Shown here one piece after another: positions 1 to 64,000 of a stretch of DNA of 64,000 nucleotides (position 1 is the stretch's first letter; each line of letters begins with the position of its first letter). Made by a program: the position numbers and the translations under genes. The notes under the pieces were generated by a model. It ran no database searches. It saw only the letters and a list, made by a program, of their open reading frames with translations, and was not told where the DNA came from. Source of the stretch: Myxococcota bacterium (GTDB lineage: Bacteria; Myxococcota_A; Bradymonadia; UBA4248; JAVFAO01); the NCBI GenBank assembly GCA_034002465.1, contig JAVFAO010000001.1:1086-65085 (forward strand). Direction: 5' to 3'.

Positions 1-794
1 GCAAAGACGGGTTGTGAGAAGAAGCTGCGGGCCTGGATGTAGACCTCGTAGTCGAGCTTGTTGGAGAGGTAGCGCCGGATGTTGAAGCCAGTGATGGCGA
101 TGTTGCCCGTTTCTTCGCCCACCTTGAAATGCTCGAAGTGGATGTCGGGGCGGATGAGCTTCTCGGGTAACGCGAAGTCTTGGCCGAAGGCGCCATCGGA
201 GATGAAGTAGAGGGTGGGGTCGCGCCGCTCACTGAGGGTATCGACGGCAGTGCGCAGGCCATCGATGATTCTAGCTTCTGTCGCTGAAGGGCGGAGTTGC
301 TGCAGGGCATCGTTGAGCACCGCGACGTTGTCGGTGAAGTCACCTGTGAGGCTGCGGATTTGGCCGTCGACGGCCATGAGCATCATTTTGTCGTGGGGGC
401 CGAGCGTATCGATGAGCTCATCGACTTTTCGTTTGGCGAGGCCGAAGCGGCTCATACCTTTTTCGGAGGGTTCTTTGGCGTCCATGGAGGCGCTGGTGTC
501 GATGAGCACGAGGATGTTGCGACCGCGCTCGAGCTCTTTTTCAGGGCGAGGGTCGAGCAGCGCGATGATGAGCAGCAACATGATGCCGATCCAGAGCAAC
601 AAGCTGAGGAGGCGCTTGAGGCGCTGGATCCAGTTGCTTGCGTTCTTGTCGACGAGCACCCGAGCCCACAGCGGCGTGAAGGGCACGGTAATGCGGCGGC
701 GCCTGAGCTTGAGAAGGTAGAGGATCGCGAGGGCGCCTGCCAACGCTCCTGCGAGCGGCAGTGCCTCGCTCAGGAGTATTCCATTGAGATTCAT
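1..794 (-). CDS. VWA-domain membrane protein, BatA-like (3' end runs off the window)
   Basis: Reverse-strand translation starts MNLNGILLSEALPLAGALAGALAILYLLKLRRRR (N-terminal TM helix) and contains the VWA MIDAS motif LIDTSASM. It is the last gene of a MoxR-DUF58-VWA arrangement on the minus strand. Confidence 0.8.
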   Translation of the reverse strand, partial: MNLNGILLSEALPLAGALAGALAILYLLKLRRRRITVPFTPLWARVLVDKNASNWIQRLKRLLSLLLWIGIMLLLIIALLDPRPEKELERGRNILVLIDTSASMDAKEPSEKGMSRFGLAKRKVDELIDTLGPHDKMMLMAVDGQIRSLTGDFTDNVAVLNDALQQLRPSATEARIIDGLRTAVDTLSERRDPTLYFISDGAFGQDFALPEKLIRPDIHFEHFKVGEETGNIAITGFNIRRYLSNKLDYEVYIQARSFFSQPVF

Positions 795-867
795 CGGGCG
801 TTCACCGAGCGGGTGTGACGGTCAGCCAACGAGGCGATGCGACGAGTTTCGGGGTGCAGCGTAGGCG

Positions 868-1776
868 TCACTTGAGGAAGCCTCCGGCGCGGAAGACCCG
901 CAGGATGAGCTCCTCGAAGGGGAGCTGGATGGGGGTTCGGAAGTAGAGGAGCTGGCGTTTGACGCAGTATTCCTCGAGTTCCTCGCAGAACTCGCGGTGG
1001 GCGCGTCGGTAGCGTTCGAGCAGCGCCGGAGTGACGGTGATCGAGCGGCGCTCGCCGGTTTCGCAGTCCACCAGCTCGAGATCGCCGCGCAGGTTGGGCT
1101 CGAGCTCGTACTCGTCGTAGACATGCACCAGGTAGGTGTCGAACTGCTGATAGCGCAGCATGTTGAGGCACTCTTCGTAGCCGCGTGGATCGTAGAAGTC
1201 AGAGACCACCACGGCGATGCCGCGGCGTTTGTTCTGGGCGACGAAGCTCTTGAAGGCGTCCACCATCAGCGTCTGCTGCCCCTCCTCGGCCTTCTCCAAG
1301 AAGTCGAAGACCTTGAAGATTTGCGCCTTTCCGCGGCTGGGCGGCAGGCGTCCAACGAGGCGAGCGTTGAAGGGGATGATGCTGACTCGGTCCATGTTGG
1401 AGAGACCGATGTACGAGAGGGCGGCGACCACGCGCTTGGCGTAGTCGAGCTTGGGTGGTGAGCCAAGCAGCATGCTCGCGCTCGTGTCGAGCAAGAAGTA
1501 GATGTAGAGGTCTTCCTCTTCCTCGAAGAGGCGAACGAGGAGCTTCTCGGTGCGGGAATAGACGTTCCAGTCGAGGTATCGAAAGTCGTCGCCAGGAGAG
1601 TAGTTGCGGTGATCGGCAAATTCGATACCGCTCGCGACCTTACGGGTCTTGCGCTCGGCGCGCAGCTTGCCCGCGAAGACCTTCTTGGAGACGATATACA
1701 AGTATTCGATTTTCTTTAGGAACGCGTCGTCGAAGAGTTTGCTGCCTCGCGCCGCGGTGGCCTTGATCTTTGCCAT
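868..1776 (-). CDS. DUF58 family protein (MoxR-associated)
   Basis: 302-aa ORF with the DUF58 signature region FADHRNYSPGDDFRYLDW, immediately downstream of the MoxR ATPase gene. Confidence 0.85.
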   Translation of the reverse strand: MAKIKATAARGSKLFDDAFLKKIEYLYIVSKKVFAGKLRAERKTRKVASGIEFADHRNYSPGDDFRYLDWNVYSRTEKLLVRLFEEEEDLYIYFLLDTSASMLLGSPPKLDYAKRVVAALSYIGLSNMDRVSIIPFNARLVGRLPPSRGKAQIFKVFDFLEKAEEGQQTLMVDAFKSFVAQNKRRGIAVVVSDFYDPRGYEECLNMLRYQQFDTYLVHVYDEYELEPNLRGDLELVDCETGERRSITVTPALLERYRRAHREFCEELEEYCVKRQLLYFRTPIQLPFEELILRVFRAGGFLK

Positions 1777-1807
1777 CTCGTCTTCTCACTCGTGGCGTAG
1801 CTGCGAC

Positions 1808-2935
<1,128 letters not shown>

Positions 2936-3061
2936 GTTCTCTCCAATGCGATCGGTTGCTCTGCGTCGAGGCCGTGTGGTCCACGTCGCGGGTGGGACTT
3001 AGTGTACGACGTTTGCGCAGGGGAAGTCGAGCCAACGCGTGTCGAAGGGGCGATGTCCGAC

Positions 3062-5254
3062 TCAGCGGTCCTGCGGTCGAATGAAGTCAAAGTAGCGCTC
3101 GACATAGTGGCGATAGCCAGGTGGCACCTTCTCCTGCTCGAGCACGGCTTCGACGGCTTTCTCATAGTCCTCATAGACTTCGCGGTAATCACGGGACGCG
3201 AAGCCCTGCTGGCTCGACTTCTTGACGGTCTCGGAGCGGGACGGACCGGCACCCTTCTCCCCTTTGACCTTGGTGTCTTCGCGCTGACCGGCGAGGTCGG
3301 CGGTGGGGTCGCCCATGCCATCGGCGGTTCCCTTTCCGGCTTGGTTTCCGCCCTTTTCTTTGCCCTCGCCTTCGCCCTCGCCTTTCTGGGTGCCTTTCTG
3401 GCCGCCCTTCTCACCAGGCTTGTCACCCTTCTGGCCGTCCTGGGGGTCGCCCGCCTTGCCTTGTTGACCCTTGGCTCGCTTGAGGTAGTCGTCGATGCGA
3501 TTGCTGCGTTCGTCCTGCGTGCCCTCCTCGCCCTTCTTCTTTTGGGAGCCTTGGCTGCGTTGGGCGTCCTCTTTGAGTCGCTCGCTGGCCTCCTGAAGAT
3601 CCTCCTCAGCCTGCTCACCTTGCTGATCTTGCTTGAGCTTGCGCAGCTCATCGGCGGCCCGCTCGAGTTCGGGCTTCTGACCGTCTTCCCCCTGTTCTCC
3701 CTTCTCGCCTTGCTCTCCTTTCTCCCCCTGTTCGCCCGGCTTGCCTTTCTTCTTTTCGGAGGCTTGCTTGCGAATCTCGTCCGCGGCGCCCTTGGTCTGC
3801 TTGGTGAGCCGCTCGAGACGCCGCTTTTCTTCACCGCGCTCGTTTTTTTGTGCCTCACGCTGCAGCCGCTCGAGCTGCTTCTTCGCGTCTTGGAGCTGCT
3901 TTTGCTCCTTGTTGCTGAGCGAACCCGATTTCTCCATCTTCTTTTCCAGCTTGCTCGCCAAGTCCTTGTACTTGTTTATTTCCTTTTGCAGCGCTGGATC
4001 GTTGAGGTCGAGTGCTTTAGCAAAGTTCTCGAGGGTCTTGGCGAGGGAGTCGAGTTTCTTCGCGTCCAGTTCGCCGCTCTGCACTTGTTTGGATAGCTCT
4101 TCGAGGGCTTCTGCAGCAGCTTCTGCATCGTTCTTCTTGAGCGCGTCGGCGAGGTCTTTGGTGAGCTCGTTCTTGTCCAGCTCCGAAGCTGCTTTGCGCA
4201 GGTCCTGGCTGACCTTTTCGAGCTCCTCGGCAGTGCACAGCAATCGCTCCTCCATGACCCTGTCGAGTTGGACGAAGAAGGTGTCAAAGGCCAAACCGTC
4301 GGACCAGGCCTTCTCATTGGCAATGGCGTCGGCGAGGATGTCGAGCTGATCTGCTGCTTCACTAAAGTGCCCACTCTGGATTCGCTCGACCATCGGAGCC
4401 ACGAAAGCTTGGTCCTTGAACCGAGGGCTGAGCGGCGCGAGGTCGGCCAGTAGGGCGTCGAGATCAACCGCCTTGCAGTTGGACTTCAGGCGCTGGCTGA
4501 TGGCAGCGAGGCGCTCGTTGAACTCCTCTGGGCTGAGCTCTCCTTTCTGGTCTTGTTCGAGCAGCTCTCGCAGCTCCTCCGCGGCCTCCCTGGCTTCATC
4601 ATTGCCTGCTGCTTCGGCGTCGCGGAGCAGCTCCTCGATCTGGTCTTGGCGGAAGAGGGCGATACCGGGGTCGAGGTTGGTGCGCACCAGCTCGTCCTCG
4701 TTGACGACCCGATGCTCACGGGCAGGGGGGAGCTTGGCTTCGCCCTTTGGGGGCTCAGGGAACTGGATGGCCCAGACGAGCAGCGCGGCGGCGGCAAAGA
4801 CAGCCACGGCACCCAGGTCCTTCGGGCGACGGAATTGATGGGCCTTGCGCGGATCGACCTGCTCGATGCGGCGCATGGTGTCTGCGATTTGAGCCTGCAT
4901 GAAGGCGCTGCGCTCGGGCTCCTGGCAGAACTGGTAGGCGCTGGAGATGCGGTCGTCGAAATCGTTGGACTGATCAATGGCTGCGGCGATACGCACTGGG
5001 TCGAGGCGGCGAAGGAATGCCCAAATGATGGCAGCGATGGGAGCGATGGCGGTGCTTCCAAGCGCCACACCGAGCTGCGCATCCTCGACTTGTCCCGATT
5101 TGTGCAGCGCCAAGACCACGGCGACGCCAAAGAGGCCCACCGCCACGCCCAAGCTCAACCCGTCGAGAAGGTATTGGGCTCGGATACGGCGTCGCGCACG
5201 GCCAATGAGACGCTCGATGCGTTGCAGTTCCGACATGAGATGCTCCCGATGCAA
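3062..5254 (-). CDS. DUF4175-like membrane-anchored coiled-coil/low-complexity protein
   Basis: 730 aa. Two N-terminal hydrophobic helices, a long charged coiled-coil region with KGEQGE-type low complexity, and the C-terminal motif VPPGYRHYVERYFDFI. It lies directly upstream of the MoxR gene. Confidence 0.6.
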   Translation of the reverse strand: MHREHLMSELQRIERLIGRARRRIRAQYLLDGLSLGVAVGLFGVAVVLALHKSGQVEDAQLGVALGSTAIAPIAAIIWAFLRRLDPVRIAAAIDQSNDFDDRISSAYQFCQEPERSAFMQAQIADTMRRIEQVDPRKAHQFRRPKDLGAVAVFAAAALLVWAIQFPEPPKGEAKLPPAREHRVVNEDELVRTNLDPGIALFRQDQIEELLRDAEAAGNDEAREAAEELRELLEQDQKGELSPEEFNERLAAISQRLKSNCKAVDLDALLADLAPLSPRFKDQAFVAPMVERIQSGHFSEAADQLDILADAIANEKAWSDGLAFDTFFVQLDRVMEERLLCTAEELEKVSQDLRKAASELDKNELTKDLADALKKNDAEAAAEALEELSKQVQSGELDAKKLDSLAKTLENFAKALDLNDPALQKEINKYKDLASKLEKKMEKSGSLSNKEQKQLQDAKKQLERLQREAQKNERGEEKRRLERLTKQTKGAADEIRKQASEKKKGKPGEQGEKGEQGEKGEQGEDGQKPELERAADELRKLKQDQQGEQAEEDLQEASERLKEDAQRSQGSQKKKGEEGTQDERSNRIDDYLKRAKGQQGKAGDPQDGQKGDKPGEKGGQKGTQKGEGEGEGKEKGGNQAGKGTADGMGDPTADLAGQREDTKVKGEKGAGPSRSETVKKSSQQGFASRDYREVYEDYEKAVEAVLEQEKVPPGYRHYVERYFDFIRPQDR

Positions 5255-5502
5255 AGACCGCGCAGGCTGCGGTCAATGATACACTATACTCGGTTCGCGC
5301 CGAGGGTACGAGCTTGACGCAGGCGGCGCCGCCTCCCGCCATCCGCGAGCAGGAAACGCTCAGCTTCGACGCAGCATACAGAAAAAAGTTCTGCTGCCCG
5401 TCGTGCGCTGGGCAATAGGTGAGCAAGCCACAGGCAAGCCGAACTATTCCAAGCTCGTCGCCGAGAAGCTGTGCGACTCACTTGCGCTGAAGGTCGCTGC
5501 GA

Positions 5503-8500
5503 TCATTCGGGCATGGGGAGCTCAGTGAGCACGGGTTCTTCGAACGCTTCTTCCGTTTCTTCGAAGAAAGCACAACTGGGTGCTGCGTTGCTGTCCAAGC
5601 GCTGCCCGCGCTCATCGTAGAGCTCGGGTCGGTAGGGCGGCTCGAATTCGGCGGGACGGTAGAACTGCAGGGGCTCGCTCTGCAGCGCTTCGAGGGTGCT
5701 TGGCGAGGGGCAACAATACTGGAACGGCGCAGCCCGGCCCTGCTTCTCATACTTGCGCTGCAGCTTGGCGAGGCGCTCTGGGTCACACTTGCGGCGGTAC
5801 ATCTCTCGAATGTACCAAGACATCAGCTTGTCGAGGCGAGGGCTCAGCTCCCCTCTGAGGCGATGTCCTTCTCCGTTTCGTGGGTTCGGGATGATGGCGA
5901 CCAGGAAGGCCACCTCTCGCAGGCTCAAGTCTGCGGGTTGCTTGCCGAAGTAGTAGCGGGCAGCTTCGCGGATGCCGTAGATTTCGGGTCCGAACTCGAT
6001 GACGTTGAAGTAAATTTCGAGAATACGCTTTTTGGGGACCTTGACGACGCTCTCCATCAACCAGGTCAAGAAGAACTCTTGGAGCTTGCGGGCGATGGTT
6101 TTTTGCCGTCCCAGGAAGACATTCTTGACGAGTTGCATGCTGATGGTCGAGGCGCCTCGCTTGAACTCTCCCTTGTCGACGTTACTGGCGAGGGCTTCTT
6201 TGAGCTGGAAGGTGCTGAAGCCTTGGTGAGAGAAGAAGCTGCCGTCCTCGGTGGTGGTGATCATTTGTACCATCCAAGGGCTTAGGTCGGAATACAGCGT
6301 CCAATGCTCGTAGTGTTCGCGGATTTGGGCATCGTCGTGGCTTGGCACAAAGCTGACGCCGTCGTCGGAGGGGTGGCTCGAGGGGGGGATTACGATGCGG
6401 TGCTCGTGCAATGCCTTCGGATCGCGGACTCGCATGCTCATCCCGGTGTTCAGGGCGCTCACGTCGCAGTCGGCGGGCCAGTCCTCGACGTTGAAGTCTT
6501 GGAGCTGAACCTGAGTGTCGAGCTGCATGTCGGAGAGCGCGTTGAGCGCTCCTGCGGCGGTCAGCTCAAAACCCCATTCGCCGCCGAGGCGCATACCCGT
6601 GAGCGCGGGTCGCATGGCATAGGGGAGCGCTTCGAAGAGGCGCTGCGCAGGCTGTGGTGGGATGGAAAGGGATAAGTTGAAAGCGCTTTCGTCGCTGGTC
6701 TTCAGGCCAAAGGAGGGGTCGAGCTGTGCGACGATGGGCTGGATATCGAACGCCATTTGCAGCTCCGCTTCGTCGAGTCCAAGCTTGAAGCGCTTGAGCT
6801 GCAGGCTTTCTCGTTTGTGGTCATAGGTGCTTTCGAAATCGAGGTCGAGGTCGAGAGCGTCGATGGGCATGCTGCTCAGGCTAGGTGCGAGGATCTCGAG
6901 CTGGTTGAGTGCGAGTCGTCCGCCGACGCGGTAGCGCTGCTTCTCGAACTCCAAGCGGAACTTCAGCTTGGAGTCGATGGACGCGTCATCGAGCTTGACT
7001 GAGGAGAGCAGTAGAGCGAGCGCCAAGTCGGCGTAGGAGCTGCTTTGGTCTGCGTGGGAGAGCGCCTGAAGGTTGGCCTCGAGGTGGCGGTAGATGGGCC
7101 TCAGCAGCAGCTCTTCGAGCTCGACGACGATGTCGATGCGGTTGTAGAGCATCGAGTAGGTGGCGCTGGTGTAGAAGCGGCCCCCGGCACCTCCGTTGAC
7201 GTCGAAGGATAGTTCACCCTCGACGCGCTTCCGGATGCCGCGGTAGCCGAAGCCGAAGTCGAGCTTGTCGAGTCGCAGCAGGCCGACGCCATTGGGGCGG
7301 CGGTCGTCGATGAGCAGGTCGGCGTCGGTCAGGTAGAGGCGTTGGGTGACGAAGTAGTCTCGCACCCCCTTGGGCTTCACCTTTTTGGGTGGTAAGCCTG
7401 CTCCTGCGCGGGCTCCACTCTCGAGTTTGTTCCCGACCCGTGAGGCCAGGGCTTGGAACGGCGTCTTCTTGCCGCTGAGCTTATCAATGATGTCGGCGAT
7501 GGCCAACTCGCCGTCATCCTGGATGACGAGCTTGGCGCGCAGCCCGTAGAGCTCGGTTTCCTTGACGTAGACGCCGCCCTTTTTCTTAGGGGGGATGGCG
7601 GTGAGCAGGGCGCGTCCACGGTCGAGGGTGAGGACGGCGTCATCGAAGCCGTGCTCACCTGCGATCCAGAGATCCTCGACGAGCACTGTGGTCGGCAGTT
7701 CGAGCTGCACCACCCCAACCCGCACGGCGCGCCCCAAGGCCTGCTCGGCAAAGGGCAGCACCAGCCCTCCATCGAAGCTGAGTCGCAGGGTCCCGTCGCT
7801 CTTGCTCTTGATGCCCCCGGTGACGCTGAGGGCTTGGCTAAACTGTTGACCACTCACGACATAGGTCGCGACAGCGTGGGCATCGAATTCGACCCGACTT
7901 TGTAGGTCGGGCTGGTGTAGCTGCAGGCGGATCTGTTTCAGGGATTCGAAGCGATGCTGTGTGTTTGCTGCGGCGTTGGCGTCGAAGTCAGGGCTCTGGA
8001 GGCTAATGCTGGCATTTCGAAGCTCGACGGGGGGCAGCGGTTTGAAATAGCGGGCATAGGGCGAGGGCTTCTTAGGTTTCCCGCTGGGCGTTTTCTTCTC
8101 GAAGATCTTCTCGAATTTCTCTTGCAAGTCTGCGTAATTGGTGCTTCCGTCAGGGTTCTGCCGTAGCTCTATTTGCAGCCCATCCACCAGGATCGAACTG
8201 AGCTGAAAATCCATCCCAAAGAGTGGGCTGTGGCTCAGGTCGACGCGCAGGGTGTCGCAGCGGGCGAAGACCGTGTCTCCTTGCTTGTCGTAGAGCACCA
8301 CATCATGCAGGCTCAACCCAGAGATGCCGTGCAACTCGAGGGAGCCGAAGTCCATGCGGCGCCCGAGCTCTTTTTCGATTCGGGGCAATTCGTTGCGCAG
8401 CAGGTGTGCCCCGATGAAAGGGGCTGAGAGGTAGGCAAAAAAGAGCAGCGAGACCAGCAGTAGGGCGCTGATGCCGAGCACCTTCTTGAGTCGCCCCCTG

Positions 8501-9207
8501 CGCCGCGGCTTGGGTTGCGCCTTGGCTTTGGGAGGTGCTGGCAGGAAGACGGGAGAGTCCGGCAGTTTGTTGTCGATTGGGCTCTTCTCCTGTTCCCCCA
8601 AGTTTTGGTCGATTGGGCGCTTGGCCTGTTCCCCCAAGTTTTGGTCGATTGGGCTCTTCTCCTGTTCCCCCAAGTTTTGGTCGATTGGGCGCTTGGCCTG
8701 TTCCCCCAAGGTGGTGGCGGGGGTGACTGGGCTGCTTGGGGCTTCGTCAGCAGGAGAAGCCATCACGTCGGGGGGCTCAGGTGGGGATGCTAGCGCCTGC
8801 TCTGCGGTCTCCTCGAGAGCCGTCTCAACGAAAGGTGCCTCAGCGAAGCCTTCCTGTCGATCGGGCGCTTGGCCTGTTTCCCCAACTTTCTTGTTGAATG
8901 GGCGCTCGGCCTGTTGTCCCAACTTGTTGGGCTTCTCGTCTGCTTTGGGCATCGGGTGCAGCCGTGCACTTCCTGAGGCGCTCGCCAGCTTTTCATCGTC
9001 CGCCTGAAGTGCTGGGTCATCGACGATGGTGTCGAGGTCGTCGTGTTCGCTCCTGTCGGACATGGGCGCTCCGCGCTGTCGAGATGGACGATGGGGTCGG
9101 GGCTGAGCGTTGCGGGCTTTGGCGAGTATCGAGGGCTTGCCGCTGCGACGCTTCCGGATGCCGAGCTGCACCAAGAAGCCGGCGAACCATGATGCTTTGT
9201 GTACCAC
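5503..9207 (-). CDS. AsmA-like periplasmic domain fused to a GT51 peptidoglycan transglycosylase domain; cytoplasmic tail carries in-frame 36-bp repeats
   Basis: 1234 aa. C-terminal GT51 motifs EDGSFFSHQGFS, GASTISMQLVKN, EIYFNVIEFGPEIYGIREAARYYFGK and IIPNP. The central region is AsmA-like (ELPRIEKEL...GISGLSLHDVVLYD). There is one TM segment. The N-terminal tail has (LGEQ[AE]K[RS]PIDQN)n encoded by the repeat family. An alternative start is ATG at 9062. Confidence 0.8.
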   Translation of the reverse strand: MVHKASWFAGFLVQLGIRKRRSGKPSILAKARNAQPRPHRPSRQRGAPMSDRSEHDDLDTIVDDPALQADDEKLASASGSARLHPMPKADEKPNKLGQQAERPFNKKVGETGQAPDRQEGFAEAPFVETALEETAEQALASPPEPPDVMASPADEAPSSPVTPATTLGEQAKRPIDQNLGEQEKSPIDQNLGEQAKRPIDQNLGEQEKSPIDNKLPDSPVFLPAPPKAKAQPKPRRRGRLKKVLGISALLLVSLLFFAYLSAPFIGAHLLRNELPRIEKELGRRMDFGSLELHGISGLSLHDVVLYDKQGDTVFARCDTLRVDLSHSPLFGMDFQLSSILVDGLQIELRQNPDGSTNYADLQEKFEKIFEKKTPSGKPKKPSPYARYFKPLPPVELRNASISLQSPDFDANAAANTQHRFESLKQIRLQLHQPDLQSRVEFDAHAVATYVVSGQQFSQALSVTGGIKSKSDGTLRLSFDGGLVLPFAEQALGRAVRVGVVQLELPTTVLVEDLWIAGEHGFDDAVLTLDRGRALLTAIPPKKKGGVYVKETELYGLRAKLVIQDDGELAIADIIDKLSGKKTPFQALASRVGNKLESGARAGAGLPPKKVKPKGVRDYFVTQRLYLTDADLLIDDRRPNGVGLLRLDKLDFGFGYRGIRKRVEGELSFDVNGGAGGRFYTSATYSMLYNRIDIVVELEELLLRPIYRHLEANLQALSHADQSSSYADLALALLLSSVKLDDASIDSKLKFRLEFEKQRYRVGGRLALNQLEILAPSLSSMPIDALDLDLDFESTYDHKRESLQLKRFKLGLDEAELQMAFDIQPIVAQLDPSFGLKTSDESAFNLSLSIPPQPAQRLFEALPYAMRPALTGMRLGGEWGFELTAAGALNALSDMQLDTQVQLQDFNVEDWPADCDVSALNTGMSMRVRDPKALHEHRIVIPPSSHPSDDGVSFVPSHDDAQIREHYEHWTLYSDLSPWMVQMITTTEDGSFFSHQGFSTFQLKEALASNVDKGEFKRGASTISMQLVKNVFLGRQKTIARKLQEFFLTWLMESVVKVPKKRILEIYFNVIEFGPEIYGIREAARYYFGKQPADLSLREVAFLVAIIPNPRNGEGHRLRGELSPRLDKLMSWYIREMYRRKCDPERLAKLQRKYEKQGRAAPFQYCCPSPSTLEALQSEPLQFYRPAEFEPPYRPELYDERGQRLDSNAAPSCAFFEETEEAFEEPVLTELPMPE
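8566..8712 (-). repeat. 36-bp tandem repeat array, 4 units (family 1), inside the transglycosylase CDS
   Basis: Units TTGTCGATTGGGC[GT]CTT[GC][GT]CCTGTTCCCCCAAGTTT, period 36. The units alternate between two variants (ggcgcttggcc and ggctcttctcc). Confidence 0.9.
8854..8927 (-). repeat. Two degenerate family-1 units
   Basis: ctgtcgatcgggcgcttggcctgtttccccaac and ttgttgaatgggcgctcggcctgttgtcccaac; same orientation as the 8566 array. Confidence 0.7.
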
Positions 9208-9488
9208 ACTCGGCGCTTGTCAACCAAGCTGAGCGTGTGTGAACTTCGACAACGGCTCGTTTCGAGCAGTGCTTGGCGTCGGGAAGGGCGACGCCGAAGT
9301 GAGCCGAGCATTGAAGCTGCGGAATGGTCAATTGCGACAACGAGATCTGGCGCTGGGTGCAGTGAGTCTAGGGGCGATGGGCGAGATAGTGGCCGATTGG
9401 CGTAGAGGGGAGTAGAAGCGAGTCAGGGCCGCGATTGAGCTGCCGGATGGAGGACGCAATGGACAGCGCTGAGGGAACTTGGGCAGAA

Positions 9489-9562
9489 CATGGGGGAACA
9501 GGCCGAGCGCCCAATCGACAGGAACTCGGGGGACCAGGACAAGTGCCCAATCGACAAAGAAG
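9489..9562 (+). repeat. Family-1 repeat, 2 units, opposite orientation
   Basis: tgggggaacaggccgagcgcccaatcgacaggaac followed by tcgggggaccaggacaagtgcccaatcgacaaagaa. It lies in the divergent intergenic region between the transglycosylase and FGE genes. Confidence 0.85.
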
Positions 9563-9569
9563 TTTGGCG

Positions 9570-10673
9570 ATGGGCAGCAGCGCTCTGTTGAGCATTCTGG
9601 CGTTGCTATCACTGTTGGGTTGTACGCCTTCGACGCCTGCTCCGTCCCCAGCCTCACCTCAGACCGCGCGCGTTGAGAGTGTTCCAGAGGAAACACTGGC
9701 AGCTCAGGATGCTGAGCAGCCCGAGACGACTCCGATTGTGGCAGAAGCTGCCGATGTGCACGCTGAAGTGCCTCCGGAGGAGGTCGCGCCGCCGGAGCCG
9801 CCCGAGTTGATCGCGCCCACAGGCGAGCGCATCGTGGACTGCGAAGCTGCTCCCCAGGGGATGGCGTGTGTGCCCGGTGGGCCATTCATTCGCGGCATGG
9901 ACAATGACCCGCACGAGCATTGCGACCAACCGAGTTACAACAAGAAAGACCAGGTCAACACCAACCCTGCGGAAACAATCTGGATGCAGACCTACTACAT
10001 GGACCTCACCGAGGTGAGCACCGAGGCTTTTCAGGCCTGCATCAAGGCCAAGAAGTGTGAGAAGGCAGGGCCCAAGTACAACGATTTCAGTCGTCCGCTG
10101 CAGCCGGTGACGGGGATCAGCTGGTTCGATGCCTACAACTTCTGCAAAGCGCAGGGAAAGCACCTGCCGAGCGAGGCCGAGTGGGAGAAGGCCGCGCGTG
10201 GGCCCGATGGCGAGCTCTATCCGTGGGGAAACGAACCGGCTCCGAGCTGCGAGAACGCGGTGATCATGAACGAGAAAAAGGAGCGCTCCTGCGGTGTGCA
10301 GAAGAAGGGGGCGCATCCGGAAAAGGGGCGCGTGCTCGAGGTTTGCTCGCGTGAGCCTGGGCGCTACGGCTTGTGCGACATGGTGGGCAACGCGGAAGAG
10401 TGGGTCGCCGATTGGTACAGTGCGAACTACACGGCATGTGGAGAGGGGTGTCAGGGCTTCCATCCGCTCGGGCCGTGTGGTGGTGGCCCCGATGATTGCC
10501 AGGGGCACCGCTACAAGTTGGTGCGTGGTGGCTCTTGGTATTGGCCAGCCGAGCATGCGACCGGTATCCATCGCCGAAGCCATGTGGCCAGCAACGACCC
10601 TTATCACCACTTCGGTTTCCGCTGCGCTGCGAGCCCCGATGAGGCTGCCGCGCTGCGCCCTGCTGAGGAATAG
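9570..10673 (+). CDS. FGE-sulfatase (SUMF1/EgtB/PvdO-type) domain lipoprotein
   Basis: Lipobox LSLLGC after MGSSALLSILAL. Motifs GGPFIRGMDNDPHE, ISWFDAYNFCKAQGKHLPSEAEWEKAARG, GNAEEWVADWY, RGGSWY and FGFRCA. Confidence 0.85.
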   Translation: MGSSALLSILALLSLLGCTPSTPAPSPASPQTARVESVPEETLAAQDAEQPETTPIVAEAADVHAEVPPEEVAPPEPPELIAPTGERIVDCEAAPQGMACVPGGPFIRGMDNDPHEHCDQPSYNKKDQVNTNPAETIWMQTYYMDLTEVSTEAFQACIKAKKCEKAGPKYNDFSRPLQPVTGISWFDAYNFCKAQGKHLPSEAEWEKAARGPDGELYPWGNEPAPSCENAVIMNEKKERSCGVQKKGAHPEKGRVLEVCSREPGRYGLCDMVGNAEEWVADWYSANYTACGEGCQGFHPLGPCGGGPDDCQGHRYKLVRGGSWYWPAEHATGIHRRSHVASNDPYHHFGFRCAASPDEAAALRPAEE

Positions 10674-10700
10674 CGAGGCACAGCGTCCAAGCGCGGCTTC

Positions 10701-10805
10701 TTGTCGATTGGGCGCTTGGCCTGTTCCCCAGCTTCCTGTCGATTGGGCGCTTGGCCTGTTCCCCAGCTTCTTGTCGATTGGGCGCTTGGCCTGTTCCCCA
10801 GCTTC
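10701..10805 (-). repeat. Family-1 repeat array, 3 units (period 35)
   Basis: Three copies of ttgtcgattgggcgcttggcctgttccccagcttc, intergenic. Confidence 0.9.
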
Positions 10806-10957
10806 TTGTGCTCATCGTCCTCGTTGCTGGTGTCGAGCCGAGGAACGTGAGATGCTGAGGTCGGCTCGCCAGGGGCCGCGAGCACCTTCGAAGGCTCTCT
10901 TGGTTGAAGCTTGGTGTGCAGCTCAGCGCGTTCAACGAGAGCGTTCGCCCATCGATG

Positions 10958-11017
10958 CAAAAAGAGAAGGGATTCCAAAGGGTTCGCCCTTTGGTGGGGT
11001 GTGGGGCCGCGCCCCAC
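10958..11017 (-). repeat. Family-2 double-hairpin element (inverted orientation)
   Basis: caaaaagagaagggattCCAAAGGGttcGCCCTTTGGtggggtGTGGGGccgcGCCCCAC. Same element as at 41383, 26303 and 20962. Confidence 0.75.
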
Positions 11018-11117
11018 GAAGAGCAATCAAGCCTCTTGCAGGGGTAGCGTTTTGGAACAAGGCTCTGTCGTCAGCAGCGCAGGAACACGGGGCACTCAGT
11101 ACCCCAGCCAAGAGGAA

Positions 11118-11154
11118 CTGGGGGGAACAGGCCAAGCGCCCCATCGACAAGAAC
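11118..11154 (+). repeat. Family-1 repeat, single unit
   Basis: ctggggggaacaggccaagcgccccatcgacaagaac, 15 bp upstream of the rhomboid start. Confidence 0.85.
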
Positions 11155-11168
11155 TCATCGACGAAGGC

Positions 11169-12002
11169 ATGACACCTCGATTGCGTCGTTGGGACGACGA
11201 CGCCTTGCGCAGCTACGCCATGGAGATGGGCTTTGCGCGCCTCTTACAGCAGAAGGTGCCCGTAACCCACGCCTTGCTCGGCGCCTTGGCGGTGCTTTTC
11301 ATCGCAGGCATTTTTTTCTCCGATCTCTGGGTCGCACCTCGCTTTGGAGCACCAGAGGAGAGTGTCGAGGCGATGGTGGTGGTGGGGGCGAAGCTCAACG
11401 CCGAGATCAGTGCAGGGGCGTATTGGCGCTTGCTCACCCATACCTTTCTGCACGGCAGTTGGCTTCATCTTTTCTTCAATGGTTATGCTTTGTTGGTGCT
11501 TGGTTCAATCGTCGAGCGCCTCTTTGGCTCTCGTCGCTTCGTGATCATTTATGGTGGCGCGGCGCTCGCTGGTGCCTTCAGTTCATACTTCTTCAATGAT
11601 GTCGCCAGCGTCGGGGCGAGCGGCGCAATCTTCGGGGTTTTTGGAGCGGCGATTGTGTTTGGGTTCAAGCATCGCGCGAGTTTGCCGCCGCGCATTGGCA
11701 AGGCACTGACCACGCGTCTCTTGCCTTGGCTCCTTCTGAGCTTGGCTTTTGGGCTGCTCCCAATGATCGACAACGCTGCGCACTTTGGCGGTTTGGCGAT
11801 GGGGAGCCTGCTCGCCCTGGGCTTCGGAACGCCCTGGAAGCGCGAACCCAGTCCTCTGGTGATGCGCTTGCAGTTGGTGCTTGCAGCGCTCTTGGTCGCT
11901 GCGACCCTGGCGTCGTTTGCCTTCGGCCTGCGCCACGCCCGTGACTGCGTCTCTTCTGCCGATGCTTGGAAGCGATGCCAAAGCAGCCTGCGGGAACCGT
12001 GA
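11169..12002 (+). CDS. Rhomboid-family intramembrane serine protease
   Basis: Multi-TM protein with the GASGAIFG serine motif and a downstream AAHFGG histidine motif. Start chosen at ATG 11169, after the repeat unit. Confidence 0.8.
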   Translation: MTPRLRRWDDDALRSYAMEMGFARLLQQKVPVTHALLGALAVLFIAGIFFSDLWVAPRFGAPEESVEAMVVVGAKLNAEISAGAYWRLLTHTFLHGSWLHLFFNGYALLVLGSIVERLFGSRRFVIIYGGAALAGAFSSYFFNDVASVGASGAIFGVFGAAIVFGFKHRASLPPRIGKALTTRLLPWLLLSLAFGLLPMIDNAAHFGGLAMGSLLALGFGTPWKREPSPLVMRLQLVLAALLVAATLASFAFGLRHARDCVSSADAWKRCQSSLREP

Positions 12003-12883
12003 AGCAGCTCAGTCTCGATTTCCCAGCCGAGCAGAGCGACAGCGCTCCACGCTCCAAGAGGCGCCGTGAATGGCTGCCAAAGGCTCAACCTTTCCTGAAG
12101 TGGGCCGGCGGGAAGCGTGCGCTGCTGCCTGAGTTGCGCAAGCGGGTTGGCAAGTTCCCGGGGCGATACTTCGAGGCGTTTCTTGGTGGCGCAGCGCTCT
12201 TCTTCGAGCTCGCACCTCGGAAAGCGGTTTTGAGCGACGTCAACCTTCGGCTCGTGCGCTGCTACCGCGCGCTGCGCGATGACGTGGAGGGGCTGATTGG
12301 GCTATTGACCGAGCATGCTCAGCAGCATTGCAAGGAACACTACTACGCGGTGCGGGCGCTCGACGTGGATCGCTGCAGCGACGTCGAGCTCGCCGCTTGG
12401 TTGATCTACCTCAATCACACGTGTTTCAATGGTCTCTACCGGGTCAATAAGTCGAACCGATTCAACGTCCCGATGGGGCGCTATGTCAATCCGACGATCT
12501 GCAACGCGCCGCTCTTGCGTGCTTGCTCGACAGCGCTGAAGCATTGCGAGATTGAGCACCTCGACTTTCAGAGCCTCAGTGAACGACCAAGGGCTGGCGA
12601 CGTGGTCTACTTCGATCCGCCGTATGTTCCATTGAGCGCATCGTCCTCCTTCACCAGCTATTCGCAGGAAGGCTTCACTGACGCTGACCAGGTTCGTCTG
12701 CGCGACACCGCGCTGGAGCTGAAGCGGCGCGGTGTCCGGGTCATCCTGTCGAACGCTTGGGCGCCTCGTGTGCTCGAGCTCTACGCGCCTCCCGCCTTCC
12801 GCGTCAGCCAAGTCATGGTCCCGCGAATGGTCAACAGCAAAGCTTCGGGGAGAGCACCGGTGCCCGAGGCCCTCATCGTCTGA
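11966..12883 (+). CDS. dam: DNA adenine methyltransferase, Dam family
   Basis: Motifs FLKWAGGKRALL (SAM binding) and VVYFDPPY (DPPY catalytic motif). Overlaps the rhomboid 3' end by 37 bp. Confidence 0.75.
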   Translation: MEAMPKQPAGTVKQLSLDFPAEQSDSAPRSKRRREWLPKAQPFLKWAGGKRALLPELRKRVGKFPGRYFEAFLGGAALFFELAPRKAVLSDVNLRLVRCYRALRDDVEGLIGLLTEHAQQHCKEHYYAVRALDVDRCSDVELAAWLIYLNHTCFNGLYRVNKSNRFNVPMGRYVNPTICNAPLLRACSTALKHCEIEHLDFQSLSERPRAGDVVYFDPPYVPLSASSSFTSYSQEGFTDADQVRLRDTALELKRRGVRVILSNAWAPRVLELYAPPAFRVSQVMVPRMVNSKASGRAPVPEALIV

Positions 12884-13115
12884 TGCTCGTTGGGTCGCGA
12901 CGGTTGAGCTGTTGCTTGGCGAAGACGCGCGAAGGCGCGCCACTGCGGACCCATCTGGACCATCCGGTTCCGCGCAGGGTTGCCAAGCTTGGTCTGGAAG
13001 GCTAGGCTATGCCACGCTCGGGACGCCTCAGCCCCATCTGCGGAGGCCCTCCGAACAGCCGTGAGCGCGAATCCTGGCGCTCGCTCTCCAACAACGACAC
13101 GAACTCGGAGATAGC

Positions 13116-13658
<543 letters not shown>

Positions 13659-13801
13659 GCATCTCAACCAACGGCGGTCTTGAAGGGAAATGCCTCGAAG
13701 GGGGCTGCCCCTGGTCGGGCACCAGGAACCGCGCCAAGACGAATGCCCGAGCGCATGTACCTCCAGTTTCCAGATTTCGCTCGCTTTCAAAGGGCGCGCA
13801 T

Positions 13802-14749
13802 ATGTTTGCTTTGCTCTGCTCGCTGAGCTCCACAACAACTTGGGGGAGCAGGCCAAGTGCCCAATCGACAAGAACTTGGGGGAGCAGGCCAAGGGCCCAA
13901 TCGACAAGAAATTGGGGGAGCAGGCCAAGTGCCCAATCGACAAGAAATTGGGGGAGCAGGCCAAGTGCCCAATCGACAAGAAGTCGAAGGCTGCCACTGC
14001 GACTGCTGAGCGCCGTCTCAGCCGTCGTGTTGTGCGCGTTGCTCGGGTCCAACGCCTGGTGCGAAGAGCTGCCTGCATCGGAGCAGCCTCCGCTACCCGT
14101 CTCAGAAGCCTTCGAGGAGCGCCTGGCACTGGGCTTCGTCGTCGGCCTCAACCGCTCCATCCTCACTGCGCCCGAGGACGCTGTGGGTGAAGCGCAGTTC
14201 ATGAGCGGCACCGCGTTCAATGGCTTTGGCGTCTCTTTTGGGCCCAGCGCGCGCTTCGGCATCCTCCCTTTCCTGGCCTTGCGCCTGGAGCTGCTCTTCT
14301 CGCTCGATCGCGCGACGGGCTACGAGAAGCTGGGTGAACAATCCCGCGAGCTCGAGCTCTCGACTTGGCGTCTACGCGTGCCCGTGCAGATCCTTGGCGG
14401 CTATGACTTCGGCTTTCTCCGACTCGACCTGGGGCTTGGCCCCGAGTTGGCGCTACCGCTCACCGTCGACGCCACACTCGAGGAGAAGAACATCCCCATC
14501 GAGGCGAGTTTTCCGCTGAGCGTGAGCGCTGGCGCTAGTTTTGGTTTGCGAATGAGCGCTGGCGTTGCCGTCGAGCTGGGAGAAGGGCTTTTTCTGCCAA
14601 GCAATGTTCATCTAAGCTGGTTTCCGGGAGTGCCCGATACTAGCCGAGAGCGCTTCGAGGGCTTCCAGTCTATGACTCAGCCTGGAAAGCTGCGGGTCGA
14701 GTACCAGTGGTGTGTTCTCTGGGATATCGGAATCAGCTACGAGCTGTGA
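13802..14749 (+). CDS. Putative outer-membrane beta-barrel-like secreted protein (start uncertain)
   Basis: ORF ends ..WDIGISYEL with alternating beta-strand-like segments. The signal-like segment LPLRLLSAVSAVVLCALLGSNAWC lies after the repeat array and has no in-frame ATG, so the true start is probably non-ATG near 13985. Confidence 0.5.
   Translation: MFALLCSLSSTTTWGSRPSAQSTRTWGSRPRAQSTRNWGSRPSAQSTRNWGSRPSAQSTRSRRLPLRLLSAVSAVVLCALLGSNAWCEELPASEQPPLPVSEAFEERLALGFVVGLNRSILTAPEDAVGEAQFMSGTAFNGFGVSFGPSARFGILPFLALRLELLFSLDRATGYEKLGEQSRELELSTWRLRVPVQILGGYDFGFLRLDLGLGPELALPLTVDATLEEKNIPIEASFPLSVSAGASFGLRMSAGVAVELGEGLFLPSNVHLSWFPGVPDTSRERFEGFQSMTQPGKLRVEYQWCVLWDIGISYEL
13840..13983 (+). repeat. 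Family-1 repeat array, 4 units
   Basis: ttgggggagcaggccaag[tg]gcccaatcgacaagaa[ac], period 36. Overlaps the 5' part of the longest ORF of the next gene. Confidence 0.9.
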
Positions 14750-17166
14750 ACCCATCGGGCAAGCAGTGGACGTCGTCCAGAAGCTGCCATTTCTGGCTTT
14801 CGAATCGCTGTACGGTCCTGCTCGCGTTGGCTGTAACTGTATTCTTATTTCCATCAATTGCGCTTGCCGATGAGGGCGTTCGCTTCATCGAAGCTGGGCA
14901 GCGTCTCGAAGAGGTCGACAGCCTGGGGGGCTGGAGCGAAGAGGATGGGGCCGTCTCGGCCCAGCCGACCCGAGAGAGCAAGAGTGGCTACTGGCTGCCC
15001 CGCAGCATCTGGATCCCTGCGCCGCGTCATGTCTCTGTGCGGCTGGATGACCATAAACACCTCGAGCTCGGGGTCTTGCTCGATGCTCGGCTCGAGGATG
15101 GTGCGCTGCTTGGCCACAATGTTCGGATCAGCGGCAAGCAGCTCCTGATCGAGCGCCTCGAACGAAACGAGGTGGTCGTTCTTGGCGAAGCCGACATCAA
15201 GGGGCTGGGCAAGAAGGGAGGCAGCGTCGAGCTGCACATCTGGGCGAGTGAGGATTGGATCGTGGCGCAGCTGCAGGGCAAGCGGGTTGCTGCGGTGCTG
15301 ACGGTTGGCGCAAAGGTGCAGGCCAGGTCGCGGCTAGGGCTGCGTCGTCAGGCTGGCGTGCGGGCGCGGGGAAGTGTGCGCGAGCTCTCGATGCGCCCCC
15401 TGTGCCCCATCGAACAGTCGAGCGCTATGCCACGTAGCTTCTTCGCCACCGTGCGAAGCAGTGATTGGAACGCCGTGATTGATGGCTTGCCTTTGATCGA
15501 GCCCATGGAGCAGCTTGCAGACCAGACGGTGCTCAAAGTGCAGCTCGAAACCCTGGGAGCGCTGTATTGCGCTGGCGTGGAGCCAGTGGAGTTGTTCACC
15601 GAGACCCCTCTCAAGTATGTGGATCCGGCGTTTCTCAGTGAACGTCGTCGAACGCCTCGGCGCAGCGCAAGTGGTTTCGTGATCGACGCTTCGTACAAAG
15701 ACAGCAGCATGGTGCGGGCCATCTTGCGGGGATACCAGCAGCGTTTTCCCGAGCTGAGCGAGCTCGTGGAGCTCGGCCGCAGCCACCAGGGGCGCCCAAT
15801 CTTGGCGCTCGCGATTGGCCGTGAGCGTTCTGGCACCAAACCCAGCATCCTGCTCAATGGCAGTCATCACGGCGACGAGCCGCTTTCGACGGAGATCGTT
15901 CTCGACGCGGTGCAGCAGCTCTTGGAGTGTTCAGAGGATCCCGAAATTTCTGCATTTCTCGATGAGTTCGTGATCTGGTGCGTGCCCTTGGTGAACCCAG
16001 ATGGCAACGCCATGCACGTCGAGCGGAGCCTGCGCCGAGGACGCAAGAACGGCAGGGACCTTGATGATGACGGTATCATTGGCTTGGACGAAGGCGTGGA
16101 TCTGAACCGGAACTATCCCTTCCGATGGGGGGAGACTGGCGAGGAGGGGAGCCGCTCCAAACCGACGCACCCGTGGTTTCGTGGGCCTTCCGCAGCTTCC
16201 GAGCCAGAGACCAAAGCCATGATGGCCCTTGCCGAACAAGAGCGCTTCGTCGCGTCGATATCCTATCACACGGGGACGGTGGCGGTGCTCGCCCCCTACA
16301 CCATCAATGAGGTTCCCAATCCCGAGCCCAACGAGGCCTGGGTGGTTGCCGAGGAGCTCATCAGTCGCCTGCCCTCTCCCGTGAAGGGGCGGGACTTTCC
16401 TTTGCGTCGACAGCTCTACTCGGTAGATGGGACCGATCAGGATTGGCATCGCTATACCCATGGCACGTTGGCGCTGCTGGTCGAGGCCTCGCCGGACAGT
16501 CCGATTGACCTAGAGAAACGCCAACGGGCCATTGTCGCCAATCGTGCTTCTTGGATGGGATTGCTGCAGCGATGGGTGGATGGACCAGGCCTCGTCGTCC
16601 AGGTGCTCAACGACCGTGGAGAGGCGGTGCAGGCGGAGCTCAGTATCGACGAGCTGCCGGTTTTCGCGGGTGAGAAGTGGCGAACACGCTGTCGAGATGG
16701 CCGCTTCTTTCGCTACCTGCCGGCGCGTGGACGCTACACCGTGCGGGCGCGAGTCGCAGGCGCAGAGGCCACCAAGGAAGTCGATGTGCGCAATTTCGAT
16801 GGTGAAGTCGTCATCATCCTGGAGGGCGCAGAGGGTGGAGGGAGGTCTTGTGAATCCCGGGTTCTGCGTCAGGATTTGATTATCGCCCAGCAATTCGTGC
16901 GGGCAAGCTGGGCTGGACTGGTGGCCAACTGGCTGGCCCCACCGCCTGCTGCTGAAGACGGCGTCGTTCGGGAGCCAGCCCCTATGGCTGTGGAGGCAGA
17001 AGCGCCGCAGCCTCTTGTCGAGCCAACGGACTCAGGCTGCGGCTGCCGTCAGACCTCGCCATTGCGTTGGAGTTGGTGGGCGTGGCTCTTGGTGGCGCTC
17101 ACGCTCAGATGGGGATCTCGAGCAGCTCGCCTTGCAGATCGACGAAGTACTCGGCGGTCCCACTGA
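14707..17166 (+). CDS. M14-family zinc carboxypeptidase with a MYXO-CTERM-like C-terminal tail
   Basis: NGSHHGDEPLS (HxxE), VPLVNPDG, DLNRNYPF and ISYHTGTVAV motifs; an N-terminal signal-like helix; C-terminal DSGCGCRQ..WLLVALTLRWGSRAARL. Confidence 0.8.
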   Translation: MVCSLGYRNQLRAVNPSGKQWTSSRSCHFWLSNRCTVLLALAVTVFLFPSIALADEGVRFIEAGQRLEEVDSLGGWSEEDGAVSAQPTRESKSGYWLPRSIWIPAPRHVSVRLDDHKHLELGVLLDARLEDGALLGHNVRISGKQLLIERLERNEVVVLGEADIKGLGKKGGSVELHIWASEDWIVAQLQGKRVAAVLTVGAKVQARSRLGLRRQAGVRARGSVRELSMRPLCPIEQSSAMPRSFFATVRSSDWNAVIDGLPLIEPMEQLADQTVLKVQLETLGALYCAGVEPVELFTETPLKYVDPAFLSERRRTPRRSASGFVIDASYKDSSMVRAILRGYQQRFPELSELVELGRSHQGRPILALAIGRERSGTKPSILLNGSHHGDEPLSTEIVLDAVQQLLECSEDPEISAFLDEFVIWCVPLVNPDGNAMHVERSLRRGRKNGRDLDDDGIIGLDEGVDLNRNYPFRWGETGEEGSRSKPTHPWFRGPSAASEPETKAMMALAEQERFVASISYHTGTVAVLAPYTINEVPNPEPNEAWVVAEELISRLPSPVKGRDFPLRRQLYSVDGTDQDWHRYTHGTLALLVEASPDSPIDLEKRQRAIVANRASWMGLLQRWVDGPGLVVQVLNDRGEAVQAELSIDELPVFAGEKWRTRCRDGRFFRYLPARGRYTVRARVAGAEATKEVDVRNFDGEVVIILEGAEGGGRSCESRVLRQDLIIAQQFVRASWAGLVANWLAPPPAAEDGVVREPAPMAVEAEAPQPLVEPTDSGCGCRQTSPLRWSWWAWLLVALTLRWGSRAARLADRRSTRRSH

Positions 17167-18316
17167 AGATCTTCTCGATGGTCTTCTCGTTGACGCCGAG
17201 CTTTTCGTAGAAGGCCTTGTCGGTTTTGCCTTCGAGGTTGAAGAGCCACACTGCCTCGAGGCCGGGGAAGTAGACCAGCTTGGGCGGTGCGAGCTCAGCG
17301 TCGGCGGGCATCTCCGCAGTGAAGATGAACTGGGCGCAGTCGATGGTGGTGGCGTCGACGTCGGGTTTGAGCTTGGGCGCAGCAGCAAGGACGGCGTCAC
17401 ACTCACCCTTGGCCTCGTACTTGACGAGCACTTTCCCAGGCGAAACCTCGGCGAGCGCCACAGCGGGTTTGCTCTTGATGAAGGTGTCGAGGGGCCCGAG
17501 GTCGGTGGGGAGGGTCATGTCGGTGGCGTCCTCGGCGAGCTTGAAGGCAAAGGCGAGCTGCCAATTGGGGGCGAGCTCGAGGTTGGCGATGCCGAGCAGG
17601 GTCTTGCAGCTTTCGTTGCCGCCCTCTTGGTTACAGGCAAACTTGGCATCGAGTAGGTTGCGGCTCCCAATTAAGGCTTTCATGGCGGGTGCAGCTTTGG
17701 CTTTGGCCATCATCGCCACATCGGGAGCGTCCTGCGCGGTGCTACCCTTTGGCACTTCCTTTCCTTCGCCGAGGAAGAACTGGTGTGCCTTGAGCTGGGA
17801 CTCTTTGAGGTATTCAGCGGCGACGAGCTTGAGCAATGGCTCGACGGCCTGACCGATGGCGCCGTTGAGTTGTACGTAGAGCTTGCCGTCGATCACGACG
17901 TTCCAGGGCAAGCGGTGCTCACAGCGGGAAGCCGTGAAGAGCTCGGCGCGACCTTCTTTGTAGGGCAGGCTGATACGCAGTGTGGGTTCGCTTTCTGCGG
18001 GTCGACAGGTCTTGACGCCATCCGAGGGGATGAGCTGGTCGATAGCCGCTGTCAGGGCGGGAATGAGGGCCTCGTCGATGGTCTCCTCGTCGTATTCGTA
18101 GACGTCGTCATAGGACTGCAGAGAAATGCGTCGAGTCTTGTGACCCTTGGGGGCTGGGTATTCAATCGAAATCTCGACACGCTTGGATTCGTCCTCACTG
18201 CGCTTTGCAGGTGCCGGCTTTGCGGCTTCCTCCTCTTTGGATGAGTCGCAGGCGCTGAGTGGGAGCAGGAGGCTCAGTATGAGGACGGCAGAAATGGGGT
18301 AGTGTTGACGGCTCAT
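17105..18316 (-). CDS. Hypothetical lipoprotein
   Basis: Start at the internal ATG gives MSRQHYPISAVLILSLLLPLSAC (lipobox). The ORF is otherwise coherent. It overlaps the carboxypeptidase 3' end convergently. Confidence 0.6.
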   Translation of the reverse strand: MSRQHYPISAVLILSLLLPLSACDSSKEEEAAKPAPAKRSEDESKRVEISIEYPAPKGHKTRRISLQSYDDVYEYDEETIDEALIPALTAAIDQLIPSDGVKTCRPAESEPTLRISLPYKEGRAELFTASRCEHRLPWNVVIDGKLYVQLNGAIGQAVEPLLKLVAAEYLKESQLKAHQFFLGEGKEVPKGSTAQDAPDVAMMAKAKAAPAMKALIGSRNLLDAKFACNQEGGNESCKTLLGIANLELAPNWQLAFAFKLAEDATDMTLPTDLGPLDTFIKSKPAVALAEVSPGKVLVKYEAKGECDAVLAAAPKLKPDVDATTIDCAQFIFTAEMPADAELAPPKLVYFPGLEAVWLFNLEGKTDKAFYEKLGVNEKTIEKIFSGTAEYFVDLQGELLEIPI

Positions 18317-18530
18317 CTTCGTTTCCTCCTGTGCTTCAGCGCTCGTCCTGGGTCTTTGTCGACGAGCGCTCACGATTCAACCATCAAGATACCTGGGTGC
18401 CCAGCAAACACAAGCGTCGAGTCCCTTGCTCGCTGGTCGTGCTCCGCTGGGGCCGAAGAGCTGGCAAACTCGGGACCGTCGCGCTGCTCGTGTTATTGTG
18501 CAGCAGCGCGCTCGTGGCTCTGAGCTTTGC

Positions 18531-19517
18531 TCAAGTTGATGCTGTGCGCTCCCGGCTTGCCGACTCAGGTGCACAGAGAGGATCCTGTCCGTCGCTATGC
18601 TCCGCGCTGAGCACGCAGCCTCCAGAGCAGTGTCCGCTGACGTGGAGGCTGCGCTTGCGACGCTGGGTTTGATGCGCAAGCAAGACCTCATTCCACGATT
18701 GTGTGCGAAGATCGCCGAGGATTTCTGCAGAGAGGGCGCAGTTTCGAACTCGACCGATGGGGTCGATGCAGAATCCTGGGTTTGGGGACATGGCGGCGCA
18801 AGTGCCGCCCGCGAGCCCGAGGGCGTGTGGCCGGAGGTCAGCAGGGATGGCGATGGCAAGCTCGATTCGCAGACCGAGAAGGGTCTGGCACCGAACGGCG
18901 ATATCGAGCGCCTCCACGACCTGGGCGCGACTTGGATGCAGTCGTCGCAGCGTTTCATCGGTCGAGCTGAGAGCGAGCCGAGAGAAGGCGACGCGCTCAA
19001 TGCCCATGCCAATGGCCAACTCGAGCACGGGCAGCCACTGCTCTGCGTTCTCGGAGGTGCAGACAAAGCTCAGTGAAATCGGCACCTTGGCGCGGAGCAG
19101 TGCCTCCATTCCGCGCAGTGTTGCAGCAAAGCTGCCCTCACCCTTCAAGCGGTCATGCCGGCCGGCATCGGCCGCGAGCAGGGTGGGTTGCAGCATCCAG
19201 ATGCCGAGTCGTGCGAGCTCGCGGGCCTCGGCGTCAGAGATGGACTCGGCGTCGCTGATCAGCGCGACGCCGAGCTGCTGTGCGCGCAGCTCCGCGATGA
19301 CGTCGAAGCAGTCGGGGTGCAGCAGCGGCTCACCACCGGAGAGCATGATCCCGGCAAACGCGCCGGCCCGCGCGGCGCCGATGGCGAGGGCGCAGAGCTC
19401 GCCGCTTGGCAGCGCAGTGTGGGGGCGCAGTGCCTTGGGGAGGGCGCGGTAGTAACAGTAGCGGCACTGCCGCAGGCTGCGGCTGTGCAGCTCGAGGATG
19501 AGGGCGCGCGCGCTCAC
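18531..19517 (-). CDS. Radical SAM/SPASM-like protein with a non-canonical SxxxCxxC cluster motif
   Basis: N-terminus ..[18 protein letters not shown] aligns to the canonical ..TSACNLRCKYCYY motif but has Ser in place of the first Cys. Also has the GGEPLL SAM motif and a C-terminal Cys-rich SPASM-like segment ([21 protein letters not shown]...HCSGGC). The GTG start overlaps the stop of the upstream gene (GTGA). Confidence 0.7.
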
Positions 19518-20584
19518 GCGTGGCGCTCGAGGTAGCGGGAGCGCAGGGCCTGACGTGCGGCTTGCAGGCGCTGATCAAGGTTCCAAGAGCAGCCTTGCAC
19601 GAAGTCGAGTACGGAGATGCGAGCATGGCGCAAATCTTCGAGGCGCGCAGCATCGGCACGCCGCTGGTTGAGGTCTTGTAGCACGGCGCTTTGTCGGCAG
19701 GCGTCTCCGATGCCATCGCCGTCTCGGTCCCACTGCTTGGGGTTGGGAACCTCAGGGCAGTTGTCGCAGACATCGCCAATGCCATCGTCGTCCTGGTCGG
19801 CTTGGTCGGGGTTGGCGTGGCGTGGGCAGTTATCAGGACCAGTGAGGGATGGACAGGGACTATTCTGAGGATAGCCACCGATGATGCCGTCGGCGTCAGC
19901 GTCATAGCTGCACCAGGGTCCGCACGGCGACATGCAGGTCATCTCACTGGCGCAGGCGCTGCCCATGTCGCCGAAGAAATCACAGGCCACCGCCTGCTCT
20001 GGGTTCGGGGCGAAGGGGCAGTTGTCGGTAGCGTCAGCGATGCCGTCGCCATCTCGGTCGTCGTTGTCATCGCAGAGGTCGCCGAAGCCATCGGCGTCTT
20101 GGTCGGTCTGCTCGGGGTTTGCGATGTAGGGACAGTTGTCGAAGACGTCAGGGACGGCGTCGGCGTCGCTGTCGAGTCGGCAGCGGTCATCACAGCAGTC
20201 GAGGGAGTTAGGGTCGAAGCTACAGGCATCTCCGATGCCATCACCATCTTGATCCTGCTGGTCTGGGTTGGCTGCGAATGGGCAGTTGTCGCTGCGATTG
20301 GGGATGCCGTCAGCGTCGTGGTCGGGGTTGCCGGTGGTGTCAAGGCTGGTGTCGACTTCGACGCTATCGGCATCGGCGGGCAGCTCCGCATTGGGCTCGA
20401 GCTCGGTGACCCGGACATGGTCTCGACAACCGACGAGGCTCGCTCCCAGGGCCAGCAGCAGGCCAATGAAGGGGAGCAGCGCCGAGAGCTGGGCTTGGCA
20501 TCCGAGAAGCGAGACGCTGAGTGCGAAGCAGATGCTGCACAGGAGCAGAAGGGAGCGCCACTGAGCTTGGCTGTGTCGCAGCAT
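19514..20584 (-). CDS. Thrombospondin type 3 repeat (TSP3) lipoprotein
   Basis: About 8 calcium-binding TSP3 repeats (DNCPxxxNPDQxDxDxDGxGDxCD), two lipobox-like segments (SLLGC, SLVGC) and a Cys-rich insert. Confidence 0.8.
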
Positions 20585-20961
20585 GTTGTCCTCGTGTTGT
20601 CGGAATGCCTCGGTTCTTTCAAGCTACGCAGATTGGAGGCTGTGCTAGGTGGACCTGGGCCTCGCATTCGGCCGCGCGCTGCTGCTGCCTGGACCGATGC
20701 TGTGTTTCGATGGCGTCGATGCAGACGAAGTCGTTGCAGGGAGCCAGCACGAAGAGCATAGGGAGTTTTGGGGTTGGAATCCAGATGTATTCGCTCGCTC
20801 TCGGAAACCGAGCCCATTGCAGCAGCAATTCTCCTGGGATACCAGGAGGACGTGAGTCTTTCGCGCAGTTGCGACTGCGCTCCACTGTACGTTCCTGAGC
20901 CATCCACAACGGCCTACGGGCTCTCCGAGCGACTTCGGGGCGTGTCGCTCTCCACTCCTCG

Positions 20962-20998
20962 CCAGAAGGGCTAGCCCTTAGGAATCCTTTTCTTTCTC
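20962..20998 (+). repeat. Family-2 element, partial copy
   Basis: ccagAAGGGCTAGCCCTTaggaatccttttctttctc; hairpin 2 and the T-rich tail only. Confidence 0.65.
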
Positions 20999-21105
20999 GA
21001 GTCGATACAGGAGCGGTTTTGATGCTATCGCAAGGTTGACGCTTCGCTACCTTGGCCACTAGAAGCGTTGGCTGCTGGCAGGTGCACCGGCGCGCGGAGG
21101 CAAGC

Positions 21106-21828
21106 ATGAGAGCAGCGAGGGTTCTGGGGGTGATATTTGGCATCTTGGCTTGGACGGGAGTGGAGGCGAAGGACCTTGATTTTTCGGAGCTCGAGCCGCT
21201 GCGTTTGGCAGCGCCAAGTCGGACACCAGATGTGGAGGTGCTGGCGACGCGGATGAAGATGGACTCGGGTGCGTTGTTGTTTCCTGAGCATGTGGGTCAG
21301 GATCGCTTCGTCACGCTGGGTGCACAGTGCACGGCTGAGGCCTGTGTGGTGAAGCTGGTGTTGGCGGATGTCGACGCCAAGTTGCTGACCCAGATTGTGT
21401 TGGTGGAGCAGGATGTGTATACGGGAGCCGATGTCAGCGCTTCATCCGTCGCGCTCGTGGAGCTGTTTGCTTCGGGTTCGCCGGTGGTACTTGCAGAGTA
21501 TGAGCGATGCGGCGAGCCACAGCCTGCCGTTGGCCCGCAGTGCGAGCGCTATCGTGCGCTCTTCGATGTGGAGCGTGGGGTGTTGCTGTGGCATGAGCGG
21601 GTTTCGGCGAGCGGCGCTGGTGGTCTTCAGGACTGCAGTTCGACGATGAAAGCGAGTGTCGGGGAGAAGGGGGTGGTCCTCAGTCTGAGCATGGATTGTT
21701 GGGATGCCATCTGCCGCGATGATCCGTCGTACTGCACGGACGCTCCGAGCAAGACTGAGCGGACCTGGCGCTGGGATGAAGGGGCCCGAGAATTCAAACC
21801 TGGAGGGCAGCCCTCGACCGGTAAGTAG
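21106..21828 (+). CDS. Hypothetical secreted protein
   Basis: Start MRAARVLGVIFGILAWTGVEA (signal peptide); coherent high-GC3 ORF. No domain recognised. Confidence 0.5.
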   Translation: MRAARVLGVIFGILAWTGVEAKDLDFSELEPLRLAAPSRTPDVEVLATRMKMDSGALLFPEHVGQDRFVTLGAQCTAEACVVKLVLADVDAKLLTQIVLVEQDVYTGADVSASSVALVELFASGSPVVLAEYERCGEPQPAVGPQCERYRALFDVERGVLLWHERVSASGAGGLQDCSSTMKASVGEKGVVLSLSMDCWDAICRDDPSYCTDAPSKTERTWRWDEGAREFKPGGQPSTGK

Positions 21829-21922
21829 AATACAGACGTGAGGCTGCATCAGCGCTCGCAGGGGCAGAGCGTTCCGGTTTGCCCATTGACTCGAGCCGCT
21901 CACCGAATTTGGAAATGCGACT

Positions 21923-23437
21923 TCAGTTGAGGATGAAGTAGGCTGCGACAGTGCCAGCGCCGCCGAGCAGCAGGATGATCAGGATGATCCAGAGCAGGGT
22001 GTTGCTAGGGGGGGCGACGGGCTCACCGAGGTTGTAGCCGGGGTCGGGGTAGGCTGGCCCTTGGGGACCGTTTTGCCCGTAGGCGCGGCGCATCTGGTCG
22101 ACGTTGATGGGCACGGTCGACTGCTCTGCGAGCTCTCGTTGTGGACCCTGCTGTTGATATCCCTGCTGTTGGTACCCCTGCTGTTGTTGGTACCCCTGCT
22201 GTTGTGGGTACCCCTGTTGTTGTGGGTACCCCTGCTGTGGGTAGGCTTGCTGAGCCTGTTGCTGTTGGTACCCTTGTTGAGGGTACCCTTGCTGTTGCGG
22301 CTGCCCCTGCTGCTGTGCGGGAGGAGCGTTTCTCGGGCCTGGTTGAGGCGGAGGAGGGGGGGCGCCGCCGACGGACTGGAGGGGCAGGGTTTTGGGCTTC
22401 TTGGCGGGGTTGGCGCGGCTGACGGCAAGAAACTTGTTGAGGTCGATGGCGCTGGTTTTTTCTTCGTAGGCGGTGGAGACGCCTTGTCCAGTGGCGAGAT
22501 AGTTGCGGAAGTCCATCCCTAGCTCTGGGGCGTTGCGCTGTCTTTGCTTGGGGTCGCAGCGCAGAGCTTTGGCGATGATGGTCCAGAGGGGGTAGGGGAT
22601 GGTGGGGGGGCCAACGAGATCCTCGTCGAGCTGTTGGGTCCTCATCTTGAGGTAGTCGAGGAGGCTACGTGCGTATTCCGCTTGTGATGAAGTGTTTGGC
22701 TGGAAGGGGAACAGTTTGGCACCGGTGAACATCTCGAAGGCGATCAGGCCGAGGCTGTAGACGTCTGTCCAAGTGTCTGTTTGCGCAAGACTTTCGTCTT
22801 CGATTGAGGGGTCGGAGAACTGCTCTGGGGCCATATATTCGGGAGTTCCCGCAAGTACGCCCTTGTCCAGGTTCTCTGCGAAGTCGCGTCCCGAGACGAT
22901 GTCCTCGGATTCGAAGAGCTTGAGCAGGCCTTGGGCGTCCTTGACGAGGCCGAGGTCCATCAGCTTCACCTGCCAGTTGCGGTTGAGCATGATGTTGTCG
23001 GGTTTGACGTCGCGGTGCACGAGACCAAGCTCGTGCAGACCACCGAAGGCGTCGCAGAGCTGGACCATGAACTGACAGCCCTCAGTGGCTCCCCAGACGG
23101 GACGATGCTTGAGGGTGTCCTTGAGGGTGGCCCCGTCTACGTATTCCATTGCCAGGAAGGGGAACCCTTCCTGTGTGTAGCCATCTCCGTAATACTGAAT
23201 ACAGAACTGGTTCGCCGGAAGCTGCTTGAGAACCTTGATCTCGCGGCTGAACCGTTTGCGAGCATCGTCTGTGGAGTTGTACTGAACCTTGACGGCGACG
23301 GGATATTCGTTGGCCATCGTGGCGTAGTACACGTAAGCGAAGGCACCCGCCCCAACGAAGTGTCGGATCGTATAGCCCCCGGGCAGCGTCTTGTTCAGGA
23401 AGTAGCTACGATCGGGTTTCATTCGCTTGCTGACCAC
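21923..23437 (-). CDS. Ser/Thr protein kinase with a Pro/Gln-rich linker and C-terminal TM anchor
   Basis: Kinase motifs VAVK, HRDVKPDNIML, DLGL and APE. A long PQ/QGY low-complexity region. C-terminal TM helix LLWIILIILLLGGAGTVAAYFIL. Confidence 0.9.
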   Translation of the reverse strand: MVSKRMKPDRSYFLNKTLPGGYTIRHFVGAGAFAYVYYATMANEYPVAVKVQYNSTDDARKRFSREIKVLKQLPANQFCIQYYGDGYTQEGFPFLAMEYVDGATLKDTLKHRPVWGATEGCQFMVQLCDAFGGLHELGLVHRDVKPDNIMLNRNWQVKLMDLGLVKDAQGLLKLFESEDIVSGRDFAENLDKGVLAGTPEYMAPEQFSDPSIEDESLAQTDTWTDVYSLGLIAFEMFTGAKLFPFQPNTSSQAEYARSLLDYLKMRTQQLDEDLVGPPTIPYPLWTIIAKALRCDPKQRQRNAPELGMDFRNYLATGQGVSTAYEEKTSAIDLNKFLAVSRANPAKKPKTLPLQSVGGAPPPPPQPGPRNAPPAQQQGQPQQQGYPQQGYQQQQAQQAYPQQGYPQQQGYPQQQGYQQQQGYQQQGYQQQGPQRELAEQSTVPINVDQMRRAYGQNGPQGPAYPDPGYNLGEPVAPPSNTLLWIILIILLLGGAGTVAAYFILN

Positions 23438-23608
23438 GCTTCGTCAGTGGGCACCCTTCAACACGGAATGCCAGCCACATTCTGCACACAGACGGCTCGA
23501 ATTCGCAAGTTTACAATGCATCTGCTTCGTGAGCTCTTTGCGCCCCTCAGCGCGTCTGCAAGCTGTCTCGCGCTTCGATGGGGCAGCGCCCAAAGCACAA
23601 AGAGACGA

Positions 23609-24073
23609 TCAGTCCGCTGCACCTGCGAAATCGCATTGCCGCCACGCTTCATACAGCGCACAGCTCACGGCGCAAGCCAAATTGATGCTGCGCACCCCTG
23701 TGCGACGAATCGGTATCCATCGAAGGCGATCTTCGAAACGCAGGCGCAGCTCGCTGTCCAATCCCTTCGTCTCACGTCCGAAAACCAGAACGTCTCCGGG
23801 CTGATACGCACATTCTGCGTAGCACTGCCGCGCGTGAGTGGAGAAGAGGTGCAGTTTCGTGCGGGCAAAGATGGCTTCCACCTGCGCGAAATCTTGGTGT
23901 AGCGTCAAACCCACATTGGGCCAGTAGTCCAGCCCCGCGCGCTTGAGTTGACTGTCATCCAACTGAAATCCCAGAGGTTCGACCAAGTGGAGGTGCGCGC
24001 CTGTGGCGGCGCACAGCCGCGCGATGGTGCCAGTGTTCGGGGGAATCTCTGGGCTGACCAAGACGACGTGCAA
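23609..24073 (-). CDS. trmL: tRNA (cytidine/uridine-2'-O)-methyltransferase TrmL (SpoU family)
   Basis: (M)HVVLVSPEIPPNTGTIARLCAATGAHLHLVEPLGF matches the TrmL N-terminus. A TTG start at 24073 is proposed; the longest ORF extends to 24286. Confidence 0.7.
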   Translation of the reverse strand: MHVVLVSPEIPPNTGTIARLCAATGAHLHLVEPLGFQLDDSQLKRAGLDYWPNVGLTLHQDFAQVEAIFARTKLHLFSTHARQCYAECAYQPGDVLVFGRETKGLDSELRLRFEDRLRWIPIRRTGVRSINLACAVSCALYEAWRQCDFAGAAD

Positions 24074-24186
24074 GCTCTGGTCGGCCGCTGTGCCCCAGAG
24101 CGGCGAAGGAGGAGTCAAAGGTAGTTTTGCCAAGCCAGCCTCCAACGTAGACGACAAGCGCCAATCCCCTTGCCAGATTCTGTGCT

Positions 24187-24675
24187 TTGGTGCAACACAA
24201 GACTCGGTCCGAGCGATGTGCTCGGCCGCTGGAGGCTGCTGTGGTCTTCTGGACGAGTCTGCTTCTCGCTGCTTGCGCTTTCTCACAGCTCGACGATGAC
24301 GCTCAGCTTCAGTGGTCGGTTCACCTCCACAGCCCTGAGCTGGGGCTGGCCGATAGTGACCTGAACTTGCTCTTCGATGGGAAGAGCTGTTTCGAGGCGC
24401 AAGTTGATGGCGCGAGTTGCAAGCCGCTCCCTGCCCAAGCCCGAGCTGGGTGGCGTCGTTCGACCTGCTCAGTGCTGCCCTCGCCTCTCTCGGCTTCGCT
24501 CGACGTGTGTCAGGAGGTGGTCGCCGTGCACTGTGAGTTTGGCGCCGGAAGTCTGCGCTATGAGGCTTGGAGAGAGGGTTCGAGCATCAGGCTCTTGCAG
24601 CGTGAGCGCGACCCCGACGGGCAGCACGGCGAGCGGGTCCAGATGCGTGTGCTAGCACCCCTGGAGCATCCATGA
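24187..24675 (+). CDS. Hypothetical small protein, translationally coupled to the downstream radical SAM gene
   Basis: 162-aa ORF with a hydrophobic N-terminal segment (VVFWTSLLLAACAF). Its stop overlaps the ATG of the next gene (ATGA). Confidence 0.4.
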   Translation: MVQHKTRSERCARPLEAAVVFWTSLLLAACAFSQLDDDAQLQWSVHLHSPELGLADSDLNLLFDGKSCFEAQVDGASCKPLPAQARAGWRRSTCSVLPSPLSASLDVCQEVVAVHCEFGAGSLRYEAWREGSSIRLLQRERDPDGQHGERVQMRVLAPLEHP

Positions 24676-26144
24676 GCAAGCGCCGTGCTCCGCGGGAGCT
24701 TCCCAGTCGGGCCCGCTTGCTCGCCGCAGAACGCGGGGCTCCGATCACCCGAGGGGCCCATGCCGTCGCGCTGCTCGCCCCCGTTCCCTATGCCACTGCC
24801 ATGAGCTCGCTCGGTTTCCAGACCGTGCATCGGCTGCTCGCCGAGCTGCCTGAGCTCTGTATCGAGCGCTTCTTCCTTCCTGAGACAGGGGAGAGCCTGC
24901 TCAGCTTCGAGAGCGCGCGCAGCGTCCATGAGTTCGCGCTGATCGCTGTTTCGCTCGCTTGGGAGAATGAGCTCATCGGCCTGATGAGTTGTTTACAAGC
25001 TGCCGGTATCGCGCCGTGGGCGGCGGAGCGCGCTCCCGACAGCCCACCCATCCTCTTGGGAGGCCCCATCACCTATGCCAATCCGTTGGCGTTTGCTCCG
25101 TTCTGCGATGTCATGCTCATGGGGGAGGCCGAGGGCTTGCTCGAGCGGATGCTGCACGCCCAGCTCGAGGCGCCAGACAAGGCGACTTGGCTCGCCCGCA
25201 TCGGCGACTGGGATGGTGTCTATGTGCCGGCACTTCATGGCGAATGTCTGCGTCCATTGAACTGTGCTCCAGACACTGCCCTGCCTGCACGCTCGCTGAT
25301 CTACTCGCCCTACGCCGAGTTCGCCGACATGCATCTGGTGGAGCTGGCCCGCGGTTGTTCGCGACGATGTGCTTTCTGCGTGATGCGCCGACAGACCGGG
25401 CGCAGCATGCGCGTGCTCAGCGCCGAGAGAGTGCTCGCTGCGGCAGACGTCGAGCTGGAGCGTGTTGGGCTGGTTGGTGCTGCGGTCAGCGATCATCCCC
25501 AGCTTCTCGAGGTGCTCGAAGCTCTGCTCGCCCGAGGGCAGCACTGCAGTCTTTCGAGTGTGCGGGCTGACCGGGTCAGCGAGCCGTTGGTGGCGCTGCT
25601 GCGTGCAGGTGGTGCGCGACGTTTGACCGTGGGGGTGGATGGGGCGAGTCAGCGTTTGCGTGATGCGCTGTTCAAGGGGATACGCCTCTCCGACATCGAG
25701 CGTTGCATCGACATTGCGCGCTCACACGCGATGGCGCTGAAGTTCTATTTGATGATTGGGGTTCCCGGCGAACTCGATGAAGACCTGAGCGACTTCGCCA
25801 CCTGGCTCGCGAGCGCCGTCCGCGGTACGCGAAGCAGCCTGGCGGTGTCACCCTTCGTGCCCAAAGCGCATACGCCTTTGGAGAGAGAGGGGTTTGCGCC
25901 GGCTGCTGAGCTCGAGCGCCGTTTGGGCATTCTGCGCAAGCTCTTGGGAGGCAAAGTGGAGCTGCGAGCCACCAGCGTTCGATGGGCACGGGTCGAAGCT
26001 GCCATCGCTGGCGCTCCCTGGTCTCTGGCCGAGCGGGCTTGGCGAGCACACTGCGCTGGGGGGAGCTTTGCCGCCTGGCGCGATGAGGTGCTCACTTGGA
26101 GCGAGCAGCAGGATCCCGCTTCACGTCCTTGGCTGGAGAGCTGA
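24672..26144 (+). CDS. B12-binding-domain radical SAM protein (TIGR03960-like)
   Basis: CxxxCxxC motif ELARGCSRRCAFCVMRR, an N-terminal B12-binding-like region, and a C-terminal alpha/beta region typical of this rSAM subfamily. Confidence 0.8.
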   Translation: MSKRRAPRELPSRARLLAAERGAPITRGAHAVALLAPVPYATAMSSLGFQTVHRLLAELPELCIERFFLPETGESLLSFESARSVHEFALIAVSLAWENELIGLMSCLQAAGIAPWAAERAPDSPPILLGGPITYANPLAFAPFCDVMLMGEAEGLLERMLHAQLEAPDKATWLARIGDWDGVYVPALHGECLRPLNCAPDTALPARSLIYSPYAEFADMHLVELARGCSRRCAFCVMRRQTGRSMRVLSAERVLAAADVELERVGLVGAAVSDHPQLLEVLEALLARGQHCSLSSVRADRVSEPLVALLRAGGARRLTVGVDGASQRLRDALFKGIRLSDIERCIDIARSHAMALKFYLMIGVPGELDEDLSDFATWLASAVRGTRSSLAVSPFVPKAHTPLEREGFAPAAELERRLGILRKLLGGKVELRATSVRWARVEAAIAGAPWSLAERAWRAHCAGGSFAAWRDEVLTWSEQQDPASRPWLES

Positions 26145-26189
26145 GCGTCACTCGTTGCTGCTCTGGGCCCTTTTGGGGTGATGGATTTC

Positions 26190-26226
26190 GTGTCGATTGG
26201 GCGCTTGTCCTGTTCCCCCAAGTTGT
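26190..26226 (-). repeat. Family-1 repeat, single unit
   Basis: gtgtcgattgggcgcttgtcctgttcccccaagttg. Confidence 0.85.
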
Positions 26227-26302
26227 TGTGTGCCATCCCTGGCACGCATTCTTCGGGCTGCCATCGCAGCGAGTCTCTGCCTCCTGGCTTCGACTTGTCT
26301 TG

Positions 26303-26352
26303 GTGGGGCGCTGCCGCCTAAGGTCTAGCCTTTGGAATCCCTTCTCTTTTTG
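26303..26352 (+). repeat. Family-2 double-hairpin element (degenerate)
   Basis: ggtggggcgctgccgcctaaggtctagcctttggaatcccttctctttttg, between convergent genes. Confidence 0.65.
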
Positions 26353-26366
26353 ATGTCGAGATGGGG

Positions 26367-27179
26367 TTAGCGGGCTCGAGCCAAGCCTCCCGAGCCGCTC
26401 AAGGGGCTCTTGCCCTTGCTGACGGAGCGGTCTTTGTCGCGGCCCAAGTACAGCAGAAGGAGCAGGTAGGCGGGCACACCGAGCAAGGCAAGGGCGAGGT
26501 AGCTGTGCAGGTAGAAGGCACCGAGGGCACAGCCGAGCAGGCCGAAGAAGCCGAGCGCAAAGCCCAGGCGGGGGGCGGCTGGCGAGTGATCGAAGAAGAG
26601 TAGCGCGAGCACACCGGCGAGCACCGCGAGCAGCAGCGCCGAGAGAATGGCAATGGCGGAGGAGATGTCGACAAGCCGTGCGGAATACAATTGATGGAGC
26701 GCGAAAGCGGCAGCAGCGATGCTCACGAGCCCGCATAAGACCGAGGCAATCAGCCATTGGCGGGGCCGCGGCCGCTTCTCCTGCTCCCCGCGTCGACGCA
26801 AGAGCAGTCCGATGCGGAAGCGGGTCCAGGTTTGATGGGCTGCGAGCATCGATACGCCGCCAAAGGGCAGTAGCGCGAGGCCTGCTACAAAGAGCAGCCG
26901 CACCCCGAGCTTCACTTGGTCCCGTTGTAGCTGCCAGGCTCCGAAGAGAGAGGCGGCGCACCACACTGTGGCCCACACGCCGACGAGTGTTGCCCAAGCT
27001 GGCCAAGCGTAGGCCAGACCCAAGATGGCGAACAAGCTGCCTGCAACGTTGAGGAGAACGCCAATTTTGACCAGTCCGCTCACTTTGTCTCCCCACGGGT
27101 TGACCATTCTCGAGCTGAGCTCGAGCGACGCGAGGCCAGATGCTTCCTTGGTGTGAAGCAAAGCTGTCGCCTCTGGCAT
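26367..27179 (-). CDS. Hypothetical polytopic membrane protein
   Basis: 6-7 predicted hydrophobic helices (e.g. IGVLLNVAGSLFAILGLAYAW, LLFVAGLALLPFGGVSMLAA). No known motif. Alternative start at 27107. Confidence 0.5.
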   Translation of the reverse strand: MPEATALLHTKEASGLASLELSSRMVNPWGDKVSGLVKIGVLLNVAGSLFAILGLAYAWPAWATLVGVWATVWCAASLFGAWQLQRDQVKLGVRLLFVAGLALLPFGGVSMLAAHQTWTRFRIGLLLRRRGEQEKRPRPRQWLIASVLCGLVSIAAAAFALHQLYSARLVDISSAIAILSALLLAVLAGVLALLFFDHSPAAPRLGFALGFFGLLGCALGAFYLHSYLALALLGVPAYLLLLLYLGRDKDRSVSKGKSPLSGSGGLARAR

Positions 27180-27321
27180 GGATGTCAGGGCGTGTGCAGA
27201 GGCCTCGTGTCAGCGCCTGCTGACGGCAAAGAGCATGGACAATCGCATTTTCCCTGTCAATCGTCATTCGCGCGAGCGTTGGAACGCGCCGTCGAGGAGC
27301 CTTCGGCGTGTCGGCGCGCGG

Positions 27322-28557
27322 TCAGTGCCACAGGCCTAGGGAGAGGAGCAAATTGAAGTAGTTGGGGGCGAGGTCGGCACCTGCGGTGAAGCGCCAAGGC
27401 CAAATGAAATCGGGGAGGTGGAGGTCGACGGAGGTGGTCACGTGCAAGCGACCGTCGATATCATCGTAACGCGAGGGTTCCCAGTAGCTTCCGATGCGTG
27501 CGCGCATGACGTCCGGCCAAAACTCCGCTTCGGCTCCCAGGCGCAGGCTGAGCGAGAGCTGGCGACCTGCAGGTTGAAGCGTCTGCTCGAACCAGGCTGC
27601 AAGTGAGGATGCGTGTTTGCTGGCGCCGAAGAGCAGGAGATCGGCAGCGATGAGCCAGTATTCTCGAAACATGGGAGCGCTGTATTGGTCTCGAGCCCAG
27701 CTCCGTTCGTCGCCGAAGCTAGGACGCGGGTTGAGTCGCCGAGGACCAAAAGAGTAGACGGCACCGACACCCAGCTCCCAGGGGGCAAGCACTCTGTTCG
27801 GCATCAGCATGGGGGTGTTCTCGACTTGCGCGGAAATGACCTCCTGATGTGCAGGTAAGCGTGCGACCAAGCCTACTCGGAACTGCTCTTTCTGAGGGCG
27901 CCAGAGCAGTCCACTGTTGAGCTGCACTGTGTTCAGCGCGAGCTTGGGGTTGGCGTCACCATCGTTTCCGACGAGCGAGATGTCCGTCCTTGGAAAGCTG
28001 AGCTCCGTGGCGAGCATGAGCTCGCCGTCGGCGAGGGCGTAGCCGAAGACGAAACCTCCGTTGATGGTGGAGGCAGTGGCTGAGGCGAAGTCACAGGAGG
28101 GTTCATGGCACTGCACTTCGAAGCTGCTTCCATAGAGGCTGAGGGCGATGCCGAAGCGGCCGAAGTTCAATGAGAAACTCGCGTTGATCAGGGAATCCAT
28201 TCCCCGTTCGAAGACGCTTGGGCCGCGGTTGTCGACATCGGTCCAGTCTCCAAGGTTGACGTTGAGCCAGTCGAGGGTCCAGTCCCAGTCGAAGAACTCT
28301 CCACCATTTCGGGCGTTGCGGTTGACCACGGCGGCGGGTTGGCAGAAGAGCGAAGAAGCTCCCTCTGCGATGGCGAGGCAGCTGCCGCCCCTTCCGACGA
28401 TGTCGGCGGCACCGACCACTGGGCCACGGAACGCTTCGAGGGACCAGCTCGGTTCGTAGTCCTGCGCGTGACAAGGCTGCCAGAGCCAGCACAGCAGTGG
28501 CAGCACCAGTGCCAGGTGAGTCACAATGGCGATGGGATGGCACACACGTGAGCGCAT
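27322..28557 (-). CDS. Putative outer-membrane beta-barrel protein
   Basis: Start MRSRVCHPIAIVTHLALVLPLLCWLWQPCHA (signal). Alternating amphipathic strands. C-terminal ..LLLSLGLWH. The longest ORF extends to 28710. Confidence 0.55.
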   Translation of the reverse strand: MRSRVCHPIAIVTHLALVLPLLCWLWQPCHAQDYEPSWSLEAFRGPVVGAADIVGRGGSCLAIAEGASSLFCQPAAVVNRNARNGGEFFDWDWTLDWLNVNLGDWTDVDNRGPSVFERGMDSLINASFSLNFGRFGIALSLYGSSFEVQCHEPSCDFASATASTINGGFVFGYALADGELMLATELSFPRTDISLVGNDGDANPKLALNTVQLNSGLLWRPQKEQFRVGLVARLPAHQEVISAQVENTPMLMPNRVLAPWELGVGAVYSFGPRRLNPRPSFGDERSWARDQYSAPMFREYWLIAADLLLFGASKHASSLAAWFEQTLQPAGRQLSLSLRLGAEAEFWPDVMRARIGSYWEPSRYDDIDGRLHVTTSVDLHLPDFIWPWRFTAGADLAPNYFNLLLSLGLWH

Positions 28558-28984
28558 GAGAAAGCAGGCGGGGCTCGAGGGCGGGCAGTGCTGTGCTTTT
28601 TGCCTCAGACTTGGCCAAAAGCAACGAAGAAAAGGGGCAGGCGCTGCGTCGAGGGACGCGGCGGACCCAGCATAGCGAAAAACACGGTGGAACACCGCAG
28701 AACACTGCAACCCCCCGAATTTAACCGTGGCTGTAGGTGGTTATACTATTGGGATCGTCCAGGCATCCTGGGCTGAGCGTGGTACAGTCCTTGCTCAGAT
28801 GTTGGGATGCGAGGGCCGAGGAGCCCTGGCCAAGACGACCCGCAACCAGTTGTCGCGTTTGAAGGGTTGCGAGTGCAGACGGTCGGGGTTGGCTCGAGTC
28901 ACACCGCCTCAATGAGGCGCAACCGGTCTGCACGAGGCTCGTGGGGTTCGCCCTGAGAACGAGCGCACCGAACAGGGAGGTTCG

Positions 28985-29479
28985 GTGATGGCAGAACGCT
29001 CTCGACGGCTTCCGACCCTAATGGAGGTGAACATGAGCTCGCAACGCGCAATCATCTTCGCGCTCGATTCGATCATCACCGTGGCTGAGGACGAGCGCGG
29101 TTATCACTGGCGTTTTGACCCTCAACTCCCTGGATTGCTTAGGGATTACAAGGCGCTGGGTTATCGGCTCATCGGCATTTTCGATCCGATGGCGTTCGCC
29201 GTCGACCTGGACGATCCTGCCGATGGCATCGAGATCATGGCGTACATCAATGCCTTGCTGCGCGCGGCTGGGGCCCCGGAGTTCGAGGCGATTCATCTGG
29301 CCGAGGATCCCAGTGATCCGCGGCCCATCTGGGATCTCCGGCGGCGTTTCGGGTTTTCCTTGGCCCACTCGATCCTGGTGGCCGTTGATGAGCAGTATGA
29401 GGCGCTGCGAAACAATGCAGGAATTGGGCGCTTCGAATGGGCGCCGGCTCTGCTGGGTCCGGTGGCGGCTGTTGGCTGA
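28985..29479 (+). CDS. Hypothetical protein
   Basis: 164-aa ORF with coding-like GC3. No recognisable motif. Confidence 0.4.
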   Translation: MMAERSRRLPTLMEVNMSSQRAIIFALDSIITVAEDERGYHWRFDPQLPGLLRDYKALGYRLIGIFDPMAFAVDLDDPADGIEIMAYINALLRAAGAPEFEAIHLAEDPSDPRPIWDLRRRFGFSLAHSILVAVDEQYEALRNNAGIGRFEWAPALLGPVAAVG

Positions 29480-29573
29480 CTCGGTCGGATGACAATTTTC
29501 CCAGTGTTCTCCGATGTTTTTCGCCTGAATCAGAGCGCACGCTTGGTCGGCGAGATGGCTGTTTCCCGAGGGC

Positions 29574-31196
29574 TTGCGCGCTGTTTTTTCCAGATGCAGG
29601 GTGGTCTCGTCTTTGGTGGGAGTTCATTTTCCTTTGTGTTTTCGAGCGCTTTACGGTAGGGTTGGTCTGCTTCTTGCGGCGCTGGCCCTCGTTTTGTTGG
29701 GGGCATGTCAGTCCGAAACGACCCAGCGTCCTGAGCCTGTTGAGCCGTCCAACGAGCAGGCTCAGCCGTCCGACACTGCAGCGGCCGTCATCGCGCAGGC
29801 TGACGGCGCGACGGTGGTTGCGCGAGCTGCTGCGCTGACGCTGAGCTTGGATGACTACCGTTTGGCCATTGCAAAGCTGCAGTTGCTTGGCTATGCGCCA
29901 AGCCCCCAGCAACTGGCCGATCCGGTTTTCCAGCAAGCGACAGCGCTTCGAGCGTTGCGTGTGCTGGCAGCGCGACAGCTTGCTGTGGAGCGTGAACTTC
30001 AGCTCAACGACGGGGCGCTGTTGGCGGTGTTGCGGGAGCATCCGAAGCTTCGTGAGCAGAGCGAGGCGAAGAGCCTGAGCGAGGCGCTGGCGGTGGTGTC
30101 TGAGGCGAGCGCAGTTCCTGTGGATGAAGTAAAGAGAATTATTGAGGATTTTGCTGTAGAGCAGGTGCTGCTGGCGAGGCTTCGCGAAGATGTCGATGAT
30201 GCGACGCTATGGAGCGCGTACCAGGCACAGCAGCGGCGCTTGAGCCTGCGTGTGGTGCGCCTGCTGAATGTGCCGAGCTCTGCGGAGATCAGTGACCGTG
30301 TGGAGCAGCAGCCGGAGCAGATTGCGCAGTACTATCGGTCGCATCTGCAGCGATACCAGCAAGCCGAGCGGCTCGAGCTGCGTCGACTGTTGTTGCCTTT
30401 GGCCACGGATGCCACTGAGCCGGAGCAGCTCGCCTGTTTGCAACGTGCGCAGGAGCTGGCTCAGCGAGCGCGGAGTGGGGAAGACTTCTTGAGCTTGGTG
30501 CGGGCGCACTCGGTCGATCCTGCGCGCGTGGCCAAGGATGGTTTGATGCCACCCATCGAAGGCAGCCGCTTTTCAGCCTACTCGCCCTTTGCGCCTGGGG
30601 AGATTCTGGGGCCGCAGCGAGAGGCGGAGTCGGTGGTGTTGTACCGGGTCGAACGAGTATTGCCGGCGCTAGAGCGTGAGCTGGATGCGTCACTGCAGAG
30701 GGAGATAGCGAGTCTGTTGATTCAGGCTGAGGGGCCTGCACCCAGTGTGCTGGCGTTGGCGAAGGATGTGGCGTTTGCGCTGCAGGCGGGGGATGAGCGG
30801 CAAGTCGATGTACTGATTGCGAATCATCCTTCGGATCGCTTTGAGTTCGAGAAGCTGCAGCTCCCAGGTCCTGGCCGCTTGCCCGAGTTAGGCTATGTGC
30901 CTCGACTGCGAGCGCTGCTCGATGCGGCAACGAGCGCTCCTGTGGTGCTTGCTCCGCTGCTTGATGGTGAGCATGTCTATGTGGCGCAGCTGCTTGCTGT
31001 CGACGAAGCCAGTCGGCAGCGCTACGCGTCGGAGCGCGAGCTTTTTCGCCGTCGCTGGTTGGAGCAGGAAGAAGGGCGACTCTTGGATGCATTGCTTGCT
31101 CAGCGCACTGGCGCGCAGGTGAGTTTTCAGCTTCGACCAGTGCAAATGGTCTATGGCGTGCTTCGCAAGGACGGTACGGTGATGCGCTTGGATTGA
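29574..31196 (+). CDS. SurA/PpiC-like (parvulin-type) periplasmic chaperone lipoprotein
   Basis: Lipobox LVLLGAC. Parvulin-like segment GEDFLSLVRAHSVDPARVAKDGLMPPIEGSRFSAYSPFAPGEI; the flanks are long helical chaperone-like regions. Confidence 0.55.
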   Translation: MRAVFSRCRVVSSLVGVHFPLCFRALYGRVGLLLAALALVLLGACQSETTQRPEPVEPSNEQAQPSDTAAAVIAQADGATVVARAAALTLSLDDYRLAIAKLQLLGYAPSPQQLADPVFQQATALRALRVLAARQLAVERELQLNDGALLAVLREHPKLREQSEAKSLSEALAVVSEASAVPVDEVKRIIEDFAVEQVLLARLREDVDDATLWSAYQAQQRRLSLRVVRLLNVPSSAEISDRVEQQPEQIAQYYRSHLQRYQQAERLELRRLLLPLATDATEPEQLACLQRAQELAQRARSGEDFLSLVRAHSVDPARVAKDGLMPPIEGSRFSAYSPFAPGEILGPQREAESVVLYRVERVLPALERELDASLQREIASLLIQAEGPAPSVLALAKDVAFALQAGDERQVDVLIANHPSDRFEFEKLQLPGPGRLPELGYVPRLRALLDAATSAPVVLAPLLDGEHVYVAQLLAVDEASRQRYASERELFRRRWLEQEEGRLLDALLAQRTGAQVSFQLRPVQMVYGVLRKDGTVMRLD

Positions 31197-31360
31197 GGCC
31201 ATGCAAAGAGGCAGCGAAGGTGCATACCCGGTCATGAAGCGGGGGCATAGCTCGAGAGCGGGCGACTGCATTGACGAGGACGGAGCAGCGGGGCATTGAG
31301 GTGATGGGCTCTGAACGCGGACGGTGTGGCTCTTGGTGAGCGGCGTTCGATGGACAAAGC

Positions 31361-34300
31361 ATGCAGGACCTGGTTGCGATACGAGCTTTGCTATTCTTGG
31401 TCCGACGCGAGCTGCTGCGGCGACGGGCGTTGGAGGTGGGCGCGTATAGTTTTCTAGCGCTCGCGGCGAGCCTTACGCTGTGGTGGTTGTCGAGTCCAAG
31501 CGGCTTGGTGTGGGGGCTGCTGGCGTGGGCGAGCCTGCTTGTGGCGGTTTTGGTGCCGAGTTGGCTGTTGTTGTGGCCAGCTTGGTGGCGCACGCGCAGT
31601 GAGCAGGGCACGGCTCGTGAGCTGGAGCGCTTTGAGCCAGCGTTTCGCGATGACTTGTCAACGAGCTTGCAGTTTTCGGCGCTGTTGCAGCAGCAGCCCG
31701 AGTCGGCTCAGGTCCTTGGGGCGAGGGCGGAGCTGGCGCGAGCCCAGATTCGACATAGCGCGCAGCGTGCTCGACGCTATGCAATGCAAGCGTCGACGCT
31801 TTTCGTTCGGCACAAGCTGGTGGGGGTGAGCGCGGCTGGGTTGACGCTGAGCGTTGTGCTGCTATTTGGCTCTGCGCTCTATCCGTCTCGCAGTTCGGAG
31901 CTGCTCTCGCTCTTCCTGGGGAACGCCGAGCGAGCATTACAGATTGTCGGTTTTCACAGCGTGGATGAGCCGCCCACCGAGCGGCCGCTGGTCGGGCAAC
32001 TTCACATCGAGCTGATTCCGCCCGCATACAGTGGTCTGCACAGTCGTCAGTTCTTCAACAGCACGGGTGATTTCGAGCTGCTCAAAGGGACGGAGCTGCG
32101 TTTCGAGGGCAAGCTGCTTGAGGACGCGGACGCGGTGACTTTGGTGTTCGAGGGCAACGACGGGACGCAGCTCGAACAGGCGATGCTGTGCGAGGGAAGC
32201 TCGGTGAGCGGCAGCTTCGTGGCCTTGCACTCGGGGTGGTATCGTTTTCGTTTGCGGTCCTCATCGTCAGGAATACTCGAACACGATCTTCGACGGCGTC
32301 TCGATGTGGTGCCCGATATGGCGCCGAGCGTGGTGATCGATGCAGCAGCGAGCTCGGTGGAGGTGACTGCGGATGAGATGCTTGCTTTTCGCATTCGGGC
32401 TTTCGATGACTATGGCCTGTCTGCCATCGAGCTCGAGCTTGCGATAGAGGGGGCGCAGACGCCTGCCAAGGTGGTGAAGGTGGCCCGTCTGTCGCGTCAG
32501 TCGAATTGGGCTGACGAGGTGCAGCTCGAGCTATCAGAGATGGCGCTGCAGCCCAAGGACGTGTTGGTGGTGCATGCGTTGGCTTGGGACAACGATGAGG
32601 TGTCGTCTCCGAAGTCGTCGCGCAGCGCGCCCGTGTATTTGCGGGTGTCGAGTCCCGAGGATCGGCACGAGGCATTGTTGCGTGCCGAGGAGTCGATGCT
32701 CGACGACTTGTTGTTGCTGCTTGCCGATGAGCTGGAGGCGCCGTTGCAGGCGGACGAGCCGGGTCAGGCGCCGAGCGAGGGGCAGCGTGTGGCGGAGCAG
32801 GAGCTTGGAGAGCGCTTGGCATCGGCCAGTTTCTTGAGTGACCGTCGGGCCGAGGTGCTGCGGGCGATGGCGAGCTTGGGGGAGATGCTCGCTGCGGACG
32901 GTCTGATGCTGCGGCGCGATGTGGAGCTTTTCGAGCATTTGCGGCAGGTGATGAGCCAGATGCAGTCGAAGGCAGGATTGCAGCTGGAGCGATTGGCGCT
33001 TTTGCATGCGGCGGGTCAGCTGCATGAGGAGGAGCTCCGTGTGTATACACGAATGCATCGTCTCCCTCAGATTGAGCAGACCGAGCGGGCGCTCATTTTG
33101 CTCAAGGAGATGGTGCTTAGCCAGTGGATGGATGCTGCGCAGTTGACCGTCAACAGTATTCACGAGCGGATAGAGCGTTTGCGAGCTTTGGCCTTGCAAC
33201 TGGAGACGGTCAATGACCCTCGGCTGCGGGCGGAGATGGAAGCGGAGATGGCGCGCTTGCAGCGAGAGCTTGATGAGCTGCTTGGTCGGCTCGCGCAGCA
33301 GTCCGAGAAGCTGCCGAGCGAGCATGTCAACGCGGAGGCGATGAAGGCTTCGGATGCGCGCAAGCTGGCGTCGCGTGCTGAGGAGATGCGCCAACTCTTG
33401 GATGAGGGGCGGATTGAAGATGTGTTGTCGATGCTCGACGAGCTCGACGCAGAGCTGCAGTCGATGTTGGCGGTCGCGGATCAGTATACCAGCGCAGGCG
33501 GGAGCGCGACGTCTCGGATGGATGAGCAGGCGAGTGCATTCTTGGATAGCGTCAACGATCTGGCCGAGGCGCAGGCTGGTCTGGAGAAGCGTGGCCAGCG
33601 CTTGCGGGATGCGATGCGAGAGCGTATTCGAGCCGAGCACAGTGTTGAGCTGGACGGCTTGTCGCAGCGTCAGTCGCGGCGCTTGGCTGCGTTGGGGCGT
33701 CAGCTTCACGCATTGGATGCTCAAGTGCCTGGAGATATGGCGGTTTCTTCTGCTCGCCGAGTGTTGGAGCAGGCACAGCAGCTCAACGAAGCGGGCGATC
33801 TTGATGGATTGAGGCAGGCCATCGAGCGTTTTCGAGAGCGTCAAAGCGAGGCGCAGGCAGAGGCTTTGGATGCGTATTTCGACGCGGAGCCCGGTTCGCC
33901 AGAGCGGGTGGCGGCGCGTGAGCGAGAGTCGGCTTGGAGGCAGATGGACGAGCTTTCCCAAATGATCGAGGGCGAGCTCGATTCGGCGTCGCGAGCGCTG
34001 CAGGTCGAGCCCAGTCCTGACGATCACGACGAGATGCTCGAGCAGCAGCAGGTGCAGCGGGCTCTGCGTGACTCTGCAGGGGAATTGGGGGAGCAGCTTG
34101 GGCAGATGGCGGACGCGTTTCCGGCGATGGCTGAGCAGTTGCAGCCCCACTTCGAAGAAGCGGTGGGTTTCATGCGCTCAGCGGAGGAGGAGCTTGGGGA
34201 AGCAACGCTCGGGGAGGCGCTGGAGGCGGAGCGGCAAGCGTTGCGTTCGTTGCAGGCGATGAAGCGTCAGCTTCAGCAGAATCTTCAGAAGGAGCGAATG

Positions 34301-34468
34301 GCAGATTCGCGACGCAAGCCCTCGCCGGTGGAGCGTGTTGCGATACCCGAAGCGGATCGGAGTGCTCCTCGCGCGTTTCGTGAGGACATTCTCGAGGCGA
34401 TGAAGCAGCAGGCCATACCTGGATACGAAGATGAAGCCAAGCTCTACTATCAATCCCTCATTGAGTAG
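31361..34468 (+). CDS. DUF4175-like large membrane-anchored coiled-coil protein (paralog of 3062-5254)
   Basis: 1035 aa. Two N-terminal TM helices, IELIPPAYSG, long coiled-coil segments, and the C-terminal motif IPGYEDEAKLYYQSLIE resembling VPPGYRHYVERYFDFI of the first paralog. Confidence 0.65.
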   Translation: MQDLVAIRALLFLVRRELLRRRALEVGAYSFLALAASLTLWWLSSPSGLVWGLLAWASLLVAVLVPSWLLLWPAWWRTRSEQGTARELERFEPAFRDDLSTSLQFSALLQQQPESAQVLGARAELARAQIRHSAQRARRYAMQASTLFVRHKLVGVSAAGLTLSVVLLFGSALYPSRSSELLSLFLGNAERALQIVGFHSVDEPPTERPLVGQLHIELIPPAYSGLHSRQFFNSTGDFELLKGTELRFEGKLLEDADAVTLVFEGNDGTQLEQAMLCEGSSVSGSFVALHSGWYRFRLRSSSSGILEHDLRRRLDVVPDMAPSVVIDAAASSVEVTADEMLAFRIRAFDDYGLSAIELELAIEGAQTPAKVVKVARLSRQSNWADEVQLELSEMALQPKDVLVVHALAWDNDEVSSPKSSRSAPVYLRVSSPEDRHEALLRAEESMLDDLLLLLADELEAPLQADEPGQAPSEGQRVAEQELGERLASASFLSDRRAEVLRAMASLGEMLAADGLMLRRDVELFEHLRQVMSQMQSKAGLQLERLALLHAAGQLHEEELRVYTRMHRLPQIEQTERALILLKEMVLSQWMDAAQLTVNSIHERIERLRALALQLETVNDPRLRAEMEAEMARLQRELDELLGRLAQQSEKLPSEHVNAEAMKASDARKLASRAEEMRQLLDEGRIEDVLSMLDELDAELQSMLAVADQYTSAGGSATSRMDEQASAFLDSVNDLAEAQAGLEKRGQRLRDAMRERIRAEHSVELDGLSQRQSRRLAALGRQLHALDAQVPGDMAVSSARRVLEQAQQLNEAGDLDGLRQAIERFRERQSEAQAEALDAYFDAEPGSPERVAARERESAWRQMDELSQMIEGELDSASRALQVEPSPDDHDEMLEQQQVQRALRDSAGELGEQLGQMADAFPAMAEQLQPHFEEAVGFMRSAEEELGEATLGEALEAERQALRSLQAMKRQLQQNLQKERMADSRRKPSPVERVAIPEADRSAPRAFREDILEAMKQQAIPGYEDEAKLYYQSLIE

Positions 34469-36044
34469 CCTCTCGGTCGGGGTGCTCTTGTGCGCGAGTG
34501 TGCTGTGCGCTGTTGGTAGCGCTCAGTCGGCTGAGGATGCGTTCTTTGTCCGGGCGCAGGACGCATTGGAGTCGCTCGACTTGGCGCAGGTCCGGCAGAT
34601 GCTCGAGGAGGTCGAGGGCGACGATGACTTTCGTGTGGAGCTCTTACGAGGGCGCTTGCGCTTCTATGAGGGGGACTATGCGGAGGCGGTGACGCTGATG
34701 AAGCAGGCCATCGAGCGAGGGGGTGCGGCGGCTCGGGCGTATGAGCCCGAGCTCAGCTTGGTGGAGGCCACCGAGGCGTTGACCCGGGAGCATGTGCGTG
34801 TGCGCAGCAACGATGGTCGTTTCGAACTGAGCTATCCCCCTGGCAAGGATGCGGTCTTGGTCGACTTTACTTTCAGTGCGATGGCTGCGGCGTACGAGGC
34901 CTTCGGCGAGGATTTTGGTGTGCGTCCGAGCGAGCCGATACGCATTGAGGTGTATTCTTCTCCTGATGATCTGGCCAAGGTGTCCAGCTTGACGGAGAGT
35001 GATGTGGCGACCACCTCCACGATCGCGCTCAGTAAGTACAACCGGATCATGCTGACAAGTCCGTTGGCGTTGATGCGTGGCTATGCTTGGCTCGACACGT
35101 TGGTGCATGAGTATTGCCACATGATCATTGCTCAGGCGGGTGGTCCGGGCGTTCCCATTTGGGTACACGAGGGGCTGGCGAAGTTTTCGGAGCGGCGATG
35201 GCGGGGGGGCGATGAGCAGCGCTTGTTGCCGGCGCAGCTTGATTATCTCTTGTATACAAGGGCAAAGCAAGGGCGGTTGGTGAGTTTTGCCCAGATGCAC
35301 CCATCGATCGCCAAATTGCCTGATCAGGAAGACGCCTCAATGGCATACGCCGAGGTCTTTGCTGCGATGGAGTTGGTGTATTCTAAGCATGGAATGATCG
35401 GTTTGCGTGAGATGCTTGGGCTGATCGCCGAAGGGCAGCGTGCCGAGGCAGCATTCGAGACTGTGCTCGCCTCCTCCTTTTCAGACTTCGAGCGTTCTTG
35501 GAAAGCGCACATGCTGCAGCGGGAGCGGCGCTATGAAGGGGAGGAGCCTCCCGATGTGTTCGAGCAGATAGCCTTTCGAAAGGATGCATCGGTGGGAGAG
35601 GACGATGATGTCTCACTGATTGGCGAGGAAGGTGCTCGTCGTCTGGTCTATCTTGGGGATCTATTGCTCTCGAAGCAGCGTCCGAAGGCGGCGGCGGTGG
35701 AGTATCGCAAGGCGGCAGCGCTGATTGGCGGGAGCAATCCGGTGTTGCAGGCACGTTTGGGGCGAGCCTTGCTCGAGCAAGGGGAGTCGGCCCAGGCTGT
35801 GGAGGTGCTGCAGTCGGCACTCATCGAGGGGGAGCACTACATGACGCTCTTTGTGTATCTTGGGCGGGCGCTGAATCGTGAAGGGCGCTATGAGGAGGCG
35901 GAGCGGGCGCTTTGGGAAGCGGCGGCGATCAATCCTTTCGATCCCGCTATTCACGAGGAGTGGGCGCTGAGCTATCGTGCCCGTGGCGATGCGGAAGGGG
36001 AGCGGCGAGCCAAGGAGATGGTCGAGCTCTTGGCTGGTCACTAG
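34431..36044 (+). CDS. Secreted HExxH zinc-peptidase-like (peptidase MA-type) protein with C-terminal TPR repeats
   Basis: Signal peptide SVGVLLCASVLCAVGSA, LVHEYCHMII..VHEGLAKF (HExxH plus a downstream E), and TPR-like C-terminal helices. Overlaps the upstream gene by 38 bp. Confidence 0.6.
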   Translation: MKPSSTINPSLSSLSVGVLLCASVLCAVGSAQSAEDAFFVRAQDALESLDLAQVRQMLEEVEGDDDFRVELLRGRLRFYEGDYAEAVTLMKQAIERGGAAARAYEPELSLVEATEALTREHVRVRSNDGRFELSYPPGKDAVLVDFTFSAMAAAYEAFGEDFGVRPSEPIRIEVYSSPDDLAKVSSLTESDVATTSTIALSKYNRIMLTSPLALMRGYAWLDTLVHEYCHMIIAQAGGPGVPIWVHEGLAKFSERRWRGGDEQRLLPAQLDYLLYTRAKQGRLVSFAQMHPSIAKLPDQEDASMAYAEVFAAMELVYSKHGMIGLREMLGLIAEGQRAEAAFETVLASSFSDFERSWKAHMLQRERRYEGEEPPDVFEQIAFRKDASVGEDDDVSLIGEEGARRLVYLGDLLLSKQRPKAAAVEYRKAAALIGGSNPVLQARLGRALLEQGESAQAVEVLQSALIEGEHYMTLFVYLGRALNREGRYEEAERALWEAAAINPFDPAIHEEWALSYRARGDAEGERRAKEMVELLAGH

Positions 36045-36178
36045 TGAAGGGCGCCCATCCTTGCGCCATTCCGAAGGCGTGCAGCTTTCGAGCGCATGCG
36101 CTTCGACGTCTGCAAACAGAAGCCTGTCTTTCGCTAGCTTCGGTGGTGTCCCGATAACAAGCCGTTTGGGAGAGCGAT

Positions 36179-36436
36179 GTGGATGCGGAGTTGACGCTCG
36201 AGCTGTTTCGACACGCTCTGGTTTTGACCTTGCTTCTGGCCTTACCACCGCTGCTGGCGATTTGGTTGTTGGCGTGGCTCGTTGGGGCGCTGCAGGCGGT
36301 GCTTGGGATTCCCGATGCTTCCTTGGGGATGGTGCCGCGCTTCGTTTTGGCGCTCTTGGCTTGGGCGGCATCGCTGCCCTGGATCATGGCGGAGTTGTCG
36401 GCCTTTTCGCTGCTTCTCTTCGACTATGCGCTGTAA
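36179..36436 (+). CDS. FliQ/SctS-like two-helix membrane mini-protein (orphan)
   Basis: 85 aa. ALPPLLAIWLLAWLVGALQAVLGIPDASLGMVPRFVLALLAWAASLPWIMAEL parallels FliQ (..APLLL..LQAATQI.E.TL.FIPK...PWM..) in length and topology. Codon usage is coding-like. Confidence 0.45.
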   Translation: MDAELTLELFRHALVLTLLLALPPLLAIWLLAWLVGALQAVLGIPDASLGMVPRFVLALLAWAASLPWIMAELSAFSLLLFDYAL

Positions 36437-36439
36437 GCT

Positions 36440-38356
36440 TCAGGGGAGCTCGTCACAGCCTTCGGGGATGGCGAGCTCTCGGCGGAAGCTGTGCTGGTTG
36501 AGGGTGGATTTCTTTTCGATTGGGCGCTTGTCCTGTTCCCCCAGGTTGTTTGCACGCAGCCAGGTCCAGGTTCCGGATTCGGTGCAGGCATCTGCTTCGA
36601 GGCCGTAAGTTTCGACGCTGATACGGCGGCTCGCGACGAGTTGGAGCGCGTCGAGGCCACGGGGGCGAACCTTGAGCTCGACGTGGATGGAGACCTTGGT
36701 GGGGTCGGTGAAGTAGCGATCGCAGGCTTCGAAGTTGTGTTCGAAGATGGGCTGAGGGCCGGTCTCGCTGAGGACGATACGATTCCAGGAGAGGCGGACC
36801 TTGTGCTTCGACTTGCCGGTGGCGAGCAGGTCGGCTTCGAAGTCTTGGCTGAGGGCCCGAATGTCGTTTGCGTTTGGGAATTCGAGCTCCTTGTCGAGCT
36901 TGAAGCTTTGTTCTGCTCCGCTCGAGTCGGTGCGGCTGAGCAGCAGGGGCTTGTGTTCTGCGGTGCTGTAGTACCAGCGGCGGATGACGCGTCGGTCGCG
37001 TTGTTCGCTCTCGAGACGGCCCATGACGTTACAGGGTTTCTCTTTGTATATTGCGTTCTTGGCGTACGCGGGTTGGCGATCGCGCGTCAGGCTCGCCTGG
37101 GTCTCTTCGACCACATAGAGCTCGCCCTTGGGGCTTGGCCAGTGTTGGACTGCAACGCGTTGCTCACTTTGTTCGCGTTGCTCTGGCTTTCCGCTTTGGC
37201 TCCAAAGCTTGGTTTCACTTTGACGTTCGAAGAAGCCGTGCGCGTTGAGCTCGAGCAGGTGCTGACGAGATTCGCCGCTCAGCGCTTGGTCGCCATCGGG
37301 TTCTAGCTGTTTGCCGTAGTCGAGCTGGATGTGGAGTCGTGGAGCGGTGGTCTCGGGGAACAGGCGAAGCTGCCCGGTGCGCAGGTCATCATCGTTGTTT
37401 TCGAATCGAAATCGCGCGATGGGGGCGAGCTCTGGCCAGGGCTCGTCGCTCTGTGGGTCGAGCTTGGTCTTGGGCGTGGGCAGGCCGAGGGGAGCGTCGA
37501 GCAGCTGGCGTTGGGCCAGTTGGGGATTGTTGGAGAGGGCGTTGAGCGGGTCGATGCGCAGGCCTTGCGTCGAGAGGGTGAGCAGCTCGCTGCCTTCGAG
37601 CTCGGGATAGAGGTCCCACTCGATGAACAGGGGCGAGGTGGCGTTGATGGTTTGGACCAGCTTGGGCTCGGCGGCGGGTGGGAGCGGTGAGAAGGGAGGC
37701 AGCTCAACGAAGCATGCTTGGGTTTCAGAGAAAGCGTAGAGGATGGGTTGTGTAGAGAGAACCAGAAGCACTGGAGGATCGCTGGGGAAAAGCCAACTGT
37801 CCCCCTCGGATGGGGCCACGCAGGGGGAGCCCTCTGGCAGCGGTGGCACAGGCATGAAGGGTCTTGACTCTGGCAAGGCGAGCCAACGTTCTTGTCGATT
37901 GGGCGCTTGGCCTGTTCCCCCAAGTTCTTGTTGATTGGGCACTTGGCCTGTTCCCCCAAGTTCTTGTTGATTGGGCACTTGGCCTGTTCCCCCAAGTTCT
38001 TGTTGATTGGGCACTTGGCCTGTTCCCCCAATGACTTCGCCGAGCTCACCGGGCTGCACGAAGCGTTCGGCGAGGGCTTGGTTGCAGGCGGCCCAGGCAG
38101 GGCTGGCGGGTGGATAGATGAGGGTGAACGCAGGGGCTGGTGGTGCTTCGGCGAGGTCTTCGGTGGCTGGCTCAGGAGGTGGAGCTTGGACGGTGTCTGT
38201 GAGGGGCTGCTCGGCAGTGGTATCTGTTTGGGGAGCGTTCTGCTCTGGGGGCGGTGTTGGGGCTTGTTCCTTGGGTGTGCATCCGAGGACGGTGGCAATG
38301 CCAAGGGTGACGGCGAGGCTCACGGCAACGCGGCGGGGGTGAGGGGAGCTAGACAT
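36440..38356 (-). CDS. Hypothetical lipoprotein carrying in-frame family-1 repeat insertions
   Basis: Start MSSSPHPRRVAVSLAVTLGIATVLGC (lipobox). Contains (GTGQVPNQQELG)x4 from the array at 37891-38030 and NLGEQDKRPIEKK from the unit at 36514. The longest ORF extends to 38692. Confidence 0.6.
   Translation of the reverse strand: MSSSPHPRRVAVSLAVTLGIATVLGCTPKEQAPTPPPEQNAPQTDTTAEQPLTDTVQAPPPEPATEDLAEAPPAPAFTLIYPPASPAWAACNQALAERFVQPGELGEVIGGTGQVPNQQELGGTGQVPNQQELGGTGQVPNQQELGGTGQAPNRQERWLALPESRPFMPVPPLPEGSPCVAPSEGDSWLFPSDPPVLLVLSTQPILYAFSETQACFVELPPFSPLPPAAEPKLVQTINATSPLFIEWDLYPELEGSELLTLSTQGLRIDPLNALSNNPQLAQRQLLDAPLGLPTPKTKLDPQSDEPWPELAPIARFRFENNDDDLRTGQLRLFPETTAPRLHIQLDYGKQLEPDGDQALSGESRQHLLELNAHGFFERQSETKLWSQSGKPEQREQSEQRVAVQHWPSPKGELYVVEETQASLTRDRQPAYAKNAIYKEKPCNVMGRLESEQRDRRVIRRWYYSTAEHKPLLLSRTDSSGAEQSFKLDKELEFPNANDIRALSQDFEADLLATGKSKHKVRLSWNRIVLSETGPQPIFEHNFEACDRYFTDPTKVSIHVELKVRPRGLDALQLVASRRISVETYGLEADACTESGTWTWLRANNLGEQDKRPIEKKSTLNQHSFRRELAIPEGCDELP
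36514..36549 (-). repeat. Family-1 repeat, single unit
   Basis: ttttcgattgggcgcttgtcctgttcccccaggttg. Confidence 0.85.
37891..38030 (-). repeat. Family-1 repeat array, 4 units
   Basis: ttgt[ct]gattgggc[ga]cttggcctgttcccccaagttc, period 36; the last unit is truncated. Confidence 0.9.
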
Positions 38357-38752
38357 GGCGTCTTTCCTTGGAGCAAGGGCAGAACGGCGGAGTGTCAATG
38401 GTTTGCTGGCTGGCAGCGAGCGTGCGGCACTTCCAATTCTGAGCGAGCTTTGGGTTGGATGGCATCGCATTGGCGTGCCACGCGACGAACCGCCGATGGG
38501 CGGCGTGCAAATCAAAGTTCTAGCACGGAAAGCCGAGTGGGTGGACCGTGCATGAGCGAATAGGCTTGCAATTCTTGCGAGTGAATGAGCAGAATGGAGC
38601 TGCGACGGGGTTGGAAGCCGGTTGTGGTGTTGTGCGCGTCGACTTGGCGCGTTCGGTACGTTGTCCAACAGAGGCGAAGAAGGGGCCGTCATCGAAGCGC
38701 ATCATCGGCTTCGATTTCTGCTCTGGAAGCGCGAGCAACAAGGAGGGAAGCG

Positions 38753-40102
38753 ATGGCCATTGCCGTTGGGGCTGCGGTCTTGATCCTGGTCTTTGTGTAC
38801 TTGGCGTATGTGAAGAAATTCCTGTATATTTGCCGTCCACACGAGATGTTGGTGTTCACTGGTCGTAACCAGCGCATCATTTTTGGAGGGCGGGCGTACA
38901 AGATGCCGATTGTGGAGCAGGTTGCGCGGATGGATCTGCGTCTGTTCGCGGTCCATATTCGTATTCAAGGTGCGTTCTCGAAAGGAAACATTCCGCTCAG
39001 CGTACACGCCATCGCCAACGTGAAGATCTCGAGTGACGAGCGCTTCGCGATCAAGGCGGTCGAGCGCTTCCTCGGACAACCGAACGAGGAGATCAAGCGG
39101 GTTGCGAAAGAGACCTTGGAGGGCACGCTGCGTGGGATCTTGGCGACGATGACGCCCGAGGAGGTCAACGAGGACCGACTCAAGTTTGCCGATCGGACCA
39201 AGGAGGACGCCGAGGCGGATCTGCAGAAGCTCGGACTTCACCTGGACACCTTCAAGATTCAGCATGTTTCGGACGAGATGCAGTACCTCGACTCGATTGG
39301 TCGCAAGCGTATTGCCGAGGTCATTCGCGACGCTGAGATCGCCGAGTCCGATGCGAAGCGTGAAGCGGACATGGCTGTGGCCGAGGCTCAGGCCCGAGGA
39401 AACGTGGCGGGTGAGCGCGCTGATGACCAGGTGCAGCAGAAGGAGAATGAGCTGCGGCAGTTGAAGGCCGATCTCAACGCTCAAGTGAAGGCTGCTGAGG
39501 AGAAGGCGAAGGGTGAGGCTGAGGCAGCGCGGTCCCAAGCAGCGCAGGAGCTCGAAGCGGTGCGCATCGAACTCGAGAAGCTTCGCCTGCAGGCCGAGAA
39601 GGTCATTCCAGCCGAGGTTGCTCGTGATGCGCGCAAGCTCTTTGCAGCGGGAGAGGCCGCGCCCATCGAAGCGCAAGCCAAGGCGACGGCAGAGGCGATG
39701 GCGATGCTGGATGAGTCCTGGCGAGAGGCGGGCTGTGATGCGGTGGATATCTATGTGGTTCAGCAGATTGAGCTTCTCATGCAGAAGGTTGCAGCTGCAG
39801 CGGCGAACGTGAAGATCGCCGATGTTGCGCTGATTGATGCGGGCGATGGGCAGACGCTTCCCAACTACGTCGCTTCCTATCCACGCATCGTCTCGGCTCT
39901 GCTTGGCGAGATCAAGAACAGCATCGGTTTGGATATCGCGGAGTCGATGAGTGGTCGTTCGCAGTCGTCTTCGGCGGGCGGTGGAGGGGCTCCTGGTGGG
40001 GGCGGCAAGGGTTCAACGAAGCCTTTCGAGTTTCGTCCCTCTGATGAGCACACCCGAACGCAAACGCAGCTTCCGAAGGTTGATCCCTTCGCCCAGTTGT
40101 AG
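38753..40102 (+). CDS. Flotillin-like SPFH/band-7 protein
   Basis: SD aaggagggaagcgATG. N-terminal TM. SPFH domain (IPLSVHAIANVKISSDERFAIKAVERFLG .. LEGTLRGILATMTPEEVNEDR) followed by a long coiled-coil region. Confidence 0.85.
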   Translation: MAIAVGAAVLILVFVYLAYVKKFLYICRPHEMLVFTGRNQRIIFGGRAYKMPIVEQVARMDLRLFAVHIRIQGAFSKGNIPLSVHAIANVKISSDERFAIKAVERFLGQPNEEIKRVAKETLEGTLRGILATMTPEEVNEDRLKFADRTKEDAEADLQKLGLHLDTFKIQHVSDEMQYLDSIGRKRIAEVIRDAEIAESDAKREADMAVAEAQARGNVAGERADDQVQQKENELRQLKADLNAQVKAAEEKAKGEAEAARSQAAQELEAVRIELEKLRLQAEKVIPAEVARDARKLFAAGEAAPIEAQAKATAEAMAMLDESWREAGCDAVDIYVVQQIELLMQKVAAAAANVKIADVALIDAGDGQTLPNYVASYPRIVSALLGEIKNSIGLDIAESMSGRSQSSSAGGGGAPGGGGKGSTKPFEFRPSDEHTRTQTQLPKVDPFAQL

Positions 40103-40116
40103 TCGAGGAGGAAGGC

Positions 40117-41373
40117 ATGGATCCTATTGTCATTATCGTGGGCGTGGTCGTAATTGCCGTTCTCTTTGCTGCAATGGCGATTCGCAACGTGATCTTCATT
40201 TGTCCACCCAACAAGGCCATTATCTTCAGTGGCTCCCGAAGCGTTGGTCCTGACGGCAGGAAGTTGGGCTACCGGATTGTCCAGGGCGGTCGTGGGATTC
40301 GTATCCCGCTCTTCGAGAGCTTCGATGAAATCGATCTGAGCAACATGATCATCGACGTGAGCACGAACAACGCCTATTCACGAGGCGGGATCTCGCTCAC
40401 CGTGCATGCGGTGGCAAACATCAAGGTTGCGGGTATGCAGCCGAGGCTCGACAACGCCATTCAGCGCTTGTTGGGCAAGAGTCGGCAGGAGATCATGGGC
40501 ATTGCACGCGAGACCCTGGAGGGCAACCTGCGTGGGGTGTTGGCCAAGCTCACGCCGGAAGAAGTGAACGAAGACCGTGTCAGCTTCGAAAAGAACCTTC
40601 TCGAGGAGGTCGATCACGATCTGTCGATGCTTGGGCTTGCCTTGGACACACTGACCATTCAGAGTGTCTCGGATGAGTCGGGTTACTTGGCTTCCATTGG
40701 ACGTCAGCGCAATTCTCAGCTCATGCGCGACGCGCGCATTGCAGAGGCGAAGGCGCAAGCGCAGGCGGCAGTGCGGGATGCCAAGAACCGAGAAGACCGA
40801 TTGATCGCGCAGTTCGAGGCGGACATGCGGATAGCTCAGGCCCAGGCAGAGCGCAGGATTTCCGAAGCGCAAGCCAAGGGACGCGCGATGGTGGCCGAAG
40901 CCAATGCGGATATCGCCGCGCAGAAAGCGCGCGCCGAGGCAGAGCTGAGCGTTCAGGTTCAGCGCATCGAGCAGGTTCGCCGCCGCCTGATGGCGGACGT
41001 GCTCGAGCCAGCTCAGGCCGCGCTGAGCACCATGCAGGCCGACGCGATTGGTCAGTCATCCTCGATTCTCGAGGACGGTCGGGCGAAGGCAGAGGCCTTC
41101 CGGCAGTTGGTGAAGACCTGGAAGAACGCAGGTCCCCATGCCAGGGAGATCTTCCTCGGCCACAAGCTCAACGTGCTCTTGGATACGATCATGAGCACTG
41201 TGCAGCACATCGAGATCGAGAAGATGACCGTCATCGACGCGCGGCTTTCCGCGGTTGATGTGAACGGCTCCTTGCCGATGAAGACCCTGAGCGCAGTGGA
41301 ACAGCTCAAGCAGACCATCGGCTTGGATTTGGCAGACTTGGTTCAGACTTGGAGCGCAGCCAAGAAGGCCTAG
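40117..41373 (+). CDS. Flotillin-like SPFH/band-7 protein (second paralog)
   Basis: SD gaggaggaaggcATG. N-terminal TM. ISLTVHAVANIKVAGMQPRLDNAIQRLLG .. LEGNLRGVLAKLTPEEVNEDR, with a coiled-coil C-terminus. Paralogous to the preceding gene. Confidence 0.85.
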   Translation: MDPIVIIVGVVVIAVLFAAMAIRNVIFICPPNKAIIFSGSRSVGPDGRKLGYRIVQGGRGIRIPLFESFDEIDLSNMIIDVSTNNAYSRGGISLTVHAVANIKVAGMQPRLDNAIQRLLGKSRQEIMGIARETLEGNLRGVLAKLTPEEVNEDRVSFEKNLLEEVDHDLSMLGLALDTLTIQSVSDESGYLASIGRQRNSQLMRDARIAEAKAQAQAAVRDAKNREDRLIAQFEADMRIAQAQAERRISEAQAKGRAMVAEANADIAAQKARAEAELSVQVQRIEQVRRRLMADVLEPAQAALSTMQADAIGQSSSILEDGRAKAEAFRQLVKTWKNAGPHAREIFLGHKLNVLLDTIMSTVQHIEIEKMTVIDARLSAVDVNGSLPMKTLSAVEQLKQTIGLDLADLVQTWSAAKKA

Positions 41374-41382
41374 ACGTCGATT

Positions 41383-41442
41383 GTGGGGCTCTGCCCCACG
41401 CCCCGCCAAAGGGCTAGCCCTTTGGAATCCCTTCTCTTTTTC
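41383..41442 (+). terminator. Family-2 double-hairpin element; candidate bidirectional terminator between convergent genes
   Basis: GTGGGGCtctGCCCCAC gccccg CCAAAGGGCtaGCCCTTTGG aatcccttctctttttc. Two perfect hairpins followed by a T-rich run. Confidence 0.5.
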
Positions 41443-41496
41443 GTATCGCTCGGCGACTCCTCTTGGGTCCCACGCCTCGACATTAGTGAGACTGCG

Positions 41497-42780
41497 CTAG
41501 TGAGACTGCGCTGGCGCTGCGGCCTTGGCCACTGGCATGGGCGGTGGTGGCGGTGGCACGAGCAGCTCGGAGTTGGGGCTTTGGGCCCGACTCTCTTCGA
41601 TTTCGCGCACTTGCCTGCTCCACTCGGCGATAGCCTGCTCCTCCTGGCGCAGTGCGCTTTCATCGTCCATGTACTGCCGCAATCGTTGCAGTCGCTCGTC
41701 ACTGGCAGTGGCCCATTCGTTCTCGATGCCCAGTCTGACGCTGGTCTTGGCCGTTGTTTCGTAGGCGATCAGGGCTTCGTCGAGCAGTGGTCTGAAATCC
41801 TCTCTGAGCGCCAGGAAGTAGTCCCTGAGCTCCTCGCCCTCAAGCTCTGGCGGGACCTCGGCGGTGAGCAGATCGTAATAGAAATCCTCGAATAGTTTTC
41901 CGACCATGTACCCAGAGAGTATTCCCCAGAAGTGATTCCTCTGGTTGACTGTGTCGATGTAGGCGGAATACGCCGATTTGGCGAGTGAGCGCTTGACCTC
42001 GAGGTCTTCCTTCATGCGCTCTTCGGGCAGTCGGAAGCGGATGCGCGAGAAGCGCAGGTGGTAGGCGAGGGCGATGCCGTAGTAGGCACCGGAGACGAAG
42101 TAGTGGGTGTTGGCGATGCGCGCGGTGCCTGCGAGTCGGTTGCGCTTGAGACTTGCTCGGAAGCTCTGTTCGGCGTCGTCGTACTGACCCAAGGCGATTT
42201 GGGCCATCCCGAGTCGGTAGGATGCCTCGGTCTTGTCGAGATGGCGCAGGTCTTCGCGCTCGAGCAAGCGCTGCATGTGGGTGGCGACCCGTTCCCAGTT
42301 GCTGCTGTTGGCGTCACATTCGGCGAGTCGGAAGGTGGCGTCGAGGGCGTCACGGGAATTGGCTTGCAGCGCGAGCAAGCGGAGGTAGCGCTCGGCTGCG
42401 AGCTCCCAGTTAGCGAGCTGCTCGTGGCAAAGGCCCGCGTTGTAGATGCTGGCGATTTCGTATTCGGAGCCTGGAAGGTTTTGCCAAAGGGTGTCGAAAT
42501 TTCGGGCACAATCCTGGTAGGCTGCGTCGTCGAGTTCTTGTCGTGCTTGGGCGAAGAGCTGGTCGGCGTTGACAGTGCGCACCTCATCATTGACGCGAAT
42601 GAGGAATTCGGCGTCGAGGGCCATCTTCTGGACGGGCACAGGGGCGGAAGCGCAGCCGAATGCAGCGAGGGAGATGGCGAAGCTGAGGCGCAGCAGCGCC
42701 ACTCGAGCAGCGTTGGAGCACGGGCTGCAGCCGGGTGTTGGAGGGATGCGTGTCCAACGGTGGACTTCGCGTTGTTGCAT
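41497..42780 (-). CDS. TPR-repeat lipoprotein
   Basis: Start MQQREVHRW.. with lipobox ISLAAFGC. Several TPR-like helix pairs. Pro-rich C-terminus. Confidence 0.6.
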   Translation of the reverse strand: MQQREVHRWTRIPPTPGCSPCSNAARVALLRLSFAISLAAFGCASAPVPVQKMALDAEFLIRVNDEVRTVNADQLFAQARQELDDAAYQDCARNFDTLWQNLPGSEYEIASIYNAGLCHEQLANWELAAERYLRLLALQANSRDALDATFRLAECDANSSNWERVATHMQRLLEREDLRHLDKTEASYRLGMAQIALGQYDDAEQSFRASLKRNRLAGTARIANTHYFVSGAYYGIALAYHLRFSRIRFRLPEERMKEDLEVKRSLAKSAYSAYIDTVNQRNHFWGILSGYMVGKLFEDFYYDLLTAEVPPELEGEELRDYFLALREDFRPLLDEALIAYETTAKTSVRLGIENEWATASDERLQRLRQYMDDESALRQEEQAIAEWSRQVREIEESRAQSPNSELLVPPPPPPMPVAKAAAPAQSH

Positions 42781-42803
42781 GGCTTCCTCAGTGGGACATT
42801 TTT

Positions 42804-42910
42804 TGTTGATTGGGCGCTTGGCCTGTTTCCCCAAGTTTTTGTCGATTGGGCGCTTGGCCTATTCCCCAAGTTTTTGTCGATTGGGCGCTTGGCCTGTGTT
42901 CCCAGCTTCT
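42804..42910 (-). repeat. Family-1 repeat array, 3 units
   Basis: ttgt[tc]gattgggcgcttggcct[ga]tt[tc]ccccaagttt, period 35-36. It overlaps the stop region of the 42859-44898 gene and sits 24 bp upstream of the 41497-42780 gene start. Confidence 0.9.
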
Positions 42911-44898
42911 TTTTCGTCGCGGGCCAAGGTGAGTGCTTCGATTTCGAGGAGTCGCTGTTGGAGCCGCTTCCATGCAAAGAGGAGAGTGTCGATGGGTACC
43001 GGCGCCTCACCCTCTCGATCGATGAACCGGGCGAAATCGATGCTTAGTTCCACCAAGCGACGTTGTTCTTCGAGCAGGGCTTGGAGGGTGGGCGAACGTT
43101 CGGGCTTGAGCGCGCGTGCGAACTCCTCGACTTGGAAGATGATTTGGCCCATTGCGCGCAAGAGGTTGAGGTAGCTGCCGTTTCGGTGCGCGTAGAGATC
43201 CCAGGTTCGCTCCCAGTGTGGGAGCTGAGGCCAGTCCAAGGACGCGCTGGAGAGCTCGGCAAACCAGGCGTGCATGGCAGCGAGTCGCTGGACCTGTCGA
43301 GCGACGTGCAAGCGGCTGAGCTCGAGGATGACGAGGTTGTGTCCTAGGCTTCGTTCTGCGACTGGAATACTCCGCCATCCTTCGATCCATTGGGATTGTT
43401 TCGGGGAGTCTTCGACGATGGGAGAGGGGACGCTGCGGCAGCGGTCGTCACCGCAGGCTTGGGCGATGCTTTGGTGCATGCGTTCGAGGGTGGCATCGAT
43501 TTCGGAGATGGCGAGCAGGACCTGTTCAACCTCAGCGATGCGTGCTGGAGAACGAATGGGGTCGAGGACCTCGCTGACGAAGGGGGTGAGGAGCTTTCCT
43601 CGTTTGCTGAGCCGGAGTGCCTCGGCTTGGAGGCGCTCCTTGCTGGGTGTGATGGCGAAGAACGCGGCGCGCCAGGCGACGCGGTCTTCGAGGACGGGAG
43701 GGGTGTCGTGTCCTTCGGAATCGAGGATCTCGGCGAAGCTTTGCCAGAGCAGGGCGTTGCCTTCATCCCAGTGGTGGAGGATGGCGAATTCGAGACCGAT
43801 CAGTTCGGCGACACGGAGGTCGACGGCGTTTTGGGTGGCGCTGAGTTCAGCGAGTATTTCTCCGGGTGTTTCTTCGTTTTTTCCGAGCGTGACGAGCAGG
43901 GCGCGCATCCCTTGCTGGGCGCGTTGCAAGGCCACTTGCATTTTCAGGCAGTAGTCGAGGCTGCTTGCAGCTCTGCTGACGGTTCGTACGCGCGCGGCGA
44001 TGCATTCTGCTGAGGGCGAGCCCTCTTGGGCAGAGACCAGACGTTCGAGGACTTTGCTCTCGGTGCTGTACTCAGAGACGGCGTCGGAGAGCGCCTCGCT
44101 CTGAGCGAGCCAGGCTTCAATGGCGAGCAGAGGGCCAGTGACGGAGCCTGCAGCATAGCTCCATCGGGCGTCGGTTTCGGTTCTGCTACGCCAGTCGAGC
44201 AAGGCTTCGTGTAAGCGCAGCATCAGCGCGAGTGCCGGCCGATGTCTGGCGAAGCGTGTGACCATTTTGGCATGTAGCCAGTCGCCGTCGAGTCGGCTTG
44301 CGTGCGAGTCGAGCTTTTCGAAGTTCTGGCGTTCGCGTTCGAGGTGACTGAGCAAGGGTTCATCTGCATGTTGCAGCTTGTCGGCGCTGAAGGCTTCGCG
44401 CAGTTTGTCGAGGGAGTCGACGAATGAGCGCGCAGCGAGCTCGAGTCGGCCCAGGGCCCAGAGAACGTTGCGATGCTGCTGCACGAGTTGATGCGCGCCC
44501 AAGGTCCAGGTGTGTGGATGGTGCCACTGCGGATCGACGCTGCATTGTAGAGTTGGTCGTGGTGTGGTGGCGAGAATGAGGGCTGATTCGGCGAGGGTAT
44601 GGTATTCTTCAAAGGCGTCGAGGACGGTTCGCCATTGCTGTCGCGCCTCAGGCTCGAGGCGCGTCTCAAGTGCTTCCGGTATGGCGATACTCTGTTTGAG
44701 TGCTTCGACCCCCGTTCTCCATGCGTGTTCTGGTGTTCCGACTTCATCGTAGCCAACCAGGTGTACGCTGGGGACGCGCAGTTCGGGCATGGGGTGGTCG
44801 ATTCGGTCTGCCGGGGTTTGGCATTGCGAGCAGGCGCCGAGCGACGCGCAGAGCGCGCTCAGGGCGAGTAAGCGCAGGCTTCCTGCAAACGTATGCAT
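42859..44898 (-). CDS. Large hypothetical lipoprotein, preceded by conserved leader element A
   Basis: Start MHTFAGSLRLLALSALCASLGAC (lipobox). Mostly helical, no known motif. The C-terminus is encoded by repeat units (..GNTGQAPNRQKLGE). The longest ORF extends to 45174. Confidence 0.6.
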   Translation of the reverse strand: MHTFAGSLRLLALSALCASLGACSQCQTPADRIDHPMPELRVPSVHLVGYDEVGTPEHAWRTGVEALKQSIAIPEALETRLEPEARQQWRTVLDAFEEYHTLAESALILATTPRPTLQCSVDPQWHHPHTWTLGAHQLVQQHRNVLWALGRLELAARSFVDSLDKLREAFSADKLQHADEPLLSHLERERQNFEKLDSHASRLDGDWLHAKMVTRFARHRPALALMLRLHEALLDWRSRTETDARWSYAAGSVTGPLLAIEAWLAQSEALSDAVSEYSTESKVLERLVSAQEGSPSAECIAARVRTVSRAASSLDYCLKMQVALQRAQQGMRALLVTLGKNEETPGEILAELSATQNAVDLRVAELIGLEFAILHHWDEGNALLWQSFAEILDSEGHDTPPVLEDRVAWRAAFFAITPSKERLQAEALRLSKRGKLLTPFVSEVLDPIRSPARIAEVEQVLLAISEIDATLERMHQSIAQACGDDRCRSVPSPIVEDSPKQSQWIEGWRSIPVAERSLGHNLVILELSRLHVARQVQRLAAMHAWFAELSSASLDWPQLPHWERTWDLYAHRNGSYLNLLRAMGQIIFQVEEFARALKPERSPTLQALLEEQRRLVELSIDFARFIDREGEAPVPIDTLLFAWKRLQQRLLEIEALTLARDEKEAGNTGQAPNRQKLGE

Positions 44899-44981
44899 TC
44901 GTTCGCTCGAGGGCACCGACCTCTCGACAACGACAATTCCTCCGGTATATCGAGAGGATGCGCTCCCCTCGCTCACTTTCG
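44896..44981 (-). promoter_or_regulatory. Conserved 5' leader element, copy A (includes the start codon)
   Basis: Reverse complement reads CGAAAGTGAGCGAGGGGagcgcATCCTCTCGAtataccggaggaattgtcgttGTCGAGAGGTCGGTGCCCtcGAGCGAACGAATG. Homologous to 58409-58479 and 60838-60995. Confidence 0.6.
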
Positions 44982-45366
44982 CTTGCAAGATGCCTCTGGT
45001 TGGTCGTTTCGGGGGCCGAGTCCGAACGAGAGCGGAGCGAATTGGGTCGCGATTTCGCTTGCGCTCGCTCGGTCTTCGCGGTGCTTGGGCGGGCATTGGA
45101 TGTGCACCTCCAGATGCCGACTCAGATGCGCGGCGCGTGCTTCCTGTGCTGGCTGGGCGAAGTAGAGGGAACATGTGGAATCGACTCGCTTGAGCTCAGT
45201 GGGTGGTGACCCGGTTGCTTGTGGGAGTGCGAAGCAGAACCAAAAGAAAAAAAGGTGCACTGAAGGGCACTTCACGGCTTGCCGCGGGAGTGACCTAATC
45301 GGTAGTGTATACCCCCCTGCTTGTGCTTTCCACACAGGCATCTTGGAGAACGTCGAGGACACGTCG

Positions 45367-48300
45367 ATGGCGAACGAGCCCAAAGATCCTTCGCAAGCCC
45401 GCCCTCCACTTCCGCCTACCGCGCGGGCATCGTCGTCGAGCGGTAAAGCGCCGCCGCCGCTCCCGGTGCTGAAGCCGCCCTCACTGCCCAGACCGACCGG
45501 AGCGCCACCAGCACCGCCTTTGCCACCTCTTCCCAGGCCCTCGGGCGATGCCAACGAGGAAGTGATCGAGCTCTTCGATTTGAGCGATGCGGAGCCGGTG
45601 ACCAGTCAGGTCCGCATGGAGGAGCTGAGCAAGCTCGCCTCTCACGGTTCTGCTCGAACCGCAGCACCGCCTCCGCAGCTTCCGCAGTTCAAGTTGCCGC
45701 AACGAGCCGAAGGAGACGCGTCGAGTGACGAAGCGGTCTTGAGTGATAGCCTGGAGGACTTGGAGCAAAGCGAGGGGGGAGGCCACCGGCGCGACACCGA
45801 GGCGATGTCGGTCGCCGACATTTTCGGGCATCGCAAACTGGTGACTGAGGAGCGACGTGCCACGGAGAAAATGGAGGCGGTCGGGGCGCAGTCCGAGAAG
45901 GGGGCGCTGGAGCCGCTCGAGTCAGGGATCGTGGCGTCCGTGCTGGACGAGTTGTCAGATTTGCCGTCGCTCTCTGCGGTCGATTTCGAGGTCAGCAGCC
46001 TTTCTGATCCGCTCGCTTCAGCATCGCTCGCTGTTGCCGACCTCGATCCAGCGCGGCCGACTGTGGATTTGGCCGCGGTCTTACAAGCCCCGGTACGACC
46101 ACAAAGCGCGGTGAGCAGCGCGCCATTGCCTGCGTTATGGGGATTGCGCAACGCGACGCGGGTGGCCCGTCGGGCGAGCGCCAACCAGAGTCGCTTGGGT
46201 GTCGAGCCGACCTTGACCTCCGGCATGTTGCGCATGCGAACGGGGGTCGAAGGAGAGTTCGAGAAGCTCTATTTGCCTGGATTGGCTGTGAGGATGAGCT
46301 CGGAGCTCTTGGCTGAGGTCAGTCAGGTCGAGCCAGCGTTGCAGTCGGCTTATCTGCACTTGGTCGCAACGGCGTGTCGGCAGTCGGTGGTGTCGGAAGC
46401 GAGTACTCTCGCCCGCCAACTCGACACCGAGGCTGTGGAGCTGGATCCGAACCTGCTGTTGGCGCACCTGTGGTTGGTCTTGGGGGCGTGGCGCGAGAGC
46501 GACTGGGAGGATTGTGCCTTGGCGCTGGGGCGCATGGCCACTCAGCTCGATGAAATCGCGCATGTTCGCAAGGAGTTGACGACTCAGCTCCCATTGCTCT
46601 ACACGCTGCTCGAGCTGATGATGGAGTGGCGGCTTTCGGAAAGCAGCGAGACCTTGCTTGCCCTCTGTCAGCACGCCCTCAGCATCGAGGGCAATCGCTT
46701 GGTTGCGTTGCTCAACTTCACGCGCCAGGCCCTCGCTCGGCGCGATGAGCTGGACACGGGCCGGGGTTACCGGGCAGTGATTTCGTCGGCTCCTCCGATT
46801 GTCGCTGAGGCATTTGCCATTGATTGGATGAATCAGCTCTGGCTCGAGCGGGCCGATCCGCGCGCTGCGCTCGGCTTTTGGGAAGAGTTGGGCGAGCTCG
46901 AGGTGCGCGATCCCTATCATTTGGCCTGCGTACAGATGCTGGCTTGGGCCAATCTGTCTGCGTCGCTCGAGATCGTGGCTTTGCGGGGTTGGAGCGCTTT
47001 TGACGAGATGGCTGCATACCAGCCGCGCTCGTCTGACGAGGGCGCGTTGTTGGCGTCGCGTCGGGCTGCGTTCCGCCATCGTATCAGCCTGCTTGCGGCA
47101 CAGCAGGGGGAGCAGCGGGTGCGGGAGATGGAGCTGCACGAGGCCATTGGCCTGGACCCTCTCTGTCCCCTGTACGTCTACGAGTGGGCGGCCGAGTCTC
47201 TTGCTGCGGGCAAACTGAACGCCTATGAGAGCGCCTGCAGCGCGCAGTTGGCCCTGGCGCAAGCGCAGTCTCGTCGTCATGCCATTGCTTTTGCGGCGCT
47301 GAGTCGTGGCGTCGACCTGGATGCGCTCAGCGAAGAGCAGCGCGTTGAGTTGGGTTCCATTGACGAGCCGGCGGCGAAGATGCTGTATGCACGTCATCTG
47401 CGCAAGCTTGGTGAGTCCGAGGCGGCGGCTCGGGTCGAGAGTGCGCTGTGTGCAGAGACCTTGCCGTGGATGGCTGGCGTGTTGGCCGAGCTCGAGCTGG
47501 GAGATTTCGAGCTTGCATCGTCGATTTACCGAGAAGGGCTCGCCAACGGGGCGTCTGACCCCATTCTGCGGGCGAGTCTTCGCCGTTGCGCGCGTGCTCT
47601 GGGGCTCGAGCTCGAGGAGCCTGGGTTTGGCGGGCAGGGGCGAGACAGCAAGTGGCGCATGGCGCTGCAGGCCCAGGGTTTGGACGAGCAGGTCGAGAAG
47701 CTGGGCGAGCTGGTGCGTGAAGACGCCTCAGAGCTGCTGGCTTGGCAGTATCTGATCGAGCGTTTGGTCGAGCAGGGAGATTATCGTCGTCTCGATGCTT
47801 CTTGCCAGAAGCTCTCGTCACTCGCGGGTGGTGACGACTTTCTGAGTCGGTGGGCGCTCGAGTATCGGGTGTTGGTTTTGTCGGCGCAGCCACCAGCTGC
47901 GGGCATCGCGCGGGCGCTCAAGGATCTGGCGACCGCTTACCCCGATTCTGTGATGTTGTGGCAGGGAGAGTACCAGCAGCTCGTTCGGGTGGGGAAGTGG
48001 CAAGACCTGGTTCAGCATTGCGAGATTGAGGCGCGGCGTCATCAGCAGCTTCGGAGCTGGCTGCAGCTTCGAAGTGCGTGGATTGAGCGGACGCTTTTGG
48101 GCAACGCACAGCGTGCTTTGGAGCTGATAGCCGATCTGTGTGTGGAGGAGGAGGCAGCGCCAGTTGTGCGTCAGGCCTTCTGGATGCTGCTCGCCGAGAC
48201 AGGGGATTGGGAGCGTCTGTCCAACGCCTTCGAGCGCATGCTGCAGAGCTGTGGCCCCTCGCCGCGGTCGGCTCTGCTCCAACATTTGGGCTCTTTGCGT

Positions 48301-51300
48301 CAAGATCGGTTGTCGGAAATCGATGCTGCAGAGCGCGCCTATCGGTCAGCGCTCGCGCTCGATCCCGATGCGGCAGGTGCGTGGCGTGAGTTGATCGGCG
48401 CGGCTTGGCGTCGTCGAGATTGGGAGGCGCTCAGTCGCACCCTCAAGGAGCGTCTCGAGCGCGAGCTCAGCCCCATGGTTCGTCGAACCCATTTGCGGGA
48501 ACGCGGGTTCGTGACGGCAGTGCTGCTGAACCAGTTGCAGCTTGCCGAACAGAGCTACTTGCAGTTGCTCGAGTTGGATCGGGATGTCTTTGCGCTACGC
48601 GGGCTGTCGCGACTGGCGCGGGTCTTGGGAAACAACCCGGCGCTGATTCGGCTCTTGGGTGAGATGGTCGAGGAGATTGATGATCCCTTCGACCAGCTTT
48701 ACGCGTTGGCCGAGCAGGGGCGTTGTTTGCAGCGGGTCAATGGAGTGGTATCGGCCGAGTGGATGTCGAGCCTGGCCGAGCTCATGCCAGGTCATCCCTT
48801 GTTCGAGTTCTTCTTCTTTACGATGCTCGAAGAGAAGGCCATTGCGCCTCAGCAGCTCTTGGCGCTGAGCGAGCTGCTGATCGGCTCCGAGCACCGAGCC
48901 CGATCAGCCCTGGATCGGCTGATGTTGGCCAGGTTACTGCGGGCTGCCGATGAGCATGAGCAAGCACAGGCCCGTCTTCGGGGGCTTTGGGAGGAAGATC
49001 CCGACTGTATTCCTGCGCTGCTCGAGTTGCTTGCCAATGCACAGCGAGCAGGTCAGCATGAGGAAGCGCTCGCGTGCTTCGCCGAGCTGCGTGGGCTCTT
49101 TGTCCCGCTCCCGATGCCGCGAGCGGCCTTATTGGCTGCTCGAGCTCACGCTCAGGCCTGTGGCAAGGCGGAGGTGCTCAGTGCCATCGAGGCCGAGCTG
49201 GGGCTGCTCGAGGATCAGGGCGAAGTCGAGTTGGAACTGAGTGATCCTAGCCAATTCCTTGCCTTGTGCGAGGAATTGCTGGGCGTTCAGAACAGCCCTC
49301 TGCGCCGTGGCTATTTGCTGGTGAACATGGCGCGCTTGCAGGAGTCCATCCAGCTCGAGCGCAGTGAAGCCTCCTATGCGCTCTGGCTGGCGGCGGCGCG
49401 TCTGGTGCCGGCGAGTCGCGAGGTGCATCAAGCGCTGATGCGCTATGCCATTTACGATGAGCTCGGCACTGAGCAACGTGCGGAGCTGCGCCGCTATCTC
49501 TTGGGTCTGTTGCAGTCTGATGAATACGTCGAGATGTGGCTTCAGATTGCAAACGTGCACGAAAACAGAGATGACGCCGACGGGGCGAGGGAGGCATTGG
49601 ATACGGTCTTGTCATGCAATCCAGGGGAGCGGCGCGCTCTCCAGCGGCTGGCAGAGCTGGCCTGGGAGCGAGGGGAGATCGACATCGCAACGAGCTGGCT
49701 GCAGAAACTCGCGCACATCACCACCCATCGCGGCCTGCGGGCTGCCATCGAGCTCGAGATTGGGCTCATTCTCGAGACCCTCTTCGAGCGTCCCTTGGAG
49801 AGCTTCGATCACTATTCTCGCGCGCTCGAGGCTTTGCCCTCCGATGCCTCACTGCTCTATTTCGGGGCGCGTGCGATGGAGAGCCTGGAAGAGTGGGGAA
49901 CCGCTGCCCAGATGCGGCTGCAGGAGGCTTCGGCACATCGATTTGGTTCCGAGTATCAAGCCATCATTTGGTCCGCGGCACGGATCTTTGGGCGGCGTCT
50001 GAATTCCTACGATGTGTTGCGGGGCTTGGTGGATCGCAATCAGCACCCAAGCATCGCTTTCGATCCCAAGCTGCTGCTCGTGGTTCACGAGCTTGCATCA
50101 CTCTTCGGAGACAACGACACCCTGCTCTTGCAGCGCCTTCTCGAAAGCGTGGAAGGTTCTTCCCTGCGGGCAGCGCTGTGTTGGCAGGGCAGCGAGTGGT
50201 CGACGGATGCCAATGAACAGGTCGCATGGTTGCAGCGCTCATTAGAATGCGACCCGTGTTTCATTTTGGCAGCCTATCCTCTTGAGTTTGGAGCTGCAGA
50301 GTTGGTATCCACCGAGGCGCTTGCCCACGCGTTGGCGGCGCAGGGGAGGTGTGAGCGCAATGCGATGCTGCTCTCCCGAGCTGCCGAGCTGGCGAACAAC
50401 GCTGGAGCAGCGTCGTTTGCGTTGGAGCTGCTCGAAGTAGCAGTGGAGCTTCTCGACGATCACGCGCTCTTGTTGCCATGGGGGCCCGGTTCGGTGTTGA
50501 TGCGGGTCGTCGAGCCCTGCGTCCAGGGGCGCGTTGCTGCGCTGCGCGAGGCCTTGCGTGCACGCCATCTCAGCGATTCATCTCGGATGTTCATGGAGTA
50601 CCAGTTTGCTTGTGCTGGCAGTGGCGAAGAGGCGCTGCGGTCCTGGCGTTGGATCGTCGAGCGTCGTAGTCGTGACGGTTATGCCAAGGAGCGGCTGGAG
50701 CTCTTACTCGGCAAGGACAGCGACCGCCGCGCGTTGCTGGCTCAGCGTCGTCACCGCCTCGACAGCCTTCGTGCCCGAGTTGCTGCAGACACTCTGGACA
50801 AGAGCGCGAAAGTTGAGGGAAATCAGCAGTCTCGCCAACAAGAATCGCAGACCAACAGTGAGCAGATTCGGTTGGCGAGCTGGGAGTTGGCGCTGATGCT
50901 GTGCACTGAGCGAGACGCTCTTGCGGAGTTGCGTGAGCTCCTTGATGAGCAGCTCCAGCGTTCACCTCGCGATCTCGCTTTCTGGATGCTGCGCAGCATG
51001 ATTGAGCGTCGCTGGTCGCTGGATGAGCTGCTCGATGCGGTCTTGAGCGCGGCCATCTCTGCGATGGGTGAAGATGCGCCTGCACAGTGGTGGCTGGAGA
51101 AGGGCTTGCTTGCGCATTTTTCCCTCGACCGCAAACAGGATGCCATTGCGGCATACCAGATGCTTTTGGCTGCGCAGCCTAGCTGTCTGATCGCGCACGA
51201 TGCGCTCGGCGAATTGCTACCTCCAGACTCAGCAGAGTGGCTCTCTGCTTTGGAATCCCGTATCGCAGCGGAGGTAGATGAGTCTTACCGAGCGGTTCTC

Positions 51301-53934
51301 CTCTTCCAGCTCGGGGTGCGTTTGGAGGGAGTCGACGCCGAGCGAGCCTACCGTTGCTATGAACAAGCCCTCGAGTCAGCGCCAGACCTGCAGGCTGCGC
51401 AGATTGCTCTCGAGCGCCTGTTGTTCATGGCCGGTCGCAGTGAGCAGTGTCTGGATCTGTATGCTCGGATAGGCGAGCACGCTCCTGCCCCCATCGCGGC
51501 CCAGTATCTCGCCCAGTACGCTGTGCTCTGCGATGAGGAGCGCCGCTCGGACCTGCTCGCTCAGCTCTCCCCCGAGGGTCAGCACCCTGCGATGTTGCTG
51601 CAGCGTTTTCGAATCGCTTCGACGACACAGAGCCCTGAGGCGGTGGCCGAGGTGTGCCATGCCTTTGCACATTGGGTGAAGGAGAGCAGCGCAGCGCGTT
51701 TGTTGCTGGAATCAGCGGTGGCGTTTGCATCGGCGACGGACTGGGCGGTATCCGAGGACTTGCTGTGGCATCTTCATGAGGCGGAGCCATCGAATCGCGG
51801 TCTCCTGCTGCAGTTGGGAGCGACCATAGATTTTGCTGGCGAGCGGGCCGAGGTCATGCGAGGGCTGGAGGCGCTGGCGCGGGCTGCTGGCAGCAGTCGC
51901 GAGAAGGCCTTGGTCGCACTGGACCAGGCCATCTATTTGCTCTCTGTGTCCGAGCTTGGTCAGGCAGCAGGGGTGCTCGAGGAGGCAGGCAATCACTGGC
52001 CGCGCTTCTTGCCGGTGCTCAAGTTACGCCGATACCTGGCAGAGGCCGAGGGGGATCCAGAGCGTATCGCGGTGCTCGCCGAGGAAGAGGCGGGCTTGGC
52101 CCGGGAGTCCTCGAACGTGCTGCGCTGTCTAATGCAGGCCGCGAGCATGCGGCAGGTCCGTCTGCAGGATATGCAGGGCGCAAAACGCCTCTTCATGCGC
52201 ATTCTCGAGATTGATCCTCTGCATGAGGGTGCGTTCATCTCTCTGGACTCGCTGCTTGCCGGGGAGCAGGCCTTTGATGCACAGCGGGCGCTGCTTCGGC
52301 GCCGGGCCGAGTTGGTGACCGATGAAGAGACGCGCAAGCGTTTGTTGGCGCGAGCGGCTCAGATTGCTGCATCCTCAGACAACGTAGAGGCTGCCATCGA
52401 TGACTACGAGCAGCAGCTCGCGGTGGACCCCAATGACACGGGGACTTATGAGAAGCTGGCCCAGCTCTGTATTCGAAACGAGCGCTGGGAACAAGCGGTT
52501 CATGCGTTGGAACGGCTGGTTCAGCGAGCGCGTGATCATGCACTTCTGCACAACAGCTACCGCCAACTCGGGATGCTGCTCTCGGAGAAGCTCTCCTCCG
52601 ATTCGCGGGCGCTGTCCGTGTTGCGCAATGCGCTCAAGCTGGTGCCCGATGATTTGCAGAGTCTGCACCAATTGGCCGTGATCTACGAGCGCAGCGGTGC
52701 TCACGACGAGTGTTTGGACACGTTGCAGCGGATCGTCGAGCTCGAGATTGACTTCAACAAGAAGAAGGGTGCTTTGACGCGTTTGTGCCTGGGTTTGCTC
52801 CAGTGGCGCCGTGATCATGCTGCGGCAGAGCAGCGTCTTCTCGAGATGCGTCAGCTCGATGCGCAGGATTTGTCGCTGCTCGAGCAAGTGGCAGGCGTTC
52901 TCGCGGAGCAGGGGCTTGGTCCCTATCGTGAGGGTTTGCTGCATGGCGCGTTTTCGACGCTTCGGGAGCAGTATCAATACGACACGAGCCGCACGGACCT
53001 GATGCATCCGCTGCATCGTCTCTGTCACATGCTCGAGTGGCAGGATCGGGCGTTCGTGTTCAGCGCTTTGCTCTACGGCGAGGGGATGGCCAACGATGAG
53101 GAGACGCAGTTTTATGAACAGAGCGTCTCGTCGCGGAGCGCCTCACGGGTGGTCAAGCCGCCACCGCAGCTCTTGGCGATGGTCGCCGCGCCGGGATTGA
53201 GCCGAGGGTTGCTGGAGCTGATGTGTCTGACCGAGCGTGCGATGTCGAGGGTTTCCCCGCAGAATGTACACATGAAGGCGCTTGCTTGGCGTTACAAGAT
53301 GCGTCCATCGTCGCGTACAGAGCTGTCGATCCTGGCCTCTTTCATGGAGTCCTTTGGCATCGGTGAGATTCCGTTTTACGTCTTGCCGGAGCGCGCGGAC
53401 ACGCCCTTCTTCATGGTCGGAAGGGAGACAGCTTTTGCTTTCACGGAAGAGGACTTACGGCACGAGCAATTGGCACAGACCCGCTTCCGGGTGGCTGCGG
53501 CCTGTGCCTCGGTGAGCTTGGGGGTGGCCGCGTTTTCTGCGCTGACGTTTTCGGAGTTTCACGCCATGATCTTGGCCTTGGCCAAGTCCTGCGCGCCCGA
53601 GCTGCAGACTTCGGCAGAGATCACCGCGTACGGTGATGCTTTCGCCAAGGTCTTGCCCAAGAAGACGCGCGAGCAGTTCCGGCCGTGGATGCTGCAGGCC
53701 ATCGAGAGCTTGACCGAGTCGCATCTGGTTGGAGAGTACCAGGCACTACAATTGACGTTGTTCCGGCAAGCGACCTTGGCCCTGATCGATCCATCGGGTG
53801 TGGTGCCCGCGCTGATGCGCGCCGAGGTGGACGGGACCTTGCCTGTGCGTGGAGCCACGCGAGACATGCAGGTCTTCTTGACGGGCGACCAATACGCGGA
53901 GTGGCGAAAGGAGAGCGGCGCCAGCATTACATGA
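45367..53934 (+). CDS. Giant (~2855 aa) alpha-helical TPR-like protein with an N-terminal polyproline module
   Basis: Start MANEPKDP. Residues 20-90 are PPLPP/APPPLP-rich. The rest is continuous helical repeat sequence of TPR/HEAT-like character. Single uninterrupted ORF with coding-like GC3. Confidence 0.75.
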   Translation: MANEPKDPSQARPPLPPTARASSSSGKAPPPLPVLKPPSLPRPTGAPPAPPLPPLPRPSGDANEEVIELFDLSDAEPVTSQVRMEELSKLASHGSARTAAPPPQLPQFKLPQRAEGDASSDEAVLSDSLEDLEQSEGGGHRRDTEAMSVADIFGHRKLVTEERRATEKMEAVGAQSEKGALEPLESGIVASVLDELSDLPSLSAVDFEVSSLSDPLASASLAVADLDPARPTVDLAAVLQAPVRPQSAVSSAPLPALWGLRNATRVARRASANQSRLGVEPTLTSGMLRMRTGVEGEFEKLYLPGLAVRMSSELLAEVSQVEPALQSAYLHLVATACRQSVVSEASTLARQLDTEAVELDPNLLLAHLWLVLGAWRESDWEDCALALGRMATQLDEIAHVRKELTTQLPLLYTLLELMMEWRLSESSETLLALCQHALSIEGNRLVALLNFTRQALARRDELDTGRGYRAVISSAPPIVAEAFAIDWMNQLWLERADPRAALGFWEELGELEVRDPYHLACVQMLAWANLSASLEIVALRGWSAFDEMAAYQPRSSDEGALLASRRAAFRHRISLLAAQQGEQRVREMELHEAIGLDPLCPLYVYEWAAESLAAGKLNAYESACSAQLALAQAQSRRHAIAFAALSRGVDLDALSEEQRVELGSIDEPAAKMLYARHLRKLGESEAAARVESALCAETLPWMAGVLAELELGDFELASSIYREGLANGASDPILRASLRRCARALGLELEEPGFGGQGRDSKWRMALQAQGLDEQVEKLGELVREDASELLAWQYLIERLVEQGDYRRLDASCQKLSSLAGGDDFLSRWALEYRVLVLSAQPPAAGIARALKDLATAYPDSVMLWQGEYQQLVRVGKWQDLVQHCEIEARRHQQLRSWLQLRSAWIERTLLGNAQRALELIADLCVEEEAAPVVRQAFWMLLAETGDWERLSNAFERMLQSCGPSPRSALLQHLGSLRQDRLSEIDAAERAYRSALALDPDAAGAWRELIGAAWRRRDWEALSRTLKERLERELSPMVRRTHLRERGFVTAVLLNQLQLAEQSYLQLLELDRDVFALRGLSRLARVLGNNPALIRLLGEMVEEIDDPFDQLYALAEQGRCLQRVNGVVSAEWMSSLAELMPGHPLFEFFFFTMLEEKAIAPQQLLALSELLIGSEHRARSALDRLMLARLLRAADEHEQAQARLRGLWEEDPDCIPALLELLANAQRAGQHEEALACFAELRGLFVPLPMPRAALLAARAHAQACGKAEVLSAIEAELGLLEDQGEVELELSDPSQFLALCEELLGVQNSPLRRGYLLVNMARLQESIQLERSEASYALWLAAARLVPASREVHQALMRYAIYDELGTEQRAELRRYLLGLLQSDEYVEMWLQIANVHENRDDADGAREALDTVLSCNPGERRALQRLAELAWERGEIDIATSWLQKLAHITTHRGLRAAIELEIGLILETLFERPLESFDHYSRALEALPSDASLLYFGARAMESLEEWGTAAQMRLQEASAHRFGSEYQAIIWSAARIFGRRLNSYDVLRGLVDRNQHPSIAFDPKLLLVVHELASLFGDNDTLLLQRLLESVEGSSLRAALCWQGSEWSTDANEQVAWLQRSLECDPCFILAAYPLEFGAAELVSTEALAHALAAQGRCERNAMLLSRAAELANNAGAASFALELLEVAVELLDDHALLLPWGPGSVLMRVVEPCVQGRVAALREALRARHLSDSSRMFMEYQFACAGSGEEALRSWRWIVERRSRDGYAKERLELLLGKDSDRRALLAQRRHRLDSLRARVAADTLDKSAKVEGNQQSRQQESQTNSEQIRLASWELALMLCTERDALAELRELLDEQLQRSPRDLAFWMLRSMIERRWSLDELLDAVLSAAISAMGEDAPAQWWLEKGLLAHFSLDRKQDAIAAYQMLLAAQPSCLIAHDALGELLPPDSAEWLSALESRIAAEVDESYRAVLLFQLGVRLEGVDAERAYRCYEQALESAPDLQAAQIALERLLFMAGRSEQCLDLYARIGEHAPAPIAAQYLAQYAVLCDEERRSDLLAQLSPEGQHPAMLLQRFRIASTTQSPEAVAEVCHAFAHWVKESSAARLLLESAVAFASATDWAVSEDLLWHLHEAEPSNRGLLLQLGATIDFAGERAEVMRGLEALARAAGSSREKALVALDQAIYLLSVSELGQAAGVLEEAGNHWPRFLPVLKLRRYLAEAEGDPERIAVLAEEEAGLARESSNVLRCLMQAASMRQVRLQDMQGAKRLFMRILEIDPLHEGAFISLDSLLAGEQAFDAQRALLRRRAELVTDEETRKRLLARAAQIAASSDNVEAAIDDYEQQLAVDPNDTGTYEKLAQLCIRNERWEQAVHALERLVQRARDHALLHNSYRQLGMLLSEKLSSDSRALSVLRNALKLVPDDLQSLHQLAVIYERSGAHDECLDTLQRIVELEIDFNKKKGALTRLCLGLLQWRRDHAAAEQRLLEMRQLDAQDLSLLEQVAGVLAEQGLGPYREGLLHGAFSTLREQYQYDTSRTDLMHPLHRLCHMLEWQDRAFVFSALLYGEGMANDEETQFYEQSVSSRSASRVVKPPPQLLAMVAAPGLSRGLLELMCLTERAMSRVSPQNVHMKALAWRYKMRPSSRTELSILASFMESFGIGEIPFYVLPERADTPFFMVGRETAFAFTEEDLRHEQLAQTRFRVAAACASVSLGVAAFSALTFSEFHAMILALAKSCAPELQTSAEITAYGDAFAKVLPKKTREQFRPWMLQAIESLTESHLVGEYQALQLTLFRQATLALIDPSGVVPALMRAEVDGTLPVRGATRDMQVFLTGDQYAEWRKESGASIT

Positions 53935-53992
53935 GCGAGCTCAGGGGCGGCGCACGTCTGTTTCGAGGAAGTCACGCGTCTTGCTTGCGCGC

Positions 53993-54598
<606 letters not shown>

Positions 54599-54775
54599 GT
54601 ATTCCTCCTCGTCGTCGTCGTCCCAGCCACTGCACGTAGCTGCGTCCGAGGCTAACAAAGTGGTGAGGTCGCTCAGACTCTGTGGACGCAGAGGGAGCGA
54701 AGAGATGTCGGTGGCAGAGAGAAGCATGGCACGGGGCTCCGGAGCCCGTCGTGAGCAACGGCGGGCGGTCAGCAG

Positions 54776-56110
54776 CTATTCGCCTTCGCTGGGAGCGTCT
54801 TGAGCATCCTCGGAGGACTCAGGTGCCTTGGGCTCGACGAGCTTGGCGTTGGCGATGAGGAACTTGAGGGTCGCCTCGCGCTTGGTTTCGGCACCAAGCT
54901 GCTCCTGCATGTGAGGAGCGCGGTAGATGCGCCGGATTTTGTCGATGCTGGTGTTGTGCTGCGCGGCGAGGTTGCGCAGGTATTGCTCTTGGTCGGTGGG
55001 GTTGGCCTCGATGCCCTCACGCTCGGCGATGGCGTCGATGATGATCTGATTTTGGAAGGTGCGGGTGACTTCGGCGTAGACCGAGGGAACGGAACCCTGC
55101 ACCAGCTCTTGGATGGTTTCTTGCGGCAGTCCGCTCTGTGCCCAGAAGCGAGCGGTGTTTTCAATCTGTTCCTGAGTGCGCTGTTGCAGCCAGCCATGGG
55201 GCAGGTCGAAGGGATGGGCATCGCGGAGGCGCTGTAGCAGCAGCTCACGCAGCTGCTCTTCGTGCTGGCTCCTGAGCCGCTCAGCGAGGCGATTGCGCAA
55301 GGATTCTCGCAGGTCCGCCAAGGTCTCGGCGATTCCGGTGTCGCGTGCAAACTCGTCGTCGAGCTCGGGCAGGAGCTTGCTTTTGATTTGCCGAACCGTG
55401 ACTTCGAGCTTGAAGCTCTGGCCAGCGAGGTGGGGAAAGTGGGGGTAGGGCTCTGGTGCAGTGACCTCGACCTCTCGGGCTTCGTCGATGGTCGCTCCGA
55501 TGAGTCCATTTTCGAGGCCGGTTGGGACGATGCCCTCTCGGACCTCAATGAGCTGTCCTTCATTTCGGAATTCTTCGAGGGCACCACCACCGATGCCTCT
55601 GAAGTCGAAGATGACGAAGTCGCCAAGCTCGGCGACCCGGCGATCTTCGACAGGTTCGAGGGAGCGGTGTTTCTCCCGTAGGGCTTCGAGCTCCTGATCG
55701 ATCATCTGCTCGTCGAGCTTGGGAGCGCTGCTCTCGAGCTCGACACCCAGGTAGTCCTGAACTTCGAGCTGGGGCTTCACCTCGGCGTGGAAGCTGACCA
55801 CCACATCGCTGTTCTTCTTCCCTTCATCCTGGATATTCGGAGGAGAGATGAAGATCAGGCCAGGCAGCTCTTGGTTGAGCTTTCGCAGGCGTTGGACCAC
55901 GAGGGTATCGACGGCCTCAGCTCTGACCCGTTTTCCGTAGAGATTGTTGAGCACGTCACGCGGCACCTTGCCGGCTCGGAAACCCTTGACCTGCGCCTTC
56001 TTTCGCAGCGCAGCGAAGCCGCGCTCCTCTTCCTTGCTGAGGTCTTCTTTGGGCAGCGTAATGGTGATGTGTCGCTCGACCCCATTGCGTTCTTCGATCT
56101 GCAAGTCCAT
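54776..56110 (-). CDS. tig: Trigger factor
   Basis: MDLQIEERNGVERHITITLPKE.. with an N-terminal ribosome-binding domain, a central PPIase-like domain and a C-terminal domain. Adjacent to clpP in the conserved tig-clpP order. Confidence 0.9.
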   Translation of the reverse strand: MDLQIEERNGVERHITITLPKEDLSKEEERGFAALRKKAQVKGFRAGKVPRDVLNNLYGKRVRAEAVDTLVVQRLRKLNQELPGLIFISPPNIQDEGKKNSDVVVSFHAEVKPQLEVQDYLGVELESSAPKLDEQMIDQELEALREKHRSLEPVEDRRVAELGDFVIFDFRGIGGGALEEFRNEGQLIEVREGIVPTGLENGLIGATIDEAREVEVTAPEPYPHFPHLAGQSFKLEVTVRQIKSKLLPELDDEFARDTGIAETLADLRESLRNRLAERLRSQHEEQLRELLLQRLRDAHPFDLPHGWLQQRTQEQIENTARFWAQSGLPQETIQELVQGSVPSVYAEVTRTFQNQIIIDAIAEREGIEANPTDQEQYLRNLAAQHNTSIDKIRRIYRAPHMQEQLGAETKREATLKFLIANAKLVEPKAPESSEDAQDAPSEGE

Positions 56111-56336
56111 TTGCTTCTTGCATCCTGCTGGCTATCCGGGCGCCGCGCGACCGGAATGTGAACCAAGCCCTGGAGCTGGCCCTGTCACGACCTCGAGCTC
56201 GAATCGCCGTCAGCGTACACTTAAGAGCGCTGCAGCGGCTCGAACTCGGGCCGGGCGACACTAAAAGGATTTGTCATCGCTCGTCAAGGCAGGAAAAGCG
56301 TCTTCGGCCTTGAGCCGTGGGCTTGGCGAGGCTCGC

Positions 56337-58151
56337 TCAGCTCGGGCGGTCGACCATCAGTCGTTGTCTGCCGATGAGGATGGTGTCACCATGGCTGAGC
56401 TCGGTTTCGCTCCGCAAAGCGAGGAATACACCGGTGTTGGAGGCGAGGTCGATGAGCATGTAGCTCGAGCGGCCATCGAACTGGATCTGGACGTGCTTGT
56501 CCGTGAGGAGGTCGTCTTCGGGGAAGCAGAGGTTGCATCCGGCACGACCGATGGTGAGCACATCGCGAATGATCACTTGGTCTGCGACCTCTCCGGACTC
56601 GGTCATGACCATGATGCGGGCGGCCATGGAAGGGTTGGCCGCCCCCATCGCCCGTGTGCCTTGCGAGTCGGGCTGAGGAGCTGCCCAGCCTTGCCGGAAC
56701 TTGATCACCTGCCGGCCCATGCAGAAGCGATCGCCGTCTTGGAGCAAGGCCTGGCGCGAGATGCGTAGGAAGATGCCATTGAGGCTGTACATGTCCTTGA
56801 TCAGCAGTCCTGAGCGGCGCACGGCGAGCTGAGCGTGCCAAGGGCTGACGCAGGGGTCATTGGTGAGCAGCACGTCGCCTTCTGTGCGGCCAATAATGGT
56901 TTTTCCTGGACGCAGGGGCAGTCGCTCCTTGGCTCGCCCATACTCATCGACGAAGAGCAGGGAAGTCTCGCTGGCACCGGCACGCGCCGAAGGTTCCTCC
57001 CGAGCTCTGCTGGGCTCCTCGCGAATCGGGGCCTCTCCACTCATGGGACGCGCCAAATCTTGGCCGCCGGAGAAGCGTCGCTCGGGTTCACGGGCGGGGC
57101 TAGGGTTGAGCTGGGGGTGCTGGATGAACTGGCCACCGTAGCTCGGGGCATTGCCAAAGCCTGGTGCTGCCGCGGCGGCGGCAGGTGCCTGTGGCGAAGC
57201 GGGCACTTGTACGGGGTATGCGCCGGCGGAGACAGGCCCCGCAGCAGGAGCCGGTGTGTGCTGCGCGTAGTGTGGTGGACTGGTCTGCTGTGCGTACTGA
57301 GGAGCTGGCGTCTGCTGGACGTAATGAGGCTGCGCTTCGGCGAACTGCGGTGCTGGTGCCGGTGCGTGACGAGAGGGCGGCGGTGCAGGCATGCCCCGTG
57401 AAGACCGGGGTGGCGGGGCAGGCATGCTGCGTTGTCGAGGTCCGGAGAAGGACTGCACCGAGGCGTTGGGGTCACTGCTGGTGGATGCGGCGAGAGCAAG
57501 CCCCGTCTCCTCGGCGCTGGGGACGGAGAGCTGTTGTGCTTGCCAAGCAGCGGCTTGTGCGCTGGTCATTCCGGGGGTGTTCCCGTGGCTGGCTGACACG
57601 GCGACAGGGCGCGAAGGGGGGGGCGCGTGCATGTTGAGCGCCTGTGAGGCGTCGGTGCTTGCTGATGCCGAGAGGGCTTGCTCGGTTTGGACGCGGTCCG
57701 GTCCGGTGCCATGCTGGGCTTCCCAGGCCGCGCGGTCTGTGTAGAGTGGGGCCGCAACAGCGCTTCGTCCGAGCTGCTCTTGATAGCGATTCTGGTCGAG
57801 CAGCGCCCTCCCACCGTCGGCCCTGGCTGCGGTCGCTTGCGTGGGTGGCGGCCCGTAGCGGTCGGCGGGAGAATAGCCTGAGATCCCCGTGTCGCGGGCT
57901 TGGATGGGCCCTCGCAAAGAGCCAATGTCTGCTTTGCGACCGATCAGGTCCTCTTTCCCCTTGTGAACCGTTTGGCCTCGCTCTTGCCGGTGTACCTTGT
58001 CATCATCCTTGAATGCCGCCGCCTTCTCCTGTTCCTTCTTCGGGACCATTGCCTTCTGTCGAAGGGCAAACGGAATACGTGCGTTGCACTTGTGACAGCG
58101 CTCGCGATCGGCATCGTTGGGGGTATCACAGTTTGGACAGCGGACGACCAT
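56337..58151 (-). CDS. Zinc-ribbon / double-FHA domain protein
   Basis: N-terminal CPNCD..CHKC zinc ribbon, a P/Q/A-rich linker, and two FHA domains (TIIGRTEGDVLL..NGIFL and LTIGRAGCNLCF..NTGVFL). Confidence 0.8.
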   Translation of the reverse strand: MVVRCPNCDTPNDADRERCHKCNARIPFALRQKAMVPKKEQEKAAAFKDDDKVHRQERGQTVHKGKEDLIGRKADIGSLRGPIQARDTGISGYSPADRYGPPPTQATAARADGGRALLDQNRYQEQLGRSAVAAPLYTDRAAWEAQHGTGPDRVQTEQALSASASTDASQALNMHAPPPSRPVAVSASHGNTPGMTSAQAAAWQAQQLSVPSAEETGLALAASTSSDPNASVQSFSGPRQRSMPAPPPRSSRGMPAPPPSRHAPAPAPQFAEAQPHYVQQTPAPQYAQQTSPPHYAQHTPAPAAGPVSAGAYPVQVPASPQAPAAAAAAPGFGNAPSYGGQFIQHPQLNPSPAREPERRFSGGQDLARPMSGEAPIREEPSRAREEPSARAGASETSLLFVDEYGRAKERLPLRPGKTIIGRTEGDVLLTNDPCVSPWHAQLAVRRSGLLIKDMYSLNGIFLRISRQALLQDGDRFCMGRQVIKFRQGWAAPQPDSQGTRAMGAANPSMAARIMVMTESGEVADQVIIRDVLTIGRAGCNLCFPEDDLLTDKHVQIQFDGRSSYMLIDLASNTGVFLALRSETELSHGDTILIGRQRLMVDRPS

Positions 58152-58408
58152 GCAAAACTCCCAAGCTGGTTCCTGGTGTACTATTTCAGAGTCGGTGAGC
58201 GAGCTGGTATCTCTGGACAGAGCGCGTGCTCAGCGCGCTGCAGCAGCAACACCGCTCGCGAGATGCCCTCTCCTTGACTCCATATCATTGCCCCCCATTG
58301 GATGCAATCAGCTGCACGCGCCAACGCCAGACGGGCTTTTCTCTGTCGGGCTCATGACGCTCAGCAGCATTCTTGCTATGCTCAGAGGCGGGAGTGCTGG
58401 ATTGCAAT

Positions 58409-58479
58409 CGAAAGCGAGCGAAGGGTGCTCCATTCTCGCGAGTCATCGAGCGAGGTCGGTACCCGAGAGCGAGCGAATG
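58409..58479 (+). promoter_or_regulatory. Conserved 5' leader element, copy B (minimal form)
   Basis: CGAAAGCGAGCGAAGGGtgctccATTCTCGCGAgtcaTCGAGCGAGGTCGGTACCCGAGAGCGAGCGAATG, 17 bp upstream of the CRTAC1-like gene start. Confidence 0.6.
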
Positions 58480-58495
58480 CAAAGGTGAGGTGGGC

Positions 58496-60703
58496 ATGAG
58501 GCAAGCTTGGCTGATCGTTTGTTGTGGGCTCGCACTGTGCAGCTATGGCTGCGATGACGAGAAGAAGACGCCTCCCCCCGATGAGGTCGACAGTGGCGAT
58601 ATCCAGGGCGATATCCAGGTCGATGCAGAGCTCGATGAAGAGCTCGCTCCAGACGAGCACGACGCGGAAGCTGACGACACCCAGCACGACGACGCTGCGA
58701 GTTGTCCCCTCGAGGTCCCTCTGAGCGTGAGCATCGAGGGGCTGCCCGAGCTGCTGCCGCAGAACACGCGAGAGCTGAGCGTGACGCTACGCTTCTCACG
58801 CGAGCTCTCGGCCTTTCCGCCCGAGAGCGTGCAGCTCGATGGGGGAGCTCAGCTCAATCTGACGGGGGCTGGCGCCGAGTACCATCTGGCCATCTCAGGT
58901 CTCCAGCTCAATGGCGCCTATGCGCTTCGTATTCTCGGTGCTGCGCAAGGGCCCCTCGATCAGTGCGGTGACGGTTTGCCCGATGCGCTCGAGCAAGCAT
59001 TCTACGTCGATGGATGGTCCCTGCGCGAGCCCTGGCAGAGCGCGGCCCTTGCCGAGCGCAGCGCTCCGCTCTTCGCCAACATCAACGAAGAGGCTGGTTT
59101 GAACGGCAAAACCAGCGGGGACTCACGGGCTCAGATCGCCGATGTCGACGGCGACGGGCAGGAAGACCTGGTCGTATGGCCCACGAGTCGCACGCCAATG
59201 CACCCCAAGATCTTCCGTCGTCTTGGCCGTGGTACCCAGATCAGCTTCATGGAGGTCGCGACGTTGCTGGGGATCGGTGCCGCCGATGCGGCCATCTTCG
59301 TCTTCGGAGATGTCGACAACGATGGTGACCTCGACGCGTTCACAGGCACGGCGTACCAAAATCCGGGGACGGAGCTGGGCATCTGGCTCAACGACGGGCG
59401 CGGGGTCTTCTCACGCGTCGAAGACCCCGGTTTTGCTGGCGCCTTCGATCGGCGCTCGGCTGGTCACGATTACTACAAGACCATGTCCGCTGCCTCCTTT
59501 GCTGACTTCGATGGAGATGGCTGGCTCGACCTCTACATCGGGACCTGGTACTCCGGCTCAGCAAGCTCAGGTGGTCAGCTCTATCCCCCCGACGATGAGC
59601 TCTATCGCGGTGATGGCACGGGACATTTCACCCTCGTCGAGCTGCCGTCCCAGCACAACCCTCTCAGCGATACCCACAACCCAGAGCTGGTCGACATCAG
59701 TCGCGCCGCCTACGGCATCGCCGTCGCCGACTACGACGATGACGGAGACCTCGATATCTTCGTCAACAATTATGGCGCTGGGCGCCCTGCCTTTAACCCA
59801 CCGAGCCCACCGCTGTATATCGATCACAACTTCCTCTGGCGAAACGATGGTGACATGAGCTTCACCGATGTGGGCATCGAGGCGGGTGTCGCAGCCACCA
59901 TGCGTGGCATTGGCGGTGTTCAGGAGGAGAGTCCCGTGGTCATCGCGGGTGTCACCTATCCCTCGCCCATTGGCGGAAACGGCTTCGGTTGTCAGTGGTC
60001 CGATTTCGACAATGATGGAGATCTCGATCTCATTGTTGGCACCATTGCCCACCCAGATTATCCTCAGAGCGACAGGACGATGCTTCACGTCAACCAGGGT
60101 GATGGACGCTTCAGCGAAGAGAGCGCCGAGAGAGGACTCGAATACTACGAGGACGAGCTTCATCCAGTCTGGGTCGATGTCGATAACGACGGGCGACTCG
60201 ATCTCGTCGTGTCGCGTTTGCGGGGTGGCTCCAAGTGGGAGTTCTACTTCCAAGACGAGCAAGGCCACTTCGTCAAGCAGAGCTACGCCTTCACTGGGGT
60301 CGACATTCAACGACCCGGTCCGAGTGTCTGGTTCGATGTGGACGAGGACGGGGATCTCGACTTCTACCTGGCGCGAGATGGCGAGGGGATTCTCTACCGC
60401 AACCTCCTCGGTCAGGAGAACAACTGGCTGGTGTTCGAGCTCCACGCCAGTGCTCCGCGTGACGCCACTGGTGCCATGCTCAGCCTCGAGACCAGCACGG
60501 GGACGCAGCGCAGAGACATCAGCTCCGGAAATGGCCACTTCAACACCCAAAGCTCGCGACGGCTCCACTTTGGGCTGGGCGGCGACAATGGTGCCAAGAA
60601 TGTGAGCATTCGCTGGCCCAACGGTGAGATTCAAGAGTTGGGGGCGCTCAAGGCGAACCGGCGTTTGCGCGTGACCCAGGGCGGAAGCATCGAGATGTTT
60701 TAG
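58496..60703 (+). CDS. CRTAC1-family lipoprotein (FG-GAP/VCBS repeats plus ASPIC/UnbV C-terminal domain)
   Basis: Lipobox GLALCSYGC; an acidic linker; about 7 calcium-binding DxDxDG repeats (FGDVDNDGDLD etc.); C-terminal GNGHFNTQSSRRLHFGLG..VSIRWPNGEIQ. Confidence 0.8.
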   Translation: MRQAWLIVCCGLALCSYGCDDEKKTPPPDEVDSGDIQGDIQVDAELDEELAPDEHDAEADDTQHDDAASCPLEVPLSVSIEGLPELLPQNTRELSVTLRFSRELSAFPPESVQLDGGAQLNLTGAGAEYHLAISGLQLNGAYALRILGAAQGPLDQCGDGLPDALEQAFYVDGWSLREPWQSAALAERSAPLFANINEEAGLNGKTSGDSRAQIADVDGDGQEDLVVWPTSRTPMHPKIFRRLGRGTQISFMEVATLLGIGAADAAIFVFGDVDNDGDLDAFTGTAYQNPGTELGIWLNDGRGVFSRVEDPGFAGAFDRRSAGHDYYKTMSAASFADFDGDGWLDLYIGTWYSGSASSGGQLYPPDDELYRGDGTGHFTLVELPSQHNPLSDTHNPELVDISRAAYGIAVADYDDDGDLDIFVNNYGAGRPAFNPPSPPLYIDHNFLWRNDGDMSFTDVGIEAGVAATMRGIGGVQEESPVVIAGVTYPSPIGGNGFGCQWSDFDNDGDLDLIVGTIAHPDYPQSDRTMLHVNQGDGRFSEESAERGLEYYEDELHPVWVDVDNDGRLDLVVSRLRGGSKWEFYFQDEQGHFVKQSYAFTGVDIQRPGPSVWFDVDEDGDLDFYLARDGEGILYRNLLGQENNWLVFELHASAPRDATGAMLSLETSTGTQRRDISSGNGHFNTQSSRRLHFGLGGDNGAKNVSIRWPNGEIQELGALKANRRLRVTQGGSIEMF

Positions 60704-60837
60704 CTGCTTCCAGCCTGCGTGACGAGCTCGAGAGTGTTGCTCCATGTTCTCGGCAGGAATGCGGATTTCACTGGGTTCCTTCGTTGTTCTGGGCTGTGAC
60801 CAACTTCGACAAGCCTGCAAGTGGAGTCGAAGACCAC

Positions 60838-60995
60838 CGAAAGTGAGCGAAGGGCACGTATCCTCTCGACATTCCGCAGGAACTCGGAGCCAGAGGGCGG
60901 AGAGTCGCTGCGAAGCAAGCCCGAAGGGTGCCCGCCAGAGAACGCGGGCGACAATAGTAGCTGTCGAGAGGTCGGTGCCCGAGAGCGAACGAATG
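60838..60995 (+). promoter_or_regulatory. Conserved 5' leader element, copy C (extended loop)
   Basis: CGAAAGTGAGCGAAGGGcacgtATCCTCTCGAcattccgcaggaactcgg..(88-nt loop in total)..GTCGAGAGGTCGGTGCCCGAGAGCGAACGAATG. An SD gaggaggg and the ATG at 61014 follow. Confidence 0.6.
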
Positions 60996-61013
60996 CGAAA
61001 GAGGAGGGCAGCA

Positions 61014-63518
61014 ATGCAGTGCATCAAACGAGGGGATGTTCGACAGACTTGGCGCAGCGCGCTCGCAGCGCGCGCTTTGCTCTTGGTATCGATGCTATTT
61101 GCATTTGTGCCGCTGGGCTGTGGCACCCTGAGCGAGCTCTCTCTCGATCTGAAGAGCTGTGCGGTCGACGCTGACTGTCCTGACACCCAGCACTGCGTGA
61201 TGGGGTACTGCGTGGAGCAGGCGGATCTCGCTGCCGAGCTGGATCAGGAGCAGCTCTGCGGCGCCATGAGCTGCCCTGAAGGCTATGATTGTTGTGGCAC
61301 GGTCTGCGTCGATCTTGCGAGCTCTTGTTCGATGGGCGAAGGGGGCGAGCAGAATTGTCGTAATCTCGACAACTGTGGACTCTGCGGCCGGGCCTGTGAG
61401 TCTGGTGAAACCTGTGTGGATGGCGCTTGCCTCTGCGGTGCTGTGGAGTGTCCTGCGTCCCAGGGGTGCTGTGACGAGCGCTGCGTCGATCTCTTCGAGG
61501 ATCTCGAGAATTGTGGTGCTTGCGGTCGCGTTTGTGAGGGGCAGACCGACTGCTTCTTGGGACGTTGCGAGTGCTTGTCCTTCACTGGGGGAAGTGAGCC
61601 GTGTGGCCCGGAGCAGAGTTGCTGTCCCAGCAATGGCTGTTTCCGTCTGGACGACGATCCGCGGGCTTGCGGTGCCTGTGGGAGTGAGTGTCAACCGGGG
61701 GAACGCTGCGTCGAAGGGCAATGCGTCTGCGGCGAGGACGGGAATGAGACGCAGTGCACGGGTGGGCAGAGCTGTTGTCAAGGCAGCTGTGTGGCGTCGA
61801 ACGCTCCGGCTTGCGTTTGTGGTGACGCAGGCTTGTGTGGCGTGGGCGAGGGCTGTTGTCTGGGCAGCGACGGTGAGCCGAGTTGCGTCGACCTCGCCAC
61901 GTCCAGTGAGCATTGCGGCGCGTGTGGCGTCGTGTGTGCTGAGGGAAGCCGCTGCGAGGACCGGCGCTGTGTCGCCTATTGTCCGCCAGGGCGCGAGCGC
62001 TGCGATGAGCGCTGCGTGGAGCTCAACAGCGATCCGGAGCATTGCGGCGCTTGCGCGAATGCTTGCCCGGAAGGTGCAGTCTGTGCCGCAGGCGTTTGTG
62101 TGTCGACCTGCCCCGTAGGCTTTGTCGATTGTGATGGTGCCTGCGTCCAGACAGGGCAAGACGTCGAGCACTGTGGGGGCTGCGGGCTCGCCTGCGACGG
62201 TAGTGAGGTCTGTAGTCAAGGGCTGTGCAAGAGCAGCTGTGAGCCGGGGGAGTCCAATTGTGGGGGCGACTGTATCGACTTGGTGTCGAATCGGCTCCAC
62301 TGCGGTACCTGTTTCAACTCATGTGTAGGCGGATTGCTGTGCCAGGGGGGCAAATGTAGCTCCACCTGTGACCCCAACTGGTTCAACTGCGGTGGCTCCT
62401 GCGTGCAGCTCGATCGTGACCGAAACCACTGTGGAAGCTGCGGAAACCAATGCGCTTCAGGTGAGATTTGTCAGGGAGGAGTGTGCCGCTTGAGCTGCCC
62501 GAGTGGACAGCTGATCTGTGGCGGGAGCTGCGTGGATCCCCTGAGCGACAGTCGATTCTGCGGTGCCCGCAGTCCCTGTGACACCGCAAACCGAGGTGAG
62601 GAGTGCGAGGAAGGTGAACTCTGCTTACTCGGGCGATGTGAGGCCAACTGTGGAGGCGGGCTCATCAATTGTGGAGGACTCTGCGTCGATGTCCAGAACA
62701 ACCCATCGCACTGCGGTACCTGCGGGACCGACTGTTCGGAGCTGCCGCATGCACCCAACTCCTACTGCTCTGCTGGCGCGTGCAAGCTTAGATGTGCGGC
62801 GGGCTTTGGAAACTGTAACCAGCAGCTTGCAGACGGTTGTGAGAGCAGCTTGTCGAGCATGAGCCACTGCGGTGCTTGCGGCAAGAGCTGCCCGACGGCC
62901 AGCGGTGTGTCGTGCTCGGGCGGACAATGTGTGTTGAGCTGCTCCTCGAGCACGGTTGACTGCAATGACAACCTAGCGGATGGCTGTGAGACCAACAGCT
63001 CTATCAGCCTCAACAACTGTGGTGGCTGTGGCCGTGTTTGTGCGTCCTATCCCAACGCTTCGCGTTCGTGTGACGCGGGGCAGTGCACCGCCGCCTGTCT
63101 GTCCGGTTTCGCCAACTGCGACTCATCCTTCGAAACGGGCTGCGAGACCGAGCTGTCGACTTCGGCGGCCCACTGTGGGCAGTGTCATCGTCCCTGTACC
63201 AACGAACACGGTGAGTCGGCCTGTGTCAACGGTGAGTGCGTACTCACGTTGCCCTGTGAAGAGGGTTGGGACGATTGTGATGGCGATCCGTGGAATGGCT
63301 GTGAGACTGCGCTCAATACGCCTGAGGATTGCGGAGCGTGCGGGCTGCAATGTGGCCTGGGCGCAAACTGTGAGGCGCAGCTCTGCGTCTGTCCAGACAC
63401 CTCGGGCAGTGGTGAGCTCTGTCCTGTTGGTCACCATTGCATAGGTGATAGCTGTTTTTGCGGGTTCGGAGAGGCCTGCTCTGATGGGGAACCCTGTGTG
63501 GGCGGGCTTTGCCGGTGA
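61014..63518 (+). CDS. Tandem cysteine-rich repeat lipoprotein (Myxococcus-type Cys-rich repeat-like)
   Basis: Lipobox AFVPLGC followed by more than 15 modules of about 38-40 aa with the pattern ..HCGACGxxCxxGxxCxxGxCxxxC.. The element ATG at 60993 is in frame as an alternative start. Confidence 0.75.
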   Translation: MQCIKRGDVRQTWRSALAARALLLVSMLFAFVPLGCGTLSELSLDLKSCAVDADCPDTQHCVMGYCVEQADLAAELDQEQLCGAMSCPEGYDCCGTVCVDLASSCSMGEGGEQNCRNLDNCGLCGRACESGETCVDGACLCGAVECPASQGCCDERCVDLFEDLENCGACGRVCEGQTDCFLGRCECLSFTGGSEPCGPEQSCCPSNGCFRLDDDPRACGACGSECQPGERCVEGQCVCGEDGNETQCTGGQSCCQGSCVASNAPACVCGDAGLCGVGEGCCLGSDGEPSCVDLATSSEHCGACGVVCAEGSRCEDRRCVAYCPPGRERCDERCVELNSDPEHCGACANACPEGAVCAAGVCVSTCPVGFVDCDGACVQTGQDVEHCGGCGLACDGSEVCSQGLCKSSCEPGESNCGGDCIDLVSNRLHCGTCFNSCVGGLLCQGGKCSSTCDPNWFNCGGSCVQLDRDRNHCGSCGNQCASGEICQGGVCRLSCPSGQLICGGSCVDPLSDSRFCGARSPCDTANRGEECEEGELCLLGRCEANCGGGLINCGGLCVDVQNNPSHCGTCGTDCSELPHAPNSYCSAGACKLRCAAGFGNCNQQLADGCESSLSSMSHCGACGKSCPTASGVSCSGGQCVLSCSSSTVDCNDNLADGCETNSSISLNNCGGCGRVCASYPNASRSCDAGQCTAACLSGFANCDSSFETGCETELSTSAAHCGQCHRPCTNEHGESACVNGECVLTLPCEEGWDDCDGDPWNGCETALNTPEDCGACGLQCGLGANCEAQLCVCPDTSGSGELCPVGHHCIGDSCFCGFGEACSDGEPCVGGLCR

Positions 63519-63828
63519 AACGAGCTCTGGGGTGGCGTTGCCGGTTGACATCGCTGCTTCCCAACGAGCCTGCGATGCTTCGGTCGGCAGCGAGCGAAGA
63601 CGCTTCTTGCCAACGGCCTTGCGCCCACAGCAGCGCGTCGATACTCTGTGAGCGGGCGAAATGGGCGTTGAGATTTGACAGCGTTCTGAGCCCATCCTGT
63701 TGGCTTGGCTTGTGCGCAGAGGGAACGCGGAGAGACTACCCCCACGCCTTGAACAAGCACGACAAGGCCGACGTCAGACTGCCTGTATCCTTTCGGGGAT
63801 GCTTTTGGGGAGCGAGTGGAGGTGGCGC

Positions 63829-64000
63829 ATGATGAGACGGGGTTTAGGACTGGGGCTGTTTTTGTGGCTTCTGGGTCTTGCCGCGATTGCTGGAGCCGAA
63901 GAGCTGAAGCTCGAGCTGCTCGATGTGGGGCAGGGTGACTCCATCCTCATCAGCGTGGGTGAGAAGCACGTGCTCATCGATGCCGGTGAGAAGAAGGCCG
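63829..64000 (+). CDS. MBL-fold metallo-hydrolase (ComEC/beta-lactamase-like), N-terminal fragment
   Basis: SD ggagg, MMRRGLGLGLFLWLLGLAAIAG signal, then LELLDVGQGDSILISVGEKHVLIDAGEKK typical of MBL-fold proteins. Runs off the window. Confidence 0.5.
   Translation, partial: MMRRGLGLGLFLWLLGLAAIAGAEELKLELLDVGQGDSILISVGEKHVLIDAGEKKA

What the first reader, a model, noticed from the sequence alone, without database searches (positions are those of the whole stretch)
44896..44981. Conserved structured leader element immediately 5' of three unrelated secreted-protein genes (copy A; start codon embedded)
Three loci share a roughly 75-160 nt element in the same orientation relative to the downstream gene: RC 44896-44981, 58409-58479 and 60838-60995. 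The shared architecture is CGAAAGTGAGCGAAGGG, N5-6, ATCCTCTCGA, a variable loop, GTCGAGAGGTCGGTGCCCGAGAGCGAACGAATG. CCTCTCGA and TCGAGAGG are reverse complements, which gives an 8-9 bp stem. An outer pairing also co-varies between copies: GGGCAC/GTGCCC in C and GAGGG/CCCTC in A. The downstream proteins are a lipoprotein, a CRTAC1-like protein and a Cys-rich repeat protein. They share no sequence similarity, so the conservation is in the upstream nucleic acid. In copy A the terminal ATG of the element is the start codon itself. I cannot match this to any riboswitch, leader or repeat family I know.
Basis: seen in the sequence. Interest (0 to 1): 0.85.

Follow-up and report, generated by a model that had tools for sequence, protein, structure and literature searches.

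The report
Interspersed hairpin repeat, not a leader
The three look-alike hairpin sequences in front of the secreted-protein genes are real. They are copies of a small repeat scattered about once every 10 kb through this uncultured myxobacterial genome, including in frame inside a gene, so they are probably selfish repeat DNA and not a dedicated gene switch.

Summary
Three 85-172 nt copies of one element lie at 44890-44989(-), 58401-58485(+) and 60830-61001(+). Each sits directly 5' of a different lipoprotein gene, and each folds as a long hairpin whose stems change in a compensating way.

I fished 79 kb more of the same Myxococcota MAG and found about ten further copies:
- a head-to-tail triplet with a 90-nt period, not beside any start codon;
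- a tandem pair with a 99-nt period, in frame between FHA domains of a real FHA-ABC transporter gene;
- two antisense intergenic copies;
- copies upstream of the aconitase and an epimerase gene;
- several decayed relics.

Another copy interrupts an RHS-like ORF in a different Myxococcota MAG. Well-kept unit lengths are all multiples of three, and five of six frames lack stop codons. G-U and A-C mismatches are equally common, so nothing singles out an RNA strand.

The best reading is a non-autonomous interspersed palindromic repeat, resembling Rickettsia RPEs and mycobacterial MIRUs. It often lands at gene 5' ends in the sense orientation. It has no match in Rfam, plasmids, phages, viral contigs or JGI metagenome pattern scans. 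It is a new member of a known kind and of moderate interest.

The parts
44890..44989 (-). Copy A, a full 100-nt match of the repeat (90-nt unit plus flanking TGCAA). Its terminal ATG (44898-44896) is the likely start codon of lipoprotein gene 42859-44898(-).
   Evidence: R1 110.3 bits, E 1.6e-28. Sequence. Fold -40.8 kcal/mol, z -3.0. The signal peptide MHTFAGSLRLLALSALCASLGAC follows the ATG directly. Logan contig L010 ends inside this copy.
58401..58485 (+). Copy B, a short variant (15 nt shorter, apical part deleted). Its terminal ATG opens a 3-codon uORF (ATG CAA AGG TGA) that overlaps the Shine-Dalgarno sequence of the FG-GAP/ASPIC lipoprotein gene 58496-60703.
   Evidence: R1 82.4 bits, E 1e-20. 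Sequence. Pfam. Inner stem CTCGC/GCGAG is compensatory relative to A and C.
60830..61001 (+). Copy C, a long variant with a 72-nt insertion in the apical loop. It lies between the stop of gene B (60703) and the start of the Stig1 Cys-rich lipoprotein gene (61014). Its terminal ATG (60993) is in frame with that gene.
   Evidence: R1 97.4 bits, E 6.3e-25. Sequence. Fold -77.2 kcal/mol, z -4.3. Pfam.
20782..20881 (-). Copy D, a degenerate full-length copy with many stem mismatches. It lies about 200 nt upstream of the TSP3-repeat lipoprotein gene 19514-20584(-).
   Evidence: R1 37.1 bits, E 4.8e-8. Only 9 Watson-Crick pairs of 19. Gene.
36046..36203 (+). Relic. The 5' half (GAAGGGCGCCCATCCTTGCGCCATTCCGAAGG) starts right after the stop codon of gene 34431-36044. 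A possible 3' end, GAGAGCGATG, lies near 36170.
   Evidence: R2 15.4 bits, E 0.02. By eye, about 27 of 32 bases match the L004 copy.
31197..31274 (+). Possible relic that keeps only the outer motifs (TGCAA..AGCGAAGG ... CGAGAGCGGGCGACTGCA). It lies upstream of membrane-protein gene 31361-34468.
   Evidence: R1 13 bits, R2 15.2 bits, E 0.02-0.26. Weak, and listed as uncertain.

Best explanation
The element is one family of a small, non-autonomous, interspersed palindromic DNA repeat of this Myxococcota lineage.

Anatomy:
- The basic unit is 90 nt: (TGCAA)-CGAAAG-YGAGCGAAGGG-stem/loop-CCCGAGAGCGARCGAATGCA.
- It folds as a long imperfect hairpin with two GA-rich internal loops and a variable tip.

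What is shown:
- It occurs about once per 10 kb.
- It occurs as single copies, as head-to-tail arrays, inside coding sequence in frame, and as decayed relics.

What is inferred:
- It spreads, or spread recently, at the DNA level through an unidentified enzyme acting in trans.
- It inserts next to TGCA-type sites, which its own 3' end recreates. That would allow tandem reinsertion.
- Copies persist where they do little harm. These places are gene 5' ends in the sense orientation, where the terminal ATG can serve as the start codon (A) or open a 2-6 codon uORF (B, L004, the L061 array), and protein linkers, because unit length is 3n and most frames lack stops.

Copies A-C are therefore insertions that happen to lie in front of three lipoprotein genes. 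The -30 to -77 kcal/mol hairpins next to the start codons probably modulate translation as a side effect and are not a dedicated regulon signal.
For: - Copy number and spread: 14 clear copies in 142.7 kb of the same MAG (window plus L060-L064), plus relics.
- Tandem triplet with an exact 90-nt period at L061 10923-11202(-), not adjacent to a start codon.
- Tandem pair with a 99-nt period inside ORF L062 14701-18243. The frame is kept, with an FHA domain upstream (E 5e-12) and FHA domains plus ABC transporter domains downstream.
- Antisense copies at L061 15883-15986 and L063 232-328.
- Copies upstream of the aconitase and an epimerase gene.
- A copy interrupting an RHS/YD-like ORF in a second MAG of 66% G+C, against 61% here.
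- Stems and even apical loops are nearly identical among the best copies, while other copies are decaying, with 9-10 of 19 pairs left.
- No strand asymmetry of wobble pairs: G-U 12 against A-C 9.
- Sharp boundaries, with nothing shared outside the element.
- Well-kept unit lengths are 90, 75, 162, 78, 87 and 99, all 3n. Five of six frames are stop-free.
- TGCA(A) sits at both ends of most copies.
- A Logan contig breaks inside copy A.
- The genome also carries other short repeat families, one of them translated in three different frames in different proteins.
Against: - No transposase or other mobilising gene was found in the 143 kb examined, and no empty site was available for comparison, so mobility is inferred and not shown.
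- Terminal inverted repeats are at most about 8 nt (TGCAnTCG). The rest of the 'stem' keeps conserved purine-purine mismatches, which is unusual for a classical MITE.
- Orientation is biased to sense (10 of 12 events, one-sided binomial p about 0.02). It follows local gene direction and not the replication strand, because GC skew keeps one sign across the window while A and D are on the minus strand and B and C on the plus strand. This hints at selection or action at the transcript level.
- Six of 11 sites in this MAG adjoin 5' ends of exported-protein genes, against about 22% lipoprotein genes in the window. That is a mild enrichment.
- The 3n-length statistic is weak if degenerate copies are included (5 of 8, p about 0.09), and so is stop-codon depletion (p about 0.08).
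- The extra loci were chosen through another repeat family, so the density estimate may be biased.
Confidence: 0.68

Rival explanations
1. The element is a dedicated cis-regulatory structured RNA leader. The hairpin in the 5' UTR binds a protein or ligand through its GA-rich loops and controls translation of envelope or secreted-protein genes by occluding the AUG region.
For: - Compensatory stem changes.
- Conserved tandem G-A internal loops.
- The AUG is conserved at the 3' end and paired with the upstream UGCAA in A and B.
- Sense bias of 10:2.
- A, B, C and D, and L063 4059, lie upstream of exported proteins.
- No known family matches.
Against: - In-frame copies inside an FHA-ABC transporter ORF.
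- A tandem triplet far from a start codon.
- Antisense copies.
- Copies before the aconitase and an epimerase gene.
- Four other lipoprotein genes in the window lack the element.
- Orthologues of gene A at 42% identity lack it.
- Stems and loops are too similar among copies for an old regulon, and other copies are decaying.
- No excess of G-U over A-C.
Confidence: 0.12
2. The element is a host-domesticated REP-like RNA module. It is a repeat, but it is maintained because in transcripts it acts generally, for example as an RNase III or RNase E site, an mRNA stabiliser, or a translational-coupling device like a MIRU ORF.
For: - Sense-orientation bias tied to gene direction and not to the replication strand.
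- Several copies start right at the stop codon of the upstream gene and end at or near the next start: C, L062 19404, L063 4059 and window 36046.
- The terminal AUG opens 2-6 codon uORFs.
- Published precedents for Correia, ERIC and MIRU effects (PMC10969869, PMC12548453).
Against: No expression data exist. Many copies are degenerate. The arrays and in-frame copies do not fit a single RNA-level role. There is no wobble-pair strand asymmetry.
Confidence: 0.12
3. The element is a coding repeat. The 30-residue unit (for example MQWEVSEGHASSRH..AAVERSVPESER) would be a peptide module, and the copies would be parts of proteins.
For: Unit lengths are multiples of three. Two sense frames are open. 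The element is translated inside the FHA-ABC protein. The long ORFs 42859-45174, 58373-60703 and 60744-63518 run through A, B and C.
Against: - Different copies would be read in three different frames (A and C; B; L004), as worked out.
- A-D lie upstream of N-terminal lipoprotein signal peptides, which must be at the protein's start.
- Substitutions pair up across the stem (for example T15/A161 against C15/G161 in 4 of 4 copies) and do not follow codon positions.
- Antisense and intergenic copies exist.
Confidence: 0.04
4. The element is a site-specific recombination or phase-variation site shared by surface lipoprotein genes, as in Mycoplasma vsp/vpma-type 5' boxes. Inversion between inverted copies would swap expression.
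For: A lies in inverted orientation relative to B and C within 16 kb, and all precede surface lipoprotein genes.
Against: - No recombinase was found in the window.
- The segment between the copies carries tig, clpP and other housekeeping genes.
- Loop length varies from 4 to more than 100 nt.
- Copies lie inside an ORF and next to metabolic genes elsewhere.
Confidence: 0.02

Closest known systems
Rickettsia palindromic elements (RPEs)
   Same: Both are roughly 100-150 nt palindromic interspersed repeats found in intergenic DNA and also inserted in frame in unrelated protein-coding genes, adding a peptide to the host protein (PMC10969869). Here a tandem pair sits in frame in a linker between FHA domains.
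   Different: The phylum differs and there is no sequence relationship. Here most copies are intergenic at 5' ends and only one in-frame site was seen. Tandem arrays occur. No single conserved reading frame is used across copies.
Mycobacterial interspersed repetitive units (MIRUs)
   Same: Both have 46-101 bp units, are often tandem, and are oriented like the flanking genes. MIRUs are reported to insert at start codons so that an ORF in the repeat couples to the gene (PMC12548453). Here the units are 90-99 nt and form arrays of 2-3, there is a sense bias, and the terminal ATG is used as a start (A) or opens a short uORF (B).
   Different: MIRUs are not long hairpins. The -4 nt ATGA overlap typical of MIRUs is not seen here. 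Array-length polymorphism between strains was not tested.
MITEs acting in 5' UTRs (Neisseria Correia/NEMIS, enterobacterial ERIC/RU elements)
   Same: Both are small non-coding repeats at about 10^2 copies that fold as hairpins when transcribed. They are frequently found just upstream of genes, can alter expression, and sometimes lie within genes and carry ORFs (PMC10969869, PMC2759123, PMC3184786).
   Different: Classical MITEs have clear terminal inverted repeats of 15-30 bp and target-site duplications. Here only TGCA(A) is shared by both ends, and the arms keep purine-purine mismatches.
REP/REPIN elements mobilised by RAYT transposases
   Same: Both are abundant G+C-rich hairpin repeats, clustered in arrays, non-autonomous, and acted on as hairpins (PMC3337134).
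   Different: No 5' GTAG motif is present. The unit is two to three times longer. The arrays are head-to-tail, not alternating. Copies lie mainly at 5' and not 3' gene ends. No RAYT gene was seen in the DNA available.

Membership tests
MITE (miniature inverted-repeat transposable element) | Many dispersed copies of a small element without its own transposase gene | tested here: met
   14 clear copies of 75-172 nt in 142.7 kb of one MAG, with no ORF of their own.
MITE (miniature inverted-repeat transposable element) | Terminal inverted repeats matching a parent insertion sequence | tested here: inconclusive
   Only about 8 nt (TGCAnTCG / CGAnTGCA) are complementary at the ends. Further in, both arms are purine-rich (GAGCGAA on both), as seen. 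No parent insertion sequence was available.
MITE (miniature inverted-repeat transposable element) | Target-site duplication flanking each copy, and empty sites in relatives | tested here: inconclusive
   TGCA(A) flanks most copies on both sides but cannot be told apart from element termini. No close relative exists for an empty-site test (next trigger factor is 34% identical).
Rickettsia palindromic element-like (in-frame selfish repeat) | Palindromic repeat inserted in frame within functional protein-coding genes | tested here: met
   Two units lie in frame between FHA domains of L062 14701-18243. This is a single locus.
Rickettsia palindromic element-like (in-frame selfish repeat) | Sequence homology to an RPE family, and occurrence in Rickettsia | not tested
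   The host is a Myxococcota MAG, not Rickettsia. No comparison with RPE sequences was run. The claim is analogy only, not membership.
MIRU-type tandem intergenic repeat | Units of 46-101 bp in tandem, oriented like the flanking genes | tested here: met
   Arrays of 3 x 90 nt and 2 x 99 nt. Sense orientation in 10 of 12 events.
MIRU-type tandem intergenic repeat | ORF in the repeat overlapping the stop and start codons of neighbouring genes (-4 coupling) | tested here: not met
   No ATGA-type overlap is present. A uses the repeat's ATG directly. In B the uORF stop lies 8 nt before the start. C is an in-frame fusion.
REP/REPIN-RAYT | Short (20-40 nt) palindrome preceded by a conserved GTAG, with a RAYT gene in the genome | tested here: not met
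   No GTAG is present and the unit is 90 nt. No Y1 transposase appears among the Pfam hits in the window or the fetched loci. The whole genome could not be searched.
IS200/IS605-derived palindrome-associated elements | Orientation tied to the replication strand | tested here: not met
   GC skew keeps one sign across the window, yet A and D are on the minus strand and B and C on the plus strand.
Curated cis-regulatory RNA or riboswitch family (Rfam) | Match to an Rfam covariance model | tested here: not met
   No hit at gathering score, and none at E up to 10 around any copy beyond chance miRNA or lncRNA hits.
Curated cis-regulatory RNA or riboswitch family (Rfam) | Consistent location in the 5' UTR of functionally related genes | tested here: not met
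   Copies occur inside an ORF, antisense, in an array remote from a start codon, and before the aconitase and an epimerase gene as well as lipoprotein genes.

The most novel reading that the evidence does not exclude
The repeat may be a 'translation-compatible' selfish element of a deep-branching Myxococcota lineage. It is a 3n-long, almost stop-free hairpin that targets TGCA/ATGCA sites at start codons and in protein linkers, brings its own ATG, and reinserts next to itself to build arrays. It coexists with a second 36-nt repeat that is read in three different frames in different proteins. Together they would be a new, tractable example outside Rickettsia and Mycobacterium of selfish DNA colonising and remodelling coding sequence, possibly with an unknown hairpin-recognising mobilisation enzyme.
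Probability: 0.3. Interest if true: 0.55.

Novelty: new member of a known kind. Interest (0 to 1): 0.35.

Why it matters
The result prevents a false call. A sequence with stems, covariation and a fixed position before three genes looks like a new riboswitch-type leader, but it is a genome-wide repeat.

It also documents an undescribed repeat family in a poorly sampled Myxococcota lineage. This family behaves like Rickettsia RPEs and mycobacterial MIRUs: it inserts in frame in a real gene, forms tandem arrays and supplies start codons. That bears on how small selfish elements reshape gene starts and protein linkers.

In practice, such repeats break metagenome assemblies (one Logan contig ends inside copy A) and mislead gene callers into upstream start codons (ORFs 42859-45174 and 60744-63518).

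Tried and rejected
**Searches that found nothing useful**
- Rfam at gathering and permissive thresholds on the window and on each copy: nothing.
Only L004 was real.
- Two metagenome pattern scans gave 0 real hits. Viral scans gave only chance matches. Plasmid and phage blastn found no match.
- Synteny through trigger factor failed because the nearest relative is 34% identical.
- Several look-ups of NCBI-sourced proteins were not on record.

**Readings considered and dropped**
- Orthologues of gene A (P0121, P0122) carry no element. A possible relic upstream in L011 did not reach significance. A weak covariance-model hit at L011 4553-4644 is the coding end of an epimerase gene, so I rejected it.
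- Sigma-70 promoter and terminator scans around the copies showed nothing consistent. By eye the sequence fits neither sigma-54 or ECF promoters nor integron attC sites, K-turns, or hammerhead, hairpin or HDV ribozyme cores.
- Weak hits near other lipoprotein genes (18594, 29216) were unconvincing.
- The early impression of a G-U excess (4:0 in four sequences) vanished with 13 sequences (12:9).

**What worked**
- Translating a different 36-nt repeat of the genome and using it as a protein query recovered other contigs of the same MAG.
Full report
**1. The observation**

- The 26-nt 3' motif occurs exactly three times in the window, against none in 100 shuffles. The 17-nt 5' motif matches exactly at the same three places.
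- Each copy folds into a long imperfect hairpin. Energies are -40.8 kcal/mol for A, -32.3 for B and -77.2 for C. The z-score is about -3 to -4 for A and C and -0.9 for B.
- Nothing outside the element is shared between the loci.
- The downstream genes are unrelated: no Pfam family, FG-GAP/ASPIC, and Stig1 Cys-rich. All three begin with lipobox signal peptides.
- In A the signal peptide follows the element's terminal ATG directly.
- No Rfam family matches, at gathering scores or at permissive E-values.

**2. Structure**

A copy from a second genome (L004; Myxococcota MAG BF4_123, 66% G+C against 61% here) allowed a four-sequence alignment.
- A 19-pair structure is 98.6% paired, and four pairs change on both sides. 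One example is T15-A161 in A and C against C15-G161 in B and L004.
- The outer part is a run of two-base-pair steps separated by tandem G-A / A-G loops (GYGAGCGAAGGG against CCCGAGAGCGARC).
- With 13 copies, 12 of 19 pairs show double changes and no shuffle reaches the observed covariation. That alignment was fitted to the model, so it leans towards the structure.
- G-U (12) and A-C (9) mismatches are equally frequent. Nothing therefore marks the sense RNA strand as the selected one.
- Several copies have lost half their pairs.

**3. Where the lineage stands**

The window comes from an uncultured Myxococcota MAG. Its trigger factor is 100% identical to an NCBI/JGI MAG protein on a 77.9 kb contig, and the next best match is 34% identical. 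No close relatives are available.
- Orthologues of gene A at 42-43% identity have no element upstream.
- Strict and relaxed pattern scans of JGI metagenomes and viral contigs found nothing real. Blastn against plasmids and phages also found nothing.

**4. More of the same genome**

The window contains another, unrelated 36-nt repeat. I translated it and used it as a protein query. This returned 27 small 'hypothetical proteins', almost all carrying the same MAG's names (RBU37_ locus tags or JGI). It gave access to five further contigs totalling 78.7 kb.

The covariance model then found these copies:
- Three head-to-tail copies with an exact 90-nt period at L061 10923-11202(-), at 111, 83 and 105 bits. 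They lie in a divergent intergenic region with no start codon next to them.
- A degenerate antisense copy between two plus-strand genes (L061 15883-15986).
- A copy 35 nt upstream of the aconitase gene (L062 12227-12314).
- A copy that fills the gap between a gene's stop codon and the epimerase gene that follows it (L062 19404-19525).
- A copy starting at a stop codon and preceding a gene for a signal-peptide protein with a weak, sub-threshold PagL match (L063 4059-4157).
- An antisense copy abutting the start of another lipoprotein gene (L063 232-328).
- Two tandem units with a 99-nt period at L062 15114-15323, inside ORF 14701-18243.

That last ORF is a genuine protein. It has an FHA domain upstream of the repeats (E 5e-12), FHA domains downstream (E 1.5e-30), then ABC transporter ATPase and membrane domains, all in one frame. 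The repeats are read as two 33-residue copies of VSEARHESASVAGASDAPAQRCEGLARANECKP. They directly follow one unit of the 36-nt repeat.

In the window itself there is a degenerate fourth copy at 20782-20881(-), about 200 nt upstream of a TSP3-repeat lipoprotein gene. There are also relics at 36046-36203 and 31197-31274. In L004 the element cuts into an RHS/YD-type ORF.

**5. What this means**

There are fourteen clear copies in 142.7 kb, about one per 10 kb. This may be an overestimate, because the extra loci were chosen through another repeat. Their features are those of an interspersed palindromic repeat and not of a gene-specific leader:
- sharp boundaries;
- near-identical stems and loops among the best copies;
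- a spectrum of decay;
- tandem arrays;
- antisense copies;
- an in-frame intragenic pair.

Three further features fit the 'tolerated insertion' picture.
- Unit lengths of well-kept copies are 90, 75, 162, 78, 87 and 99 nt, all multiples of three. This holds for 5 of 5 variants with length changes, but only 5 of 8 if degenerate copies are counted (p about 0.09).
- Five of six frames of the unit are free of stop codons, a result reached by 7.6% of shuffles.
- TGCA(A) is present at both ends of most copies, and the element's own 3' end recreates it. This could explain head-to-tail reinsertion (inference).

**6. What does not fit a purely neutral repeat**
- Ten of twelve independent insertion events are in the sense orientation relative to the adjacent gene (one-sided p about 0.02).
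- This orientation follows gene direction and not the replication strand. GC skew keeps one sign across the window, while A and D are on the minus strand and B and C on the plus strand.
- Six of eleven sites in this MAG adjoin 5' ends of exported-protein genes, whereas about 8 of 36 genes in the window have lipoboxes. Four other lipoprotein genes in the window lack the element.
- The terminal ATG is used as a start (A), is in frame (C), or opens uORFs of 2-6 codons (B, L004, the L061 array).

These points leave room for an effect at the transcript level, or for filtering by selection. Published analogues include MIRUs, which insert at start codons with a coupled ORF (PMC12548453), and Correia and ERIC elements, which alter transcription, RNase processing and mRNA stability (PMC10969869).

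**7. Comparison with known kinds**

In behaviour the element is closest to:
- Rickettsia RPEs, which are palindromic and insert in frame in genes (PMC10969869);
- MIRUs, which are tandem, sense-oriented and sit at start codons;
- MITEs of the Correia and ERIC type that lie in 5' UTRs (PMC2759123, PMC3184786).

It is not a member of any of these by sequence. It also lacks several defining features: clear terminal inverted repeats, the REP GTAG motif, the MIRU -4 overlap, and the replication-strand bias of IS200/IS605 derivatives. No mobilising enzyme was seen in the DNA available, so mobility remains inferred.

**8. Verdict**

The element is an undescribed family, but of a known kind: a small interspersed hairpin repeat. 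The 'structured leader of secreted-protein genes' reading holds only in the sense that copies A-C probably influence translation of their neighbours. Interest is moderate. The more novel reading, a translation-compatible selfish element that targets start codons and linkers, is open and testable with the full MAG.

Noticed in passing
window 8531-8928, 9479-9586, 10693-10808, 11103-11179, 13829-14008, 26182-26227, 36505-36550, 37853-38093, 42795-42911; also L061 10080-10220 and L062 15091-15126: A second, unrelated repeat family: a 36-nt unit (TTGTCGATTGGGCGCTTGGCCTGTTCCCCCAAGTTC) in tandem runs, in both orientations, lying inside or at the ends of many different ORFs. It is translated in three different frames in different proteins (NLGEQAKRPIDQ, ELGGTGQVPNQQ, TWGSRPSAQSTR). 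It therefore spreads at the DNA level while keeping frames open. One unit directly abuts the in-frame pair of the hairpin repeat in L062.
   Followed up: partly
window 10959-11017 and 41383-41441 (inverted copies); partial copies at 20975-21004 and 26329-26358: A third repeat of about 59 nt with two G+C hairpins (AAAAAGAGAAGGGATTCCAAAGGG..CCCTTTGG..GTGGGGC..GCCCCAC), which looks terminator-like or REP-like. One partial copy lies about 100 nt upstream of degenerate copy D.
   Followed up: no
L061 10655-10718 (-), about 200 nt downstream of the tandem triplet on the same strand: A permuted tRNA-like module (T-arm, then acceptor, then D-arm) that matches Rfam YrlA (bacterial Y RNA-like) at 38.7 bits, E 1.4e-6, below the gathering score of 69. 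ARAGORN calls nothing there. No Ro/TROVE gene was seen in the 20 kb locus.
   Followed up: partly
L004 1-430 (-) and 433-2756 (-): In the other MAG the element is followed by a decaying tandem repeat of about 42 nt built around the palindrome CTCCGCTCAGCGGAG. It is preceded by frameshifted RHS/YD-repeat fragments, a small membrane protein and a 277-residue protein, a layout that resembles a polymorphic-toxin locus. The contig has only 2.9x coverage, so misassembly cannot be excluded.
   Followed up: partly
L010 13123 (equivalent to window about 44900): The Logan assembly contig of the same organism (SRR25572339) ends inside copy A, at ...GAGCGAACG. This is consistent with the repeat breaking short-read assembly.
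   Followed up: no
window 60744-60797: The long ORF that runs through copy C begins with a second lipobox-like N-terminus (MFSAGMRISLGSFVVLGC) upstream of the element. This could be chance or the trace of an older gene start displaced by the insertion.
   Followed up: no
L064 168-12696: The same MAG carries a contractile injection system-like cluster (two phage sheath genes, gp19-type tube genes, a CIS_tube/LysM protein and a 1715-residue protein). One small ORF in the cluster contains the 36-nt repeat.
   Followed up: no
window 22148-22309: An 18-nt tandem repeat (CTGTTGTTGGTACCCCTG) lies inside the Ser/Thr kinase gene 21923-23437(-).
   Followed up: no

Follow-up and report, generated by a model that had tools for sequence, protein, structure and literature searches.

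In an uncultured Myxococcota genome, a short sequence with two conserved flanks and a central hairpin lies just upstream of a lipoprotein gene, named here gene B. The stretch of DNA analysed, hereafter the window, is 64,000 nt long. The position of this sequence, named copy B, raises the question of whether it is a leader RNA dedicated to the control of gene B, as a preliminary description had supposed, or one copy of a repeat scattered through the genome. Copy B turns out to belong to a dispersed family, which is probably a non-autonomous palindromic repeat of the MITE-like or Rickettsia-palindromic-element-like kind.

Sequence and boundaries of copy B

Copy B and its surroundings can be described as follows.

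58405-58479, + strand: copy B, a 75-nt short-form unit CAATCG...CGAATG, delimited by sequence and covariance models
58409-58425, + strand: 5′ flank, CGAAAGCGAGCGAAGGG
58414-58419, + strand: 5′ half of the outer stem in the minimum-energy fold, G14-C15 / GA / G18-C19
58423-58428, + strand: 5′ arm of stem P1, GGGUGC (GGGTGC), opposite GUACCC at 58459-58464, one of the pairs being G.U
58434-58439, + strand: 5′ arm of stem P2, UCUCGC, pairing with GCGAGG at 58450-58455 through 6 pairs including one U.G
58458-58479, + strand: 3′ flank, GGTACCCGAGAGCGAGCGAATG
58477-58488, + strand: mini-ORF ATG CAA AGG TGA, the ATG being the last three bases of the element
58496-60703, + strand: gene B, a lipoprotein of the CRTAC1 / FG-GAP / UnbV_ASPIC family (MDX9719132.1)

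The junctions of the unit are marked by TGCA at 58403-58406 and 58478-58481, and its first base lies four bases before position 58409, where it had been thought to begin. The flank patterns each have 3 matches in the window, against 0-0.25 expected, which greatly exceeds chance. The second half of the outer stem is found at 58469-58474 (GC / GA / GC), and the stem includes a tandem G.A internal loop. In P1, the fourth pair is U-A where most copies have C-G, a compensatory change. Both flanks, the GGGTGC/GTACCC pair and a short central hairpin had been recognized from the beginning and are indeed present in the sequence. The hairpin had been drawn with about 5 bp and a 4-nt loop; a short hairpin stands, but the best-supported central stem is UCUCGC/GCGAGG, the 6 pairs of which close the apical 10 nt GAGUCAUCGA (58440-58449), the CGA-gtca-TCG pairing being a possible alternative to it. 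In the modelled apical part, GA/GA and a G-C pair may form around UCAU.

Copy B is retrieved with 79.1 bits by covariance model R1 and with 68.6 bits (E = 1.6e-19) by model R2, which was built solely from copies outside the window, without any window sequence. Its closest relative, the unit L020_2 from another contig, is 89% identical. Folded alone, copy B is indistinguishable from shuffled sequences (z = -0.49), so that the support for its structure is comparative.

The product of gene B is 100% identical to NCBI protein MDX9719132.1 (735 aa), with its start at ATG 58496, 16 nt past the end of copy B and behind an SD-like GGTGAGGTGGG (58484-58494). The succession of the mini-ORF ATG CAA AGG TGA and of a real start further on, as originally read, is thereby confirmed, 58496 being the start of MDX9719132.1.

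Folding of the element

Each unit, on its sense strand, forms a single irregular hairpin over its whole length. Starting from the ends, this hairpin comprises a TGCA/TGCA terminus, an outer stem GY/RC + GC/GC with the tandem G.A loop, P1 (6 bp) and P2 (6-9 bp), to which the 90-nt form of the element adds P3 (5 bp, GAA loop). The same architecture is seen in the single-sequence folds of the two other intact window copies, A and C, and in the minimum-energy (not the centroid) fold of copy B. RNAalifold, given alignments of four and then fourteen copies, finds the same helices unaided. When the named structure was tested on the 14-copy alignment (28 pairs), 88.9% of the cells were in standard pairs; in slid controls, 24-45% of the cells were paired. 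Two-sided pair changes numbered 9 versus 4.3±1.1 in shuffles, of which none in 500 reached 9. Columns 22/168, for instance, a pair of the outer stem, covary as U-A (9), C-G (2) and U.G (1). The terminal TGCA/TGCA helix is 75% paired, without covariation.

Comparison of copy B with L020_2 is instructive. The 8 differences all fall at stem positions and keep pairing (three double and two wobble changes), the unpaired bases being all identical. In short-form relatives, P2 reads CCCCGC/GCGGGG (L020_2) or CCACAC/GUGGGG (L024_2). More generally, stems are compensated and loops invariant across the copies. On this comparative basis, the covariation and the stem-confined, pairing-preserving changes between copy B and L020_2 show that the stem-loop is real and under constraint. 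For nine well-conserved copies, the sense fold is better than the antisense one by 2.3-11.9 kcal/mol, an advantage not seen for the L023 copy and three decayed copies.

Several known motifs were considered and set aside. By inspection, the GAA/GAGA loop does not conform to the consensus of a kink-turn or of a sarcin-ricin motif. CsrA binding to the loop motif CCGNAGGA cannot define the family because copy B does not have that loop, and an integron attC site was discarded as no GTTRRRY core is present.

Copies in the window

The window was searched with the covariance models on both strands, with filters off. Three intact copies (A, B and C) and one decayed copy (D) were found. Besides copy B, the features are the following.

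44896-44985, - strand: copy A, 90-nt standard form, 86.6 bits with R2, terminal ATG at 44898-44896
60834-60995, + strand: copy C, 162-nt long form, differing from the standard form by 72 nt inserted in the apical region
61014-63518: gene C, annotated as a cysteine-rich protein, starting 18 nt past copy C
20788-20877, - strand: copy D, degenerate, its sequence kept with many pairs lost, 36.2 bits with R1 and 26.9 bits with R2
31201-31271, + strand: possible relic of a copy, a weak match with recognisable flanks and changed stems, 11.3 bits with R1 and 16.3 bits (E = 0.02) with R2

The loop of 22 nt reported for copy A is correct; that of copy C, by the same definition, measures 94 nt and not 88. 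Copy D is located about 200 nt upstream of a thrombospondin-repeat lipoprotein gene (19514-20584, - strand), and the possible relic at 31201-31271 upstream of an ORF starting at 31361. Weak partial matches to the GAGCGAA-containing flanks (E = 0.02-4) also occur at 63578-63661 (+), 13768-13809 (-), 38542-38593 (+) and 46000-46041 (-). The first three are directly upstream of start codons, in the same direction as the gene, and the last one is antisense within a gene encoding a 2919-aa TPR protein. These four matches may be relics or chance.

Between the end of the element and the annotated start codon there are 16 nt for copy B (58480-58495), 18 nt for copy C (60996-61013) and 17 nt (L022:3300-3316) for a copy at L022:3139-3299 in another contig. 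The Shine-Dalgarno sequences of genes B and C sit outside the element hairpin. It was considered that the SD regions following copies B and C could be relics of a second unit; this was rejected, their alignment to the 5′ end of the element giving p = 0.14 for B and a marginal p = 0.018 for C. The start annotated at NCBI for gene A (42859-44898, minus strand, RBU37_00160) is the terminal ATG of copy A itself. An in-frame CTG, with AGGAAG before it, is also observed 18 nt beyond this ATG (44877).

The window genes downstream of copies all encode lipoproteins or secreted proteins. The proteins downstream of A, B and C are mutually unrelated, being respectively a helical protein without Pfam domain, a CRTAC1-like protein and a STIG1-like cysteine-rich protein. 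The closest homologue found for gene B, in another genome (P0002, 57% identity), has no element upstream. Consensus scans for promoters or terminators yielded no sites, and a promoter or terminator function was therefore rejected. No match to Rfam was found in the window at gathering thresholds, and a search of 58300-61100 at E up to 10 returned just two unrelated chance matches.

A second repeat family was noticed in the same region. Its 36-nt (sometimes 35-nt) unit, TTGGGCACTTGGCCTGCTCCCCCAAGTTCTTGTCGA, occurs in head-to-tail runs of 3-4, with 19 matches versus 0.03 expected. Its arrays are located as follows.

8564-8717: TTGGGCACTTGGCCTGCTCCCCCAAGTTCTTGTCGA array
10696-10809: TTGGGCACTTGGCCTGCTCCCCCAAGTTCTTGTCGA array
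13832-13982: TTGGGCACTTGGCCTGCTCCCCCAAGTTCTTGTCGA array
37883-38031: TTGGGCACTTGGCCTGCTCCCCCAAGTTCTTGTCGA array
42800-42903: TTGGGCACTTGGCCTGCTCCCCCAAGTTCTTGTCGA array
L022:8184-8273, and inside L022:3139-3300: further occurrences, in another contig

Gene A terminates at its 3′ end in one of these arrays, which encodes ...GNTGQAPNRQKLGE*, the stop codon lying within a unit. Units of this second family are also nested in copies of the palindromic element, as in L022_2, and the predicted protein P0245 contains a similar peptide.

Copies in other contigs and within predicted genes

No close relative of the source genome is present in the databases. The best homologue of the trigger factor encoded in the window, among 5.8 billion proteins, is 34% identical, which indicates that the metagenome-assembled genome (MAG) belongs to a very isolated lineage. 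In this trigger factor (54776-56110, - strand), only Trigger_N and Trigger_C are recognized by Pfam, with no FKBP-type PPIase domain.

Copies within predicted proteins were found by translating all three sense frames of the element and searching protein databases, a procedure limited to sense frames that antisense in-gene copies would escape. Six outside contigs hold seven intact units, one 5′-truncated copy and three decayed or interrupted copies; in all, two or three assemblies contributed about 20 copies. Ten units are in contigs of JGI 3300044603, and at least five more in other RBU37 proteins. Units within predicted proteins are listed below.

P0239 (JGI 3300044603, locus L020): one 90-nt and two 75-nt units, head to tail and in frame
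P0241 (RBU37): one unit, directly after a HEAT_2 domain
P0242 (RBU37): an ivWA domain between two diverged units
P0248 (RBU37): the 162-nt form, translated, near the C-terminus; no Pfam match
P0245 (RBU37, 80-aa ORF): mostly one unit, with a further insert in the loop

P0241, P0242, P0245 and P0248 carry RBU37_ locus tags, as do the window genes; their units thus belong to the window's own genome. In P0239, the units separate a weak, sub-threshold match to FMN_bind from clear Fer4_5 domains. Pfam matches are found beside the insert or on both sides of it in the predicted genes for P0239, P0241 and P0242. In P0246, the unit is read in a different frame. The in-gene status of these copies is a predicted one, and because stops are inherently absent from two sense frames out of three, some of the read-throughs could be gene-caller fusions.

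The same JGI sample contains intergenic copies in L022, L023 and L024 and a 5′-truncated copy in L021. Two other units of the 75-nt form are found at L020:389-538 and one at L024:4832-4906, the latter within a second mixed array (L024:4742-4906). Copy B, initially regarded as an isolated minimal version, is therefore no one-off and is a member of a recurrent 75-nt subfamily. Some copies are found 92-540 nt from the next gene. Around the array of L024, the region 1646-8380 contains defence-island signature genes (AAA_15/AAA_21 ATPases, GmrSD_N, DUF3696).

In a second MAG, BF4_123 (locus L004), a 5′-truncated copy adjoins an RHS-repeat fragment. This orphan RHS/YD-repeat fragment is upstream of the truncated element, and several short hairpin-like repeats GACTCCGCTCAGCGGAGGCGACC occur downstream of it (L004:1-440, minus strand as read). 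A scan of genome contigs with TCGGTNNCCNNGAGCGARCGAAT gave, among the matches listed, at least ten chance matches and one true copy, that of L004. Of two metagenome scans, one gave none and the other only chance matches (L025, L026). A viral scan returned 2 chance matches, both within coding sequence, and blastn against phages and plasmids found no element.

Organization and possible origin of the family

The lengths of the units, 75, 90 and 162 nt, define three discrete forms and are all multiples of three. The GC content of the element is 58-65%. All units read CAATCG...CGAATG, and most have TGCA at both junctions, shared by neighbouring units in arrays. The terminal inverted repeats, TGCAATCG and CGAATGCA, are complementary at 7/8 positions. 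The TGCA(A) present at both junctions is itself palindromic, so that it would look the same whether it is part of an inverted terminal repeat or a duplication of the target. The terminal ATG is the last triplet of every intact unit. In the in-gene copies it encodes Met; in intergenic copies, the frame that it opens either meets a stop after 2, 3 or 6 further codons or stays open over a long stretch. Stop-free frames are unremarkable at 61% GC, and only the multiple-of-three lengths are suggestive. Neither a transposase, nor an empty site, nor an unambiguous target-site duplication was found, and, in the window and the outside loci examined, none of the isolated element termini flanks a larger element.

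All 7 copies not found through translation have the same orientation as the downstream gene. Both element orientations occur on the contig studied here, the GC skew of which is uniformly positive; thus, the orientation bias follows transcription and not replication. Such an orientation, which follows transcription, would not be expected of DNA that is purely selfish. Also to be set against the repeat reading is the asymmetry of the arms, on which the purine motif GAGCGAA is repeated directly and not in inverted form.

With copies ahead of genes, between genes of the same direction and, in frame, within predicted coding sequences, the family looks more like a small element of the selfish-DNA type than like a dedicated switch. 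It would spread, or would have spread, in the manner of a MITE, mobilized in trans by an enzyme recognising its folded ends. Arrays would arise when new units land in the TGCA end of resident units. Copy B would then be a passenger, presumably a neutral one, in the 5′ untranslated region of gene B: its hairpin, of about -30 kcal/mol as predicted, would end 16 nt before the start codon and leave the Shine-Dalgarno sequence free, and its terminal ATG would give rise to the 3-codon ORF fortuitously. If copy B acts on expression, for instance by way of transcript stability or of access to the ribosome-binding site, this would be secondary.

Considering the properties of the copies, several other explanations may be envisaged. 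A leader RNA dedicated to cis-regulation, riboswitch-like or protein-binding, with the 3-codon upstream ORF taking part in the control, would account for the covarying hairpin and, in the window, for its sense orientation beside start codons. It is very unlikely in view of the tandem arrays and in-frame copies in predicted proteins, the absence of any genuine Rfam match even at E = 10 and the unrelatedness of the genes that it would regulate, to which may be added that the closest gene B homologue found, at 57% identity, goes without the element. The regulatory upstream ORF once proposed loses its basis in the same way: its ATG is the element's own terminus and the frame that follows varies from copy to copy, so that neither the length nor the presence of a mini-ORF is conserved; moreover, in copy B the mini-ORF AUG has no Shine-Dalgarno sequence and lies within the terminal stem. 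A reading at the DNA level, in which the GAGCGAA-containing flanks would be direct-repeat sites for a transcription factor, can invoke the fact that AGCGARCGAA occurs 8 times in the window versus 0.8 expected. An operator is extremely improbable, though, with a flank spacing ranging from about 40 to 130 bp, with copies inside genes and with a 5′-flank Y that covaries with a 3′-flank R at non-equivalent positions of the repeat. The early preference for a stem-loop over a fixed-spacing protein operator is upheld by alignment folding, which gives one consistent architecture with compensatory changes. At the protein level, the unit might be a peptide module, QSKVSEGH...ERSVPESERM, selected for a role in proteins, and P0239, P0241, P0242, P0245 and P0248 do read the same frame. 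This agreement is biased because the search covered sense frames only, and P0246 reads the unit in another frame. Furthermore, the window copies are intergenic, the frame of copy B stops after 3 codons, and the stem changes are compensatory in nucleotides and non-synonymous on one arm (VER versus GAR); a peptide module is thus highly improbable.

The remaining possibilities concern how the repeat moves and what its transcript does. As a REP/REPIN-type element, it would be moved as single-stranded DNA by a RAYT or an IS200/IS605-type Y1 transposase recognising the hairpin. The compensated stems, the clustering of units into arrays, the strand-specific fold with its tolerance of G.T pairs and a target-site duplication that cannot be demonstrated all agree with this idea, which copies inside genes, the lack of a conserved GTAG and an orientation tracking local gene direction, not the replication strand, make unlikely. 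As for the transcript, the repeat reading leaves unexplained the sense orientation, the strict stem compensation and the three copies ending 16-18 nt before a start. Sense orientation, asymmetry of the two arms and placement before starts keep two further explanations alive. In one of them, possible if somewhat unlikely, the element is a mobile repeat, the copies of which preceding a ribosome-binding site (A, B, C and L022_2) have been co-opted as portable 5′-leader hairpins, and would, for example, stabilise the transcript or tune the translation of genes for envelope or secreted proteins. Such co-option fits with three copies ending 16-18 nt before the annotated start and a fourth supplying the start, with every copy being sense-oriented, with strictly compensated stems and invariant loops, with the greater stability of the sense fold in well-conserved copies and with the lipoproteins or secreted proteins encoded downstream in the window. 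It has to be set against the other copies, which are 92-540 nt from the next gene, in genes or in arrays, and against the location of the SD sequences of B and C outside the hairpin, which leaves no obvious switch; the link to a gene class is itself weak because exported proteins are very common in Myxococcota. The other explanation, quite unlikely in our opinion, is that of a mobile structured RNA module, the sense transcript of which is the functional form, selected to fold, hence its compensated stems and invariant purine-rich loops, and to be translatable, hence its lengths in multiples of three, and placed or retained preferentially just before ribosome-binding sites. This module would be a portable leader read by an RNA-binding protein, or would be copied via an RNA intermediate.

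Comparison with known systems

With structured 5′-leader RNAs, the element shares a conserved, covarying sense stem-loop placed directly upstream of window start codons. It differs from them in that it matches no Rfam family, precedes genes that share no function and is not conserved in the closest homologue found, and in that copies are not restricted to the 5′ leaders of related genes, being also inside genes and in tandem. A false lead is removed: the three "leader" copies of the window do not signal a regulon, and the 3-codon ORF simply results from the way in which the element ends.

Hairpins kept by compensatory change, clustered copies and the absence of a classical duplicated target are reminiscent of REP / REPIN sequences associated with RAYT. 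REPs are extragenic and have a GTAG motif adjoining the palindrome. Here, copies also occur in genes, within predicted proteins, and have no conserved GTAG.

The family is closer to bacterial MITEs such as Correia/CREE, ERIC, RUP, BOX and QMITE, which are small, without transposase, and have inverted termini and many copies (PMC10969869). The 75-, 90- and 162-nt units fall well within the size of these elements (under about 500 bp), contain no transposase gene, are dispersed as several copies in one genome and have terminal inverted repeats. Folded transcripts and occasional in-frame fusions are also features of MITEs, which affect neighbouring genes (PMC10969869). The present element has 58-65% GC, whereas a typical MITE is AT-rich; it also has a parent IS and target duplications that can be recognised as direct repeats, as against the ambiguous TGCA at the junctions here.

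In-frame insertion of palindromic sequences is an established MITE-type behaviour, the most extreme case being that of the Rickettsia palindromic elements (PMC10969869). Like these, the present repeats are short and palindromic, fold stably into a hairpin as transcripts and occur at unrelated loci (PMC10969869). Frequent in-frame insertion in genes with read-through of a conserved peptide, here in predicted genes, and the existence of several length families complete the resemblance (PMC10969869). The sizes are 75-162 nt here versus about 100-150 bp in Rickettsia. In contrast to the Rickettsia elements, the present ones are hosted by a GC-rich member of the Myxococcota, form head-to-tail arrays of mixed forms and are, in all copies seen, in sense orientation. 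The likeness is therefore one of mode of behaviour only, and membership is not claimed. Such behaviour is best known from Rickettsia, where the elements have been discussed as a source of new protein segments. An apparently undescribed, coding-compatible family of palindromic repeats is documented here in a deeply branching Myxococcota lineage. With its sense orientation, its compensated stems with invariant loops and its placement 16-18 nt before starts, it offers a good test case for distinguishing selfish DNA from selection at the RNA level.
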